A stretch of 64,000 nt of DNA from an uncultured Verrucomicrobiae bacterium (GCA_963764165.1 CAVXRD010000004.1:224001-288000), one strand, 5' to 3'. Positions 1 through 64,000 are shown, counted from the first letter of the stretch. Made by a program: numbers and translations. Notes: a model not told the origin generated them from the letters alone.

Positions 1-2
1 TG

Positions 3-707
3 GCGGCGAAGGGAATTCATTATGTGGATGTTGGCACCAGCGGCGGCGTATGGGGTTTGGAACGCGGTTACTGCATGATGATCGGCGGCGAAACCGAGGT
101 GGTGCAGCATCTTGATCCGATTTTCGCCACGCTCGCTCCCGGGATCGGTGACGTGCCGCGCACGCCGGGGCGGGAGAAATTGGGTGGGACCTCTGAACAG
201 GGCTACCTCCATTGTGGCGCCAGCGGCGCAGGACACTTTGTCAAAATGGTCCACAACGGAATCGAATACGGCATGATGGCCGCCTATGCCGAGGGATTGG
301 GCGTCCTGAAAGCCGCTAATATCGGCAAGCAAAAAGGCGAGTCCGACGCGGAAACGACGCCCCTGCGCGACCCGGAGCATTATCAATACGACCTCAATCT
401 GGCCGATATTTCCGAGGTGTGGCGTCGCGGGAGCGTCATTGCTTCCTGGCTTCTTGATTTGACAGCCGGCGCTCTGGCGGGCGACCCGCAGCTTTCCAAA
501 TTCGGCGGGCGCGTGTCCGATTCGGGCGAGGGCCGGTGGACAATCAAAGCGGCCGTTGACGAAGGCGTGCCAACGCCGGTGCTGAGCACAGCGCTTTACG
601 AACGGTTTGCCTCCCGCGGCGAGGCGGATTACCAGAACAAATTGCTTTCCGCCATGCGCTACGGTTTTGGCGGACATCTGGAAAAGACGGAAGCCAAAAA
701 AGCATGA
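3..707 (+). CDS. gnd: 6-phosphogluconate dehydrogenase (decarboxylating, short form), 5'-partial
   Basis: Motifs [47 protein letters not shown]; the frame is open to the window edge. Confidence 0.95.
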
Positions 708-736
708 ACAGGGCCTTAATTTGGTGGCTGAGATTT

Positions 737-3472
737 TCAGCGGAACATCGCCTCCACTTTCACGACACCAGCGAGCCCGCTTAGATGAATCGTTCCGGCG
801 GCGGCATCGAATTTGACCCATTTCTTGCCGTCGACGGTAACTCCGACGATGGGGGCGGAATCGGGATGGCGCAGTTCCAGAAGAACGTCGCGCGGCGATT
901 GCCGCGATGGTAGATTTACGGTGGCATCAATTCGGCCATCCTTGAGGGCTGAATTGATTTCGTAGCTAACATCGCCAAAGTGGGTGGGCGCGTTTTGGAC
1001 GGTGATTCTTTTCCCATCTTCAAGCCAGGCGCGAGGGGTGGCTCGGGCGAGCCAGAGCGAACCGCCGTCCTCTTCAACGAGCATCATGCGCAGACGCTCC
1101 AAAAAGCAGGCTTCCTCGAAAACCTTGTCGAAAGGCCCGGCGGTCGTGTGTTCGCGAAACTCGTAGCCCTCATTGGGAAGAATATCGACCGCATATTGAT
1201 TGAGCATGGAGCGGATGAAATTCGGCGCATCGCCCGCCTGGATGTGAATGTTGGCGTGGCGTTCCAGACCGCATTGGTATTGCCAACTGGCGTGCGAAAA
1301 CCAATCCCTTTCCGCGTCGAATCCCGGAGTGCGTTCCGCAACGTGATCATTCTCCAGCAACAAACGATCTTCGAGCACATCCAAGTGCCCTTGGACGCGC
1401 GGATCATCGGTGGAAAGCAAGCACGAGGGACTGATCAGCGGGTCCGCGGACTGGACGGTATCCCAATAAAGCGCGCCAATGTGCCCTTGGCAGCGCCGCC
1501 ATCCCCATGCGCCCGAAGCAAACCCGCGCACGTAGGGCGCAAACGGAATGAACGAATGGTAGGTGCCATCTCGCGTGGCAACCACCGGGGTCAGGGTGAT
1601 GGATCGATCAACAGATGCCTCAATGTCTTTCCGATAATCTCGCGCTTCCCGGGCGATTTTGGCCGAGGAGGCGGGATCCACTTGAGCCAGCAGCTCAGCC
1701 ATGGAATTGACAGCCAGCCAGTAATACGCTTCGGACTCATAAAAATCCATGTGCATGACAAAACTGTCCGGCGTGACAACGTGCGCAGGCAGGAGTCCTT
1801 TGCTCCAAAGCCGTTCTCCTCCCGGAATGATGTGCTCCGTCAAACGTCGTTGGCGCAAAATCCACTCGGCGTTGGCTTTCATTCGTGGGGCGTTGGCGGC
1901 CAGCCAATTCGTGTCTCCCGTCAAACGGTAATGTTCGGCCATCGCGAACATAATCGCGCCAGGCCCCGTGCCATGAACGGCGTCCATTTGCCCGCCCACA
2001 CCCGGCGGGCCGACGGCGTGGGTAAACGATCCCACGCCATCGGAAAAAAGTCCGAGAGGCCGATCCGTTTTGGAATTGCCATGGCTGTCCTTCGATGGAT
2101 GAGGCTGCATCGGCAGCTTGAGCCATTGCTTGAGTCCATCGGTGGCCTCCCGGTGCATGCCCATGAGATCAAGGGCGCGAAGTATCATGTAGGTTTCGGA
2201 AGCGAGGATGCCGAAAGGATAATCATTGAAAGAGTATCGGCCACCCTCGTCCTTGACTGCGTGGCGAAGCAGATGCCATGCGCCGAGGTTCCATTGAGCC
2301 GCCAACTCTTTCGACGGGACTTCGATCTTCATGCGCGGAGCAAACGGCGCGGCCGGAAATGCAGGAAAGTTGGTCCAGTGCATGGCCGCGACCGCATCTG
2401 CCCATGTCTGCTCGGAGTGCAGCCGGGTTCGCTGGCGTATGGAAGACAGATGCCTGCCTTCCAGTATTGTCAAATACTGCCGGGCATTGATGGTTTTGGA
2501 GGACAACCCGGCAGCTTCCGCTGGACCGTCCACGGCATGAACAAAAAAACCGAATTCCGGAGCGAGAATCGGACCGTTCTCCAAATCCGCCGCTCGAAAG
2601 GAGAAACTGCCGGCCTTGGTCCATACCGTGATAATCGAACGCGCCACCTCGTCTTCGGGCGAATGATAAGGCCATATTTTCCGCAAAGGCGAGGAGCCGA
2701 TATAGAGCATTTGAAATCGAATTCCATGGACGGAACCGGGTTTGTTGGATGCTTGCCAATTTCGGATGCCGTCAATCTTGGTCCCGCGGTCGCCATCTAA
2801 AGGCGCGAGACCAGAGATTCGAGCATCGTAGGCTTCCAACCGCCCGGTGTAGTCGAGTTCTGCGCGCCTTTCTTCATAACCCCACTCCAATTCGACATTC
2901 ATTTGCTTCCATTTGTCAGGAGCGCAAGCCCGCAATTCCGGCACGGTGAACGATGACGCCACATTCGTTCCACGCACGGAAACCACCACTCCCCAAGTAT
3001 CGACCGGGATTTTATACGAATACACATTTCCATCCGCGCTGATTTGCGGTTTGGTGGCTTCCAACATCAGGCGAGGATTCCACCAGGTGTGCGCGTTGTC
3101 GTCGGCGCCGTCGAAATACGTCACATTTAATTCCTCCGGCTGCGGCTTGTGCGCGGCTCCGGCGGGCCAGCCAACATCCAGATGATCCACATGTCGGACC
3201 TCCTCCCAGAGCAGCCCGCAGAGCGCCTGTTGAACATCGGGCGCGCTAAAATCAAATGGCTGGGTGAAAGACATATCGGCACGTTGCATGAGAAGAATCC
3301 ACGCCTCGGGCGGATTTTTCTCGACCGCGCGATCGGCGCGGCAGAGATAGGCACTGGGGGCGATATCGGCGGGCTGGCCTGGGGCAGCTTCCAAATGGAG
3401 AGTGTCAGAGGGAGCAGCCCCCGCCAGAGCGCAGGCCCCGAGCAACGCAAAGAGGTAATTGATTCGGATCAT
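737..3472 (-). CDS. Secreted protein, probable six-hairpin (alpha/alpha)6 glycoside hydrolase-like
   Basis: Likely start MIRINYLFALLGACALAG (signal peptide). HYRLTGDTNWL segment and C-terminal LWLARATPRAWL...APTHFGDVSY are typical of GH-like toroid proteins. Confidence 0.6.
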   Translation of the reverse strand: MIRINYLFALLGACALAGAAPSDTLHLEAAPGQPADIAPSAYLCRADRAVEKNPPEAWILLMQRADMSFTQPFDFSAPDVQQALCGLLWEEVRHVDHLDVGWPAGAAHKPQPEELNVTYFDGADDNAHTWWNPRLMLEATKPQISADGNVYSYKIPVDTWGVVVSVRGTNVASSFTVPELRACAPDKWKQMNVELEWGYEERRAELDYTGRLEAYDARISGLAPLDGDRGTKIDGIRNWQASNKPGSVHGIRFQMLYIGSSPLRKIWPYHSPEDEVARSIITVWTKAGSFSFRAADLENGPILAPEFGFFVHAVDGPAEAAGLSSKTINARQYLTILEGRHLSSIRQRTRLHSEQTWADAVAAMHWTNFPAFPAAPFAPRMKIEVPSKELAAQWNLGAWHLLRHAVKDEGGRYSFNDYPFGILASETYMILRALDLMGMHREATDGLKQWLKLPMQPHPSKDSHGNSKTDRPLGLFSDGVGSFTHAVGPPGVGGQMDAVHGTGPGAIMFAMAEHYRLTGDTNWLAANAPRMKANAEWILRQRRLTEHIIPGGERLWSKGLLPAHVVTPDSFVMHMDFYESEAYYWLAVNSMAELLAQVDPASSAKIAREARDYRKDIEASVDRSITLTPVVATRDGTYHSFIPFAPYVRGFASGAWGWRRCQGHIGALYWDTVQSADPLISPSCLLSTDDPRVQGHLDVLEDRLLLENDHVAERTPGFDAERDWFSHASWQYQCGLERHANIHIQAGDAPNFIRSMLNQYAVDILPNEGYEFREHTTAGPFDKVFEEACFLERLRMMLVEEDGGSLWLARATPRAWLEDGKRITVQNAPTHFGDVSYEINSALKDGRIDATVNLPSRQSPRDVLLELRHPDSAPIVGVTVDGKKWVKFDAAAGTIHLSGLAGVVKVEAMFR

Positions 3473-3489
3473 TTTCGTGAAAAATCGCA

Positions 3490-3520
3490 GGGTGCAATAG
3501 GGTGCAATAGACTGCAACAT
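3490..3520. promoter_or_regulatory. 10-bp-period direct repeat just upstream of the GH-like gene; possible TF site
   Basis: GGTGCAATAG GGTGCAATAG ACTGCAACAT, about 20-50 bp upstream of the ATG at 3472. Confidence 0.35.
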
Positions 3521-3865
3521 TCCGAACGGGTTCCCGCTGAATTTAAATATGCGCCTTCCCATTCGCCGACTCTTTCGACCAGAGCCGCGTTGGCCTAAGC
3601 TCGTTCCTGTAAGAACCCGTTCTCCTTTGCTGGTCCTCGTTTTGCCCAGATTCTGACATTCCAAATTCTTCATAATGAGGAAGTCTGGCATATCCGCTGC
3701 CAAATAGGAAACCTACCAGAGGTTTTCAGGCGCGATTTTTTGGGGGAACGCTGAAAATTGAATCTGAAACGACCGAACTCAGGAAAAGAGGCCTTCGCTG
3801 AAAGCTGTCACTGGTCACTCCAAAACCAGCAAATCCACGTCTATTAATATATAATCTCCGAAAAT

Positions 3866-3947
3866 CGGTAACATCCGCTGCATTGTTGATTATAAGGCAT
3901 TTAAACAGCTACACAATCGGTGACAAGCCGGTAACAGATCGGTAACA
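3866..3947. repeat. Four CGGTRACA direct repeats in an AT-rich intergenic region
   Basis: Copies at 3866, 3918, 3929 and 3940; the last three have an 11-bp period. Confidence 0.6.
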
Positions 3948-3986
3948 TTTCGTGGCTTCGGCTGGTTTTCCATTTGCCTCCGGGTT

Positions 3987-5513
3987 CTAGCGAACGCCCG
4001 CGATTGCCCGCAATTCTTGAACCAGAACCGGCAGATTTCGCTTCGCCTCATCAAGCTGTTCCTTCGTCAGGCTCGCTTCGATCGTGGCGATTTTTTCGCC
4101 TGCACGGCTATCCCCATTCTGCGCTGCGAGAGTAAAGAACGGCCATGCCTTCGCCGGGCTTGGAGCGACGCCCTGCCCTTCGAGGTAGATGCTGCCGAGT
4201 TGGGCGAACGAAGCGGCGTCGTTCGACCGGGCCGCCTTCAAATAAATTGAAAAAACTTTGAGAGTCTGGTCGCTTAAGCCAAACCCGGGGGGCATCTCGA
4301 TATTGATGATCGGGCGGTCCGATCCCGTAAATGAGGATGCACTGCTCTTTTGCGGCAGGTTCAGTTGCTTGTCCACATCCGTTAAGGAATAGCGCACATT
4401 GCCGAAAGAATCTGTCCCAGCATTGATGGCGGCCCGGCAATACCACTGCGCGGCGGCAATCGGATCGCGATCGGCGGCCGGGCCGTATTGGAAGCGGCTG
4501 ATAATCTCTCCATAGAGCCATGTGTCGCCAGGGCTAAGCCGCGCCGCCTTGCAAAGGATTTGCGTGGGCCGATCCTGCTCGTTCCGTGGTTCGCCGATGC
4601 CATGCTCGTAGAGCCTGGCAAGCTCATTCAATGCATCGGCGTGATTTTGGTCGGCTGATTTCCGCACCCATTCCAAGCCCTGCTCCTCGTCAAGTTCAAC
4701 CCCTTTTCCTGCAAGATAGCAGCGCCCGAGGCAATACTCCGCAACCGGATTTCCCTTGTCTGCGGAAAGCCGGTACCATTTGACAGCCTCGGGCATGTTG
4801 ATCCACGGCGGATTTGTTGGGTTGTAACCAACGTGTTCGTAACCGTAGCCCAATTCGACTTGGGCGTCCGCATCACCGGCCTCGGCACCCTTGATCAGCC
4901 AATTTCGGGCAACGGCGTAATCCGTTCGGACTCCTTTCCCTTCTCGATAGGCCAAGTAGAGCATGAACATGGCGCGGGCGCTTCCGCGATTTTCCGCCTC
5001 GCGAAAAAGCCGCACCGCCTCCGCCTCATCCCACCGCACGCCGATCCCATCGCGATACATGATGCCAAGCCCGACCAGCCCATTTGCGAAGCCGCCATCG
5101 GCAGCCAATTTGTTGTAACGAAACGCCCTGGCGTCATCGCGCGGCACAATTTTTTCGCGCTGAAAGACCAGGGCCAGATTCGCATACGACGGCATGTAGC
5201 CCCCTTTCCCGGCGCGTTCATACCATGTGACGCCTTTTTGCAAATCGATTCCAAATCTTCCGCTGTCCGTATAACAAAACCCCAGGTAATGCTGCGCCGT
5301 AAGGTCGTTGGCGTTGGCGGCCTGCTCGATTTCGGCCAGTGATTTGCCATCCCATTTTGCCCGGACTTCGTTGAGGGGCGGCCATCGCGGACTCGCGTTC
5401 GTGCCCTCGTCAAAGGCACAGACGACGCCGGCGTGGCACAGAAACACCAGCGCGAATAATCTGAAAAACACGCGACTCAATCGAAAAGCAGTGTGGCGGA
5501 AATTCGGATTCAT
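3987..5513 (-). CDS. Sel1-repeat (SEL1/TPR-like) secreted protein
   Basis: Many AQxxLGxxYxxGxGVxxDxxxAxxWYxxAA repeats; N-terminal signal. Confidence 0.9.
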   Translation of the reverse strand: MNPNFRHTAFRLSRVFFRLFALVFLCHAGVVCAFDEGTNASPRWPPLNEVRAKWDGKSLAEIEQAANANDLTAQHYLGFCYTDSGRFGIDLQKGVTWYERAGKGGYMPSYANLALVFQREKIVPRDDARAFRYNKLAADGGFANGLVGLGIMYRDGIGVRWDEAEAVRLFREAENRGSARAMFMLYLAYREGKGVRTDYAVARNWLIKGAEAGDADAQVELGYGYEHVGYNPTNPPWINMPEAVKWYRLSADKGNPVAEYCLGRCYLAGKGVELDEEQGLEWVRKSADQNHADALNELARLYEHGIGEPRNEQDRPTQILCKAARLSPGDTWLYGEIISRFQYGPAADRDPIAAAQWYCRAAINAGTDSFGNVRYSLTDVDKQLNLPQKSSASSFTGSDRPIINIEMPPGFGLSDQTLKVFSIYLKAARSNDAASFAQLGSIYLEGQGVAPSPAKAWPFFTLAAQNGDSRAGEKIATIEASLTKEQLDEAKRNLPVLVQELRAIAGVR

Positions 5514-5523
5514 GCATTCGTCC

Positions 5524-8500
5524 TCACCTTTTAGGGCTCGTCCCGGGCTTGGCTAGGTTTTCAGTGCGGGCGGATTTTAGAAATGCGTTCCATCGCTTTT
5601 CAATTTCCGCGCCCGGCACCAGCCAATGGCCGGGCTCTTCGTCCAGACCGATGACGACAACCCCCTGCTCCGTCACCAACCATTCGGCGACCGAAGGCCG
5701 GAACGGACTCCAGCCCCGCGGCGCGCTGCCAGGGGTCGACCGGACGAACGGATCAAAGGGCTGGCCAGCTTTCTCAAATCGAAGCGGAACCGTCATTGGG
5801 CCTGGAATGCCCGGGGCAAATCGAAGCAAAGTGGCATTGCGGTCATCCTTGAAAATGACTGGTTCATAAGACTGAAATGGATTCATCCAAAAGTGAAATT
5901 TCCTCGGCTGGACAGACCAGAGATTTTCGTCTTGAAGCGCGAAGGAGGCGACTTCCAGCGCAAATGGATCAGGCCACTGCCATCGCGGTTTCTCGTTCGC
6001 AAAAACCTTTCCGCCGGCGTTTGGATTAGCGGGGTCCACCTGTTCCAGCAAGAGCTCCGGCAACGCGTGTTTAGTTGACACCTCCACCATGCGGCTGCGC
6101 GATATTCCGGGAGCCGGAGCGACGGTGAGAATCCCGAGGCTGCCTTTGGCGGGAAACCTTGCCGGGAAGGTGGAAAACATATTCGTGGGTCTCTCAATTT
6201 TATCCCAGTGGCGCTTTTCCGCGTCGGCGACAAAGAGTCCTTTGGTGGTTTCGACGCCAAGTCTCCCGCCCCAATCGGTCATCACTTGATTGTCGGTGTT
6301 CCAGACCGGGTCCAATTCGTTCACGGGAGAGCGTCGCGAGCTGGCAAGGGTCTGAATGGCTTTTGTGTCCGGATTGATTTCCAGCAGCACATCGGCGTTG
6401 GCGAAATAAACAAAACCGTTCCAGATCGTGACGCCGCCGCAAGGCTCGGTCGGGAGCGCCATTGTTTCCCACGCCTTGCTGGCGAATCTATACCGCGCCA
6501 GTTTGCCGGGCAGGCTGACAAACAGAGAATCATCGCTGACATCGAAGCAAGGCGTGGGGTAGCCTTGCTCCCCGTCTTTCCAGCCGATGGCGGTGGACGG
6601 AGAACCCAAAGCTTGCGGAAGCATCACGGTCTCTGCCTGGCCGGTTTTCAGATCGACCGAAGCAAAAGACGCGGGCGTGCTGGGTGGGATGCCGAAACCG
6701 TTGTCCGCTGTCATATAGAGCAAGCCCCAGACTTTGTCCTGGCGGCAAATGATTCTCAGGAGCCTGGGTGAAGCTCCGACGGTTTTTAACTCATCGACAT
6801 TCCAGCGCTGAAAGTGGACGGGCAGCGGCGGTTCCGCCACCTGCGGCCCGGGCCGCGCCATGTCGAACTGCGGCGGCGCGTTTGTCGCAAGCTGAGATTT
6901 CCCGGCAGCGCGCGCCACCGTGTTGAGAACACCGGGATAATAGCGGTTGCGGGACGAGCGTTGCTTCATCCCTTGCAATGCGGGCAGCAATGCCTCCGCC
7001 TCCTCCCGAGTGAAGTTCGCCGGATCGGACGGGAACAGGAAGTAGGTGAGCGATGTGGTCCAATTGGTTGACTCGGCAATGTAGCAAAGCCGCATGCGCT
7101 GGCGGAAACTCGCCCACGGTTCGAGATGGTAAGGCCCATGAAAATAATTGCCGCGTTTTTCCGCAATTGCCATTTCGGTCTTCGTCAGCAATGGCGCCTT
7201 GTCCGAAGTGTTCAGGAAGTTTGTCCGCTGCTCCCATAATCCCTCGATCAATTTTTCCTCGGCGTCGCGCAGGCTGCTGGTGCCGTCGTTAGGCGCGCGC
7301 AAAACCGAAAGGTAATTTCCCGCCAATCGAATTTCCTCGTTGGTAGACTGGCATAGGCCGGCGATGAACTGCCTGGTCACCTGCGGCACGCGCTTTCGAT
7401 CTTCCCACGTCCAGCCGACGATGCGGGGCACACTTTCCGGAACCGTGCCACGCTCTAACTGCTGCCGGAAGAAGGACTCCGAGTCCTCCGGTTTCTCGAA
7501 CCACAGCCCGCCCTGCTCCCACTCAACCAGTTTTACGCGCTCGAAATCTCGCCGGGATGGCCCGTCGAAGCGCATGCCTTTTGGAGCCGGCCTATTCTCG
7601 ATGATCTGTCCGTAGTAATCAGCGATCGGCGGCATCTGCGAGTCCAAGACAGGGACAAATCGCCGCAGTGAGGCCCGCAATTCAGCCAGTTTCTCTTCAT
7701 TTCCGGCCCGCAATTCAAAAGCGGTATAAAACCCGTCCAGAAGGTCCGCCGTTCTCTCCAGCGATTTCATACCCAAATCAAACCATTCATTGTACATTTG
7801 TGTGGGATTGGTGACAACCAAGGGCATCGCGGCGCAATAAAGATCCAGCGTGCGAATCGAAGGCGACAACAAAGCAGCGTCCGGCACGGCGGGCACGTTG
7901 ATGTTGCCGGACGTCTCGTTGATCGCTCCCAGCGACTCCGAGTAACTGCGAATGCGGAGCACGGCCGTCTGTGGCGCGCGCTTTCCGAGGGCCCAGGCAG
8001 ATTCACTGGCGGATTGCGCTGCTTCATACAGCCCCCAGCGAAGCGCCCACCGGGCTTCATTCTCGTACTGGTCGGCTTCCTCCAATGGCTTCCAAGCCGT
8101 CGCGCCCGGCTTGACGTTCAGGCGGGCCAGAATATGGCTGGCAAGCTGCAGCACCAACCCGGAAACGTTTGTGCGTTCGCCGCTCAATTCGATGTTGATC
8201 GGCGCGCCGCCGTTCGGAGGGACGAGGCGCAAGCTGATTGTTGCCTTGTCCGGGGAATAACCGTCGCGATCAATGGTGCCTTCCACGAGATAGCTTCCGT
8301 TCCAAAAAGAGCTATCGTCGATCGGATTCAGATCCTTCTCGGCGGCCAGGGATTGCATTCGGCGGCGCTCGAGCACAAAGAGGTTGCGTTCCTGGGTCAA
8401 CCGATCTGTCAACAGCAGCGTCAAATTACGCTCCAATTCAATCTCGTCGGGATTTTGAAAGGCGGAGCGCAAATTCACGATGGAAATCGGCACCGCTTCG

Positions 8501-8952
8501 CTCTCGCCGACCAGCAGCTTGCCAAGCATCGGCTCAATGTGGGGCACATAACCATCGGCCCAGCCCGCCGGATCGCGTTTCGGCATGGGAACGCGCTCGC
8601 TGATGAGGACGATCCCTGTTTTAACGGCAATCAGCCGCGAGTTAAGAAACAGGTTCGTGCCAGCCTTGACCGTCTCCAGCACAAGCAAACCGTTGGCGCC
8701 CAGCACCTGCCCCATTCTCAAGTAATCACGGTTGCCCGCGAACAACTCCTGTTCGTGATAAACTTTTTCTACCTCGGCCCGCTCGAGCAATTGAATGTTT
8801 TTTTCACGCGAGAGATCGGCGGTCAGCACATCGGCCACCGTCGCCGTGAAGTCGGAATCCGAAATCACCGCAATTTTGACAGCGTCGCTGGATTGCGCCG
8901 CTAATCGCAGCGCGCATATCCAAACCATCACGATTGGCAATGTGATCTTCAT
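5524..8952 (-). CDS. Large secreted protein with tandem CsgG/HfaB-like N-terminal domains (paralog A2)
   Basis: Signal peptide; LLERAEVEKVYHEQEL...LGANGLL; PISIVNLRSA...FVLERRRM...FWNGSYLVEG; N-terminus shared with three other ORFs in the window. Confidence 0.8.
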   Translation of the reverse strand: MKITLPIVMVWICALRLAAQSSDAVKIAVISDSDFTATVADVLTADLSREKNIQLLERAEVEKVYHEQELFAGNRDYLRMGQVLGANGLLVLETVKAGTNLFLNSRLIAVKTGIVLISERVPMPKRDPAGWADGYVPHIEPMLGKLLVGESEAVPISIVNLRSAFQNPDEIELERNLTLLLTDRLTQERNLFVLERRRMQSLAAEKDLNPIDDSSFWNGSYLVEGTIDRDGYSPDKATISLRLVPPNGGAPINIELSGERTNVSGLVLQLASHILARLNVKPGATAWKPLEEADQYENEARWALRWGLYEAAQSASESAWALGKRAPQTAVLRIRSYSESLGAINETSGNINVPAVPDAALLSPSIRTLDLYCAAMPLVVTNPTQMYNEWFDLGMKSLERTADLLDGFYTAFELRAGNEEKLAELRASLRRFVPVLDSQMPPIADYYGQIIENRPAPKGMRFDGPSRRDFERVKLVEWEQGGLWFEKPEDSESFFRQQLERGTVPESVPRIVGWTWEDRKRVPQVTRQFIAGLCQSTNEEIRLAGNYLSVLRAPNDGTSSLRDAEEKLIEGLWEQRTNFLNTSDKAPLLTKTEMAIAEKRGNYFHGPYHLEPWASFRQRMRLCYIAESTNWTTSLTYFLFPSDPANFTREEAEALLPALQGMKQRSSRNRYYPGVLNTVARAAGKSQLATNAPPQFDMARPGPQVAEPPLPVHFQRWNVDELKTVGASPRLLRIICRQDKVWGLLYMTADNGFGIPPSTPASFASVDLKTGQAETVMLPQALGSPSTAIGWKDGEQGYPTPCFDVSDDSLFVSLPGKLARYRFASKAWETMALPTEPCGGVTIWNGFVYFANADVLLEINPDTKAIQTLASSRRSPVNELDPVWNTDNQVMTDWGGRLGVETTKGLFVADAEKRHWDKIERPTNMFSTFPARFPAKGSLGILTVAPAPGISRSRMVEVSTKHALPELLLEQVDPANPNAGGKVFANEKPRWQWPDPFALEVASFALQDENLWSVQPRKFHFWMNPFQSYEPVIFKDDRNATLLRFAPGIPGPMTVPLRFEKAGQPFDPFVRSTPGSAPRGWSPFRPSVAEWLVTEQGVVVIGLDEEPGHWLVPGAEIEKRWNAFLKSARTENLAKPGTSPKR

Positions 8953-8992
8953 CGTTCAATTCGGGCCGCGCAAATGACGCCCGGCGACGATC

Positions 8993-9922
8993 TCACTTGC
9001 CGAGGGTTGGAATCAAGCGCTCCGCAAGTTCGGCGGCGCCGTTCTGCAGGGCGGTCTTGGCGGCGACGTGCTCGGCCAGATCCACCGCGGAGCTGGTTTG
9101 GCGGTCAACACCAAGGATGGCGCCAGTGGCAATGTCACGCACTTTGATTTCGATGCGGGCGCGGCAGCTTTGGAGGTTGCCCTTGCGCATCCCCATCTCG
9201 CTGAAGGCTTCGCCGGTGATTTCTATTTCCGGCTTTTTCCCGGAAGCCTCATCCACAATTTCAAAGCCGCATTGCTGCAGCATGAGCGAAAGCTCGGTCT
9301 GCGCCGCCGGATCAATGACGTGCTGGCCGAAGTGCTGCTCGGGAATTTTAACCGACACGCTCGCCAGCTTCTTGCCCGCCAATTTTTTCTTGATCTCGGC
9401 GATGCGCTCCTCACGTGTCTGGACTTTGGCAACGAGCGTGTCCCCCTTCCCGACCACATCCGCCGCAATCTTTTTCGCAAGCTCGGCCGACATGTCGGTG
9501 ATGTCCGAGCCGGCTTTGCCATTGACGACTTCCCCGTAAACGCGGCTGGTTTCCGTGCCGATGATTTTTGCGACGATGACGAAACTTCCTCCTACCTTGA
9601 AGACGCGCCCCGTGACGAGAACCTTGGCTCCGGTCAGATTGCCGATTTTCGCGGCGCTGTCCGTGCTCACGGCTCCAGACAGCCCAAGTTCGTGCTCTCC
9701 CAGCACCTTTTCCAATTCCGCGCGCTCCACCATCATCAATTGCGGCTCGGCGGAAAGATTAGCGCCGACCAGGGCCGCAACCTTGGGGCCAAGATCGCGC
9801 ACCGCCTCGTCTTTCGATTCAAAATCGAAGACGGCCACGGAGTAAATGTCATTCGGGCCCGCGCGCAGGGCGAAGGCGGCGAGTGACGTCAATAATATAA
9901 TAACCCGGGCAAACAATTTCAT
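8993..9922 (-). CDS. CsgG/HfaB family protein (two CsgG-like domains)
   Basis: VAVFDF...MVERAELEKVLGEHELGLSG...AAKIGNLTGAKVLVTG; signal peptide from MKLFARV. Confidence 0.85.
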   Translation of the reverse strand: MKLFARVIILLTSLAAFALRAGPNDIYSVAVFDFESKDEAVRDLGPKVAALVGANLSAEPQLMMVERAELEKVLGEHELGLSGAVSTDSAAKIGNLTGAKVLVTGRVFKVGGSFVIVAKIIGTETSRVYGEVVNGKAGSDITDMSAELAKKIAADVVGKGDTLVAKVQTREERIAEIKKKLAGKKLASVSVKIPEQHFGQHVIDPAAQTELSLMLQQCGFEIVDEASGKKPEIEITGEAFSEMGMRKGNLQSCRARIEIKVRDIATGAILGVDRQTSSAVDLAEHVAAKTALQNGAAELAERLIPTLGK

Positions 9923-9930
9923 AATTTTTC

Positions 9931-10773
9931 CTATTTTTGTGACAGGTTCGGCAGCGCCGGGGGTTCCGGCATAAGCGCCAATTTGCAAAAGCGCAGCAAG
10001 TTTATCTGCGAGCGCGGATTGTCAAACAAATTAGCTACCAACTCCGGCTGCGCCACCACCACGGCAGTTCGATTTTGCGGCGCGACGTAATAAGACGGAG
10101 CCGCGGCATCCTCGTCCCGCGGCGCCCGCTGAATCCAGACCACCGGCGTCCCTTTTTTTGCCACGGCTCGAATGCGTTCGGCCAGGCCGTTCCATTCCGG
10201 ATCATCCGGCTCGCAAGAACCGATCAGCGCGAGTTTTCCAGAAAATCCGCTCAGTTCAGTTTCCCCCAGATCGATGAATTTAATTTCCGCCTGCTCGAAG
10301 GCCTGCTTGAACTGATGGTGCGGATCGAGCACGCCGAAATTCGCGCCGTCATCGCCCACCAGCAATTTCAATTCGTGCAGGAGGTTGGTCGGATAAACAA
10401 TCACTTCCGTATCGCCTGCGGTGTGACTCGCGGGATCCACCCATCGAATGAGCGCCTTGACGGCTTTCTCGACTTTCGGCATCTCTAGCGGCGCGGATTC
10501 GATAATGGTTTGACCCGCCAGCACGCTTAATTTCTTCCAATGCCGTTCGGCCAGCGGCGCCATTGTCGAAGAACTTGTCAAAAACAGCTTGATGCCCATC
10601 TCACCGCTAAAATCAGCATCGCCCGCATTATGGAAAACCGCTCTGACGCTCGCTTTGCTGCCGGCAAAAACGCACTGCGGTTCCGCGGACGGGACCACCT
10701 CAAGCTTGGGCTGCCCCGCCGCGCTCCAACAACCAAGCGCGATCAGCCATATGCCTGTTCTTGTGATAGTCAT
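9931..10773 (-). CDS. Secreted hypothetical protein, directly upstream of the CsgG gene
   Basis: 280-aa ORF with signal peptide and Ig-like N-terminal part; 8 bp from the next gene. Confidence 0.75.
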   Translation of the reverse strand: MTITRTGIWLIALGCWSAAGQPKLEVVPSAEPQCVFAGSKASVRAVFHNAGDADFSGEMGIKLFLTSSSTMAPLAERHWKKLSVLAGQTIIESAPLEMPKVEKAVKALIRWVDPASHTAGDTEVIVYPTNLLHELKLLVGDDGANFGVLDPHHQFKQAFEQAEIKFIDLGETELSGFSGKLALIGSCEPDDPEWNGLAERIRAVAKKGTPVVWIQRAPRDEDAAAPSYYVAPQNRTAVVVAQPELVANLFDNPRSQINLLRFCKLALMPEPPALPNLSQK

Positions 10774-10894
10774 TTCTGACCTGTATGACGGTTCCCGGAG
10801 GCCGAACCTTTGAGAAATAGGGAAAAATGAATCTGGAACTCACGAAATCAGGAAAAGACCGGCCGCAGATGGCAAGTGCCGCCAAAAGAAAGAA

Positions 10895-10960
10895 CCACAG
10901 ATGGACGCAGACCAACACTGATAAAATCAAAAACCTGTGTTGATCTGTGTGAATCTGTGG
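10895..10960. repeat. Imperfect palindromic intergenic repeat
   Basis: CCACAGATGGACGCAGACCAACAC ... GTGTTGATCTGTGTGAATCTGTGG inverted arms with internal ~10-bp periodicity. Confidence 0.55.
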
Positions 10961-11202
10961 CATCCCCTTGTCCTCGCGCCTCTTGAGCCCTTGCGTCTAA
11001 AATCTCCCATTGCCCGAAAAGCGATTCGGGTGTGTTGATCAAAAACGGGCGAGGCGCAGATGAGATTTGGGTCGAATCACCTTGGGCGGAGGCGCGCGCG
11101 GCTCTGTTCGCATGGGCGCAACGGTGAAGAATCAGCCGCAGCCCCCCGCGATTAATCGGCCCGCTTTTCGGCTCAACGTGCTGCGGCTGGCCTGCAACGC
11201 AG

Positions 11203-11988
11203 TTAGGTGACCTGGTTGGGGTTTGATTTGGTGGACTTATGCCAGAGGCGGCGAAAGAAATTGCCGACCCGGGTTTGGTGTGCGCGGACCTTCTCTTCTT
11301 GTGCGCGGCGTTGTTCTTCCTGCGCACGGCGCTCCTCTTCCTGCGCCCGAGCCGCCTGATACGCGTGAAGCTGATGATTGATCAACAACCAGTCCACGCC
11401 GTAATTGTGGGCGAATTCGCGCATGGGCGCGGCGATGCGTTCCGGATAAAAAATGATGACGTCGTTCAAAACCAACAGGCGGTGGCCGGAACTCAGCGGG
11501 AGGAGCGCGCTTATGACTGAATGGAAATCCGGCCAGTCGGCGCACTCTTGCGGGCGCGGCGGGGCGGACAAATAAAGCCGCGCATCGTCAATAAGCACAA
11601 CGCTGTCTGAATACAGAGATTGCATCGCAGCCAGCTCTTGGAGAAGGGGACTTTGGTTGGTTTGGCCAGAAGCGTGTTCGGCTTGGCACCAGTGGGCGTC
11701 CAGCCAAAAGAAAACGGCTTGGCGGGAAAATTCTTCCTGGTGCTGCCGAAGGAACGAGGGCGAATCGCCCAGATGCAACTCAACGCCAGGCTGGTCTAGA
11801 AACCGTGCGCGCGCTTGGTTGAACAATTCCGGCGACATTTCAACTGAGCTGCATTTGGAAAAAAAACGAGAGGCAATCGCCAGCGAGTCGCCCTTGAATG
11901 TCCCCGTCTCAACAAACCGCTTAAGCGGCAGTTCCCGCGCCAGGAATTGCGCCAAATTTACGTCGAGAGAGAAAGAGATTGCGCCCAT
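11203..11988 (-). CDS. Class I SAM-dependent methyltransferase-like protein (glycan-cluster type)
   Basis: FVETGTFKGDS, FFWLDAH, VLIDDARL motifs; C-terminal (R)RAQEE heptad repeats. Confidence 0.75.
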   Translation of the reverse strand: MGAISFSLDVNLAQFLARELPLKRFVETGTFKGDSLAIASRFFSKCSSVEMSPELFNQARARFLDQPGVELHLGDSPSFLRQHQEEFSRQAVFFWLDAHWCQAEHASGQTNQSPLLQELAAMQSLYSDSVVLIDDARLYLSAPPRPQECADWPDFHSVISALLPLSSGHRLLVLNDVIIFYPERIAAPMREFAHNYGVDWLLINHQLHAYQAARAQEEERRAQEEQRRAQEEKVRAHQTRVGNFFRRLWHKSTKSNPNQVT

Positions 11989-11990
11989 AG

Positions 11991-12800
11991 TCAGGAAGCT
12001 TTGAAAATCCGCCCCAGTTTCTCCCGCAAACCGCCCGTCGTTTCTGGGGAACGCCGGGTCTCGGCAGCGGTGGGGCGAGGCAGGTTTGCGGTCACATTCA
12101 TGCTGAAAAGTTCTTGGGGAACAAAACAAGCGTCGTACCAGGCAAGCCAGCCGGTGGCAGTGTAATATTCGTTGAATTGCGCGCCGAGGAAATACTTCTC
12201 GTCTGCCAAAAACCGCGTGATTTCGAGGGGCGTAGCCTGTTTGACAAACCGGGGCGTGGCGAGCATTTCAACCACGATCCAAGGACGGCTGGTGCGCAGC
12301 GTCCTTGTCGCCCCCTGCAACACGCGCAGCTCGTTGCCTTGGGTGTCAACTTTGATCAAGCCGACGCGCTGGCTGAAATCCATCCCCGTCAGCAGTTCGT
12401 CCACGGTGGTTACGGCCACAGAATGCTCCTTGTGAGGGCCTGGCCGCTCATTTTGGTAGGCAAGCAACGAACCCGTGTATCGCTCCCCCTGGCAATAAAG
12501 TTTGGCGCTGCCAGCGTGATCCGAACAAGCCCTGGCTTCGATCCGGAAACGATTATCGGAGGCAAATCGCTCTCGCAGCTGGCTAAAACTTTCCGGATTC
12601 GGCTCAAGGAGAACGGCTTGGAGAAAGGGGCTATTCGGAGCCCCTGCAAAACGGAGGGCAAAGTCCCCTTGATAAGCGCCGATATCCAGCAAAAGCGGGC
12701 GCTCGCGGAAGAAGCAGTCATGATGAAAAATCTGGCTTTCCAGCCAGTCTTCCAACGACCCTCCAATATTCGGAAAGACGCAAGGAGAAGCAGCGTTCAC
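11991..12800 (-). CDS. FkbM family methyltransferase
   Basis: LLDIGAYQG, EPNPE, TTVDE, LIKVDTQGNELRVLQGA. Confidence 0.9.
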   Translation of the reverse strand: MNAASPCVFPNIGGSLEDWLESQIFHHDCFFRERPLLLDIGAYQGDFALRFAGAPNSPFLQAVLLEPNPESFSQLRERFASDNRFRIEARACSDHAGSAKLYCQGERYTGSLLAYQNERPGPHKEHSVAVTTVDELLTGMDFSQRVGLIKVDTQGNELRVLQGATRTLRTSRPWIVVEMLATPRFVKQATPLEITRFLADEKYFLGAQFNEYYTATGWLAWYDACFVPQELFSMNVTANLPRPTAAETRRSPETTGGLREKLGRIFKAS

Positions 12801-13657
12801 GATAAATAGCCCGCCTTCTTCATCATAACGCCAGCCTCGCGCAGAAACGCCTCCCGCACGACAGACGGCATTTCATCCTGGTGCGAGCCGGTCTGGCCGC
12901 GGCGGATAAACGATTTGTCTTTGGGGATTTGCGGATTTTCCCACGCAAAGGATGCCTCACGCATTTTCATGGCCCCGAAGGATGCGTTTTTCGCCGCATA
13001 TTCCAAGGCGGCGAGCTTGCAAGGCAAGCCCGCAAATTCACCAATGCGCAGCAATTGAGTCACGGGATCCTTTCTCAAGTCCTCATAACGGACCGTAATC
13101 ATTTGCGCGGAATGCGGATTGGCCAGCCATTGCGCAACGTGCTCATGCCATTTGCAGGGAAAGAGCTTGTCGCCCAGTTGAACCAGTTGAAGAAAATCAA
13201 GCTTCTCTCCGCATAGGGCTTCCAAATAGTGCCGGTAGGAGACCATTGCATCACGCCCATCCCGCAACAAATAGACAACCTTCCGATAACCTGGCTTCGG
13301 CAAACAGTGCGATTTGAAAAAAGTGACGGGGTAATAGCGCTTGTAGAATTTCTTAAAATGGACGTCCGGCGCCAAATCCTGGATCAGGGCGTCGGGTGCG
13401 ACTTGGAGATCAACGCCATAAAAAGCACCGGCCACCAAATATTGCATCCAAGTGTTCCCTGATTTGGGATAGCCGACGACGAAAACGTCGTCCTCTGCGA
13501 CTCGATCAATGGGTTGAAACCCCGTGGAGGAGCAGAATTCCGCGAAGCGGTCGGACAAACCCGCCGGGGGGGGCGGGGACGGAAGCGCTGGCGCCGACGA
13601 GGACGAGTCGCCCGCGAATACTCGCATTATCCGGCTAAAATGTTGTCTAGGTGTCAT
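12797..13657 (-). CDS. Sulfotransferase domain protein (start uncertain)
   Basis: 5'-PSB motif YPKSGNTW; KSH; LLRDGRDAMVSY; RYEDL; FIRRGQTG. Confidence 0.88.
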   Translation of the reverse strand: MTPRQHFSRIMRVFAGDSSSSAPALPSPPPPAGLSDRFAEFCSSTGFQPIDRVAEDDVFVVGYPKSGNTWMQYLVAGAFYGVDLQVAPDALIQDLAPDVHFKKFYKRYYPVTFFKSHCLPKPGYRKVVYLLRDGRDAMVSYRHYLEALCGEKLDFLQLVQLGDKLFPCKWHEHVAQWLANPHSAQMITVRYEDLRKDPVTQLLRIGEFAGLPCKLAALEYAAKNASFGAMKMREASFAWENPQIPKDKSFIRRGQTGSHQDEMPSVVREAFLREAGVMMKKAGYLS

Positions 13658-13793
13658 CAGTCGGGCAAACGATTCTGACTCGGTTCCTTGCAGGACGCAA
13701 GCCTGGCTCTGCCTTGTGAGGCAGAACACTACACTCAACGACGAAGTGTTTAAAGCGTTTTCAATGGCATTTTTAAGTCTTTTAAAAAAATTC

Positions 13794-14494
13794 GGTGTTA
13801 GTCCTCACTTTTGTTTTTGTTTTTCGCAGAAGGTTCGATACATGGCTCCAACTGCCCATGTGCAGATTCCGAGCTATCCATGCCAGCGTCATCGTCGTCT
13901 CGGCCCGCAACCGGCGGGCCAGCGCGACTTTGTCCTTGTCGCCCTTCCGGCGTTCTGTCAACTGCCGCTCGTCCCACTTCAGGCGCTTGAGTTCCTCCAC
14001 CACCAGGCGGCGGGCCCGCTCCTCGCCGCTCTCGGCGCGGTCGCTCCCGTAATGGTTCGCACCCGCCCGCCCCCCGGCTTCCGCCAGCAACTCCCGCCGG
14101 AATTCCTCGCTCCCCAGACACCAGCCGCGCCGAATCTGCTCTTGCTGCTCTTGGGTTTGCTCCGGTTGAACCGCTTGGTGTAAACCCCCAGCAGCCATTT
14201 CATGCCCGCCACCAAATTGGCCTCCGGTGTTTCAAAAACCAGGTGGAAGTGGTTGCGCATTAAACAATAAGCATGCACCTGCCAGAGAGTCTTTTGGCAG
14301 GCCTCGGCCAGAGTCGAGAGAAAAAGGCGCCGGTCCTCGTCGTCGCGAAAGATGTCTTCGCGGCGGTCCCCGCGATTCATGACGTGATAGACCGCCCCGT
14401 GATATTCCAGGCGCAATTGGCGCGGCATGGGCCCACCCTCTCACACCCAGCATTCACGGTCAAAACCATAGTGCAAATAGTGAGGACTGACACC
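13794..14494 (-). mobile_element. Y1/HUH (RAYT-like) transposase element copy 1, internally deleted (~310 bp shorter than the other copies)
   Basis: MPRQLRLEYHGAVYHVMNRGDRREDIF...LMRNHFHL. After KRFN the sequence jumps to the C-terminal part. TIRs GGTGTTAGTCCTCACT (13794) and GTGCAAATAGTGAGGACTGACACC (14471-14494). Confidence 0.9.
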
Positions 14495-14613
14495 GGCTCA
14501 ATGATTTAAGGGTCAATTCATTGGATTGTCAATAAACGGACGTGAGAAAAAATGCATTTATCAGGCCAAGGCCCTGACTCAACGAGGCTATGGAATTCCA
14601 ATTGTATCCTCGC

Positions 14614-14733
14614 GTTGAAATAGCTGGTGGTTGTCTGAGGCGCCCCGCCAACGCTTCCCGGATTTGGCGTTGTCACGGACACCACCATGTCCGCATTGTT
14701 GAAGGTGTATGTCGTGCTCCCGTTGCGGGCGTC
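14614..14733 (-). pseudogene. RHS/YD-repeat core remnant
   Basis: DARNGSTTYTFNNADMVVSVTTPNPGSVGGAPQTTTSYFN resembles YD-repeat core; no start or continuation. Confidence 0.6.
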
Positions 14734-14829
14734 CCCCGCCGCGCCTTCGCCCCAACTAATGTGTGACGCCCCTGCTTTAATGCTTGCGCATTTATTGTGA
14801 TGGCACCGCACTTGCAAAGGTTGGCTCGT

Positions 14830-15240
14830 TCAGTTCACGTCCTTGCTGCGGAAAAGAAATCCAATTATCGCAACTTGAGCCGTAACATATGCGCCTAACA
14901 AAAGGTTTGACAGCACGAACTCAGACCTAAACGTCCGAATCAGGTATTCTGAATCTTCCCGATACACATTGCACGCTACACCAATATAATTTCCCACCAG
15001 CAGTAAAATAATTAAATACTTTATCCAGCGTTTCTTCACCCAAGGCAGTCCGATCCCGATTACCGGCCAAACAAGGAATCCAAATGGCTCGGGGGAGGCA
15101 ACCAAGGCCCAAAATAATGAGCTGCCGTGACCAGCTCCGAACATAGCGATTCCCATCCAACCAAATCCCAAAGAAAATAGCGCGCCCGCGCCGCCCAATG
15201 CAATCGACAAAAAGACTTGTTTCTGTATCGGTTTTACCAC
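14830..15240 (-). CDS. Small multi-TM protein, putative toxin immunity protein
   Basis: AT-richer; about four hydrophobic segments; GTG start 4 bp after the stop of the upstream gene tail. Confidence 0.6.
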   Translation of the reverse strand: MVKPIQKQVFLSIALGGAGALFSLGFGWMGIAMFGAGHGSSLFWALVASPEPFGFLVWPVIGIGLPWVKKRWIKYLIILLLVGNYIGVACNVYREDSEYLIRTFRSEFVLSNLLLGAYVTAQVAIIGFLFRSKDVN

Positions 15241-15244
15241 AATT

Positions 15245-15560
15245 CTAGTAGGAATACGTTGGTGTCTCGCCAAAGCGCTGTTGAATGATCGATTGAATAT
15301 TCTGAATTCGTAATTTAAGATCTCCGGTTTGATTAAAAGCTCTGACTAGGTCACTCTTAACGGTACCTATTTGAAGGGGAGCGCAACAAGGGGAATCAGA
15401 AATTAGGTTGTAAATCGTTTGAGCCGCATCCCAAGCTTTGGGGACATCAGTATAGGGATAGTCCGGAGCATGCCCGCCGAGCTCCGCATCGGCGTGACCG
15501 AGGTATCCTGAGTCTCGTCCACGCCAGGAACCAGTGCGATAGTTTATCGGTTTGCTATTT
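15245..15560 (-). pseudogene. 5'-truncated gene tail (~100 codons), putative polymorphic toxin C-terminus
   Basis: Open frame starts at the transposon TIR with no start codon of its own (...SKPINYRTGSWRGRDSGYLGHAD...TPTYSY*). Confidence 0.5.
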
Positions 15561-15562
15561 TC

Positions 15563-16617
15563 GGTGTCAGTCCTCACTTTTTGCACTTTTTGTTTTTGTG
15601 TTTCGCAGAAGGTTCGATACATGGCTCCAACTGCCCATGTGCAGATTCCGAGCTATCCATGCCAGCGTCATCGTCGTCTCGGCCCGCAACCGGCGGGCCA
15701 GCGCGATTTTGTCCTTGTCGCCCTTCCGGCGTTCTGTCAACTGCCGCTCGTCCCACTTCAGGCGCTTGAGTTCCTCCGCCACCAGGCGCCGGGCCCGCTC
15801 CTCGCCGCTCTCGGCGCGGTCGCTCCCGTAATGGTTCGCCCCCGCCCGCCCCCCGGCTTCCGCCAGCAACTCCCGCCGGAATTCTTCGCTCCCCAAACAC
15901 CATCCGCGCCGAATCTGCTCATGCTGGTCTTGGGTTTGCTCTTCCTGCCGGCGCAGCTCCATTTGCCGCCCGAATTCCCGCCGCCCGGCCGCGCTGTCCT
16001 TGGGAATGCCTTTCTCCCCCAACAGCCGGTCCACCCGCAGCCAGGCCGGACGCTCCTTGGGCGGTTTGAGATATTCCCCGAAGCTGCTCCAGAGAAAGCT
16101 TTCCAGAGGCGCTTCCGGAGACAGCACCCTGGCCCGCACGGGATTAAGATGCACATAATCGCAAACGGTGCGCAAATAGCCGTGGCCGCTGCCATCGACG
16201 ATGAGCGCCTTGTAGCGCCCCGCAAAGAGGTGCCCGCACCACTTGTGCCGGATGTTGAACCGCTTGGTGTAAACCCCCAGCAGCCATTTCCTGCCCGCAA
16301 CCAAATTGGATTCCGGTGTTTCAAAGATCACGTGGAAGTAGTTGCGCATTAAACAATAAGCATGCACCTGCCAGAAAGTCCTCTGGCAGGCCTCGGCCAG
16401 GGTGGAGAGAAAAAGCCGCCGGTCTTCATCATCGCGAAAGATGTCTTCGCGGCGGTCCCCGCGATTCATGACGTGATAGACCGCCCCGCGATATTCCAGG
16501 CGCAATTGGCGCGGCATGCTGCCAACCCTCTCACACCGAGCATTCACGGTCAAAACCAAAGCGCAAATAGTGAGGACACCGGCGATGACACCGGCGATGA
16601 CACCGGCGAATGACACC
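15563..16617 (-). mobile_element. Y1/HUH transposase element copy 2 (full length)
   Basis: Left TIR GGTGTCAGTCCTCACTTTTTGCAC (15563-15586); right end GCGCAAATAGTGAGGACACC followed by iterated TGACACC units. Confidence 0.9.
15567..16517 (-). CDS. REP-associated/IS200-like tyrosine (Y1) transposase with C-terminal HTH extension
   Basis: YHVMNRGDRREDIF, AYCLMRNYFHV, GHLFAGRYKA, DYVHLNPVRA, WSS; stop TGA lies inside the TIR. Confidence 0.92.
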   Translation of the reverse strand: MPRQLRLEYRGAVYHVMNRGDRREDIFRDDEDRRLFLSTLAEACQRTFWQVHAYCLMRNYFHVIFETPESNLVAGRKWLLGVYTKRFNIRHKWCGHLFAGRYKALIVDGSGHGYLRTVCDYVHLNPVRARVLSPEAPLESFLWSSFGEYLKPPKERPAWLRVDRLLGEKGIPKDSAAGRREFGRQMELRRQEEQTQDQHEQIRRGWCLGSEEFRRELLAEAGGRAGANHYGSDRAESGEERARRLVAEELKRLKWDERQLTERRKGDKDKIALARRLRAETTMTLAWIARNLHMGSWSHVSNLLRNTKTKSAKSED

Positions 16618-16623
16618 TGCGAA
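16575..16623. repeat. Four tandem 11-13 bp units of the element end motif
   Basis: GACACCGGCGA TGACACCGGCGA TGACACCGGCGAA TGACACCTGCGAA. Confidence 0.85.
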
Positions 16624-16641
16624 CGGATTCTTTTTCGACGA

Positions 16642-17370
16642 TTATCTGCTTCGATTTGTAACTGTCCCAGCGCTGTTGGTGTCTTCGCTGATATTCTGCA
16701 TCTTCTTCCAAGCCTCGACCATCTTTTCCCAATTACGACGATCGTGCTTTTTTTTCGCGTCCATTCCTGTCCAGAAATAGCGATAAAAATCGGTTCCCAT
16801 GTCTAACGTCGGCGGCAGGCATTCAACTCGGCCAGCGTGAAACTCCTTCAACTGACTTTCAATTCGATTAAACAAGTTTGTTGTCTCCGAACCGATAGGC
16901 GAATGATACTCTTCGCGCAAGACAAAGTTGAAGTGCGGAGACAGTCCATACGAGTTGCCAGTGGTTTCGGACTCTGTCGGAGTTACAACGATTCTCGTTC
17001 CGCCAAGGTCGGCTGCCTCAGCTCGAATTTCGAAACCTTCATCGTAAGCAACCCACTTTGTTCCTTGTTTAAGAAGTCTGAGAGGCATTGGGCCAATGCC
17101 GAGATTCCAAACATTCGTTTGGGGCACCGCTACTCTGGTTTGACCTGACACCACATAATTATAAGGGAACTCCGAAAGGCGTTTCCCGTGGTACGTGCCG
17201 CTTTCGAAGGACTTTTTGATCGCCACTACAACGTTCGGTAGGCTGTCTGTCACTATTAATGAACTGGCCCTGAATTCACTTTCGCTAGCGTTGCACTCTG
17301 AGAATTCTACTCCAAATATGATAGAGATAGTCAAAAAGAAGCAGCCCGCCTTGAGCACCCTAGTTATCAT
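16642..17370 (-). CDS. AT-richer exported hypothetical protein, putative immunity protein
   Basis: GGAGGTGG RBS before ATG (MITRVLKAGCFFLTISIIFG); start overlaps the end of a truncated upstream tail. Confidence 0.65.
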   Translation of the reverse strand: MITRVLKAGCFFLTISIIFGVEFSECNASESEFRASSLIVTDSLPNVVVAIKKSFESGTYHGKRLSEFPYNYVVSGQTRVAVPQTNVWNLGIGPMPLRLLKQGTKWVAYDEGFEIRAEAADLGGTRIVVTPTESETTGNSYGLSPHFNFVLREEYHSPIGSETTNLFNRIESQLKEFHAGRVECLPPTLDMGTDFYRYFWTGMDAKKKHDRRNWEKMVEAWKKMQNISEDTNSAGTVTNRSR

Positions 17371-17463
17371 AGCCACCTCCATGCCTTTTGTCCACTCCGT
17401 AGGTAAAGAAATCAGCAGGGAATGGATCGCCGCCACAAGCCATGCACTTAAAATATTGTTTTC

Positions 17464-18480
17464 GGTGTCAGTCCTCACTTTTTGCACTTTTTCTTTTTTG
17501 TTTTTCGCAGAAGGTTCGATACATGGCTCCAACTGCCCATGTGCAGATTCCGAGCTATCCATGCCAGCGTCATCGTCGTTTCGGCCCGCAACCGGCGGGC
17601 CAGCGCGATTTTGTCCTTGTCGCCCTTCCGGCGTTCTGTCAACTGCCGCTCGTCCCACTTCAGGCGCTTGAGTTCCTCCGCCACCAAGCGGCGGGCCCGC
17701 TCCTCGCCGCTCCCGGCGCGGTCGCTCCCGTAATGGTTTGCCCCCGCCCGCCCCCCGGCTTCCACCAGCAACTCCCGCCGGAATTCTTCGCTCCCCAAAC
17801 ACCAGCCGCGCCGAATCTGCTCATGCTGGTCTTGGGTTTGCTCCTGCCGGCGCAGCTCCATCTGCCGCCCGAATTCCCGCCGCCCAGCCGCGCTGTCCTT
17901 GGGAATGCCTTTCTCCCCCAACAGCCGGTCCACCCGCAGCCAGGCCGGACGCTCCTTTGGCGGTTTGAGATATTCCCCGAAGCTGCTCCAGAGAAAGCTG
18001 TCCAGCGGCGCTTCTGGAGACAGCAGCCTGGCCCGCACGGGATTCAGATGCACGTAATCGCAAACGGTGCGCAAATAGCCGTGGCCGCTGCCATCGACGA
18101 TGAGCGCCTCGCAGCGACCCGGAAAGAGGTGCCTGCACCACTTGTGCCGGATGTTGAACCGCTTGGTGTAACGCCCAGCAGCCATTCATGCCCGGAACCA
18201 AATTGGATTCCGGTGTTTCAAAGATCAAGTGGAAGTGGTTGCGCATTAAACAATAAGCATGCACCTGCCAGAGAGTCTTTTGGCAGGCCTCGGCCAGAGT
18301 CGAGAGAAAAAGGCGCCGGTCCTCGTCGTCGCGAAAGATGTCTTCGCGGCGGTCCCCGCGATTCATGACGTGATAGACCGCCCCGCGATATTCCAGGCGC
18401 AATTGGCGCGGCATGCCGCCACCCTCTCACACCCAGCATTCACGGTCAAAACCAAAGTGCAAATAGTGACGACTGACACT
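17464..18480 (-). mobile_element. Y1/HUH transposase element copy 3; CDS frameshifted near 18170-18187
   Basis: TIRs at 17464-17487 and 18457-18480; intact NHFHL and YVHLNPV; two single-base deletions relative to copy 2. Confidence 0.9.
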
Positions 18481-18571
18481 TGCGCTCCGATACCGCCAGT
18501 TGGCCCAAGCTCTGCGTCCAGCTTGATTTCCGTCGTAAGCTGCGCGTGCATAGTCGGCTCGCACAGCTCAC

Positions 18572-19576
18572 TTATCGTTCAATCACACAAATCATTGAAT
18601 TATCAATACACATCAGCGGAAGTCCATCGTAAACATCCGTCCTAACTACTCTTTTCACATGATTGTCAGATTCACAGTAACTCACCATAATGCGGCCTGA
18701 AACTATAAAAAGCTCACCCCCACTCTCATAAACATCGCCGACCAAAAGCTGTTTGGCGTCATTATTTACCATACGCTCACCGCGGAAATCGCACCTCCGT
18801 GTCACTTGCCCAGTGTTCGGGATCAAGCCGAATAGAATCCCGTCTCCGAATACAAAAATCTCTGCAGCTCCCACCGCGTAAGAAAATGTCAGTCCTCTGC
18901 TCTTTAAACCCGTGCTTGCGGGATTTGTTGGAATATCACCGGGCAAAACGAACTCCCAGCTACGCGACTCAGATCCAGCTTTCTGACCGTACAAATGATC
19001 CACGACGTTACCACCTTCCTTAACACGCTGCTCGTAGACTAACACATCCTTCCAGCAGGATAGGCTAAATGTTCGTGTTGGCAGCGTCGTTTCCCATTTT
19101 TGACTCAGCCGATCATCGACGAAGTTTATAGTATGAGTTCCAAACCAGTCGCGTAGTAGTGGAACGCCCACAGAATGCCAACCGTTTGATAATCGAATAT
19201 CCCGTTTCCCGCCAGATTCCTGATCGCGCTCCTTTACAAGCTCACGCGGGCCGAAGGTTCCTGTGTATCCACTTAGTTGTCGTAAATCGAACGCCTTGGT
19301 CTTCTTCCCAGTAACCGCGTCATAGAACACTGTCATATGCCCAACATTGTCTCTTGTTGCGGCACCATTAATTTCTACCGCGAAGATCAGCGCATAACAG
19401 TTTCCAAATAACACGGCGCACTCCGGAATACAATCCTTCGGCAAGGAATTTTTCCAAACATTCTTCCCGGTCGCCGCGTCGAATTTAACAACCGCGAGCC
19501 GCCTTGGCGGCAATAAACTATCTCCGCATGCGTCACAAGCTACACACGCAAAAAGAATATACATAAGTTTATTCAT
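18572..19576 (-). CDS. AT-richer exported protein with PQQ-like beta-propeller features, putative immunity/cargo gene
   Basis: Signal-like MNKLMYILFACVAC; FDAATGKNVWK, YDAVTGKK and LIPNTGQV blade-like motifs. Confidence 0.65.
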   Translation of the reverse strand: MNKLMYILFACVACDACGDSLLPPRRLAVVKFDAATGKNVWKNSLPKDCIPECAVLFGNCYALIFAVEINGAATRDNVGHMTVFYDAVTGKKTKAFDLRQLSGYTGTFGPRELVKERDQESGGKRDIRLSNGWHSVGVPLLRDWFGTHTINFVDDRLSQKWETTLPTRTFSLSCWKDVLVYEQRVKEGGNVVDHLYGQKAGSESRSWEFVLPGDIPTNPASTGLKSRGLTFSYAVGAAEIFVFGDGILFGLIPNTGQVTRRCDFRGERMVNNDAKQLLVGDVYESGGELFIVSGRIMVSYCESDNHVKRVVRTDVYDGLPLMCIDNSMICVIER

Positions 19577-19649
19577 AATACGCAATTATTGCTACCATAT
19601 AGACGGGTCAGACCAGCATAATCACATAAATTGACTTTTGTCATTTGGT

Positions 19650-22600
19650 TCACTTTATTACGCCCGCTGCCGGCCCGCTTCCAGTTTGATTTTTGCTTGC
19701 GGCGGCCAATGCGGTTTCAAGCTGCGGAATCGGCATGAGCCAGATTCCGGTCTTTATGACGTTGGCGCTGGGGGCAAACACGGAGTTGCGGCCATTCAGG
19801 AGGTACATCGGGGATTCCGGTCCGATCACAAGTAAGTCTTTGGAAAAACCCATCCAAATCGGATTCCCTCCAGCAGTCACTACGGGGCGGCCCTCAGGCG
19901 AATCAAATTTCAGGAACACTGACCTTGGCTGTTTGGACTCGCCGGAATAACAGAGGATTTCGGAGTGGCAACCGTCTTTCGTTTCCACATGTCTGATGTA
20001 GGTTTTCAGTCGTGGATCATAGACTTGGTTGAACTGGCAATGGTCCCGCATCACAAATAGATCGCCGTTGCGCACGGTTCGGGCGGCGTTGGCAAACGTT
20101 TCCCCCGGCAACGTCCATTTTGCTTCGGGCCCGCTCGGTGGGGGTGTCGGTTTTGCCGCCGGTCCCCCCATCATGTGGCCGATAACGGGCCTTCTTATGG
20201 CGCGCACATCTTGCTGGCCGAGCAGATCCGCTTCCTTCGACTCTGTCGCAAGGCGATAAAGGCTCTTCGGATGGTCATTGCGCAGGCCTACAAAGAGAAC
20301 CCCATCCGGAAAAATTAACGGCGGAGTCTGTCCTGACAGATCGGCAATCTCAGGATGGAAATCTGATCCCGTCCCATTGAATATCTTCCCTTCGGTGGCA
20401 ATCCGCAGGGAGTGTTCAGGGCCCGCAAATACCACCGGCTCTCTAAAATCTTCCGTGTCGAGCGGCGAAGCTGGCGGCTGCCTGCGCTTGCTGGCCAGCA
20501 GTTTCGTCTGTTTGCCGTCATCGGTGATCTCGAAGATGGTATTTTCGTCCGCGGCGCAAAGCTGCCCGTTGGCGGCGAACAACTCGTAATTGTTGCCGTC
20601 CGAAATCGGATATGGCGTCCATTGCTTCGTGTCAATGTCGTAGCTCGCGATTTTGCCGTCGTCGCAATGAATCAATTTTCCGCGCCACAACGTCGTGCGA
20701 TGGTAAAAATGGTTGCGAGAAAACAACTGTTCCCATCGCAGCGGAGCCACCAGCCAACTCTTTGTGGCTAGGTCGAAGACCGCTACTGCGGGGAATTCCT
20801 CAGCCACTGGTTTCATCTTCTTGGAGTTTGTATCGAACCGGTTGAAGTTGGCCTGATACTCGAAATCCAACAGGAGTTTGTCCTCGACCCAATTATGCGC
20901 GGTAATGGTCGCGCTGGTAACTTTATCTCCGTAAAGCCCGGCGTATGGGATCGAAAAAAACGCATCGATGGTTTGTATATTGGTCACCGGGTTGTCGCTT
21001 GCTGAGGCCGACGCTCGCCGACCATCCCCCGCCCCTGTTCCCACAGCGCGTGGGGCGAGCGGCGTACGCGCCAGCGGCGGGGCGGCGGATGCCTGGGCAT
21101 TTTCGTCCATGTCAATAATCTTCTTAATCCTATCCTCTATTTGCCCCACCACCATGACGCCATTTCTCGCCCATTTTTGATTTTGTTTGATCTGCTCCTG
21201 CAAGTTGGTTTGGTAGGCGGCAAGCAACGGCTGGAGTTCAAGGGCCTGGGCTTTGGTGATGTCTCCTATCGTATCGAGAAACAAATGGAAGAACGTTGGG
21301 GGATCGAACGGCGTGTTGTTGGTCAGGAATTTTTTCTGCTGCGCAAATCGTTCGAGGCCCTTGGGGCCGGTGCGGCGGTCTGCGCGTTTCGAGCCTTCAA
21401 CAGTGTCGCGCCAATACTGCTGATGCATCAAGTCCAGTTCCTGGTAATATTTGTGGAAATATAGGTCCTGCAGCCCACCTTCAGCCAGGGCGCCCGCATG
21501 CCATCCCATGTAGCAAATATCCGCGCGATTGGTGATCAGCGCCTCGCGATTGGCCAGCAGCTTGTCAAAGAAATTCGTAACGGCGGCGGCCCGCTTCTGG
21601 CTGGCCGGCGCGTCGGCCACCGCAAAGGCATCTGCTTCCAATTGCAATTTAATGTCGGGCGAATTTTTCAATTCCCCCACAAATTCGTTCCACAACACCG
21701 GGATTCGCTGACGGTCCGCGAACTTCCACGCAATGAGCCGGGGCCGCTCCGGCGGGCGCTTCCAGAGGTTCGCATGCAGATAACAAAACACGGGGCTCGT
21801 CATCAAATTGCGGTAGCGCGCAATCGTTTCATCCGGCGTTTCGCTCCAATAACAACCCCAATCCACCTCGCACCGGAATATGTTCGGCGTCTCATCCAAT
21901 CCGTGGAGTTCGTCCGAAGTCACTAGGCGGTCTCCCACAAAATAGCTGTCATGCACGGTGGGCGCTTTGGAAATGAGGTCCGCGACCGAACGGGCCAGAG
22001 CTCGCAGCTCGACGAGTTGATCCGCGACGGATTCCTGCGCGTCGGGATGGTGATGGAAATGTTGAAGAACTGCGGAAGAGGCGGTCAGCACATCGATGCC
22101 GGCCCTGTACCAATCCAGATCCGGCTGGCCATTCCTGGCAACCTGCACGCCGACTTTCGGCACGCCTTCGGGTGAGCTTTTGGCGAACTGTTCGTAGCAT
22201 TGCAGCGCGTAAATCGCTGGAGCGCATTCGTTCGCCGGCGGCCGTGTATCCAGGTGGACTTCCGGGATGATTTTCCAGTTCATCCCGTGAAGGACACCCG
22301 CCGGAACGACTTTTGGAATGGCTGCCAGGCAGGCATTCATCCGCACCATGGCGGCTTCCAGGTCATGTTTTCCAAGCGCCCAGGCAGCCTCCGAAGCCAT
22401 TTGCGCCTCGCCTTTGACATCCCAGCGAAGCGCCCAATTGGCTTCCGCCAAATACTGCTTTGCCTCGTCCGCCGCGTTCCAGGATTTGACACTTGGCGAC
22501 ACTTTCAGCGCGTCGGCGACCTTGAGCGCCATCTGATTGACAACGTCGGCGAGATTGGTTCGGGCGCCGCTGACTTCGAATGGCACCGGAGCGCCGCCAT

Positions 22601-23375
22601 TGGGTGGGGTCAAGCGCGCGCTCAGCGTGATGGTGTCCTTCGAATACCCCTTTTCATCCAAAACCCCTTCCAATAAATAACTGCCGTTCCAAAAAGCCGA
22701 GTGGTCTGACTTCAGATCCTTTTCCTCCGTCAGCAATTCCATGCGCTGGCGTTCCAGCACGAAAAACTGGCGCTCCTTGGTCAATCGTTGGATGGCCAGC
22801 GCTTTGACTTCGCGTTCCGAGGCGCGGCCTTCGTCGGACTGGACGGCGGAACGGAGATTCACGATGGAAATGGGAATCGCGTCCTTTTCCAAGACTCCCA
22901 GCTTCGGCAGCAGGACATCCAGGCGCGGCGCAAATTGAGAGGGCCACTCACTTAATTCCGAATCGTCGATTGAAAAGGATTCCGCAAGCAGAACCGCGCC
23001 CGGCTTTACGGCAACCAGCCGGGCCGTGAGCATTGTAGTGGCTTTCGGAGGAACGGGGCCGAAGCCTCTCGACATCGAAACGGTCGCGCTCAAAAGCACG
23101 AGCCCGTCCGCTCCCAAGAGACGCCCCATTTTAATAGTGTCACCCATCCCGGCGGAGAGGCCTTGCTCGCGGTAGACCTTCAGAATCTGGTCGCGCTCGA
23201 GCAGTTGGACTTTGTCATTGGCGGACAACTGCGCCGTCAGCAAATCCGCCAGGTTCGCCGCCGCGGGCGTTTCCGCGATCACCGCAACGCGCAAAGGCGC
23301 GGCTGGCTGCGCGAACAGCGCCGGCGCCAAAAGGAAGAGCACTGCAAGGAATGAAACGAATCTTAAAGTTTTCAT
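19650..23375 (-). CDS. Large secreted protein with tandem CsgG-like N-terminus (paralog B2)
   Basis: LLERDQILKVYREQGL...LGADGL; PISIVNLRSAVQ; FWNGSYLLEG; WALRW...AWALG. Confidence 0.82.
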   Translation of the reverse strand: MKTLRFVSFLAVLFLLAPALFAQPAAPLRVAVIAETPAAANLADLLTAQLSANDKVQLLERDQILKVYREQGLSAGMGDTIKMGRLLGADGLVLLSATVSMSRGFGPVPPKATTMLTARLVAVKPGAVLLAESFSIDDSELSEWPSQFAPRLDVLLPKLGVLEKDAIPISIVNLRSAVQSDEGRASEREVKALAIQRLTKERQFFVLERQRMELLTEEKDLKSDHSAFWNGSYLLEGVLDEKGYSKDTITLSARLTPPNGGAPVPFEVSGARTNLADVVNQMALKVADALKVSPSVKSWNAADEAKQYLAEANWALRWDVKGEAQMASEAAWALGKHDLEAAMVRMNACLAAIPKVVPAGVLHGMNWKIIPEVHLDTRPPANECAPAIYALQCYEQFAKSSPEGVPKVGVQVARNGQPDLDWYRAGIDVLTASSAVLQHFHHHPDAQESVADQLVELRALARSVADLISKAPTVHDSYFVGDRLVTSDELHGLDETPNIFRCEVDWGCYWSETPDETIARYRNLMTSPVFCYLHANLWKRPPERPRLIAWKFADRQRIPVLWNEFVGELKNSPDIKLQLEADAFAVADAPASQKRAAAVTNFFDKLLANREALITNRADICYMGWHAGALAEGGLQDLYFHKYYQELDLMHQQYWRDTVEGSKRADRRTGPKGLERFAQQKKFLTNNTPFDPPTFFHLFLDTIGDITKAQALELQPLLAAYQTNLQEQIKQNQKWARNGVMVVGQIEDRIKKIIDMDENAQASAAPPLARTPLAPRAVGTGAGDGRRASASASDNPVTNIQTIDAFFSIPYAGLYGDKVTSATITAHNWVEDKLLLDFEYQANFNRFDTNSKKMKPVAEEFPAVAVFDLATKSWLVAPLRWEQLFSRNHFYHRTTLWRGKLIHCDDGKIASYDIDTKQWTPYPISDGNNYELFAANGQLCAADENTIFEITDDGKQTKLLASKRRQPPASPLDTEDFREPVVFAGPEHSLRIATEGKIFNGTGSDFHPEIADLSGQTPPLIFPDGVLFVGLRNDHPKSLYRLATESKEADLLGQQDVRAIRRPVIGHMMGGPAAKPTPPPSGPEAKWTLPGETFANAARTVRNGDLFVMRDHCQFNQVYDPRLKTYIRHVETKDGCHSEILCYSGESKQPRSVFLKFDSPEGRPVVTAGGNPIWMGFSKDLLVIGPESPMYLLNGRNSVFAPSANVIKTGIWLMPIPQLETALAAASKNQTGSGPAAGVIK

Positions 23376-23381
23376 GCACTG

Positions 23382-26300
23382 TCAATCGTTCGCCTGCTGT
23401 GACGGCTTTTCTCGCGAGACCGCCTTTTGCAGCTGAGAAATCGGCATAAGCCAAATCCCGAGTTGCTGGCTGCCAGATTCGGAACTCAAATACCCCGCGC
23501 TCCAGACGCTTGAATACTCCTGACCCATTACCAAATAATCCCCCGCAAAAACCATCCACGCCGGCGAATGCGGGCGGAACGGGTCGCCGTAGTTGAGCGC
23601 CACCGGGGGGATGCCATCCAAGCCAAATTTCAAATACACTTTCCGTGCAGTCGGAGCGTCACTGGCGAAGCAAAACAATTCCGTGTGACAGCCATTCTTG
23701 GCGACAACGAGGTTGCGAGGCCGCTGGCCGTTGCTTTGTTTGATTTCACAGTGGTCAGTCATGAGATAGAGATCGTCCTGATGAGAAGCCAGCGCCGCGC
23801 ATCCCAATGTAATTCCTGAGGGCAATTTCCACTTTGGCAAGGGTTCAGGCGCAGCTTCTTTTTTGGGGCGAGGGCCAATGATCATGCCGCTCATTTGTGT
23901 TTTCTGCTGGAGCAAGAGTTCAACCGGGCCTCCGTCGTTCGGCACACGGAACAGGCGGGACGGGTTCTGGCCCCAGGTCGTTATAAAATAGGCGGCGTCC
24001 GAAGTTATTTCCGGCGCGGTCTCGAATGCAGCCAAATCCAGTTCCTTACTCCAGTCGGCGCCCGTCCACGAGAATATCCGATTCCCCGTAATGACACGGA
24101 GGGACTCGTTCGGCCCCGGCATGAGCGTTGATTTTGCAAGATCCTCGGAATCCAGCAGCGTGACGGCGGGATGCCGCCGCGCGCTCGCCATGAGTTTGGT
24201 TCGCCTTCCATTCTCGGTAATTTCAAAAATTGCGCTTCCATTGGCCGCATAAAGATGCGCGCCGAGGCAAAATAATTCGTAATCGTTGCCATCGGAAATT
24301 TCAAATTCGCGCCAGCGCTTGTCCTTGGCGTCATACTGTAGAATCTTGCCGCTCCCGCTATGAATGATCTGGCCGTTCCAAATGGTGGTGCGATGATAAT
24401 ACGGAGTCGAAGTAATCGGATCGATCCGCGGCAGAACAGCCACGTCCCAACGCTTGACGCCCGGATCGTAACTGGCAACGAAGGGAACCCGCGCATTCGC
24501 AGCCTTAATGACATAGCCGTTCGTATCATAGGTGCTGGCGTCGACGACGCACTCGAGATCCAGCACCATTTTTCCGCTAATCCAATGGTGAGCGGTGATG
24601 ACAGGCCGGTAGGAGGAATTTTCAAAGGCCGCGTTCAGAGGAATGGGAACGAATGAATTTACGGATTCCACGTTGGTAATGGTTTCGGGCTCTACCTCAA
24701 CAGGCATCGCTTTCTGCGGAGCGGCCGCGATGTTCTTTGGACCGGCTGGCGGAGACTGTATTTTTGGCTGCGCTGGCGGTTGATCCCTTATTGCAATCGT
24801 ATTGAGGAACTGCTTTAGGTGTTTCTCCGCGATTCCGACATTGGCGATCGCCATATGATTAGCTCCCTGGGCTTCCAGGTTTGACTTGTATGAAGCCATC
24901 AAGGTTAGAAGTTCCTCAATCTGAGCTTTTGAAAAATCAAAATAGCCTCCCAGAAACAGTTTGCTAAAAGTCCGGAATTCGAAGGGAGTATTTGCGGATA
25001 GATAATTCCTCTGCTCGTCGAATTTGCTGAGATGGCTGGGGCTCTTGGTTGTTTCCATCCGCTGAGCGGCCGGAACCGTCGCGCTGCGGAATTCCGCGGA
25101 CATCGAATCCACCGTCGAGCAGAATCGCTTAAAGTTGCTTTCGAGGAGCGCTCGCTCAGGCGTGACAACGTGGTCGTCCGGAACAATCCCTTCTGCGTGC
25201 CATTGCAAATAAAAAATATCGACCGTGTTCGTTACCAGCGCGTGCCGGTTTGCCTCAAACACGTCAACTAAATTGCTTATGGCCGCCGCCGATTTCTGAT
25301 AGCCATCTGAATCTGCCACATTGAAGGCGGCGGCTTCGAGATTCCAATACACGTTTTTCGAGTTTTTCAGCTCCTCCACAAAAGCGCTCCACAAGACCGG
25401 AATGCGCGCGCGGTCTTCGGCGTTCCAAGCCACCAATCTCGGCCGGCCCGGCGGCCGCGCCAGCAAGCCTTGATGCACGTAACAAAAAACCGGCGAGTCC
25501 ATCAATTTGCGATAAAGCGCAAGAGTGTCATCCGGCTTCTCGAACCAAAAACAGCCCCAGTCCGTTTCGCAGCGGAAAATCGTCGGTTGCGCATCCATCG
25601 TGCTGGCCAGCTCGTCGTAGATCGCGAGGCGATCCCCGACGAAATAGCTATCATGGACAGACGGAGCATTGGCGATCAAGCCGGCCACGGTCCGCGCCAC
25701 CGCGCGTAATTCCGCCAATTCGTCCTGAACTGGAATTTGGGATTTTGGATAAAAGCTATAGTGTTGAAGCACCCTGGAAGCCGCCGTGAGCGCATCAATT
25801 CCGATTTTGTACCAATCCGAATCATGCCAATCATTCCAGCCCTTTCCCCGCCACAGCACTTTGGGTTCGCCTTCCGGTGAATTCTTGGTGAATTGCTCAT
25901 AACATTTCAGCGCGTAAAGCGCGGCGCGGATGTCCTTCGGATCCGGGCGTTTCAAGTAGTGAGTCTCGACCGTCATTTTCCCCTTCGCGTAGTTGTAGGA
26001 CACTTCCGGACTGTCTTCCGGCACGGCGATCACATAGGACTTAACTCGGGCCAAGGCGCCTTCGAGGTCGCGTTTGCCCAGCGCCCACGCCGCTTCCGCC
26101 GCCATCTGCGCCTCACGGCAGACCTGCCAGCGCATGGCCCAATTTGCCTCGTCCAAGTATTGTTTGGCTTCGTCGGAGGCACTCCATGATTTGACAGTCG
26201 ATTGAACTTCTAACGTCTTCACCAGCTTCAGGGCCATTCCGTTGATGATCTCAGATAGGTTTGTGCGAGGGCCGCTCAGTTCAAACGAAACCGCGGCTCC

Positions 26301-27071
26301 GCCCCGGGGAGGAATGATTCGCGCGTGGAGCGTGATAGCATCTTTGGAATAACCGTTTTCATCCAGAACACCCTCCAGCAAATAACTGCCGTTCCAAAAC
26401 TCCGTTTTGTCCGAACTTAAATCCTTTTCCTCGCCCAGCAATTCCATGCTTTGCCGTTCGAGAACGAACACTCTCTGCTCCTGGCTTAATCGCTGCATGG
26501 CGAGCGCTTTTACCTGGCGCTCCGTTTCCCGGCCCTCGTCGGTCTGGACGGCGGAGCGGAGATTCACGATGGAAATCGGGACGGCGTCCTTCTCCAGCAC
26601 CGCCAATTTCGGCAGAAACGCGTTCAATCGCGGAGCAAATTGGGATGCCCAATCCACCATCTCGGATGGCGCGAGCGGAAATGAATCGGAGGCCAGCAGA
26701 ACGCCGGGTTTCACCGCGATCAATCGCGCCGTCACGATGAAGGGCCGTGTCAGCGTATTGGTGTCCTTTGGCACAACAGTATTGCTGACGGCATTTAACA
26801 GCAAAAGACCGTCCGCTCCCAGGATGCGGCCCATTTTCACTGCATCGTTCATCCCAGCCGACAAGGCTTGCTCGTGGACGACCTTTTGAATTTGGTCGCG
26901 CTCGAGCAATTGAACCTTGTCATTGGACGACAACTGCGCCGTCATCAGATCGGCGAACTTCGCCGCTGATTCCGCCTCTGCAATGACAGCCATTCGAACC
27001 GGAGGGGCTGATTGCGCGGCCACCTGCGATGACGCAACGAGAAGAGCAATGAGCAATAACGCGATTTTCAC
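23382..27071 (-). CDS. Large secreted protein with tandem CsgG-like N-terminus (paralog B1)
   Basis: Same N-terminal motifs; shares HDSYFVGDRL, FRCExDWGC and ITAHxW with the 19650 ORF; probable GTG start. Confidence 0.82.
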   Translation of the reverse strand: MKIALLLIALLVASSQVAAQSAPPVRMAVIAEAESAAKFADLMTAQLSSNDKVQLLERDQIQKVVHEQALSAGMNDAVKMGRILGADGLLLLNAVSNTVVPKDTNTLTRPFIVTARLIAVKPGVLLASDSFPLAPSEMVDWASQFAPRLNAFLPKLAVLEKDAVPISIVNLRSAVQTDEGRETERQVKALAMQRLSQEQRVFVLERQSMELLGEEKDLSSDKTEFWNGSYLLEGVLDENGYSKDAITLHARIIPPRGGAAVSFELSGPRTNLSEIINGMALKLVKTLEVQSTVKSWSASDEAKQYLDEANWAMRWQVCREAQMAAEAAWALGKRDLEGALARVKSYVIAVPEDSPEVSYNYAKGKMTVETHYLKRPDPKDIRAALYALKCYEQFTKNSPEGEPKVLWRGKGWNDWHDSDWYKIGIDALTAASRVLQHYSFYPKSQIPVQDELAELRAVARTVAGLIANAPSVHDSYFVGDRLAIYDELASTMDAQPTIFRCETDWGCFWFEKPDDTLALYRKLMDSPVFCYVHQGLLARPPGRPRLVAWNAEDRARIPVLWSAFVEELKNSKNVYWNLEAAAFNVADSDGYQKSAAAISNLVDVFEANRHALVTNTVDIFYLQWHAEGIVPDDHVVTPERALLESNFKRFCSTVDSMSAEFRSATVPAAQRMETTKSPSHLSKFDEQRNYLSANTPFEFRTFSKLFLGGYFDFSKAQIEELLTLMASYKSNLEAQGANHMAIANVGIAEKHLKQFLNTIAIRDQPPAQPKIQSPPAGPKNIAAAPQKAMPVEVEPETITNVESVNSFVPIPLNAAFENSSYRPVITAHHWISGKMVLDLECVVDASTYDTNGYVIKAANARVPFVASYDPGVKRWDVAVLPRIDPITSTPYYHRTTIWNGQIIHSGSGKILQYDAKDKRWREFEISDGNDYELFCLGAHLYAANGSAIFEITENGRRTKLMASARRHPAVTLLDSEDLAKSTLMPGPNESLRVITGNRIFSWTGADWSKELDLAAFETAPEITSDAAYFITTWGQNPSRLFRVPNDGGPVELLLQQKTQMSGMIIGPRPKKEAAPEPLPKWKLPSGITLGCAALASHQDDLYLMTDHCEIKQSNGQRPRNLVVAKNGCHTELFCFASDAPTARKVYLKFGLDGIPPVALNYGDPFRPHSPAWMVFAGDYLVMGQEYSSVWSAGYLSSESGSQQLGIWLMPISQLQKAVSREKPSQQAND

Positions 27072-27108
27072 AATTTGCCGGATAATGCTATATGAATATC
27101 TGCATATT

Positions 27109-28137
27109 TCACCGCAACACATCTGCGATCGCTTTGAACTCCACTTTCAATTCGGCCAATTCCTTTTTCGCCTGTTCCAATTCCGCCGGTGAAAGCTGCT
27201 TTCCTATTTGGCGCGCCTTTTCCAGGCCAAACCCGTCGTTGCTTTCAGCCGCCAATGTGAACCAGCACCAGGCCTTTGCCGGATTGATCGTTCCGCCGCG
27301 CCCTGTCAAATACACTTCTCCGATGATGCCGAGTTTCTTATTGTCGCCTGATTGAATGGCTTTCAGCACCAAGGACATGGTTTCCGAAAACAACTCGCTG
27401 GCCTCGCCCCCGTTCGGAAGGATGGCGCCACTCGAAAACGCAACCGCCTTGTTCTTATCCGGCACAATTTGGATTTTGTCGCGGAGCGTGTATGCACCCA
27501 TGCCCGTCCAATACACGGCGTGGTTCACCGCTCCCCGGCAATACCAGCGCACTGCCTCAACCACATCACGGTCGCCGGGCGGCCCGTATTGCGCTCGCGA
27601 TACAAGATGGTCGTAAGGAGCAGCATCGCTTGGTTCCGCCTTGGCAGCGCGGGCCAGCAAGTTCATGGGGCGATCCTCATTATTTCTTGGTTCGCCGACA
27701 CCGTGCGCGTATGAATCGGCGAGAGCCAGCAAAGCTCGCGGGTAGTTTTGGTCCGCCGCCGCGCGAAAACATTCCAATGCCTTTTCCTCGTCAGCCGCGA
27801 TGCCGTAGCCGTCGGAATAGGCATCGCCGAGCAAAAACAGGCCCCGGGCCGATTTTTGATCAGCGGCGCGCTTAAACCAATTCACCTCCAGCCAGCGCGC
27901 ATTCCAGAGACCGTTGGTGGAAGGTCCGCCGACCCTGCGATCATATTCGCCAATGTCGCATTGCGCCTCTGGATCTCCGGCGCGGGCTTTTTCCAGAGTT
28001 TTCATAATCGCCGCGCGATCGTTCAAATCCTGGGCAAGTGACAGCCCGGGAGCGAATGTGACGCCCAAGAATACAAGCGCCACTGCAAACCCGCGCTTAT
28101 TCCGGCGGCCCGTCAAAAAGTTGAATTGCATGTTCAT
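27109..28137 (-). CDS. Sel1-repeat protein, paralog of 3987-5513
   Basis: Sel1 repeats plus shared GEPRNxxDRP...QYGPxxDRD...WYCRxAxN segment. Confidence 0.85.
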   Translation of the reverse strand: MNMQFNFLTGRRNKRGFAVALVFLGVTFAPGLSLAQDLNDRAAIMKTLEKARAGDPEAQCDIGEYDRRVGGPSTNGLWNARWLEVNWFKRAADQKSARGLFLLGDAYSDGYGIAADEEKALECFRAAADQNYPRALLALADSYAHGVGEPRNNEDRPMNLLARAAKAEPSDAAPYDHLVSRAQYGPPGDRDVVEAVRWYCRGAVNHAVYWTGMGAYTLRDKIQIVPDKNKAVAFSSGAILPNGGEASELFSETMSLVLKAIQSGDNKKLGIIGEVYLTGRGGTINPAKAWCWFTLAAESNDGFGLEKARQIGKQLSPAELEQAKKELAELKVEFKAIADVLR

Positions 28138-31100
28138 GGCGCTTGCTGAGTTGGTTTCGCGGGAATGGATGAGGCGGCATTTCTCGCGGCAAACTCGGCC
28201 CAGCGCCGATTCAATTCCGACGATGGAATCAGCCAGTCCCCGACATGCGAATCAATGCTGCAAATCACCGCTCCCGCCGGGGTCAAACGCCAGAACGGCA
28301 CCGCCTCCCCAAAGACAGAAAAGCCGGGCGGTGGCTGGACAAACCCGACCTGGCACGGATCGCAAACCTGGCCGTACCGTTCAAACCGCACCGGAATCCG
28401 CAGTGGTGTTGCGCATCCAGGACTGTAACGAACCAACGATGCGCTCCAATCCTGATCAATTTTGCCATCGCCATGTCCGATTGGGGACCAACTGCGCTGA
28501 ACCCTCGGCTCATAGTTCCACAGATTTTGTCCGTCACGGACATAAGTGGGGTCATCCATCGTGCAGCCGTCGGGGCATCTCCACTCCGGCTCGCCAGAGC
28601 CGAATTCCGAAATGACGCCATCGGGCAGTTTTCCGGAAGTTTGCCGCAAAATTATTTTTGCGCCCCCTCCTGATTCGGGCAGCGAAACGAGAAGTCGATG
28701 CTGCGGCGATTGCGCCGGGGAAATCGTGTAACTCAACCGTTCCACCCCTGCTGTCGAAAAGAAATAAGACACCCCAACGCGCCACTTGTTGGTCGGAATC
28801 TGTGTGCTCTGCCAGGAACCGCTGGCGGCATCAAAAACGGAAAAAGAAAAGTCCGAATACGCGCACAGCTTGCCATCCCACGCCTGGTCGATGCCGTATT
28901 TGCCGCTCCAAACGGAATCAAGCGCGTTCAAGGCAGGCACCCGGCGCGCGCTAACCAATGTCGAATTGGTGCACGCAACAGGATCATTTTCCAAGAGCTC
29001 GTCCGGATTTCCAAAATACACTTTGCCGCGAGAGGCGACGATTTTTCCGTCGGCATCGGATGGGATCGGCAAAGTCTCCCATTTTTTGTCGGCGATATGG
29101 TACCAGCCTAGACGCGAGTTGAGACTGATGAAAACCGATTCAGAATCGGCGTCGAAATCCATTCCCGGAGAGCCGAATTCACTTGGAATCTCGATTTCCT
29201 CGCAGACGCCATTGGATGTATTGAACTTTAAAATCGAGCAGGGCGCCTTCCACGCCACGCCCATACCCTGCTGAACGTAAGAACACATGGCCCAAACCGT
29301 ATCGCCGCGAAAGATGACCCTTTGCAGTTTGGGCACAAGCGGCAGCCGTGAGGGAGCGCCTGAAATTTTCCATGGATCGAATTTCGCCGTGAACGGTAAT
29401 GAATCAAGTATCGGCGCTTGTTTCGGCTCCGCCGGACCGGCTGGGATATTTGGCGTGACCTTGGCAATCGCCGCGACGTTTCGCAAATGGCTCCCCATTT
29501 TGCGATCGGCTGGATTCTTATCCACTCGCGCCTGCAAGGCCGGCACCATTTTGCGGGCGTCTTCCTCAGAGAGGGGACAACTCCCCTTGTCGAATGCGGT
29601 CGCTTCAAAAGCGCTGGCCCACTTGGGGCAATCGGTAATCGCAAACATCCGGAGGCGCTGCCAGAAACTCCCCCACGGTTCGGCGTCGTAAGGCGAATAG
29701 TAGTGAGCGTGCTTCATGCAAAGCGTTCTTGAAAGTTCGGTCACCGTGTGAATGTAGCCTTCCTCACAAACTAGATTCGTGCGGATATCCCACATCGCCG
29801 AAGCAAGCTTTGTCTCCACCTTTTCGAGGCCGCCGACGCCATCTTCAGGCGTCATGGCATAGGCACAGTATTCGGCGCAACATCGACTGTGGAGATTGGT
29901 GGATTTCCGCAATGCATCGACGAACTGGCTGGCGAGCTGGGGCAGAGTTTTTCGGTCTTCCCATTTCCAACCGGCAAGCCGCGGCAGCGCATCGGGAATG
30001 AACCCCGACTCAATCATGTTCAAATAAAGAGGGAGCGAGTCGCCGGGCTTCTCAAAACTTAGGCCCGCTTGCGCCCATTTGACCTGTTGCAAACGCTCAA
30101 ACTTGGTGATGATTCCGTGATCATAACGGACGCCTTTTTTCCTCGGCACGCCCGTTTTGAATTGACCGGCGTAAGTCTTAATGGGCGGCGACTGCGCATC
30201 GAGCGTGCTGATCAATCGCCTCGTTTCCTCGCGCAGGGACCTCAATAACTCTTCGTTCCCGGCGCGAAACTCCGCCCCGTTATAAAAGCTGTCGAGCATC
30301 GCCAGCGAGCGCTCCGCTATGCCAACACCCAGTTCAAACCACCCGAAATCGGGATTTGCCGAATTCGTCCAGACGAGGGCCGAATCATCGCAATAGAGCG
30401 CAGCGGAGCGAATGCCCCACGGGAGTTGCGATGGTTCGGGCACCATCGGATAAAGCACATTGCCAGAGCCTTCATTCAGGGAATATATCGGCTCCGTGTA
30501 GGCTCGAAGCCTTGCTTCGGCGAGTTCGCGAGAGTGGTCGCCAAGAGCCCAAGCCGATTCGGTGGCTGATTGCGCGGCTTTATAAAGATGCCACTTCAGT
30601 GCCCAGGCGCCTTCCGATTCAAATTTCCGCGCTTCGTCGGCGGCGTTCCACGAAACAACGGACGCTTCGCCCGTGACCGATTTCAATATCTGGGCGACGA
30701 GGTTTGTTGACAGTTCGTTGAGATTTGTCCGATTGCCGCTTAATTCGAAAGCAATCGGCTCGCCGCCCTTGGGAGGAACCATGCGTCCAGATAACGTGAC
30801 TTGTTCGGGCGAATACCCCTTGGCATCAATGGTGCCTTCCAGCAGATAGCTCCCCTTCCAAAATGCGCTTTCGTCCAGCCCTGCGAGATCATGCTCGCCC
30901 GTCAGCGATTGCATGTGCGAGCGCTCAAGCACAAAGATCTCGGGCTGGCGTGTCAACAATTCTGTGCTCAAGCGTGTCAATTCCTCTTCCAGCGTTCGTT
31001 CCGCCGGACTCTCGACGGCGGCGCGGAGATTTACGACGGAGATTGGCAGCGCATTGCTGGCGGACACGAACAGCTTGGGCAAAATCGGAGCAAGGTGCCG

Positions 31101-31511
31101 GGCGAATTCGTCAGCCCATGTGAGGACATCTTTGCCAGGAATTGTTTGGTCTTCTGCTGTTAGCAACACGCCCGGTTTGACGGCTATCAAACGCGCATTC
31201 AAGACTCGCGCGGAGCCTCGGAGCCGGGAATCCAAAACCAAAAGACCGTCCGCGCTTAGGAGGTGGCCAAGTTTCAGATAGTCACGAGTCGCCACGGCAA
31301 GCTCCTGCTCGCGCAGGACTTTGTTAATTTGATCGCGTTCAAGGACGACAAGATTCGGGGTCTTGGATAATTGGGCCGACAGCGCGTCGGCGGCGGCGGA
31401 CACTTCCTCCTGCTCGGTCACGACGGCGACCCTGCAGGTTCCTCCCGTCTGCGCGCCAGCCGACACGCCGAAAATGGTCATCCACACTAAAATTTTTCCG
31501 ATCAAGCGCAT
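28134..31511 (-). CDS. Large secreted protein with tandem CsgG-like N-terminus (paralog A1)
   Basis: Same N-terminal motifs; shares NExSGN, ExRAGNEE and PRxxGWxWEDRK with the 5524 ORF. Confidence 0.82.
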   Translation of the reverse strand: MRLIGKILVWMTIFGVSAGAQTGGTCRVAVVTEQEEVSAAADALSAQLSKTPNLVVLERDQINKVLREQELAVATRDYLKLGHLLSADGLLVLDSRLRGSARVLNARLIAVKPGVLLTAEDQTIPGKDVLTWADEFARHLAPILPKLFVSASNALPISVVNLRAAVESPAERTLEEELTRLSTELLTRQPEIFVLERSHMQSLTGEHDLAGLDESAFWKGSYLLEGTIDAKGYSPEQVTLSGRMVPPKGGEPIAFELSGNRTNLNELSTNLVAQILKSVTGEASVVSWNAADEARKFESEGAWALKWHLYKAAQSATESAWALGDHSRELAEARLRAYTEPIYSLNEGSGNVLYPMVPEPSQLPWGIRSAALYCDDSALVWTNSANPDFGWFELGVGIAERSLAMLDSFYNGAEFRAGNEELLRSLREETRRLISTLDAQSPPIKTYAGQFKTGVPRKKGVRYDHGIITKFERLQQVKWAQAGLSFEKPGDSLPLYLNMIESGFIPDALPRLAGWKWEDRKTLPQLASQFVDALRKSTNLHSRCCAEYCAYAMTPEDGVGGLEKVETKLASAMWDIRTNLVCEEGYIHTVTELSRTLCMKHAHYYSPYDAEPWGSFWQRLRMFAITDCPKWASAFEATAFDKGSCPLSEEDARKMVPALQARVDKNPADRKMGSHLRNVAAIAKVTPNIPAGPAEPKQAPILDSLPFTAKFDPWKISGAPSRLPLVPKLQRVIFRGDTVWAMCSYVQQGMGVAWKAPCSILKFNTSNGVCEEIEIPSEFGSPGMDFDADSESVFISLNSRLGWYHIADKKWETLPIPSDADGKIVASRGKVYFGNPDELLENDPVACTNSTLVSARRVPALNALDSVWSGKYGIDQAWDGKLCAYSDFSFSVFDAASGSWQSTQIPTNKWRVGVSYFFSTAGVERLSYTISPAQSPQHRLLVSLPESGGGAKIILRQTSGKLPDGVISEFGSGEPEWRCPDGCTMDDPTYVRDGQNLWNYEPRVQRSWSPIGHGDGKIDQDWSASLVRYSPGCATPLRIPVRFERYGQVCDPCQVGFVQPPPGFSVFGEAVPFWRLTPAGAVICSIDSHVGDWLIPSSELNRRWAEFAARNAASSIPAKPTQQAP

Positions 31512-31512
31512 G

Positions 31513-32139
31513 TCACATCGCCTGGCCTGAAATGCTTTTGGCCTCGATCTTCATGGGCTGGCCAGATTCCAATCCGCCGGTGCTGCTCCAAACGAATTGG
31601 TCTCCCGACAAAATAATTCCGCCGCGGGCATCGCAAAGAGTTGTAACCTCGCGGCCGCCGACATTCACTTCCTGGCCGCTAAACGTTACGAATGAACAAC
31701 AGCTTTTCGCATCGCACAAATGCACAAAAAGCGGGGCCGAAGACCGGGTGCTTTCCTGGTCGGACAATACAATGTGCATTCCCTCGGAGTCCTCGATGAT
31801 CGCGCGCACCCGATTTGGAAACATCGAGAGCACCTGCCCTATGACTTTGCCGCTGGCCAAAATATCCTCGGTTGAGTTCGTGGTTGTCGTGCGAGCAACG
31901 GTCGGATAAACCGGCCGCGAATTTCGCTCCATGACGCCAATCCCGACGACGGCCAGCACGCAGGCAGCCGCCGCCGCAACCCAGCCGAACCGCGCCGCCC
32001 AACTCAATTGCGCGCGCGGGACTCGCGGCTCGCGCTTGAGATTGGCGATGACGCTGCGCGAGAACGTTTCCGCTGATTCCTCGGAAACCGGCGGTGTTTT
32101 CGCGTTGCGCAGAATTTTATCAAGTTCGCTGTTATTCAT
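31513..32139 (-). CDS. Single-pass membrane protein, probable anti-sigma factor
   Basis: Overlaps the ECF sigma stop; short cytoplasmic N-terminus, one TM, extracytoplasmic domain. Confidence 0.7.
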   Translation of the reverse strand: MNNSELDKILRNAKTPPVSEESAETFSRSVIANLKREPRVPRAQLSWAARFGWVAAAAACVLAVVGIGVMERNSRPVYPTVARTTTTNSTEDILASGKVIGQVLSMFPNRVRAIIEDSEGMHIVLSDQESTRSSAPLFVHLCDAKSCCSFVTFSGQEVNVGGREVTTLCDARGGIILSGDQFVWSSTGGLESGQPMKIEAKSISGQAM

Positions 32140-32692
32140 GAGTCGCTGATTTCAGCAGCCGTTTCAACTTTCGCCGGGCGGCAAAGATGCGCCAGGAAAC
32201 GGTTGTTTCCGAACAGCCAAGCGCCTTCGCCGCCTCGGCATGGCTTTGATTATGATATACTGTCAGCACGACGGCGGCGCGCTGCTTGGCGGGAAGCTTA
32301 TCAAGCGCCGCCTGCACGCGCCGGGACAACTCATCAGGAAATGCGTCGCCGGCATTTGTCTGAGCGGCCGTTTCGACCGACCATTGCGAATAAATTTCAG
32401 CGCGCCGTTTCTCACGGCGTTTCCAGTCCAGGCTCAAGTTGATGGCAATTTTGCAAAGCCAGGTGGAGAACCTGGCTTCGCCGCCAAAGGAAGCGAGCTG
32501 GCGAAAAGCGCGGATGAACGCTTCTTGCGCCAGTTCCTCGGCGTCGCTCATCGAGCCGGTCATGCGGAATGCCACAGTTCGCACCATGAGTTGATGTTGA
32601 TTGACCAGCGCGGCAAAGGCATCAGCGTCGCCTGCAAGGCTAAGTTCAATCAGCTTGGAATCGTTGTCGCCGGCTGCGCCAATGTGCGCCAT
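32132..32692 (-). CDS. ECF RNA polymerase sigma-70 factor
   Basis: AEELAQEAFIRAF, FSTWLCKIAINL (region 2); LPAKQRAAVVL...EAAKALGCSETTVSWR (region 4). Confidence 0.93.
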   Translation of the reverse strand: MAHIGAAGDNDSKLIELSLAGDADAFAALVNQHQLMVRTVAFRMTGSMSDAEELAQEAFIRAFRQLASFGGEARFSTWLCKIAINLSLDWKRREKRRAEIYSQWSVETAAQTNAGDAFPDELSRRVQAALDKLPAKQRAAVVLTVYHNQSHAEAAKALGCSETTVSWRIFAARRKLKRLLKSATHE

Positions 32693-32900
32693 TTTCAACC
32701 GTGTGACGGGTGTCGCCGGCAAATCCTTTGAAATAAATTTCAACCTTGTTGGTATAGGGGAAAAGACGTTGAATGGGAATACCAACGAATCGGAGGAGAA
32801 AATTGCAGCAGCGCCGTGGGCGCGAAATCTTTTTGGAACAGCGCTCCTCTGAAATCCAAGCCCCGCAGAGGCGATATCTGATTGCGCGGCGGTCGGGCGT

Positions 32901-35900
32901 CTATCGAGGCGGACCGAGAATCTGGGCGACTTTCGCCTTGATTTCCGGTCCGTGCAGATCTCTGGCGACAATTCTGCCCGCCGGGCCAATCAGAAAAACT
33001 GCTGGAATGTCCTGCACGCCATACTTGTCCGGCAAGGCGGTCTTGGTTCGTTCTCCGAGGAATCCTTGGGTCCATTTTATGCCGCGCTCTTCGACAAGTT
33101 TCTGCGCCGTCGCGGGATCGGCGTCGAGGCTTAAACTCAGCATCGCGAAACCCGGCTTTGATCCATACGATTTCCATGTGTCCTCCAAGTCTGCCAGTTC
33201 CGCCACAGACGGACCGCTCGACGCCGCCCAAAAATCGAGAATCAGATACTTGCCGCGGAAATCCCGAAGCCGAAGAGTCCGGCCATCCAGTGTCTTAATT
33301 TCAAAGTCCGGCGCTGGAGGACGAGCGGGCGAGATGGTGGAATTGCCCGTGGAACGAACGACCGACAGTTCCCTGGTTCCCAAGTCGATTGGCTGGTCGA
33401 GAAGCTCCGCCGTGACGGGAGGCACTTCGACAACCTCCGTGATTGTTCCGATGAGCGGCCCGACGCCAAACGACTGCAGCGGCGAATCACGAAATTGAAG
33501 CGACAACACATAATTTCCCGCCTCGACGTCGTCGACACGGAACGAACCATCTGGACCGAATTGAACTCCATAGTATCGCGGAGCGGTGGCGCTGCTTTTG
33601 GAACTGAACAAAGACTCGATGATGGACTTTTGAGGCGGCTGCAAAGTGAGCGAGAAGTAACCCAAATTCCAATCCTTGATGCGGCCTGGCTCACTGGTTG
33701 TCACCTTGCCGATAATGGAGCGGCCTTTTCCACCGTAATTCACATGTGTTACCTCGCCGCTCTTTATTTCAAGCGGCTGGATGTGGCTCCATCCCCACCA
33801 CTGCTTCCCCTGCGGGTAGAGCCTGACCAGGGATTGAGCACCGGGTGGAACGTTGGAAATAACTAGATGGCCTCGGCCATCCGCTTGCGCCTTGTACTGG
33901 TCAAAATTGTATTGCAGGCGCATTCCTTCGCCCGAGGCGGTAACCAGGACCATTTGGTGTGCGGCTGGATGGCTGCCATTTTGAACGGTGCAGTCGAGGA
34001 TGCCCCATGGTTGAAGCGTTAACGCATGTTTTCCCGTGGGCGCCGCCAGCGGGATTTCAGCATAGCCATCGGGGCCGGCCGCGGCGAGGCGCACCGCATA
34101 ATTGGCGGCCAGCGCGAATTTTCCGTCCGCATCCGTGATGGCCACACTGTCGGTTCCGAGCCGGCCAACGGAGGCGGTAATCCGCCCGTCCCTCAATTCC
34201 ATTGCCGTATCGCCGGTGATTAATGCCACTGACACTCCGGCGGCAGGCTTGCCGTCCGCCCGCGTTACGACGCCGGACGGCCCCTCGCCTTTCACGAGTT
34301 CGAAATTATACAACGTTGCGCCAGCGGCCCTTAATTTCGGCGAAGTCTTTGGCAAATAGCCCGACGCCTCCGCCAGGAGCTGAATGGAATCGCCGTCGGT
34401 CTGCTGGTCTTCGATGGCGTAGTGCCCGTTGTCGCCAAGGTTCGAGTGATACCGTTCCCAATTCACCGCCCCGCCTCCATAGTCGCGGCCAATCGTAATT
34501 CGGAATTGTGGAACCGGCTGTTTGGTCTGCGCATCAACAACCGCGCCGCTAAAACGCGAGCCGGCAGCCATGCCGACCCTGAATGAACCGGCCCGCGCGG
34601 GAGCGCTTTTCGCCAGGGCGATCTCACCCGAGTCGCCCGGGGGCAATTCCCGTTTCAGGGGATCAAATCCGTCCTTGCTGAAATAATAGGTGGCGCTTTC
34701 CGCAGGAGCCGCGTTCCAATTAAAGACGCCATTGCTGTCGGTTTGGGTGGACCATTTTGGAAAGGGCGCACCCGACCACGATTGCAGCGCGACGGTGACG
34801 CCCGCCAGCGGCTTTTTGTCGCTGTCAATAATACGGCCTTTAAGAGAATGGCCGGGCGAAAGCTTGACAGTGACCGGCTTGAGGTTCTCATCAAATGTCA
34901 CCGCGTTTGATTTCGGGCCAAAATTTTCCGCGGCCGCAAAGATTGCTCCCTGGCCCGTCGCGGCGATGACGAACCTAAACCGGCCAGCGGAATCTGTGTT
35001 CGTCACTCGGTTGACCGGCAACTCCACCGGCTGCTGGAATAAAACACTGGCTCCAGCCAGCGCTTTTCCTGTGTCATCCGTGACCACCCCAGTGACGACC
35101 GCCGCCGGATTCATCACCATGATTGCGCTCAAGGCAGAGAGGTCCGCTTTCGAAACTTCGCCGGCATTTGGTGGCTCGGAAGTCGCCAACTCATATTGCG
35201 TCGGTCGAAAATCCGGCTGGCTCAACTCGAACGTCACGGATTTGAAGTTCAACGGCAGTCCTCCGTTCGTCCACTTCCCAGCGGCATCCGTGGTGACTTT
35301 TCCAACTTCCACATCGACAAATTCTCCGGCGGCATTGCGCTGGATGGCGGTGAGAGTGACGGTGACGCCGGGAATTGGATTGCCAGCAGGGTCGCGGACG
35401 ATCCCGCCAACGAGCGCCCCCTTCTCCAATTTGGCCAGCCATGAGCCAGGAACATCGTTGTTGGTCCATTCGATTTGCTGCGTCCCGTAACCTGCCGCGC
35501 CGATGCGCAACGCGAGGGTCGGTTGCTCTTTGGCGGCCAGGTTGATTTCACATTGGCCGTTGGTGTCCGATTTCCAATCGCGCGGCGGCAGCGCCAGGTG
35601 CATGGACTTCATTTTGGAAGTTTGAATGTCCGCGCCGATAACAGGCGTTCCGGTGGCGGCGTCCACGACAGTCAAATGCATTTTCCTTGAATCTTTCGGT
35701 CCAGGGCCAGGGCCAAGGCGTGTCATCAGCTCGCGGGTGTTGGAATCCTGCTCCCAATAAAGGTCGGTTTGATAGATGTCGCCGGAATAACTCAAATTCA
35801 AGACGCGCCGGTGCAAATGGCAGCGGAGGATCGGAATCACAGGGCCATACTCCTGCATCTGGATATCCTTCTTGCGCCGCATGGTCAGTTCGACGCCATC

Positions 35901-36317
35901 TTCGTCCTTCTCTCCCGCGTCGGCGTCGCTGAATTCGTAAATGTAGGAGCTGGCCATTTTCGGATCGTAATTGGCCCATAGCGCGGAGCGGTGCGTGCGA
36001 ATTTCTACCGGCGACATCAGAACGCCCGGGTCGGAAAGATATTCCGGAAAGAGATCGGAAAGCCATTTCGGCAAATCGCCGGTTTTCCTTTTGTAAGCCT
36101 GCATCGCGTCGAAGATTTTGCGGAAGTGCTGCTTGTCAATTTCCAGTTCCTGCTCCTCCAGGTTTTGCGAATCGTCGGCGGGCGCTTGCTGCGCGCGAGC
36201 CGGCCAATGGGAAACACAACAAAAACAGATGGCGGCAAGTAGAATGAGCAAACGCGGCGCCCTGCTCCATTTCGATTGTGTGAAGTTCATCGTCATCTTT
36301 TGCGGCATTTGATTCAA
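32901..36317 (-). CDS. Secreted multidomain protein: carboxypeptidase-regulatory-like Ig repeats plus C-terminal TlpA/redoxin fold lacking CxxC
   Basis: GxVxDxxGxPxxGxxV repeats; APDFEIKTLDG...LILDFWAASSGPS...YGVQDIPAVFLIG. Confidence 0.85.
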   Translation of the reverse strand: MNQMPQKMTMNFTQSKWSRAPRLLILLAAICFCCVSHWPARAQQAPADDSQNLEEQELEIDKQHFRKIFDAMQAYKRKTGDLPKWLSDLFPEYLSDPGVLMSPVEIRTHRSALWANYDPKMASSYIYEFSDADAGEKDEDGVELTMRRKKDIQMQEYGPVIPILRCHLHRRVLNLSYSGDIYQTDLYWEQDSNTRELMTRLGPGPGPKDSRKMHLTVVDAATGTPVIGADIQTSKMKSMHLALPPRDWKSDTNGQCEINLAAKEQPTLALRIGAAGYGTQQIEWTNNDVPGSWLAKLEKGALVGGIVRDPAGNPIPGVTVTLTAIQRNAAGEFVDVEVGKVTTDAAGKWTNGGLPLNFKSVTFELSQPDFRPTQYELATSEPPNAGEVSKADLSALSAIMVMNPAAVVTGVVTDDTGKALAGASVLFQQPVELPVNRVTNTDSAGRFRFVIAATGQGAIFAAAENFGPKSNAVTFDENLKPVTVKLSPGHSLKGRIIDSDKKPLAGVTVALQSWSGAPFPKWSTQTDSNGVFNWNAAPAESATYYFSKDGFDPLKRELPPGDSGEIALAKSAPARAGSFRVGMAAGSRFSGAVVDAQTKQPVPQFRITIGRDYGGGAVNWERYHSNLGDNGHYAIEDQQTDGDSIQLLAEASGYLPKTSPKLRAAGATLYNFELVKGEGPSGVVTRADGKPAAGVSVALITGDTAMELRDGRITASVGRLGTDSVAITDADGKFALAANYAVRLAAAGPDGYAEIPLAAPTGKHALTLQPWGILDCTVQNGSHPAAHQMVLVTASGEGMRLQYNFDQYKAQADGRGHLVISNVPPGAQSLVRLYPQGKQWWGWSHIQPLEIKSGEVTHVNYGGKGRSIIGKVTTSEPGRIKDWNLGYFSLTLQPPQKSIIESLFSSKSSATAPRYYGVQFGPDGSFRVDDVEAGNYVLSLQFRDSPLQSFGVGPLIGTITEVVEVPPVTAELLDQPIDLGTRELSVVRSTGNSTISPARPPAPDFEIKTLDGRTLRLRDFRGKYLILDFWAASSGPSVAELADLEDTWKSYGSKPGFAMLSLSLDADPATAQKLVEERGIKWTQGFLGERTKTALPDKYGVQDIPAVFLIGPAGRIVARDLHGPEIKAKVAQILGPPR

Positions 36318-36318
36318 C

Positions 36319-38325
36319 TCACGACATTCCGCGCAGGCGGCGGATACCCCACTCGATTGTCAGCAATCCGATGATGGTTCCCAGGCACCAGGACTTGTCC
36401 CAAACGGGCGACTTCCGGTATTCGACGCTTGAAGGCTTGGAACCGCTCAAGGCCTGGGCCATCGCCGCTGCGTTGTTCGTGCCGGGTGAGAAAACCTGCC
36501 CGCCCGACCAGCGGGAGATCGCAGCCAACGCGTCCGGCTTCACGCGAATGTCGGCCATTTCGCGATCCACGTCCTCGCCGATCAGGATTTGCTGGTCTTC
36601 GGCGGTTTTTCCGTCCGCAAACGCGGCGGTCGCCTGAAGGCGGTATTTCCCGGCGGAAGGCAGCTTAACGCTGGCCTGGTAGCATCGCTGCTCCTCCGAA
36701 TAAATCGCGCGCACCCTTTGCACTTCCGCGGTCTCACTCCACAAATGCAGCGTGACTTCCGCATCGGCTGTTTCCTGGCCGCCGCGATTGGCGGCCCGCA
36801 CCCGCACTGGAATATCCAAATTCGGCGCGCCGTAGGTCTGCGCCACATCGATGCCAACAAGGTCGGCCTCGAAATCAAACCGGTGCGCGGCGAGCCAGCG
36901 GACGGAGTTCAGCCAGAATTGCTTGAAATAGCGGGCGTCGCAATTGGCTTCAGAAATGCGCTGGTTGGGATCTATTTTTTCGCCCCAAATTGTTTCAAAC
37001 CATTCCCCCCACAGGTAAGTCGTGTCCGTTGTCAAAGCCATGGTGCGCCCGCGCCCGACTTCCTGAGTGGCGAGGATGATGGCGGGGCCGTAGTCGGTGC
37101 GGTCGGTGGGATGCTCGAGCAAAACGGTGGCGCCGGGCTTGGCGCGGTCGCATCGGTTGTATCCTTGCAGAGGGGGGAATTTGGTGGTCCAAATCGCGCG
37201 ATTTTCATCGGGATCGCCGCTGATGCGCATGATGGGATGCGCCCAGGCATTGTCCGCCACGCGGGGTTGGAAGGTGTTTTCAGTCAAGTCCGCCTCACGC
37301 TCCATTCCGACGGGAATCAGGTTGTCAATCATCGTGTGCTGGTAGCCGCCCGCGCCAAAAGAGGTGTGGCCGCCCACCATCGCGAAACCGCCGCCGAATT
37401 CCGTGACAAAACGCTCGGTGGCCTTGATCTGCTCAGGGGTGAAATCCGACGTTGCAACGTCGCTGAATATGACAACTTGGTATTTGAGCAGTTCCTCCAG
37501 CGTCCGCGGATAACCCTGGGTGGGGTGCCCGACGCGGTAAATTTTGTCACCGTTCTTCGACACGATCCTTCGCTCCACCAAAACCTTGCCGTCTTTTAGA
37601 ATTCGCAATGGGACGGATTTGCCAGCAAAACCGGAAGATCGCAATTTCACCACAGCCTTCGCCGTCGATTGGCTCAGCAACGCCCGCCGAACTTGAACAT
37701 TTTCCACGACGATGTCCGGCGGCTCGTTTGAACTGCCGATGACGACGGTGTGAACCGGAATTTTCCTTTCGCCAAAGGTCCGGGCGATGGACTCCGCGCT
37801 TTTCATGGAATTGTCTTCCCCGTCCGAAAGAAGAACCACGCTGGCTGGCGCATCCTGGCTGGTCATGGTGGCCAGGTTTTCGAGCGACGTGGCGTAAGCC
37901 GTTTGATTTCCATCAGCCACGACCTTTTCAAGATCGCCGCGATTGCTGAGCGGAAAGGCGTTGCTGTTGAATCCGAAATAGGAAACTTGAAAATTGGGGG
38001 GCGTTTTCAGTTCCTTTTTCAACCAGTCTTGGGCGAGCTTTAACCGGGTGCCCCCCTGCTCTTCCCAGCCCATGCTCCGCGATGTATCCACCATCACCGC
38101 CACGCATGACGGCTGATAGTGGCGGAACTCTTCCACCCGCTCCGGGTCCAGCAGGCAAACAACTAATGAGGCCACGCTGAGCAAACGCAGGGCAAACAAC
38201 GCGAAGCGCCACCCGGCCGCGCTTCCGCCGCGAGCTTTGGCGTAGCTCAAGCCAATCACTCCGACCGCCATCACACTTCCCGCCAGCCACCAGCGCCAAT
38301 CCAGTTTGTAGGAAAATTCGATCAC
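36319..38325 (-). CDS. Membrane-anchored VWA plus glutamine-amidotransferase-like domain protein
   Basis: MIDAS DTSRSM, VLLSDG, FVTEFGGGFAMVGG, GRGRTMA; C-terminal EWGIRRLRG. Confidence 0.85.
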   Translation of the reverse strand: MIEFSYKLDWRWWLAGSVMAVGVIGLSYAKARGGSAAGWRFALFALRLLSVASLVVCLLDPERVEEFRHYQPSCVAVMVDTSRSMGWEEQGGTRLKLAQDWLKKELKTPPNFQVSYFGFNSNAFPLSNRGDLEKVVADGNQTAYATSLENLATMTSQDAPASVVLLSDGEDNSMKSAESIARTFGERKIPVHTVVIGSSNEPPDIVVENVQVRRALLSQSTAKAVVKLRSSGFAGKSVPLRILKDGKVLVERRIVSKNGDKIYRVGHPTQGYPRTLEELLKYQVVIFSDVATSDFTPEQIKATERFVTEFGGGFAMVGGHTSFGAGGYQHTMIDNLIPVGMEREADLTENTFQPRVADNAWAHPIMRISGDPDENRAIWTTKFPPLQGYNRCDRAKPGATVLLEHPTDRTDYGPAIILATQEVGRGRTMALTTDTTYLWGEWFETIWGEKIDPNQRISEANCDARYFKQFWLNSVRWLAAHRFDFEADLVGIDVAQTYGAPNLDIPVRVRAANRGGQETADAEVTLHLWSETAEVQRVRAIYSEEQRCYQASVKLPSAGKYRLQATAAFADGKTAEDQQILIGEDVDREMADIRVKPDALAAISRWSGGQVFSPGTNNAAAMAQALSGSKPSSVEYRKSPVWDKSWCLGTIIGLLTIEWGIRRLRGMS

Positions 38326-38349
38326 GATCTTGCTGACAAACGTGGTACG

Positions 38350-40872
38350 CTATTGCGCGTAGGACAATCGGCGCAAGTAATCGGAGATCATCGACTGAAA
38401 TTCCTTGGGGTATTCTTCGGTGGCCATGTCGGTGGCGCGTGTATTATCGTAGAGCAACTGCTCAAGCTCGTTGATGACGGACGACAGGCTGGATAATCCC
38501 AGCCCGGCGGATTGCATCGCTGAATTCGGCTTCCCTTTGGCGATTTGATTCGCCGCATCAGCCATGTGGCCCGCAGCCGCTTTCATTCCCTGGTTCAACG
38601 CCCCGCTGACACGCGGATCCTTGCCGGACAATTCGCGCAGCTTCTCGGCCAGCGCGTTCGCCTCTTCGCTCAACTGCTTTTGTTGTTCGTCCAATTGGGG
38701 GTTTTCGCTTTTGCCCGCAATATTGTTGGTTGCGTCGTTCGCTTCCGGCGGTTCAGTTGAACTTCCGCTCGCGCCGGTTTTGCCACCGTTGCTCTTGGCG
38801 GCCTTTGCGACGGCAGGCGGTTTGTTGGGATTTTCCGCGTTGGGCTTGCCGCCGGGCTTATTCTCGGGCGATTTTCGGTAAATATCCGCCAGCGCGGCTT
38901 GCTCGGACGCGAGCTTCTTGGCCGCCGCAATGATTTTTGGCAATTCCTGCTGGCGATCCTTCTTCTGGCTTTCCTTTAATTTCTCGATGGCTTCCAAAAC
39001 AATTTTGATGCCCTTGCACTCGCCGCCCTTGCACATGCCCGCTTCCAACTCCGGGAGCAAGCGTGTCACTTGATACAGATGCTCAAGCGCGTCGTTTTCG
39101 GCAATGAGAGCGGCGGGGCGTTTGGCATCATCCAATTTCTCGGAGGCTTCGTTCATGCAGGCGATGGCGTCGCCAAATTCCGTTTTTGCCTCGGGCGGCG
39201 ACACGCTCAGAAGAAATGAATCCCGAAAGATCTCAGCATAAGCCTTGGTCTGCCGTTGAATGGCGGCGACGGTGGGCAATTTGTCTTCGATATCTTTCTC
39301 CTCCACTGCCGTCGTCGCGGCGATGATCTGCTTCTCGAGAACAAGCAGATTGATTTTTTGGCAGGCCCCATGGCACTCAGACAACGGTTCGCCTTTGGTG
39401 GTGTATTCGACAAAGTAAACTGGAGATTTGCCGATGCCGGGGCCATCCAGCGTGTTGTTGTCCTTCGCTTCTGCGTGATAAGCGACCACCTCGTATTCGC
39501 TCAGACGGAGAGGCGCGAGATCAATGACCGCTTCGGCTGTGGCCTCCTTTTCCTCGGTTTGAATCTTCGGGCAAACAATGGTCTGCTCCTTGCCGTTCAG
39601 TTTCTGGAAAACCAGCTTGATTTCGCCGACTCCGAAATCGTCTGTCACAGAAATTTTCAACGCAACTTTGTTGGTCGGATCGGCCCGTGTGTCCATGCCG
39701 GGGTCAAGAATCTCGACCTTGGGAGGCTCGTCCGGAAGGACTTGGATGTGATACGGAGTGACGTTGCCGCCCTTGTGCCCTTCGTTGTCCGCCATTTCCA
39801 CCCAGTAATAAAGATCGTTGGTCGCCTTCACGCTGCCCGTCCAGACATTGTCGGCGCCAGCAGCCAGATCAACCTTGGAATCGTTGGCAAAGCGCAACCG
39901 CGCTGTGGCAACCTTTGGCGTGCTGGTGATCCGAAACGTCAAATCGCTCGCCCGCAAAACGCTCAAACTAGGATTGCTCTGCTCGATGACGGGAGTCTTG
40001 GTGTAGGCTGGCTGGCGAACGCTTAATTTGAAATCCTTGATCTCGGGTGGAATGTAGGTTTTGACCGTGAATTCCGGAGAGACAGCATCGCTTCCGGTGA
40101 CCTGGTATTTGAGCGGCGCGCGCACATTTTGGAGCAGCGATTCAAAATTTCCATTGGTATCCTTCGACATTGGCACCGTGTGCCATTTGCTGTTGGAGGC
40201 TTCCCGCCAGCGCAAACGCGCGTCTTTCGGAAGGCGGCCGGAGAAGACAGTTTGGACGGACTGATTTTCCCCCGCGCGAATCTCGGCATCGCCCGGCTTG
40301 ACCGCGACGCGCGTGTACGTTTTTCCCGACCACGGCGCGGTAACGCGGGCCAGTGCGGTGAGTGAATCAGGATCGAATACAACAAACAGCAAGCACGCCA
40401 TTGCAACGGCAGCCAGCGAGCCGCCCGAGATGGCAAGCTTCCGGTAGTAATTGGTTTCCACCACCAACAGGCGTTTGGCGGCCTGTTCCTGCAACGCTTC
40501 CACCAACTCCGGCTCAAATTTTTGCGATGCGGTGCGCCCGCCTTCCAGATATTCGGCGGCAGTCGACACGACGCAGCCCAGCTCGGGGCGCTGATTCTCC
40601 AATTCGAGCGCGACTTGTTTGGCGCTCGTCGGATGGCGGAGCAGTTGCCACAAGCGCACGCAGCCGAAGAGAATAATCAGGCCCAGCCCGCCGATGCCGA
40701 CGAGGCGGGCAGGCACTGGCAATTGCCACCAGTAATCTCCCACGGCAATTGCCAGCACGAATCCGAGCACCACCGCGCCCAGGCTGGCCGCAAAAGCAAG
40801 ACGCCGCGCGCGATCCTTTGCGACCCGCGCTGTCGCCAGCCTGTCTGCGTTGTATTGCAAATGTTTGTTCAT
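38350..40872 (-). CDS. Membrane protein with Ig-like and coiled-coil regions (DUF4175-like)
   Basis: N-terminal TMs, PAYT, DEPPKV, DDFGV, AEAKDN; C-terminal YPKEFQSMISDYLRRL. Confidence 0.75.
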   Translation of the reverse strand: MNKHLQYNADRLATARVAKDRARRLAFAASLGAVVLGFVLAIAVGDYWWQLPVPARLVGIGGLGLIILFGCVRLWQLLRHPTSAKQVALELENQRPELGCVVSTAAEYLEGGRTASQKFEPELVEALQEQAAKRLLVVETNYYRKLAISGGSLAAVAMACLLFVVFDPDSLTALARVTAPWSGKTYTRVAVKPGDAEIRAGENQSVQTVFSGRLPKDARLRWREASNSKWHTVPMSKDTNGNFESLLQNVRAPLKYQVTGSDAVSPEFTVKTYIPPEIKDFKLSVRQPAYTKTPVIEQSNPSLSVLRASDLTFRITSTPKVATARLRFANDSKVDLAAGADNVWTGSVKATNDLYYWVEMADNEGHKGGNVTPYHIQVLPDEPPKVEILDPGMDTRADPTNKVALKISVTDDFGVGEIKLVFQKLNGKEQTIVCPKIQTEEKEATAEAVIDLAPLRLSEYEVVAYHAEAKDNNTLDGPGIGKSPVYFVEYTTKGEPLSECHGACQKINLLVLEKQIIAATTAVEEKDIEDKLPTVAAIQRQTKAYAEIFRDSFLLSVSPPEAKTEFGDAIACMNEASEKLDDAKRPAALIAENDALEHLYQVTRLLPELEAGMCKGGECKGIKIVLEAIEKLKESQKKDRQQELPKIIAAAKKLASEQAALADIYRKSPENKPGGKPNAENPNKPPAVAKAAKSNGGKTGASGSSTEPPEANDATNNIAGKSENPQLDEQQKQLSEEANALAEKLRELSGKDPRVSGALNQGMKAAAGHMADAANQIAKGKPNSAMQSAGLGLSSLSSVINELEQLLYDNTRATDMATEEYPKEFQSMISDYLRRLSYAQ

Positions 40873-40890
40873 ACTCAGCCTTTCATATTG

Positions 40891-42993
40891 TCAAGCAAAC
40901 GTGCGATTTGAGAATACAGTTTCCAAAAGAAGAAAGAGAATGCCCGTCATCAACGCCAACCGCCAGAGCCCCTGCCCGCCCTCGACGGGATCAAGCACGG
41001 ATGCGAGCAGCTTGTTTCCGGCCACGGCCTGGCTGCGTGTGATCTGCGCCTGGAGGTCCGGGCTTGCGAAGCCGGCCAGATCGGATTCGCGCTGCGGCGC
41101 ATTGACGGCCATCAGGCGAATGGTTTGCCCACCCGAGTCGAGCAACTCATAAAAGCCAGGAACTTGCGGCTGAAGCTCGAGCTTTCCAGCGGCGCTGGCC
41201 TTGACCACTTCCTCCGCGCCCTCCGGCGGACGCACGCGAATTCCCTGATTGGCGAAGTTGGTGCCAAGATCCATTTCCACCGGGGCCCCGGCGATGAATG
41301 AGTCTTCAAATCGCGGCCCCAAAGAAAGCTCGTCGCCCGCCAGATAATGGCATGCTCCATGAAGCCAAGGGACGAATGTTATGTGCTTCGGCCAATCGCT
41401 CCAACCGGTGTTGGCCGATGTGTCGACAAGCAGGACTCGCCCTGCGCCGACGCCTTTGCTGACGATCATCGGCGTGGAATCGCTGAAGCGGGAGAGCACC
41501 TGCGCCGAACCGGCGGGAGTCAGCGCGAACCGCCGCCAGAATTCCGGGATCGTCAAATCACCACTGTGCGCCTGGCGAAAAGCAGCGAACACCGTCGAAT
41601 TGCTGTCAAAATCGCGCAGCCGCCAATAATTCTCGTAAGTCATCGTATCGCCTTCAACGCGGCCCACGCTGGCGGGGAGCAACTCGCCCAATTCCGAATT
41701 GTACTCGCTGGTGTTGACGCCGTCGCCCGCGAACAGCAGCAAACCGCCGCCAGCTTTGACGTAATCAAACAGAGCGCGCCCGGCTCCGTCCGGCAATTGG
41801 CGCATGGCCGGGAGCAGGACAACTCGATACGGCGCGGCGGCTGAATCGTGGAGCTTTCCCACCAATGCGGACGGAGGCGCTTTGTCGATCTTGAACGGCG
41901 AACCAATCGCATTCGACGCATCGCGATCCGGCTGCAGAGCGCTGAGGACGAAAAAGCTGTCCTCCGAAAATGCGTGTTTGGCCGGGTGAGGCTCGATGCA
42001 CAACACCTTCAACGGCGGGGGCGTTTGAAAAACCTGGTCCCGCTCGTCGTCCAGCGCATAGGAATCGCGCGACGCCAACCGGGCGCTGATTTGATGCCAG
42101 CCGTAGGGCAGCGCCGGCAACGCGCAGGAAACGTTGGTGGTGGTGTGCGCTCCGACGGAAACCGAGCTTGAAAACGCACTCTTGCCGTTGACCACAAATT
42201 CCAGCATTGCGTCCGAAATCTCCTCCGATGAGTAATTGGCGACAGTCGCCTGAAGCGGAGACTCCCCTTTCCCGACCGCCAGATCAGAAACCGCGGCGTT
42301 CGGCGTGTTGGTGGCACCCACCCCAACTATTTTTAAGCCGATGTTTTGCGGCACGGAAATCGATTCCAGCTTCTGGCAGCTTTGCTTTTGCAAATCGCTG
42401 ATGACAAAAATCTCGGATTCGCCCGGAAAATCCCGGGCCGTTAGAAGCTTGACCGCCTCCAGAATTCCGTCGCCCACTTCGCCCGACCCGAAACCTGGTT
42501 CAAGCCTGTCAAGGATTGCAATCAATTTCGGCGCCGGATCCAGCGGCGATAGCGTTTTCGGCGGCGAGGCGCAATCCACCAGTGCCGCGCGGTCATCCAA
42601 TGCCATTTCTGAGACCGCTTTGCGCAAAACGTCTTTCGCTTTCTCCCACCGAGTCGTTCCGCCCTCGGTCACCCGCATGCTGGCGGAGCGGTCCAAAACA
42701 AAAACAACGCGCTTCGCCGGGCGCTCGTTGCCAGCATGGCGGGCGTTCGACATATATGGCCGCGCGAATGCAAGGACGATCAGCGAGACCAGCAAAATGC
42801 GCATCGCCAGCAAAAGCCAGTTCAACAACTTCCGCCGGCGCCCCGCTTTTTCATCCATTTGGGCGAAGAATTGGAGCGTGCTGAACCGCAGCTTCAATCG
42901 CTTTCGCTTAAGCAACAAATGGATCAGGATCGGGATGGCAAGAGCGGCCATGCCCGCCAGAAACGCTGCGTTGCCAAAAAGGATTTGCGGCAT
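40891..42993 (-). CDS. BatA domain / VWA protein
   Basis: AIPILIHLL...FSTL...LAFARP; DRSASM; VISDLQ; C-terminal TM. Confidence 0.9.
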   Translation of the reverse strand: MPQILFGNAAFLAGMAALAIPILIHLLLKRKRLKLRFSTLQFFAQMDEKAGRRRKLLNWLLLAMRILLVSLIVLAFARPYMSNARHAGNERPAKRVVFVLDRSASMRVTEGGTTRWEKAKDVLRKAVSEMALDDRAALVDCASPPKTLSPLDPAPKLIAILDRLEPGFGSGEVGDGILEAVKLLTARDFPGESEIFVISDLQKQSCQKLESISVPQNIGLKIVGVGATNTPNAAVSDLAVGKGESPLQATVANYSSEEISDAMLEFVVNGKSAFSSSVSVGAHTTTNVSCALPALPYGWHQISARLASRDSYALDDERDQVFQTPPPLKVLCIEPHPAKHAFSEDSFFVLSALQPDRDASNAIGSPFKIDKAPPSALVGKLHDSAAAPYRVVLLPAMRQLPDGAGRALFDYVKAGGGLLLFAGDGVNTSEYNSELGELLPASVGRVEGDTMTYENYWRLRDFDSNSTVFAAFRQAHSGDLTIPEFWRRFALTPAGSAQVLSRFSDSTPMIVSKGVGAGRVLLVDTSANTGWSDWPKHITFVPWLHGACHYLAGDELSLGPRFEDSFIAGAPVEMDLGTNFANQGIRVRPPEGAEEVVKASAAGKLELQPQVPGFYELLDSGGQTIRLMAVNAPQRESDLAGFASPDLQAQITRSQAVAGNKLLASVLDPVEGGQGLWRLALMTGILFLLLETVFSNRTFA

Positions 42994-43016
42994 ACGCGTT
43001 TAGTCGGCGAGTTTGT

Positions 43017-43898
43017 TCATATAAGCAGCCGTTTCTCCATGTAGGCGCTCAGGGCTTTGTGCAGTGATCCGTCCGTGCGGAGGAGTTGATAATCTATTTC
43101 ATATTTGTTGCATTCGTGCTCAAGCTCGCGCCGGAACTGGCTGACCCGGGCCAGATATTCCTTCCTAAAACTGGCGGCATGCACAGGCACTTCCATGCCG
43201 GTTTCGGCGTCCTCGAACAGCCATTCGCCCTCGTATTTGAAATCAAGCTCCTCGCCCGCCATGAGATGGAACACGATGACCTCCTGCCGGCGATCGTGAA
43301 GCTGCTGGAACAATTGAAAAACGGTTTCTTTCGAGGCGAAGAAATCCGAGATGACCACCGTCACTCCGCGCCGATTGAACGTCTCCACCACGTCAAATAA
43401 ATCATGGCCAAGGCTCTCCTTCCCTTCGGCGGCGGAGCGGGACAGCATTAGAAGTATCTCGTCCAGATGCTGCCGCCCGCCCCGCGACGGAAGCGCCTGC
43501 ACCGTCGCCTGCCCAAATAGCGCCAGGCCCACGGCGTCGTGCTGCCGCGACATGAAGTAAGCCAGCGCCGCGGCCAGCAGCCGCCCATATTGAAATTTGT
43601 TCCCGGCCCCGAAATCCATCGACGCGCTCGAATCCAGCAAAATTTGGCAGGCCAGGTTTGTGTCGTCCTCGAATTGCTTGACGTAGAGCTTGTCCGTCCG
43701 CGCCCACACCTTCCAATCGACGTAGCGCAAATTGTCGCCGGGGACGTAAGGGCCGTAGGACGCAAACTCCGTGCTGTAACCAAGAAACGGGCTTTGATGC
43801 AGCCCGCTTAAAAATCCCTCAACCACATTCCGCGCCACGAGCGAAATGTCCTCCAATGCGCCCAGCAAATTCGCGTCAAATGTCACTGGCGGATTCAT
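43017..43898 (-). CDS. DUF58 domain protein
   Basis: GLHQSPFLGYSTEFASY, YVPGDNLRYVDWK, LDSSASM, VISDF. Confidence 0.92.
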   Translation of the reverse strand: MNPPVTFDANLLGALEDISLVARNVVEGFLSGLHQSPFLGYSTEFASYGPYVPGDNLRYVDWKVWARTDKLYVKQFEDDTNLACQILLDSSASMDFGAGNKFQYGRLLAAALAYFMSRQHDAVGLALFGQATVQALPSRGGRQHLDEILLMLSRSAAEGKESLGHDLFDVVETFNRRGVTVVISDFFASKETVFQLFQQLHDRRQEVIVFHLMAGEELDFKYEGEWLFEDAETGMEVPVHAASFRKEYLARVSQFRRELEHECNKYEIDYQLLRTDGSLHKALSAYMEKRLLI

Positions 43899-43920
43899 AA
43901 TAAAGCCATTTGCTTCCGTG

Positions 43921-44952
43921 TCATTTTTCGTCAGGCGCGACGTCCTTGAGCAATTGGTCGATGATGCTCAGCGCGGTGGCTTTCTGCGTGCGGGCGTGGA
44001 AGTTGACAAGGATGCGGTGCTGCAACACCTCGCGCGCGACGGAACGCACACCTTGATAATCGGCGCAGAAATTGCCGGCGACGGCCGCCCGGGCCTTCGC
44101 GCCGAGGATTAAGTATTGCGAAGCCCGGGGGCTCGCCCCCCACCGAACGAACTCCTTGACGTATTTTGGAGAACGCGGATCCTCCGGCCTCGTGCGCGAA
44201 ACCAACCGAACGGCGTAACGAACCACTTCCGCCGAAACGGGCACCGCGCGCACGAGCTTTTGGATATCAAGAATTTGCCGGGCGTCCAGAACCGGCTCCA
44301 ACTGGGGCGTCTCGATCCCAGTGGTGCTCCGCACTACCATCTCCTCTTCCTCATTGGTTGGGTAGGTGCTATGGATGCTAAACATGAAGCGATCGGCCTG
44401 CGCTTCCGGCAAAGTGTAGGTGCCCTCCATTTCTATCGGATTTTGGGTGGCGAAAACATGAAACGGCGCCGGCAGCGGATAGGTCTTGTTGCCAATGGTG
44501 ACTTCGCGCTCCTGCATGGTTTGCAGCATCGCGGCCTGGGTCTTGGGCGGCGTGCGATTGATTTCGTCCGCCAGCACCATGTTGGCAAAGACCGGCCCCT
44601 GCAAGAATTCCAGACGGCGCTTCCCCGTCACCGGGTCTTCCTCGATGACATCCGTGCCGGTAATGTCCGAAGGCATCAAATCCGGCGTGAATTGAATCCG
44701 CTTGAAGGAAAGCGCGAGCGTCTTGGCAAGGGAGTTCACGAGCAGCGTTTTCGCCAGGCCCGGGCAGCCAACGATTAATGCGTGGCCGCCGCAGAAGACG
44801 GTGAGCAGGACGTTCTGGATGACTGTTTTTTGGCCGACGATGGCCTTGGCCAATTGGGCTTGAATGGCACTGTGGTGCGAGGCCAGTTCTTCGATGGCCT
44901 TGGGAGTCGACTTCTGAGTTTCGGGCGGGGGCGCGGCGGCTAGAGTCGGCAT
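43921..44952 (-). CDS. moxR: MoxR family AAA+ ATPase
   Basis: GCPGLAKT, RIQFTPDLMPSDITG, LADEINRTPPKTQAA, ATQNPIEMEGTYTLPEAQADRF. Confidence 0.95.
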   Translation of the reverse strand: MPTLAAAPPPETQKSTPKAIEELASHHSAIQAQLAKAIVGQKTVIQNVLLTVFCGGHALIVGCPGLAKTLLVNSLAKTLALSFKRIQFTPDLMPSDITGTDVIEEDPVTGKRRLEFLQGPVFANMVLADEINRTPPKTQAAMLQTMQEREVTIGNKTYPLPAPFHVFATQNPIEMEGTYTLPEAQADRFMFSIHSTYPTNEEEEMVVRSTTGIETPQLEPVLDARQILDIQKLVRAVPVSAEVVRYAVRLVSRTRPEDPRSPKYVKEFVRWGASPRASQYLILGAKARAAVAGNFCADYQGVRSVAREVLQHRILVNFHARTQKATALSIIDQLLKDVAPDEK

Positions 44953-45031
44953 CCGTTGCCTTTCGATGTACGTTTGGGCTGATTCATTTGATTGTCCTTC
45001 GTGTTGCTGCTTATGCCAGTCATAGACATTT

Positions 45032-45041
45032 TACATTTGTA
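45032..45041. promoter_or_regulatory. BlaI/MecI/CopY-type operator upstream of moxR
   Basis: TACATTTGTA matches TACAnnTGTA; context TTACATTTGTAC. Confidence 0.75.
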
Positions 45042-45114
45042 CTAGTTCAAACTCCATTAGACCGCGTTAGTTTCGATTCATCACGTCAAATAAATTACTT
45101 CCGCGCCGAACCCG

Positions 45115-46772
45115 TCATTCCACCGTCAGCCCCAGCATGAACGGAGCCGCTTTGGACTGGCCGGAGACATAATCCACGCTCACCACCGGTGTCTTTGGAA
45201 GGGGGTTGGCCCAGGTGGTGCGATACAAACGAAGCGCGCCGTTTTGCGACCGGATATTCAGATTGTTGCCGGTCCAGGCCATGACGGTGTTGGGATCGCT
45301 GACCGGAGCAAACTCCCAAAACCACCAATCTCGGACGCTCTCGCCATAATTCACCGGCAGCTCCCGCCGCTGGCCATCCGCATAATGCAGGACGATGGCG
45401 GAAACTTTTACGCCGGCTTCGTCCTTGCCCGCGCACGCATGGAGTAAGTGAAGCTTTGAGAACGCTTTCCCAATCGGGATGTTGGCAACGGCCTCGGGAA
45501 AACCGCTGGCCGCTGGCGACTGGCCGTTCCCAGACAACTGCACCACACCGCCCACCTCGAACGGAATTCCGGCAACTTCGTGCGTTCCCGATGGGAAACT
45601 TGCCAGATCATTATCGGAAATGTTCGGCAGCCAGCTATCCTTCAAATTGCCATCCGACCACGGCCGAAGATCGATGGTGGTGAATCGGGGCGCTGGAACT
45701 GCTGGCGCTGGTGCTGCCGAAACGGGTTTGGCGGCCGCCGCCTTGACCTCCAGCCGGGCAGGCGCGACCACTGCCGTCACGAGCAACGCGATCAACACCG
45801 CCGCGACCGTGGGCCGCTGGCGAAAGGCGCGTCCGGGTTGGAGCAAGCTTTTGATGCGGTCTTCGAGGTCTTTCGCGTGGCCGGAAATGGCCAGGGCCGA
45901 AGCGGGGCATGCGGGTTCATAATAGGCTGCCAGACGATCCACAATGGCGGAACCGTATTCGCGCGAGTCAACCTGCAGGCTCGCCACCGCCATTTCATCG
46001 CAGCATTTCTCGCGCTCGTGGCGGATGATTTTGTTCAGCCACCAAACCAGCGGGTGAAAAAAGAACATCGCCTGAACAACAACTTGAATGAGATTGATCA
46101 ATGCATCCCAGCGGCGCACATGGGCCAATTCGTGCCCCATGACGAGCGAGCGCTCGCGAGACGAGCCTTGACGCCCGAACCCCTCCGGCAGGTAAATCGA
46201 GCCTCGGAATACTCCCCACACGAAGGGTTGGCCGATGCCCTTTATCAAGCGGAGCTTGGGGCGATGCTGAATGCCCATCGATTTCGCCATATCCAGAAAT
46301 TCGCATTCCAATTCCATATCCGGCTCTGTCCGCGCGCGCCGCAATCCGGCTTCGACGCGCCAAGCCTTTAGAATCGCCGTCAGGAAATAGCCCAGCGACC
46401 CCGCAATCCACGCGGCCAAAAGCCATTTCTGCCAACGAAATCGCTCCATGAAAGAAAACGCCCCGCTAGCGGTGGCGAACGAATGCCCCGACAATACACT
46501 CTCCGAAGTGAAGGCCGAAGCGGTCGCTTTTAGGCCCGAATTCGACACTATCGGTTGTTCTGGAAATACGCGCTCAACAGTCCGCGCCAACCCTGGCACC
46601 GCGACTGGCATCACCGGCGGAAAAACGCACTTAACCAAAACGACCAACCATAGAAGATACCGCAAATGCGCGCTTCCCCGCGCAGCAGGACGGACACAAC
46701 TCCAACGATGGCGAACAAGGCGGCGATTTGCCAGCTTTGCGTCCAAAGGAAGTTTAGAATGCCGCGAGTCAT
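45115..46772 (-). CDS. BlaR1/MecR1-like M56 metallopeptidase with non-penicillin-binding C-terminal domain; single-base frameshift near 46677
   Basis: HELAHVRRWD, FFHPLVWW, REKCCDE. The natural N-terminus MTRGILNFLWTQSWQIAALF (ATG 46772) is one base out of frame with SAHLRYLLW. Confidence 0.85.
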
Positions 46773-46780
46773 AGAATCAT

Positions 46781-47182
46781 CTATTTTTCAGTGCTCGGAG
46801 GGGTTTCCTTCAGAATGTCCTGGAGCCGCTTGAGGTCTTCCTGGTCGATCTGCCGGCTCTTGGCAAGGTGCATGACAAGCGGCACCGCGTCGCCCCCGAA
46901 AAAGCGCGCAACCAAATCGCTCACCGTCTTGGTGATGACTTTCTCGCGTTTGATGGCGGGAGAAAAAACATGGGCTTTTCCGGCAACTTTGCTTTTCACG
47001 TAGCCCTTGTCACGAAGGCGACGGAGCATCGTCTGGACGGTCGCGCTGGCAATCGGGCGATCCGCGGGAAGCTCGGCCCAGATCTGTTGCACAGTCGCTT
47101 CCTTGAGCTTCCATACGATATTCAGAACTTCAGATTCGGCCGCCCCCAAACCAGCCATTTCAACAGCATCGGGTTTGCTCAT
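46781..47182 (-). CDS. BlaI/MecI/CopY family repressor
   Basis: AESEVLNIVW, TVQTMLRRLRDKGYV, RFFGGDAVPLVMHL. Confidence 0.93.
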   Translation of the reverse strand: MSKPDAVEMAGLGAAESEVLNIVWKLKEATVQQIWAELPADRPIASATVQTMLRRLRDKGYVKSKVAGKAHVFSPAIKREKVITKTVSDLVARFFGGDAVPLVMHLAKSRQIDQEDLKRLQDILKETPPSTEK

Positions 47183-47224
47183 ATTGCGTCTTCAAGATAG
47201 CCACAAACGCTTTCCACGGGACGC

Positions 47225-47253
47225 ATCCTCTTACAATTGTACGAGCGTGTCAA
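47225..47253 (-). promoter_or_regulatory. Probable sigma70 promoter of blaI with an operator in the spacer
   Basis: Minus strand TTGACA-17 bp-GAGGAT; perfect palindrome TACAATTGTA at 47232-47241. Confidence 0.75.
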
Positions 47254-47299
47254 GCGCCGAATTTTGCGACCGCGGCCAAACGGCGTGTGCATCAGTTGC

Positions 47300-47421
47300 T
47301 TGGGGATCGCGGTCGTCTCGACCGCCGTTTTCGGCGTTCCGCCGGAAACTCCTGCGGCAGCGCGGCGAAGACTGGCTGGCGAGACGCCAGCCAGGGCGAC
47401 CGGGACGGTCGCGCTCCCCAA
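47300..47421. repeat. REP-like compound palindromic element
   Basis: TTGGGGA...TCCCCAA ends; internal hairpins GCGGTCG/CGACCGC, CTGGCTGGCG/CGCCAGCCAG, GCGACCG/CGGTCGC. Confidence 0.7.
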
Positions 47422-47435
47422 ACGGGGTTGGCGCT

Positions 47436-49898
47436 TCACGGATCGAGCGGCTTCAAATTGATTGTCAACGTTCCCACATCCACGGGCTCTCCGGACCGTT
47501 CGGGCGGGGCTTCAGGAACGACTATCTTCTGCCGCAGAATTCCCAGGCATGTGTCAAAATCCTCGTTCGTGGCCGAGGTTACGTGGCGATGTATTTCGCA
47601 CTCATAGGTGCCAGGCAGGACGTTCTCGGCGGTAAAGATATTGCTCGAGGCGAACTGGAGCGCATAAATCGTTTCCGATTTCTGTCGAGCCATCCCCTCG
47701 GCTGAATCCCAATAGGCGCGCCACCAGGCGTTGGTAGCACGAGAATCCGGCAGCTTGGGAAGCTCAACAGCAGGCAATGCTTTCCGCAAGAACGCGGGCT
47801 GCCTCCCACTCTCCCACAGGATTTGCCGGCCATCCGATGGCACGATGCGCCCCGTCACGGTACGTCCGCCGCCATCGAAAATTACCTCTGAAGTTTGGCC
47901 GGGAGCGATATCGATTGCCCGCCCTCGGGTAAATTGAGAATCCATCAGGCATCCAATCATGGCCGAAGCCGGGGGAACATAGTCGAAGACGAAACGTCCT
48001 TCGCTATCTGTCAGAGCGGTAAATGAGTTCACTTGAAACTGAGGGAAGAATGACCCGATGCGCACTAATTGCATAAGAGCGTTTGTTTCTCGCGCCGCGC
48101 TGCGTTGCACCACTCCGGAAACCCGCCCCCAGGGCTTTAACTGAATCGATTTCGTTTGTTTCAGCGCTTCCGGTGAGATTTCGGCGTAGCCTTTCTCGCT
48201 CGCCACCGCAATCCATTTGACTCCCGGCTGCGGCTGAAAACAAAACGCGCCGTGGCCATCCGTTTGCTGGATGCCGTCCACCGGTCCGCCGACAAACTCA
48301 GCCCGGCCTAGCACCGTCGTGGAATCCGCAGTGCAGAGCGCCACTTCCGCCTTCGCCACCGGCTTCCCGTCCCGTGAGCGGACAACGCCAGTCAGGGGGT
48401 CGCCTCGCTTCAAATCCAATTCCAAATCGGCCTCTTCAACCTCATCTTTAAACGGGGCTGAGATGGCGGGAAAATATCCATCCGCCTCAACTCGCACGAC
48501 ATGCGGCAGCGGACGGTTTGGCAGCCAAACCGTAAACTTACCGTCTCTTCCTTTGGCCGCGAAATCGACGTTCCAATCTTCGTGGTCACCGTGCATGAGC
48601 CCGGGGACAAGGCGGAATTCTGAAATGGGAGCGCGCGTTTCCGCATCGATCACCCTTCCCGACAAACGCAGTTGCTTTTTGAGCGTGACAACGTGTTCGA
48701 CTCCGTCGGCCTTCACTGATTGCGACATGAGCGGTTCGCAGCCAAACCGAGTGACGTCGCAGACGATGTCTTCCGCCGGGGCAGAGAACCAAGCCAGCCT
48801 GCCTTGGTAGTCTGATTTGAAATGGGTCTGCTCAAAAGCGTCGCTTTGCGATGCGTGAACCGCCACCGACGCGCCGGGAATGGGCCTGCCTTTTGCATCC
48901 TGAATTTGGACGTCAAACACACGGCCGGGCTCCAACTGAATCCGCGCCTCTTGGATCGCACTTGAGACTTGAATTTGCGCTTTCGCAGACGCCAAGCCAC
49001 GCGCCGACGCCGTCAATGTGACTTCCCCTTCTGGCTGATTGTTGAAATTAAATCGCCCGTCGGCCGTGGTCCAAACAGGATAGTCGCCCGCCGAAACAAC
49101 CGCCCCCTCCACGGGGCGTCCGTTTGCATTGAGGACGACTCCATTGATTGGCATCCCGCGCTTCAAAATGAAAACCGCGTTCGAGGCCTGCAACTCAGCT
49201 TCCGTCACTCGATTGACCGCCTCGCTCATTCGCTTGCCGTGATCCATGGAAACTTCCGCGGTGACATAATCGGGATGAACGAACCGCAGCTTCAATGATT
49301 CAAGCTGCCGTGGAGCGTGATTGCATGACCACCTGCCTTTCACATCGGTTTTCTCGATATGAAAATGGCCATCCGATGCGGTCGCGCTGGAGGGCTCTTG
49401 ATCGCCGCCGTTTTTGACCGACTCCACAAACACCTCGACCCCGGCAATGGGTTCTCCCATCTCATTCAACACCCGTCCGCCAACGGAGACGGCCCGCTCC
49501 AGCTTCACAGTGGTCAAATCGGGAAAAGCTCCAGTGAAGGTGCGTCGAAGAATCTTCTCACCGGGCGCGAAGCCGTCGGCGGTGATCCACAATTTCAATT
49601 CATCTTCTGTCCCGGCGGGAATAGACATCTCGCCGATGCCGTTCGATCTCGTTCCCCAATTCCCGGACAAATGGGGCAGGCCAACTTCCGCGATTAACTG
49701 CAATTTTGCGCCAGCCAACCCAGCGGGACTATTGCCGCCCACCACTTTTACGGTGATTGTTTCCTCGACGTTTGCCGTTGGTTCCGCTTGGATCGGGCCG
49801 CAACCCGCAAACACAAGCGCCGCCAGCGATAGAATCAAACGCCTCGCCAGAGGCATCTGCGTTGGCACCCAACGCCGCTGGATTTCAGTGGCAAACAC
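47436..49898 (-). CDS. Exported protein with multiple carboxypeptidase-regulatory-like Ig domains
   Basis: Repeated GRVxDxxGxPI/V and TDxxGRF motifs; FAGC lipobox-like segment; architecture like 32901-36317. Confidence 0.8.
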   Translation of the reverse strand: MFATEIQRRWVPTQMPLARRLILSLAALVFAGCGPIQAEPTANVEETITVKVVGGNSPAGLAGAKLQLIAEVGLPHLSGNWGTRSNGIGEMSIPAGTEDELKLWITADGFAPGEKILRRTFTGAFPDLTTVKLERAVSVGGRVLNEMGEPIAGVEVFVESVKNGGDQEPSSATASDGHFHIEKTDVKGRWSCNHAPRQLESLKLRFVHPDYVTAEVSMDHGKRMSEAVNRVTEAELQASNAVFILKRGMPINGVVLNANGRPVEGAVVSAGDYPVWTTADGRFNFNNQPEGEVTLTASARGLASAKAQIQVSSAIQEARIQLEPGRVFDVQIQDAKGRPIPGASVAVHASQSDAFEQTHFKSDYQGRLAWFSAPAEDIVCDVTRFGCEPLMSQSVKADGVEHVVTLKKQLRLSGRVIDAETRAPISEFRLVPGLMHGDHEDWNVDFAAKGRDGKFTVWLPNRPLPHVVRVEADGYFPAISAPFKDEVEEADLELDLKRGDPLTGVVRSRDGKPVAKAEVALCTADSTTVLGRAEFVGGPVDGIQQTDGHGAFCFQPQPGVKWIAVASEKGYAEISPEALKQTKSIQLKPWGRVSGVVQRSAARETNALMQLVRIGSFFPQFQVNSFTALTDSEGRFVFDYVPPASAMIGCLMDSQFTRGRAIDIAPGQTSEVIFDGGGRTVTGRIVPSDGRQILWESGRQPAFLRKALPAVELPKLPDSRATNAWWRAYWDSAEGMARQKSETIYALQFASSNIFTAENVLPGTYECEIHRHVTSATNEDFDTCLGILRQKIVVPEAPPERSGEPVDVGTLTINLKPLDP

Positions 49899-49989
49899 AA
49901 ATGATCAGACGCTGGCTCGAATTAATTGTTCACCTCGCGGAATACTTTTCAGATGTCCGGTTTTCGCGGCAGCGGCTACTATCTCATGA

Positions 49990-51867
49990 GTGACCGACCT
50001 GAGCGACAATCAATTGCTCCGCGCCTACGCCGACCAAAAAACTGAGGCGGCGTTTGCGGTCTTGCTCCGGCGCCACCTTGACTTTGTTTACTCGGCGGCG
50101 CTGCGAATGGTGCGCGACTCGCATACCGCGCAGGACGTAACGCAAGGCGTTTTTATGGCGCTGTCCCAAAACGCTGGCGCATTGGCCGCGCATCCGTTAC
50201 TTGCCGGCTGGCTGCATCGAACAACTCAAAACATCGCCGCTCAAACTGTGCGGACAGAAATTCGCCGCCGCTTGCGCGAACAACACGCCGCCACCATGAA
50301 CGACTCCAGCCTGGAAAACTCCGATGCCGTGTGGGAGGAAGTTCTTCCTATTCTTGACACGGCGCTGAGCGAATTGAATTCAAGAGACCGCGACGCTTTG
50401 CTTCTGCGATTTTTCCAGCGAAAAACCGCAAGGGAAGTGGGAGCCGCCTTGGACATCGGTGAGGACGCGGCGCAAAAATGCCTGACCCGCGCGCTGGAGA
50501 GGCTTCGGGAAATCCTGCGCCGCCGCGGAGTGAGTGTTGGGGCGCCAGCCTTGGGCACGGCGATTTCGGCCAACGCGATTCAATCCGCCCCCGCCGAAAT
50601 TTCCGCGTCAATTTCCGCCACCGTCGCGGCGATTCACGCCTCCGCGCATCTCCCTTCCATTGCCACTGCCACAAAGGTTATCGCTATGACTGCATTTCAA
50701 AAGACAACCGTCGCCTTAATCGTTGCTGCCGCTCTGGGTGCGGCAATTTATGAGGCGCGCGAGGCGTCTCGTATTCGCGGCGACCTTGAAAGGTTGGCCG
50801 CGCAGCAATTGCAAACGGACGCGATGCGGCGGGAGCTTGATGACGCGACCAATCGCGTCGCGATGCTAGCCGGGGAATTGAGCCGCGTGAAGTTCAACTC
50901 GAACGAGCTGATGAGATTGCGAAGAGACGTTGCGCGCGTGCGGGACCAATCGGCGGACGCGGACCCGGCGATCATGAAATTGGCAGTCAAGGTGGCGTCG
51001 CTGAAACGGAAAGCCGTGGAGTCGCCGAAGCTCACGCTTCCCGAAATGCGCTTTCTTACCGACAAGGATTGGGCGGATGTGGCGGCGGGCGCGGATATGG
51101 CGACCGAGGACGGGATTCGCGAGGCGTTCAGCAACTTGCGCGAGAAGGCGATTGACACGTTCCTCAACGAAATGATGAAGGACGCGATGAGACGTTATCT
51201 TTCTGTCAACAATAACGTCGCTCCCGCGAGCCTCTCCGATCTGACTCCCTTTTTCAATGCCCCGGTGACGCAGGACATGCTCAGCAATTACCAATTGCTG
51301 CAGACAGGCGAGGTGGATAACTCGGCTGACCTGGTGACGCTTACCAACCACGTCGACGATGTCTACGATTCCAATCATGGCATGTCGATCAACGGCGCGC
51401 ATGGCGGCGGTTACAATCGCGTCGGTGAAGCCGTCCGAAATGCGATCGTCAATTTCGTCATTGCAAACGGCGGACAAATGCCAACAGATCCAAGTCAAAT
51501 CCAACCGTTGCTTTCGCAGCCACTGGATTCGGCGACGGTGCAAAAATACATAACGCAAGCGGGGGCAAATCCAGCGCCCCCTGAGTTGATGATCGTGGGG
51601 CCGGCGCTGCAGGCGTTCAACGCCGCCAACAATGGCGCAATGCCTTCCACAGCAGCGGACATCATGCCGTTCCTGACGTCACCCGCGCAGCTTTCCGCGT
51701 TGGAGAAACTGGATGGTGACGCAGGCGCGCTTGCGCCTGCGTTCAACGCGTATTCAGCGGCAAACAACGGTCAGATTCCCCGCAACATCGCGGAGCTGAC
51801 GCCATTTCTCAGCACACCGAATTTGCAAGCCGCCTACCGCCGGTTTACCGGACCGATACCGCATTAA
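49990..51867 (+). CDS. ECF sigma-70 factor with long C-terminal extension
   Basis: FVYSAALR, AQDVTQGVF, LAGWLH, DRDALLLRFF...EDAAQK; TM segment then repeats. Confidence 0.9.
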   Translation: MTDLSDNQLLRAYADQKTEAAFAVLLRRHLDFVYSAALRMVRDSHTAQDVTQGVFMALSQNAGALAAHPLLAGWLHRTTQNIAAQTVRTEIRRRLREQHAATMNDSSLENSDAVWEEVLPILDTALSELNSRDRDALLLRFFQRKTAREVGAALDIGEDAAQKCLTRALERLREILRRRGVSVGAPALGTAISANAIQSAPAEISASISATVAAIHASAHLPSIATATKVIAMTAFQKTTVALIVAAALGAAIYEAREASRIRGDLERLAAQQLQTDAMRRELDDATNRVAMLAGELSRVKFNSNELMRLRRDVARVRDQSADADPAIMKLAVKVASLKRKAVESPKLTLPEMRFLTDKDWADVAAGADMATEDGIREAFSNLREKAIDTFLNEMMKDAMRRYLSVNNNVAPASLSDLTPFFNAPVTQDMLSNYQLLQTGEVDNSADLVTLTNHVDDVYDSNHGMSINGAHGGGYNRVGEAVRNAIVNFVIANGGQMPTDPSQIQPLLSQPLDSATVQKYITQAGANPAPPELMIVGPALQAFNAANNGAMPSTAADIMPFLTSPAQLSALEKLDGDAGALAPAFNAYSAANNGQIPRNIAELTPFLSTPNLQAAYRRFTGPIPH

Positions 51868-51915
51868 GCGCTTGTGCGTTTCGCAGCGGACGCAAATCTC
51901 TGTATTTGACGCCGT

Positions 51916-52082
51916 GGCTCGGCAGGAGCCTCGCCCGACCGAGCGGGTGGCACGGCGAGGCTGCCAATGAGCATTCTTGTGAAGGACGCCTCGCCGAGGC
52001 GTCCGGGGTGAGGCGTCGTTGAACAGTGCGGCCCACAAAAACTTTCACGCGCAACCGGACGCCTCGGCGAGGCGTCCCTACC
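51916..52082. repeat. REP-like palindromes (inverted doublet) between convergent genes
   Basis: GGACGCCTCGCCGAGGCGTCC (51984-52004) and its inverse GGACGCCTCGGCGAGGCGTCCCTACC (52057-52082, GTAG foot on minus strand); also GGCTCGGCAGGAGCC. Confidence 0.8.
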
Positions 52083-52184
52083 TCCAAAGGCGAAATTTGT
52101 TCGTCGGAACTCGCACCAACTTTGTTGGTTGGGTCCTCCTGCCAAGCCACGCCAATTCGAGGTTCACAAATCCAATTTGTTCAC

Positions 52185-54240
52185 CTATTTAGTTTGCCCA
52201 AGCTTTACGTAATCGAGTCCGACCATATAGCTCTTTTCAGCTTTCGGGTTTGCTCCCGTTATTTCGAACGTGAGTTTGTGGCTTCCAGCGGTGAGGTCGC
52301 GGGAACCGAGTTTCAGTTCGCTGGTAGGAATGACACCATCGTGAAATAAGTCAATGGGCTGCCCGAGTTGCACACCATCCAAAGAGACTTTGACAATGCC
52401 ATAATCAATCGCCTTGGTGAATTGCGCCATGATCCGGTATCTGCCAGCATTGGTTACCGGCAATTCAAGATCAAGACGGTCGCCGGGTTTGGCGCCATTC
52501 CACCAGAGCTGCCCGTCGTTGCTCCATTGATGATCGGGCCATGCTGTCATATCCTGCTCCTCAGTGTGGCCGCCGGTGCAGGCGAGAATTTTCAAGCGCT
52601 CGCCTTCGATGGCGCCGGCGACTTTGCTCTCCGGCAACTCCGCATAATAATTGGTGCGATCGGCCAGCGGAACCGGCAAATACGGATCCTGTCCGCCCGG
52701 CGCGAGATACCAATAGGCCATGCCCGCGTAGCGGGTGGGACGCTCGTTGGAATAATACTTTTCGATGTCCCCTTCGAACTGCCGCTGGAACGGCACTTGA
52801 TCCGGTATGTGCCAGCGGTTCACCGAGATGTGCCCCTTGTTGTTGTGTTCGTTGTGCGTTTGATTGTGGTAGGCGTTTTGGAACAATTTCGGATCGCCCC
52901 ACGCATAGCCGAAATAATCCTCCGAACCGGTGCCAAACGTGGACGGGAATTTCTCGCCATCCACGAAAAACTTCTCATCGCCTTCGCCCCACCAGCTTCC
53001 GCGCGGATTCCAGATGTGCAGCATGAATCCGACAAAACGCCCGGCGCCGGTCGTCTTCAGAAACGGCCAATCAATCTTCCGCTCCGGTTCTGTGGGCAAA
53101 TACGCATCGCGATGCCACTTGGCGTGAAAGCGGGCGTAATGCGTGAGGTCGCCCTTCAGTGCCTCGCTGTAAATCTCATAATGAAGCTGGTGCTTGTCCA
53201 TCCCTTCGTTGATGAATTGGATGCTCGCGCCGTTGGTGTACGGCATGACCCAGTTCGCATAAAACCAGCCGTCGTCCGTGTAACCGCAGGGCAAGGAACG
53301 GTAAACATTCGGCCCCGGAGCGGTGCCGAAGAAATCTCCCACTGGCGCCCAAACGGACGGCGAGCTTTCGCCGTCCCACCGAATTTGGATAACGGTTTCG
53401 CGCAGCAAATCGCGGTCATCCGGCGTCAGCGGCGGCTCGAATTTCACTCGAATGCACTTCACAACACCAGATCCCGAGGGTTCCGAGCCAGACGTGCCAT
53501 GCCCCGACAATATCCCGCTGCCGCTCGTGCTGACGAAATCACTTGGAAATTTTCGCGGGCCGCAATTGGACAGAATTTTGCTGGCTTCATCGAGCGCGGC
53601 GTTATCTTCCTGTGAAAGTTCGCGCTTGAAAGTTGGCACCTTCGTTCCCGCGGGAAACGCCGAGTAGCCGAAATGGTAGTACGCGCCCCAATTTTCGTCC
53701 GCGACAATTTTGCAGGATTTCTGGAACGGGATCGGTGTGTAGTTGTTCATTCCGCGAGAGGCGTCATGCACGATGGCGGCGCGATTGAACGGCGCTTCCT
53801 TGCCGGAGAAGGTACTCGGTGAATGGCAAATCAACCGCGGGCTCCGCGCTGCCGTCCAGGTAAATGCGGACATGCCCCGTGCCGGGCGCGGCCGACCAAA
53901 TGCGCCAGATGCAACCCGGCCCGTTCATCTCGGCCAGGACATACTTGTCGCCCTCTTTGCGAATGACGCCGTTGTTGTCGCCGTTCGCATCCCAATTCAT
54001 GTATTTGCCAGTGGCCTCGTCGTAGCGGCTCGCGCGGTCGTAGCTGGAAAATTGCGCGGTCTTTTCTCCCGGCTGCGGAAGCGTGGCCAGGTATTCCAAA
54101 TCGGCAAGGCGGTGGACCAAGTCGAGGTAAGTCAAATCTGCGCCGGATGCGGCGGAATGGAGCATCAGCGCCGCCGTGAACCAAATCGCGGAGCGGGCCA
54201 GGCGCAGACTCAGTCTCGTTGAACCAATTGCTGATTTCAT
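52185..54240 (-). pseudogene. DUF2961 (GH172-like) secreted protein split by a +1 frameshift near 53811
   Basis: SSYDR, GPGCIWRIWSA, then WWGEGDEKFFVDGE, GTGSEDYFGYAW. DLPFTEY joins FSGKEAPF if one C is removed. Confidence 0.85.
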
Positions 54241-54285
54241 TTTTTCTCCAAAAGGAAGAATTGATTGCGGTGCTCGCCCTTGATT

Positions 54286-55812
54286 TTACTTCGCCACAAA
54301 GCTATCAGCGCTGTTGGGATCGCCGGTCCCCTTGTAATGAGCCGTGGCAGGGTAGTTGAACAAAGGCCGGGTTTTCACCACTTTGCCGCCGGCGCTCTTG
54401 GACGCGATGATTCGTTCCGGCGCATGGCTGTGCTCCACCCAGTCCACAATCACGGAAAGCCAGTCCACCTCGCTGGCGCCTGGGCCGCCACCGCAATGCA
54501 GGCAGCCCGGCACCATGAACAGCCGGCAGTAATCGCCGGCATCGGAATCATGCGCCTTCACCTGTAAATAATAATTAATCGTCGCCTGCGGCGGCAGCGC
54601 GGGATCGGCCCAGCCGTGCCAGATGATCAATTTGCCTTTGCGCAATTTCAGCGGATCCAGATTCGCATTGGTGGCATTGAGATAGGAAGCAGCCAAATGG
54701 GTGTCGCTGTCAAAATGGGCAAAGCTGTAAGTGGAATAATCCCAATCCGGATTGTTGAAGATCAGGTATTTGAAAATCTGGGTGCCGAAAGCGAACATCA
54801 AATCCGGCGCGTGTTCGTTCCGCAAGTACAGCGCCGGCCCCACAATCCAGGCAGTCCATTGGTCGGGATCGCACTCGGAGCCGGGCGTGTAGCCAGGATA
54901 AATAAGCTCTTTGCCGTTGCGCGCGCCGCCGTAGAGGGCCTCGATGGCTTTGCGCTGCGCATCGGTCAATCCTTCGACTTTCGTCAAATCGAAATTCGCC
55001 GACGGCGGGTCTTGCACGACTCCGTCCTTCAATCCGTCCTGCCCGTCGCATTGCTCAAGAATGGATTTGGACAGCTTCTCCAGCGCCGCGTGGTCCAGCG
55101 CGGTATGGTCAAGTTGCGCGGGGTCTGGATACAGCGTCATTTGCGAGGTCACGGCATTGGCGGCCAGCCCTGTCCAATCAAACGACGGCGCGCCCGCGAC
55201 GATGCCATCGAAATCTCCGGGAAACCGCTGCGATTCCATCATAGCCTGCCCGCCCCCGCGCGAGCAGCCGAGGAAGAAACTGTAAGTTGGATCCTTCCCG
55301 TAATAAGTGCGGATGAGCGCCTTGGCCACTTCCGCTGTGCGATGCACCGCCAGATAGCCGAAGTTAAGCTGGGCCTCGACATTGTTATAGGCCCAGGTGG
55401 CCGAGGTGCCCGAACTCTGGTGTCCCGTATCCGTCCCGACGGTGGCATAGCCGCCATAAACCGAATAGCGCGCGCTGTTTTGCACCGAGCCGACAAACCC
55501 GCCTCCGCCACCCATGACGAACCGTTCATTCCAATCATCCGGCAGCAATAGTTCGAATCGGATCGCGCCACCGATCGTCCCTTTGACTTGGACGAAAGGC
55601 GGCGCAGCCGGGACTTTCTGCGTATCGGCCGCAACTTGCGTGGCGGACTCCAAAACCACCTCAGGCAAACGGGTTTTTTTGAAATCGTCGAGCGAGACGT
55701 GGCGCGGAGATTGAGCCGAGGAGTCAACAACAGCGCAAAATCCAGTCAGCAAGATGCAAATGGTTCGCAGTGGGCTGCTCCGCAGTGATGGCTGAATGAA
55801 TTTCCGTTTCAT
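54286..55812 (-). CDS. Tannase/feruloyl esterase family alpha/beta hydrolase
   Basis: GCSRGG, FDGIVAGAP, HGWAD, VPGCLHCGGG. Confidence 0.93.
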   Translation of the reverse strand: MKRKFIQPSLRSSPLRTICILLTGFCAVVDSSAQSPRHVSLDDFKKTRLPEVVLESATQVAADTQKVPAAPPFVQVKGTIGGAIRFELLLPDDWNERFVMGGGGGFVGSVQNSARYSVYGGYATVGTDTGHQSSGTSATWAYNNVEAQLNFGYLAVHRTAEVAKALIRTYYGKDPTYSFFLGCSRGGGQAMMESQRFPGDFDGIVAGAPSFDWTGLAANAVTSQMTLYPDPAQLDHTALDHAALEKLSKSILEQCDGQDGLKDGVVQDPPSANFDLTKVEGLTDAQRKAIEALYGGARNGKELIYPGYTPGSECDPDQWTAWIVGPALYLRNEHAPDLMFAFGTQIFKYLIFNNPDWDYSTYSFAHFDSDTHLAASYLNATNANLDPLKLRKGKLIIWHGWADPALPPQATINYYLQVKAHDSDAGDYCRLFMVPGCLHCGGGPGASEVDWLSVIVDWVEHSHAPERIIASKSAGGKVVKTRPLFNYPATAHYKGTGDPNSADSFVAK

Positions 55813-55904
55813 AATTCAGTATGTGCGAATGCAAATACTGGCATTGAGTTATGGGATGTCCAGCCTACGCGATCTGGCGATCACGCGTTTCATCGATTCA
55901 ATTG

Positions 55905-57281
55905 TCAAAAATACAAGTTGCCGCCAAAATCCGGCGTTTTTCCTTCTTTAACTTCAGCCGTCCATTTAGCCATTTTGTTCTCTCTTCCATAACTGGGCCA
56001 AAACTTCTCGCACTCCTGGAAAAACTCCAGCACGGCGTTGGTTTCCCCCTTCTCCAGCAATTCCTTGGCGAGCGACATGTTCGGACCAAAACTGTTAAGC
56101 GTGGGATCGCCCTTTGTCTTGCCGGCCTCCAAAAGGTATTTCTTCGCCTCGGCCAAGTTGCCCTCGTGCAACGCAACGCGCCCCAGCACGAGGTTGCCGA
56201 AGAAGAAAGCTCTCCCCGCGTTCCCGCCGCCACTCCATTGCATTCCCGGGCCCAAAAGCTCAGTGGCATATGCCCGCGCTTTCTGGAAGTCACCCGCAGC
56301 GACCGCCATCTGCGCCAGATTCGCCAACCGAGGCTCCCCCGGCACTGGGGGCACAGTTTGAGCCTGTGCTTTCTCAAATTCCCTGAGGGCCTTCGCCGCC
56401 AGATTCGTTCCCGGGTGGCCGTTCATTTCCAATTTGTAAAGTTGCCCCAGCTTTTCTGACCAGTCCGGATTTTCCGGTTGGAGATTTTGCGCCTTGGTTA
56501 GCATCTCCTCCGCCGCGGCGTTGTCGTAGATGTTAAAATAGGCGGCTGCATTCCCCAGGAATACAGTATTGGCTGGATCGTCCTTCACATGCTGAAGCCA
56601 CAGGGCTTTTCCCCGCCGATAGGCCGATCCATCCATGACCGGGTCGATCGACATTTCGTGGCCGCTGGCCGAAAACTCCGGATGATGCTCGATGATCCAT
56701 AGAACGTGCCGGGCCTTCGCCGCTCGATCTCTGAAACCATAGTAAGTTATCAAATCAATCCGCGCCGAAAAGTCCTCCGGGTCCTCCACCAATTTTGCCT
56801 CCAGGGCATCCACCTCGGCGGGAGCGAGCATTCGTGGCGGACGCATCGGCAACGGACGGCCTTTTTGCTTGCCTGGCCAATCGGCGTGGCTTGTTTTCTT
56901 GACTGAGGCGGCGACTACATTGATGCGCGACGCTTTGGCGGCGTCCATCACTTTGACCACAGCGGCCCAAGGTGTCTCCTTGTCGGCCCGGATTGCCAGC
57001 GTCGTCTGCGGTTTTTCTTGGGAGATTTCGGCTAACTTCTTTTGCAAATCGTCTGCGGTCGTGAATTTGTCCTGAAAGTTAATCGTCCCGTCGCTGGAAA
57101 TGGTGATGACAAGGGTGTCTTTGGTCGCGCCGTCAATTGCCTTGGATGAATCTGAGGGCAGCGGGGAAGCCTGAGCCGCAGCCCGATGGCAGACCATCGC
57201 CAAAGCGACAAGCACAGGAAACAGCACCGCAGCCAATCCACGCAACCCAACCCGCGCCGCGCGTGGTAATCCCAGCTTCAT
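55905..57281 (-). CDS. ExbD/TolR-like domain fused to a TPR-like domain
   Basis: IRADKETPWAAVVKVMDAAK (ExbD C-domain), then helical repeats with SFGPNMSLAKELL. Confidence 0.7.
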   Translation of the reverse strand: MKLGLPRAARVGLRGLAAVLFPVLVALAMVCHRAAAQASPLPSDSSKAIDGATKDTLVITISSDGTINFQDKFTTADDLQKKLAEISQEKPQTTLAIRADKETPWAAVVKVMDAAKASRINVVAASVKKTSHADWPGKQKGRPLPMRPPRMLAPAEVDALEAKLVEDPEDFSARIDLITYYGFRDRAAKARHVLWIIEHHPEFSASGHEMSIDPVMDGSAYRRGKALWLQHVKDDPANTVFLGNAAAYFNIYDNAAAEEMLTKAQNLQPENPDWSEKLGQLYKLEMNGHPGTNLAAKALREFEKAQAQTVPPVPGEPRLANLAQMAVAAGDFQKARAYATELLGPGMQWSGGGNAGRAFFFGNLVLGRVALHEGNLAEAKKYLLEAGKTKGDPTLNSFGPNMSLAKELLEKGETNAVLEFFQECEKFWPSYGRENKMAKWTAEVKEGKTPDFGGNLYF

Positions 57282-57457
57282 GATACTCGGAATCCGCTCG
57301 GTCAATCCCAGCGACATCCAACGGTGGCCTATGCTTGATTTAGCCATAGCAAAAAGGTGACACATCCATACCCATCTAAACAAGTCGAATCCCCTTCCGT
57401 GATCCTCCGCCGTCGACGTGCTCGACGCACACGGGGCACATCCCGCACTATGTCGCC

Positions 57458-58231
57458 ATGACGCGCCGATTCGAACGCTACGTCGCGATAGGTGACAGTT
57501 CCACCGAGGGGCTCGAAGACCCGGATGGGGCTGGCGGTTACCGCGGCTGGGCGAATCGCCTGGCCGAGCGCGTGGCTCAAGCGCAAGACGGGTTGCTCTA
57601 TGCCAACCTCGCTGTGCGCGGCAAGCGCTCCCGGGAAATCCGAGAGGAGCAACTTCCTTCAGCGCTCGCCATGAAGCCAGACCTCGCGACGATTTTCGCG
57701 GGTTCAAACGATATCCTCGAACGCGGTTTCGACGCTGGCAAGCTGCGGGCGGAACTCGAGCGCATCATGGGGGCGCTTGTCGGAGGAAAGGCGGTCGTGC
57801 TGACCTTCACACTGCCAGACCTTTCCGGCGTCATGCCCATCGGCCGCTTCCTGGCACCCCGCGTTCGGGGCATGAATGACAGCATCCGCAAGGCCGCTGC
57901 TTCCACCGGCGCACGCCTCATTGACTTTGCCGCATACTCGGTGGGTTCCGACCCGCGGCTCTGGAGCGAGGACCGTTTCCATGTGAACGCCGAAGGACAC
58001 GCCCGCATCGCGGCGGCGATGGCTCAGTCCCTCGGTTTGCCGGGCGCGGATAATTCCTGGCAGCAGCCGATGCCAGCGCCAAGCGCACGGAGCCGGTGGG
58101 TTCGCATGGCTGAATCCTGGGGGTGGTACCGGCGCCACTTGCTGGATCACCTTTTGCATGGCAGTCCGCCCGAAGAACAGCGCCACCCCAAACGTCCCCG
58201 GCTGGAGGTGGTGAATGTCCCACTGAGATGA
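57458..58231 (+). CDS. SGNH/GDSL hydrolase
   Basis: AIGDSSTEG, NLAVRG, GSND, DRFH. Confidence 0.92.
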   Translation: MTRRFERYVAIGDSSTEGLEDPDGAGGYRGWANRLAERVAQAQDGLLYANLAVRGKRSREIREEQLPSALAMKPDLATIFAGSNDILERGFDAGKLRAELERIMGALVGGKAVVLTFTLPDLSGVMPIGRFLAPRVRGMNDSIRKAAASTGARLIDFAAYSVGSDPRLWSEDRFHVNAEGHARIAAAMAQSLGLPGADNSWQQPMPAPSARSRWVRMAESWGWYRRHLLDHLLHGSPPEEQRHPKRPRLEVVNVPLR

Positions 58232-58273
58232 TTAGCCTTTTCAGTCCGCGCCGCTCGAAGCATCCTTGGGCGA

Positions 58274-60436
58274 ATGTCGGAAAAAGCGCGCGCCATCTGC
58301 CCTGAACACCTGATCAATCGGGAATTGAGCTGGCTGGAATTCAACCAGCGGGTGCTGGAGGAGGCCCTTGATCGCTCCACGCCGCTGCTGGAACGGCTCA
58401 AGTTCTTTTGCATTTTTGCGGACAATCTGGATGAGTTTTTCGAGATCCGGGTGGCGGCCCTGCAGCAGCGCATCCGCAGCGCCGCGACTGAAAGAAGCCC
58501 CGACGGCCTGACGGCCACCGAAACCTATCACGCGGTCCACAAAAAAGTCCGCGAGCTGGTCACCAGCCAATACAATTGCTGGCGCGACGAATTGCGCCCG
58601 GAATTGGCGAAAAACGGCATTCTCTTCCCGGCCTTCAAGGATTTGCCGGAAGCTGATCTGGCGTGGCTGGAGAGGTTTTACCGCGGCCAGGCCCGCCCGG
58701 TGCTGACGCCCCTGGGCCTCGATCCAGCGCATCCTTTCCCGAAGCTCATCAACAAGTCGCTCAACACGATTGTCCAAATGGAAATCGTGATCAATGAAGA
58801 GCGCCGCAAACGCCTCGCTGTGGTGCAGGTGCCGCGCGTGCTGCCGCGCCTGATCAAATTGCCGGACGCGGATGGTAAGACTCAGCGCCATCTTTTCATG
58901 GGCGAACTGATTCGCAAGAACCTGGGCGAACTGTTTCCCGGGGCGGAGATTCTTGGCTGCTGGCATTTCCGGGTCACCCGGAACGGCGCTCTTTACTCTG
59001 ACGACGAAGCGTCTGCAACCCTGCTGGCCGCGGTGGATTCGGATTCGCGGGCGAGGCATCACGGCGAGGCTGTCCGGCTGGAAGTCGAGCATGGCTGCCC
59101 CTCCGAGATTCGCGCCTTTCTGCTCGAGAACTTCGGACTCGACGAGGAGAGCGTTTACATCATTGACGGCCCTTTGAATCCGGTTCGATTGATCGCGGTG
59201 GCGGAAGGCGATCATTCGCCGGAATTGCGCGCGCCCGCCTTTGTCGCGCCGGTGGCCGCGCCCTTGCGGGACGAGCCGGACATTTTTGCGGCGGTTCGCC
59301 ACGCGGATGTGCTGTTGCATCATCCTTACGAAAATTTCAGCAGCGTGGTGGATTTTTTGCGGCAGGCTTCCATTGATCCGAGGGTCCTGGCCATCAAGCA
59401 AACCCTCTACCGGACGAATGGTGATTTGCAAATCGTCAGCGCGTTGATGGATGCCGTCCGCAACGGCAAACAGGTGACGGTGGTCTTGGAATTGAAAGAG
59501 CGTTCCGAGGAAGGCGCCAATATCCAATGGGCCGTGCGGCTGGAGGAAGCCGGGGTGCATGTCGTCTACGGATTGGTCAATTGCAAAGTTCACGCCAAGA
59601 TGTGCCTGATCGTGCGCAAGGATGCCGACGCCATCCGGCGATATCTGCATTTGAGCACAGGAAATTACAATCCGGCCACGGCGCGATATTACGAGGACGT
59701 GAGCTTCCTGACCTGCCGGGCGGACTTTGGGGAGGATGCGACCAACTTATTCAATTTATTGACGGGCGTCTGCCAGTTTCCCGGCACCAAGAAATTGGTG
59801 GTGGCCCCGTTCGATTTGCGGGAAAAGATTTTGGAATTAATCCACCGCGAAACACGGCATGCCCGCGAGGAATTGCCAGCGCGCATCATCGCCAAAATGA
59901 ACTCGCTCGAAGACCCAATGATCATCGAGGCGCTTTGCCAGGCCGCGCATGCTGGCGTCAAAATTGACCTTTTGGTGCGCGGCGTCTGCTGCCTGAAGCC
60001 GGGGTTGGAGGGCGCCACCGAAAACATCACGGTGCGCAGCGTGGTGGATCGTTTTTTGGAGCACAGCCGGATTTTCTATTTCGAGAATGCCTGCCAGCCC
60101 GAGGCCTGGATCAGCAGCGCGGATTGGACGCAAATCCACCTGCAGCGGCGCATCGAAGTTTTGTTCCCGATTGATGACGGAAATTTGCGGGAGCGCATTC
60201 GCGGGCAAATTCTGGAGGCGATGCTGCGCGACAATGTGAAGGCGCGCGTCCTCCAAACCGATGGCGGCTACATCCGCGCCGTTCGCGCGAACGGGGAACG
60301 AGCGCGGCGTGGTCAATCAGAATTGCTGAAAGCAGCGACGGTTAAATCGGAATTTGAGCAGTCTCCGCGAAAAACAAACGCGAAATATCCACGGCTGAAA
60401 CTCGCGCCCCATCCACTCGCAGCCAGGAAAGGCTAA
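58274..60436 (+). CDS. ppk1: Polyphosphate kinase 1
   Basis: NRELSWLEFNQRVL, NLDEFF, LLHHPY, IKQTLYR, KVHAK, STGNYN, RFLEHSRI. Confidence 0.95.
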   Translation: MSEKARAICPEHLINRELSWLEFNQRVLEEALDRSTPLLERLKFFCIFADNLDEFFEIRVAALQQRIRSAATERSPDGLTATETYHAVHKKVRELVTSQYNCWRDELRPELAKNGILFPAFKDLPEADLAWLERFYRGQARPVLTPLGLDPAHPFPKLINKSLNTIVQMEIVINEERRKRLAVVQVPRVLPRLIKLPDADGKTQRHLFMGELIRKNLGELFPGAEILGCWHFRVTRNGALYSDDEASATLLAAVDSDSRARHHGEAVRLEVEHGCPSEIRAFLLENFGLDEESVYIIDGPLNPVRLIAVAEGDHSPELRAPAFVAPVAAPLRDEPDIFAAVRHADVLLHHPYENFSSVVDFLRQASIDPRVLAIKQTLYRTNGDLQIVSALMDAVRNGKQVTVVLELKERSEEGANIQWAVRLEEAGVHVVYGLVNCKVHAKMCLIVRKDADAIRRYLHLSTGNYNPATARYYEDVSFLTCRADFGEDATNLFNLLTGVCQFPGTKKLVVAPFDLREKILELIHRETRHAREELPARIIAKMNSLEDPMIIEALCQAAHAGVKIDLLVRGVCCLKPGLEGATENITVRSVVDRFLEHSRIFYFENACQPEAWISSADWTQIHLQRRIEVLFPIDDGNLRERIRGQILEAMLRDNVKARVLQTDGGYIRAVRANGERARRGQSELLKAATVKSEFEQSPRKTNAKYPRLKLAPHPLAARKG

Positions 60437-60445
60437 TACAAACCC

Positions 60446-61069
60446 ATGTTGAACACCGAACTCATTCCCGCCAAAGAGGAAATTGAACCGCGGCTGATGA
60501 TTGTGCTGCACGGCTTGGGCGACAGCATGAATGGCTATCGCTGGCTGCCGGAGGCGATGCAGTTGCCGTGGTTGAGCTATTTGCTGGTGAATGCGCCGGA
60601 TGAATATTACGGCGGATTTTCCTGGTACGACATCGACGGCAATTCCGGGCCTGGCGTTGAGCGCAGCCGGAAGCTGCTGGTGCAATTGCTGGAACGCACC
60701 GAGAGCGAAGGGTTCGCGCCGGAAAAGACGGCGCTCTTTGGCTTTTCGCAGGGATGCCTGATGTCGATCGAAGTCGGCTCGCAATACCCGCACAAGCTGG
60801 CCGGAATCGTGGGTGTGAGCGGATACGTTTATGAGCCTAACCGGCTGGCCAAGGCGCTTTCACCCATCGCGGCACAACAGAGGTTTCTCGTCACACACGG
60901 CACACGGGACTCGTTGATTCCGATTGATCGCGTCCGCCCGCAAATGGAAATCCTTCGCGCAGCCGGCCTGAAAATTGATTGGCGTGAATTCGTCAAACAG
61001 CATACTATAGCTGGGGAAGAAGAACTGTCCGTCATACGCCGTTTCGTTAGCGATGGTTTTGGCAAGTAG
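60446..61069 (+). CDS. Phospholipase/carboxylesterase
   Basis: LHGLGD, GFSQG, HGTRD. Confidence 0.9.
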   Translation: MLNTELIPAKEEIEPRLMIVLHGLGDSMNGYRWLPEAMQLPWLSYLLVNAPDEYYGGFSWYDIDGNSGPGVERSRKLLVQLLERTESEGFAPEKTALFGFSQGCLMSIEVGSQYPHKLAGIVGVSGYVYEPNRLAKALSPIAAQQRFLVTHGTRDSLIPIDRVRPQMEILRAAGLKIDWREFVKQHTIAGEEELSVIRRFVSDGFGK

Positions 61070-61086
61070 ATCAAGGAGTTGAAAGG

Positions 61087-63663
61087 ATGCACAAGCGATT
61101 ATTGGCAGGTATTCTGTGCCTTATTGCGCCGTTGCTGGCGCGCGGCGTTTCCATTACTGGATTCTCGCCGCCGTTTGGCTCACCCGGCACAATCGTCACC
61201 GTCACTGGATCGGGATTTACCGGGGCCACAATTGTGGAATTCAACACGAATACCCCCAGCCTGGTCGATTTCACCAACGTCTCGGACACGGAATTGCTGT
61301 TAGTCGTCCCGTCGAACGCCGTCAGCGGAACGGTGGCGGTTTACGTGGGCGCCGCTAGCGCTTCCACCTCCTCTAATTTCATCGTGGCTCCGGTGATCAC
61401 CAGCTTTAACCCGCCGAGCGGCGCTTCGCCGACGATGGTTTATATTTTCGGCCAGAACTTCGTGAGCACGAACACGCATGTGCTTTTTTCGGGCGTGGCG
61501 ACTCCGGTTTTAGCCACCTACGTGGCTGCGACGGAAATTGAGGCAGAGGTGCCGGCGGGCGCGACGGACGGGCCTTTGACTGTCTACACGCAAGCCGGGA
61601 CGAATATCACGACCAGTAATTTCCTCGCCAGCACCCTGCCTTCGATCACGTCGGTTTCGCCCAATTTCGCCACGAATGGACAGGGCATCAATATCTTTGG
61701 CGGCAACTTTTTCACTCCGATCACCGTAAAGTTCGGCACTATCACAGCGGGCAGCGCTACGGCAGTTTCGACAACCGAAATTGCGGTGAACGTCCCGACC
61801 GGGGCCAGCAGTCCCGACATCACCATTACGACTCCGGACGGAAGCGTGACATACACGAACTTCACCACGGGAGCAGGGCCGGTTGTTTATGGGTTTTCTC
61901 CAAGCTACGGCGTCAGCAACAATCAAATCAGCATATACGGCGTCGATATGCCATCGGCGACCTCGGTTAGCTTCAATGGGCACTTGGAAAGAATCGTGTC
62001 CTATTCGGGAACGACCAATTTGAACGTTGCGTTGACCAATAATCCCGGCACCGGGCCGATCAAGGTGACGGCGGGGGCGAACAGTTTTACGACGTCCTCG
62101 AACTTCATCAACTCGTCCGCGCCCATTGTTTCGGATTTTTATCCAACGCTGGGTCCTCCCGGTTCCACCGTCACCATTGACGGAATTAATTTTATCAGCG
62201 GAACCGTCGCGAAGTTCGGAACCACTGCTGCGACCAAAACGACTGTAACGGGCTCCACGCAAATTTCCGCGGTGGTCCCATCCATTGGCGTGGGCGGCTA
62301 TGCTTTGACCTTAAGCAGCACCGATGGCACATTCACCACTGGCAGCAATTTTACTGTAACCGGCACGGGGCCGATCATCACGAGCCTCTCGCAAAGCAAC
62401 GGCGTTCGCGGGACGACGCTCACACTCAGCGGCGCTAATTTCACAAACCTGGGGTCTTCGGCCGTGAAATTCAACGGTGTCACTGGCACGTTCGCAGCTC
62501 CAACCTCAACAACAGAGCTCACCGTCACCGTTCCGGAGGGGGCAACAACAGGATATATTACGGTGACCAACGCGAGCGGCGCGGGCGGCGCGAGCCCTTC
62601 GCTGTTTTACCTCCAGCCGTGGATAACTTCGCTGAGCGCCAGCGGCGCGGCGGTGAACGGATCACTGGTCATTTCCGGCCGCAATTTCACTGGTTTGACC
62701 TCCGTTCTCATCAACGGGCTTTCGTATGCTTTCACCAACACGGCAACGCAAATCTTTCTTAATATCCCGTCCAACGCAACTTCCGGCGAGGTGAAAATCG
62801 CGACTCCAGGCGGCTCCTACTTCAGCACAAATGTGGTCGGAATTCTTCCCAACATTTACAGCTTCAGCCCAGCCATTGGCCCCGCCGGAACTATCGTCAC
62901 GTTAATTGGAACAAGCTTTTCGGATGTCACTGAAGTCATGTTCGGGAGCGGCGGAACGACTGATTTCACCGCGACGAGCAATCAAATCAAGGTGGCCGTG
63001 CCGGGCAACGCTGTGAGCGGGCCGATTACCGCCGTTTCACCCTACGGAACCAGCGTCAGCTCCAATAGTTTTACCGCAACCAAAACAAGTTCGGCGCAAT
63101 TGACGAAAACAGTCACTCCTGTCTTAACGACGCCGGGCACCCCGCTGACTTACACGCTTTTCGTCAGCAACGAGGGCCCTTCCATCATCACTTCCACGCT
63201 CGTGACGGATATCCTGCCGACGAACGCAGTCTTCGCGAGCGCATCCACTCCGAACGGCAGCTGGTCTTACACCAACGGCGTGGTCAATTGGAACATCGGG
63301 ATCTTCACGAATGGCAGCGCCGCCACCATGACAATCGTCCTGGATGGATCGGAAACTGGAGCGATCACCAACACCGCCGAACTTTCGTTCGCAGAGAGCG
63401 CGGTGCAGCCGATTGCGGGCGTTGCCTCGGCCACGGCTTACATTATAACGCCTTCAGAGCGCACGCTGTCGATTGCGACCGCAAACGCAACCAACGCACT
63501 CATCACATGGCCGATCTCGTCCGTGCATTTTCTTCTGGAGATCAGCACCAATTTGACGACGTGGAGTTATCCGGCGACTCCGTCTTACGTGACCAACGGC
63601 GTGAACATCTTTACCAACACGTTCACCTCGCCAGAAGTATTCTTCAGGCTGAGATCGCCATAG
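61087..63663 (+). CDS. Secreted IPT/TIG-repeat protein with DUF11 domain
   Basis: Repeated PxITSFxP..G..VTIxGxNF units; LTYTLFVSNEGPS...DILP; C-terminal FFRL. Confidence 0.88.
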   Translation: MHKRLLAGILCLIAPLLARGVSITGFSPPFGSPGTIVTVTGSGFTGATIVEFNTNTPSLVDFTNVSDTELLLVVPSNAVSGTVAVYVGAASASTSSNFIVAPVITSFNPPSGASPTMVYIFGQNFVSTNTHVLFSGVATPVLATYVAATEIEAEVPAGATDGPLTVYTQAGTNITTSNFLASTLPSITSVSPNFATNGQGINIFGGNFFTPITVKFGTITAGSATAVSTTEIAVNVPTGASSPDITITTPDGSVTYTNFTTGAGPVVYGFSPSYGVSNNQISIYGVDMPSATSVSFNGHLERIVSYSGTTNLNVALTNNPGTGPIKVTAGANSFTTSSNFINSSAPIVSDFYPTLGPPGSTVTIDGINFISGTVAKFGTTAATKTTVTGSTQISAVVPSIGVGGYALTLSSTDGTFTTGSNFTVTGTGPIITSLSQSNGVRGTTLTLSGANFTNLGSSAVKFNGVTGTFAAPTSTTELTVTVPEGATTGYITVTNASGAGGASPSLFYLQPWITSLSASGAAVNGSLVISGRNFTGLTSVLINGLSYAFTNTATQIFLNIPSNATSGEVKIATPGGSYFSTNVVGILPNIYSFSPAIGPAGTIVTLIGTSFSDVTEVMFGSGGTTDFTATSNQIKVAVPGNAVSGPITAVSPYGTSVSSNSFTATKTSSAQLTKTVTPVLTTPGTPLTYTLFVSNEGPSIITSTLVTDILPTNAVFASASTPNGSWSYTNGVVNWNIGIFTNGSAATMTIVLDGSETGAITNTAELSFAESAVQPIAGVASATAYIITPSERTLSIATANATNALITWPISSVHFLLEISTNLTTWSYPATPSYVTNGVNIFTNTFTSPEVFFRLRSP

Positions 63664-63741
63664 GACTTCTTGAACTTATAGGACATATAAGAAAGCTCGG
63701 CACGAGCCGCGCCCTGCCGCATTTTGCAAATGGCCACGAAC

Positions 63742-63987
63742 TCACTGCTTCTCGTATTCCCCCTTGCCCAAGCGCTTCAAGACCGTAAACCCAGCCTTCT
63801 TGGCATCGGTGATGGATAATGGCTTAAGCTTGGTGGGCGAGTTGAAAGAGGAAATTATTTTCCGCACAGGCTTGCGGCAGGCCGGGCAGACCTTCAACGG
63901 CGCGGCGCTGACGGGACGGCGCAAAGTGAACTTGCCACCGCACACCACACACCCACCCTCACAAAGTTCGTATTCGTATATCGGCAT
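63742..63987 (-). CDS. FmdB family zinc-ribbon protein
   Basis: MPIYEY..C...C..C and CPAC. Confidence 0.85.
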   Translation of the reverse strand: MPIYEYELCEGGCVVCGGKFTLRRPVSAAPLKVCPACRKPVRKIISSFNSPTKLKPLSITDAKKAGFTVLKRLGKGEYEKQ

Positions 63988-64000
63988 ATCTTGCTGGTTC

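Follow-up and report, generated by a model that had tools for sequence, protein, structure and literature searches.

The closest described relatives of the element treated here are the TIRYT or TIRtron elements (Di Nocera 2013, PMC3733652), TnpA-Y1 subclass 2.1 (Quentin 2018, PMC6006769) and RAYT group 1 (Bertels 2017, PMC5581495), cited here from the available parts of those papers. They have in common with it a long Y1 HUH transposase with terminal inverted repeats (TIRs), and TIRYT ends likewise occur in genomes as solo, paired and clustered TIRs. Subclass 2.1 is present in 14.9% of strains according to the available part of PMC6006769; in the literature surveyed, as far as its text was available, no tested activity of a subclass 2.1 Y1 transposase was found. 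Cargo capture, toxin or immunity neighbours, tip repeats and biochemistry are absent from the available portions of the published TIRYT descriptions, and a literature search for TIRYT cargo capture found none, subscription papers and supplementary TIRYT lists (e.g. of PMC3733652 and PMC6006769) lying outside that search. TnpA-REP proteins of subclass 2.1 are found beside prochlorosin genes (Laurenceau, bioRxiv 2020.03.09.984088), where full-length and truncated copies are scattered through a variable array of genes. A diversifying role was proposed for them, the authors later stating that there was no strong evidence for or against causation. There, however, no inverted repeats were found, the genes face the transposase at a fixed distance, and the cargo is of one family. 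The E. coli TnpA-REP, an HUH enzyme associated with strand transfer and tandem amplification, cleaves at C^T, both close to its binding site and at a distance from it, and has been proposed to sequester flanking genes (PMC3333891, available part). It binds GTAG-footed hairpins rather than TIRs, and the REP-BIME products described in that text are non-coding repeats, not arrays of 1-3 kb gene cargo.

Comparable layouts are known from other enzymes. The rAID of Bacteroidales (PMC12247911) and polyimmunity loci (PMC3482391) consist of co-oriented short, low-GC genes of toxin-immunity origin with conserved motifs between them. In the available text, rAID has one tyrosine recombinase upstream and its biogenesis is called unresolved (PMC12247911), and intervening toxin cassettes are said to be absent from polyimmunity loci (PMC3482391). 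The present array differs from both in that HUH elements or their ends lie between its cargo genes, toxin stumps are kept, and its cargo extends beyond immunity. Among the ORFs scanned in and around it only Y1_Tnp and no tyrosine recombinase was found, and the 8-26 kb region showed no integrase ORF. IS26 works by DDE chemistry and generates 8-bp target duplications. In its translocatable units and pseudo-compound transposons, directly repeated copies alternate with cargo bounded by element ends, as they do here, and an IS26-like route, in which circles from adjacent deletions re-enter beside a resident copy, would give the layout of this array (PMC9602291, available part). The enzyme of the array is nevertheless Y1, not DDE, and no direct target duplication is evident by eye in 38 two-ended TIRYT loci.

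The element and the layout of the array

The window is the whole stretch of DNA that was analysed, 64,000 nucleotides of an uncultured Verrucomicrobiae bacterium. Its array is a variant of a known, functionally uncharacterised element type: three co-oriented copies of a TIRYT-type element, in which terminal inverted repeats enclose a Y1 HUH transposase gene, are interleaved with three inserts (Table 1). The original prediction had described just this alternation, and it is borne out. The copies are 93-97% identical pairwise (over shared columns), a profile search finds Y1_Tnp (PF01797) in them at E 3e-9, and the GC contents of the three inserts (48.8, 47.3 and 48.0%) compare with 56.9% for the window and ~61% for the elements. 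The inverted repeats bounding each copy are ~26 nt long and 96% identical. The copies look mosaic, and all three transposase genes are damaged; at the altered HUH position of copy 2, related loci keep histidine in 69 of 69 cases. The genome's own assembly yielded no intact copy of this transposase, and the array is for that reason predicted to be a relic now.

Table 1. Features of the array and its surroundings, in window coordinates (those of the three element copies are approximate)
Feature	Position	Strand	Description
Entire insertion	10800-19649	.	two methyltransferase-like genes, sulfotransferase and array
TIRYT element copy 1	13794-14495	-	transposase gene with ~310-nt internal deletion; catalytic Tyr region gone
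TIR-like end, solo, third type	14510-14532	-	tip faces left end of copy 1 across 15 nt; likeness to relatives' TIRs judged by eye
YD/Rhs-repeat-like remnant, weak	14590-14745	-	RHS_repeat E 0.025, below cut-off
Post-immunity repeat	14790-14840	-	four matches in host's own Rhs locus, G000:C2:768.9-775.7 kb
Cargo 1	14830-15240	-	136-aa hydrophobic protein; immunity protein predicted by position only
Tail 1	15245-15559	-	C-terminal ~100 aa of Rhs DUF6765 toxin domain, start-less
TIRYT element copy 2	15562-16587	-	open 316-aa transposase frame 16517-15567; NYFH replaces HUH motif
Tandem 12-13-nt junction repeats	16574-16617	+	left tip of copy 2
Cargo 2	16642-17370	-	242 aa, signal-like N terminus; predicted cognate immunity protein of tail-2 toxin
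Tail 2	17360-17461	-	final 33 codons of Rhs toxin domain; overlaps cargo-2 start
TIRYT element copy 3	17463-18480	-	transposase frameshifted, two 1-nt deletions
Cargo 3	18572-19576	-	334-aa PQQ-like beta-propeller-type protein, signal-like N terminus
TIR-B (second TIR family) solo right-end remnant	19602-19645	-	tip faces cargo 3; weak promoter-like match inside

Across the wider family, PF01797 is present in 63 of 63 aligned members; H62 and Y121, the latter presumably the catalytic tyrosine of the Y1 transposase, are invariant, and H60 is nearly so. Inverted repeats surround most of 30 related loci, and both tips were located in 38. The TIR consensus GGGG[AT][CG]A[CG] fits most relatives (GGGGTCAG), in keeping with the GGGGWSAS of the described type; the tips of the array are a variant, GGTGTCAG in TIR family A and GGGTCAG in family B. 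The 63 members give no C-terminal Pfam match of the Bac_DnaA_C, HTH_23 or HTH_28-like kind at E 0.1; a structural model of the transposase (pLDDT 86) predicts a helical C-terminal domain at residues 236-315. Bearing on placement in subclass 2.1, the match to NF047646 reaches 39 bits against a cut-off of 80 bits. Rfam gave no match, and a search by sequence found no solved structural relative. Subclass 2.1 Y1 transposases occur in 63 of the 151 genomes of this order that were searched.

The joints of the inserts coincide with TIR tips. End motifs are present at 15563, 17464 and 19605, where the original prediction had placed them; the one at 19605 belongs to the second TIR family. The motif TGAC(A/C)C is the TIR tip, and the true joint lies up to ~11 nt farther outward; outward from GAC, 11 nt are common to copies 2 and 3 and ~10 to the ends in another genome of the same genus (G657). 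One joint at locus L001 falls exactly before a native GACACC. A purely target-derived origin of the motif is not supported, given the outward sequence common to the copies and the stop codon that it would introduce, if in frame, into toxin 2. Weak promoter-like matches lie at two tips, both pointing into cargo. The genes that flank the entire insertion are adjacent in G118, of the same genus, where the host operon is uninterrupted.

Origins of the three inserts

Each insert had been read as a start-less toxin tail followed by an intact gene. Tails 1 and 2 are indeed C-termini of Rhs toxins; tail 3, whose ATGA overlaps the start of cargo 3 at 19576, has 9 codons, too few to exceed chance, and is not supported as a toxin tail. 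Tail 1 is 105 codons long, lacks a start and stops 4 nt short of the GTG at 15240; it is 51% identical over 99 aa to the C-terminal end of an Rhs-DUF6765 protein in genome G005. The gene that follows this toxin in G005 gives no alignment with cargo 1. The RHS-core remnant formerly assigned to the end of insert 1 falls below the cut-off and has no tblastn match among the fetched loci outside the array locus; the repeat that directly follows cargo 1 does match the Rhs locus of the host itself, at best with E 7e-6.

Tail 2, which overlaps the ATG of cargo 2 at 17370, matches at 79% the end of an ORF at locus L064 that lies directly upstream of a cargo-2 homologue. This toxin ORF matches 27 proteins, and an Rhs core was found in 9 of the 17 scanned, one of them below the cut-off; queried against 300 genomes of the phylum, it matched only the genome that carries the array. 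The expectation that cargo homologues sit behind toxins is thus realised for cargo 2, which follows the tail-2 toxin family in two other sequences, L064 and L227, and not for cargo 1 (0 of 8 homologues with a toxin gene upstream) or cargo 3 (0 of 3). At L227, in G657, a TIR end precedes the same toxin and cargo families, and the stump there is longer, at 101 aa. In genome G601, cargo 2 lies between TIR mini-elements of 105-125 bp, and a cargo-1 homologue in G576 is part of a tip-cargo-tip-cargo run. The breakpoints at TIRYT ends before cargo-1 and cargo-2 homologues in other genomes differ from those of the array. A word-index search for homologues of cargo 1 and cargo 3 found only the queries themselves; in the ESM Atlas, cargo 1 falls into unnamed clusters and cargo 3 into PQQ-like ones, neither reaching the recognition threshold. 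No toxin or Rhs link was found for insert 3.

Element tips in this genome and in relatives

The foreign character of the DNA beyond the tips is a property of the whole genome. Of its 49 TIR ends, 33 have an outward GC below 0.52. Two further families of intergenic repeats give 8/149 and 4/23, and random windows 158 of 2000. Solo tips have lower GC outward than inward in 32 of 42 cases (p 3e-5), and in 14 of 20 across five other genomes (p 0.04). The difference is seen at only 9 of 14 tips in G657, and G601 shows none (0.591 outward vs 0.596 inward, 39 matches, a comparison confounded by short mini-elements and a few loose matches). Intact relatives are mostly single insertions between ordinary genes; their flanks show no lowered GC (p 0.12 over 68 flanks; 7/69 at least 0.05 lower in GC, 3 higher). 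Nor is Rhs enriched beside them: it occurs at 3 of 68 distinct loci and at 1 of 30 IS110 loci (Fisher p 1). A set of 12 loci chosen by hand for viewing serves as examples, not rates.

Tandem junction repeats are found at 6 of 50 tips in this genome, 11/98 in relatives and 5/17 in G657 and G576 together, but at only 15 of 2712 control sites, a ~20-fold excess; 8 of the first 17 start one base before GAC. Nine facing tip pairs bracket 0.8-2.7 kb of cargo in this genome, six of them outside the window, and among neighbouring tips within 5 kb, facing arrangements outnumber back-to-back ones by 9 to 3 (small numbers). As to location, the original prediction is supported: junctions sit at the ends, and similar end-cargo-end units recur here and elsewhere. 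As to specificity for immunity genes it is not, since other ends carry DUF4062, NOV_C, Schlafen AlbA_2, AbiGi and PIN-like genes among their cargo; one facing pair holds, judged by eye, a DUF4062 gene and a SIR2-like gene.

How the array may have been assembled

Two of the inserts are cut out of Rhs toxin loci; it is likely that the element ends captured the inserts and assembled the array. More generally, we lean towards the view that TIRYT ends capture foreign pieces of 1-3 kb and that arrays grow by repeated joining. The transposase would nick single-stranded DNA at or near the tip, where the conserved CTGAC would offer a C^T site of the kind used by E. coli TnpA-REP; the tip would then be joined, with little site preference, to DNA 1-3 kb away or to incoming DNA. 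Where an end fell within a toxin gene, it would leave a stump of that gene lacking the start. Circles of element plus cargo, or tip-cargo-tip pieces, may then integrate beside a resident copy, either through strand transfer or through homologous recombination, and this would yield element-cargo-element repeats. Such capture is probably indifferent to whether a gene confers immunity, with selection then probably retaining antidote and defence genes that are intact. Neither a close donor locus fixing the cut site, nor a base-level empty site, nor circle or read evidence was found.

The simplest competitor, a single Rhs locus hit three times, is not what the contig shows: no Rhs core lies within ~500 kb of the array on it, and in G118 the operon is contiguous. 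Without deletion, this scenario is rejected because no insert runs on at its end into the tail that comes next, or encodes there the missing upstream toxin parts known from L064, L227 and L072. A more elaborate version, to which we give a minority chance, has an orphan toxin-immunity array arriving whole, TIRYT insertions and adjacent in-place deletions then removing cores and toxin halves to leave a poly-immunity locus. Insert 1 does read as one unbroken orphan stretch, in which a toxin end is followed by a gene, a post-immunity repeat and a weak Rhs remnant; in G601 a tip cuts the remnant behind cargo 2; and at L227 the element replaces a remnant-to-mid-toxin stretch downstream of a longer Rhs gene, its left tip cutting the Rhs remnant and its right tip the toxin, which deletion explains equally well. 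In-place deletion sits poorly, however, with an insert 3 devoid of toxin or Rhs connection, with joints marked by three TIR types, with the different cargo in the six other facing pairs, and with G657, in which Rhs pieces adjoin 5 of 14 tips, spread over three loci between host genes.

That TIRYT is an ordinary insertion element piling up, together with its remnants, in AT-richer neutral or foreign DNA, the array reflecting insertion preference, homologous recombination between copies and decay without capture at the ends, seems improbable. The solitary intergenic habit of most intact relatives and the lack of Rhs enrichment over IS110 are what it would lead one to expect, as is the standing of subclass 2.1 / RAYT group 1 as the most IS-like RAYT group (PMC5581495, available part); symmetric insertion into islands, on the other hand, does not predict solo tips with foreign DNA outward and host-like DNA inward, and the tip repeats and, in small numbers, the excess of facing tips also tell against it. 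Very improbable is a dedicated, domesticated acquired-immunity array in the manner of rAID, specific for toxin-tail/immunity pairs. Two of the three inserts pair a toxin stump with a downstream gene, all are co-oriented, and the promoter-like matches would suit such a device; a damaged set of local transposases, varied cargo elsewhere, a cargo orientation relative to the tips that is mixed (by eye) and the lack of a fixed integration site would not.

Within capture by TIRYT ends, a stronger formulation is tentatively entertained, as something that may hold but that we would not presume: HUH-driven, integron-like capture, in which the TIR tips would serve repeatedly as sites of single-strand recombination, acquiring toxin-immunity and defence genes from foreign DNA, removing the toxin, and giving rise to cassette arrays both dispersed and tandem. 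The repeats at the tips, the polarity of foreign DNA outward of them and the recurring cassettes with toxin stumps supply, for an assay, a defined substrate, a C^T as candidate cut site, and a product. Capture by TIRYT ends, if true, would be an HUH route to cassette acquisition beside the tyrosine recombinases of integrons and rAID; the integron-like reading, if true, would give Y1 subclass 2.1 its first function and supply a route to orphan-immunity loci.

The array, its element and its place in the genome

The window is G000:C4:224001-288000, G000 being the host genome; homologues bear Verrucomicrobiota labels, so that the host probably belongs to this phylum. The array consists of three element copies in one orientation, each bounded by 26-nt inverted repeats and encoding a Y1_Tnp transposase, that alternate with inserts of 47-49% GC (window 56.9%). 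The original prediction had described end motifs at the insert boundaries, a start-less tail opening each insert, and overlaps between tails and cargo genes; re-reading of the window sequence bears out all of these as described. Damage affects every transposase: ~310 nt are missing from copy 1, copy 3 has a frameshift, and in copy 2 the first HUH histidine is Tyr, where 69/69 related loci (68 distinct) have His. No intact homologue was found elsewhere in the assembly by tblastn; the assembly has other Y1_Tnp matches as well.

Features of the array and its surroundings (window coordinates)
Feature	Position	Remark
CsgG-like paralogue	5524-8952	
Three modification-enzyme genes	11203-13738	two methyltransferase-like (one FkbM), one sulfotransferase
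Element copy 1	~13794-14495	
Third TIR-like end	14510-14532	
Cargo 1	14830-15240	minus strand
Element copy 2	~15562-16587	
Cargo 2	16642-17370	minus strand
Element copy 3	~17463-18480	
Cargo 3	18572-19576	minus strand
Solo end, second TIR family	19602-19645	right border of array
CsgG-like paralogue	19650-23375	
CsgG-like paralogue	23382-27122	
CsgG-like paralogue	~27.5-31.5 kb	

The element is already known: it fits TIRYT (a Y1 HUH transposase gene between terminal inverted repeats, TIRs) of Di Nocera (PMC3733652) and subclass 2.1 of Quentin (PMC6006769), and among RAYTs those of group 1 resemble IS the most (PMC5581495). Close homologues occur in 63/151 genomes of the order, host included, with TIRs mostly of the GGGGTCAG type. 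The C-terminal HTH expected for the class has 0 Pfam matches among 63 members; the C-terminal domain is predicted to be helical in an alignment-based structure model. The literature covered describes no tested activity for TIRYT, and that searched (most subscription papers and supplements lay outside coverage) holds no report of its ends around toxin-immunity or defence cargo. The nearest precedent, subclass 2.1 beside prochlorosin genes, differs in being without TIRs, and causation was left open there (bioRxiv 2020.03.09.984088). rAID works with a tyrosine recombinase (PMC12247911), and polyimmunity loci are without toxin cassettes (PMC3482391).

The array and the three modification-enzyme genes read as an insertion into an operon, because the genes flanking 10.8-19.6 kb directly adjoin in same-genus genome G118. 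One operon contains four large paralogues, each CsgG-like at the N terminus; G118 has one at the matching place. The nearest Rhs core on the host contig is ~500 kb off.

Tails and cargo genes

Over 99 aa, tail 1 shares 51% identity with the end of a frame of 1576 codons in genome G005 (Rhs core plus DUF6765), and cargo 1 is, from position alone, an immunity candidate. No alignment is obtained between cargo 1 and the gene that follows the G005 toxin, and Rhs lies within 1.5 kb of 0/8 cargo-1 homologues (300 genomes searched). In insert 1 the Rhs remnant is a weak match; the repeat that follows cargo 1 has four matches on contig C2, within the host's own Rhs locus.

Tail 2 shares 79% identity with the end of an ORF on metagenome contig L064; since this toxin ORF directly precedes a cargo-2 homologue, cargo 2 is a good immunity candidate. 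As query, the ORF recovers 27 proteins, with an Rhs core match (one below cut-off) in 9 of the 17 scanned. The tail-1 and tail-2 toxin domains carry a His/Asp motif of a kind seen in zinc-dependent phospholipase C-like folds, although no search result names that fold. The tail ending three cargo-2 homologues (P0003, P0005, P0006) is presumably read-through of an integron attC-like site. At L067, within an ABC-transporter operon, a different inverted repeat stands on both flanks; the cargo-2 family thus appears to be carried by more than one capture system. Cargo 3 resembles PQQ-type propellers, and none of three clear homologues has a toxin-like ORF upstream. Excising the elements does not rebuild toxin genes; the missing upstream parts are not encoded at the insert ends.

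Element tips in the host and in other genomes

The host genome has 49 tips (outer TIR ends) of families A (the array copies) and B, and at 33/49 the outward 700 nt fall below 0.52 GC. A tally at that threshold with one tip counted twice gives 34/50 outward vs 4/50 inward, against 8/149 and 4/23 for two other repeat families and 158/2000 random windows; these control repeats are abundant palindromic families found genome-wide (e.g., L031:1543-1760). At solo tips GC is lower outward than inward in 32/42 (p 3e-5) and, in five other genomes, in 14/20 (p 0.04), p values that are overstated, since genomes within an order share ancestry and do not count as independent. Nine facing pairs, six of them beyond the window, bracket 0.77-2.7 kb. 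Neighbours of the host tips (110 ORFs scanned) include an Rhs-HINT-AHH module, DUF4062, NOV_C, Schlafen AlbA_2 and PIN genes. Facing family-A tips at L026:5225-7919 (G000:C5 53,220-55,922) surround a 44% GC pair, DUF4062 and, by eye, SIR2-like, possibly a defence system. At L001:2844 (G000:C1 ~154,843) a TIR-B end meets, on its inner side, an Rhs fragment whose start coincides exactly with a native GACACC; Rhs paralogues of the genome itself make up this fragment as a mosaic. L009 and L024 (G000:C2 138.6 kb; C4 165-167 kb) share a 255-aa gene, TIR-B and what is left of a second TIRYT family, which suggests duplication of a tip-plus-cargo unit.

In the same five genomes Rhs is present at 2/30 loci (30 of 49 matches taken). 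In G657 a mini-element (a short TIR unit lacking transposase) is followed by a 101-aa stump of the tail-2 toxin family and a cargo-2 homologue; the breakpoint therefore differs from the window's. Rhs pieces in G657 adjoin 5/14 tips, spread over three loci, and it was through one of these loci that the genome came to be included. In G601, with a separate TIRYT family, mini-elements alternate with low-GC genes that include AbiGi and a cargo-2 homologue with a cut Rhs remnant behind it; a confounded test gave no outward/inward GC polarity. These 105-125-bp mini-elements (L033:5300-6970; contigs C50, C46, C34; 28 matches in the genome) form a cassette array with no transposase in place. G576 has a cargo-1 homologue within a tip-cargo-tip-cargo run. 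At L208:1500-1580 (G137:C3) facing tips ~35 nt apart resemble a circle junction or minimal cargo, and at L035:2480-3085 a left tip marks the beginning of a reverse transcriptase fragment (RVT_1) that has no start. Imm22, Imm26, PIN-like and Rhs neighbours at 12 hand-picked loci are examples and give no rate.

Junctions and competing readings

Tandem repeats span 6/50 of the host's own tips, 11/98 of relatives' and 5/17 further tips vs 15/2712 control sites; of the 17 at the host's and the relatives' tips, 8 start one base before GAC. All tips analysed carry C/T-T-GAC, and their common sequence extends 9-11 nt outward of GAC, so that the cut position is not pinned to a single base. The element copies look mosaic.

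We lean towards the reading that element ends capture DNA; joints at tips, toxin stumps, polarity and tip repeats are present. That an imported Rhs array was compacted in place is a less probable account, which explains the G657 C4 locus equally well by in-place deletion. Passive accumulation is unlikely, and a dedicated immunity system very improbable. Several results speak against capture: intact relatives are mostly single copies with ordinary genes on either side (128 flanking ORFs), GC is not lowered in their flanks, Rhs stands beside 3/68 of them vs 1/30 IS110 loci, whose flanks were shorter, and polarity is absent from the confounded G601 test.

Capture by element ends would draw on chemistry known for E. 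coli TnpA-REP, which cleaves C^T, including far from its binding site, carries out strand transfer, and has been proposed to sequester flanking genes (PMC3333891). By analogy, the C/T-T-GAC of the tips might be cut and transferred; if a tip were joined to DNA 1-3 kb distant, an element-plus-cargo circle would be released, whose entry at a resident copy would yield the direct-repeat array, much as is described for IS26 translocatable units (PMC9602291). Speculatively, two TIRs pairing on one strand could offer the HUH enzyme a hairpin.
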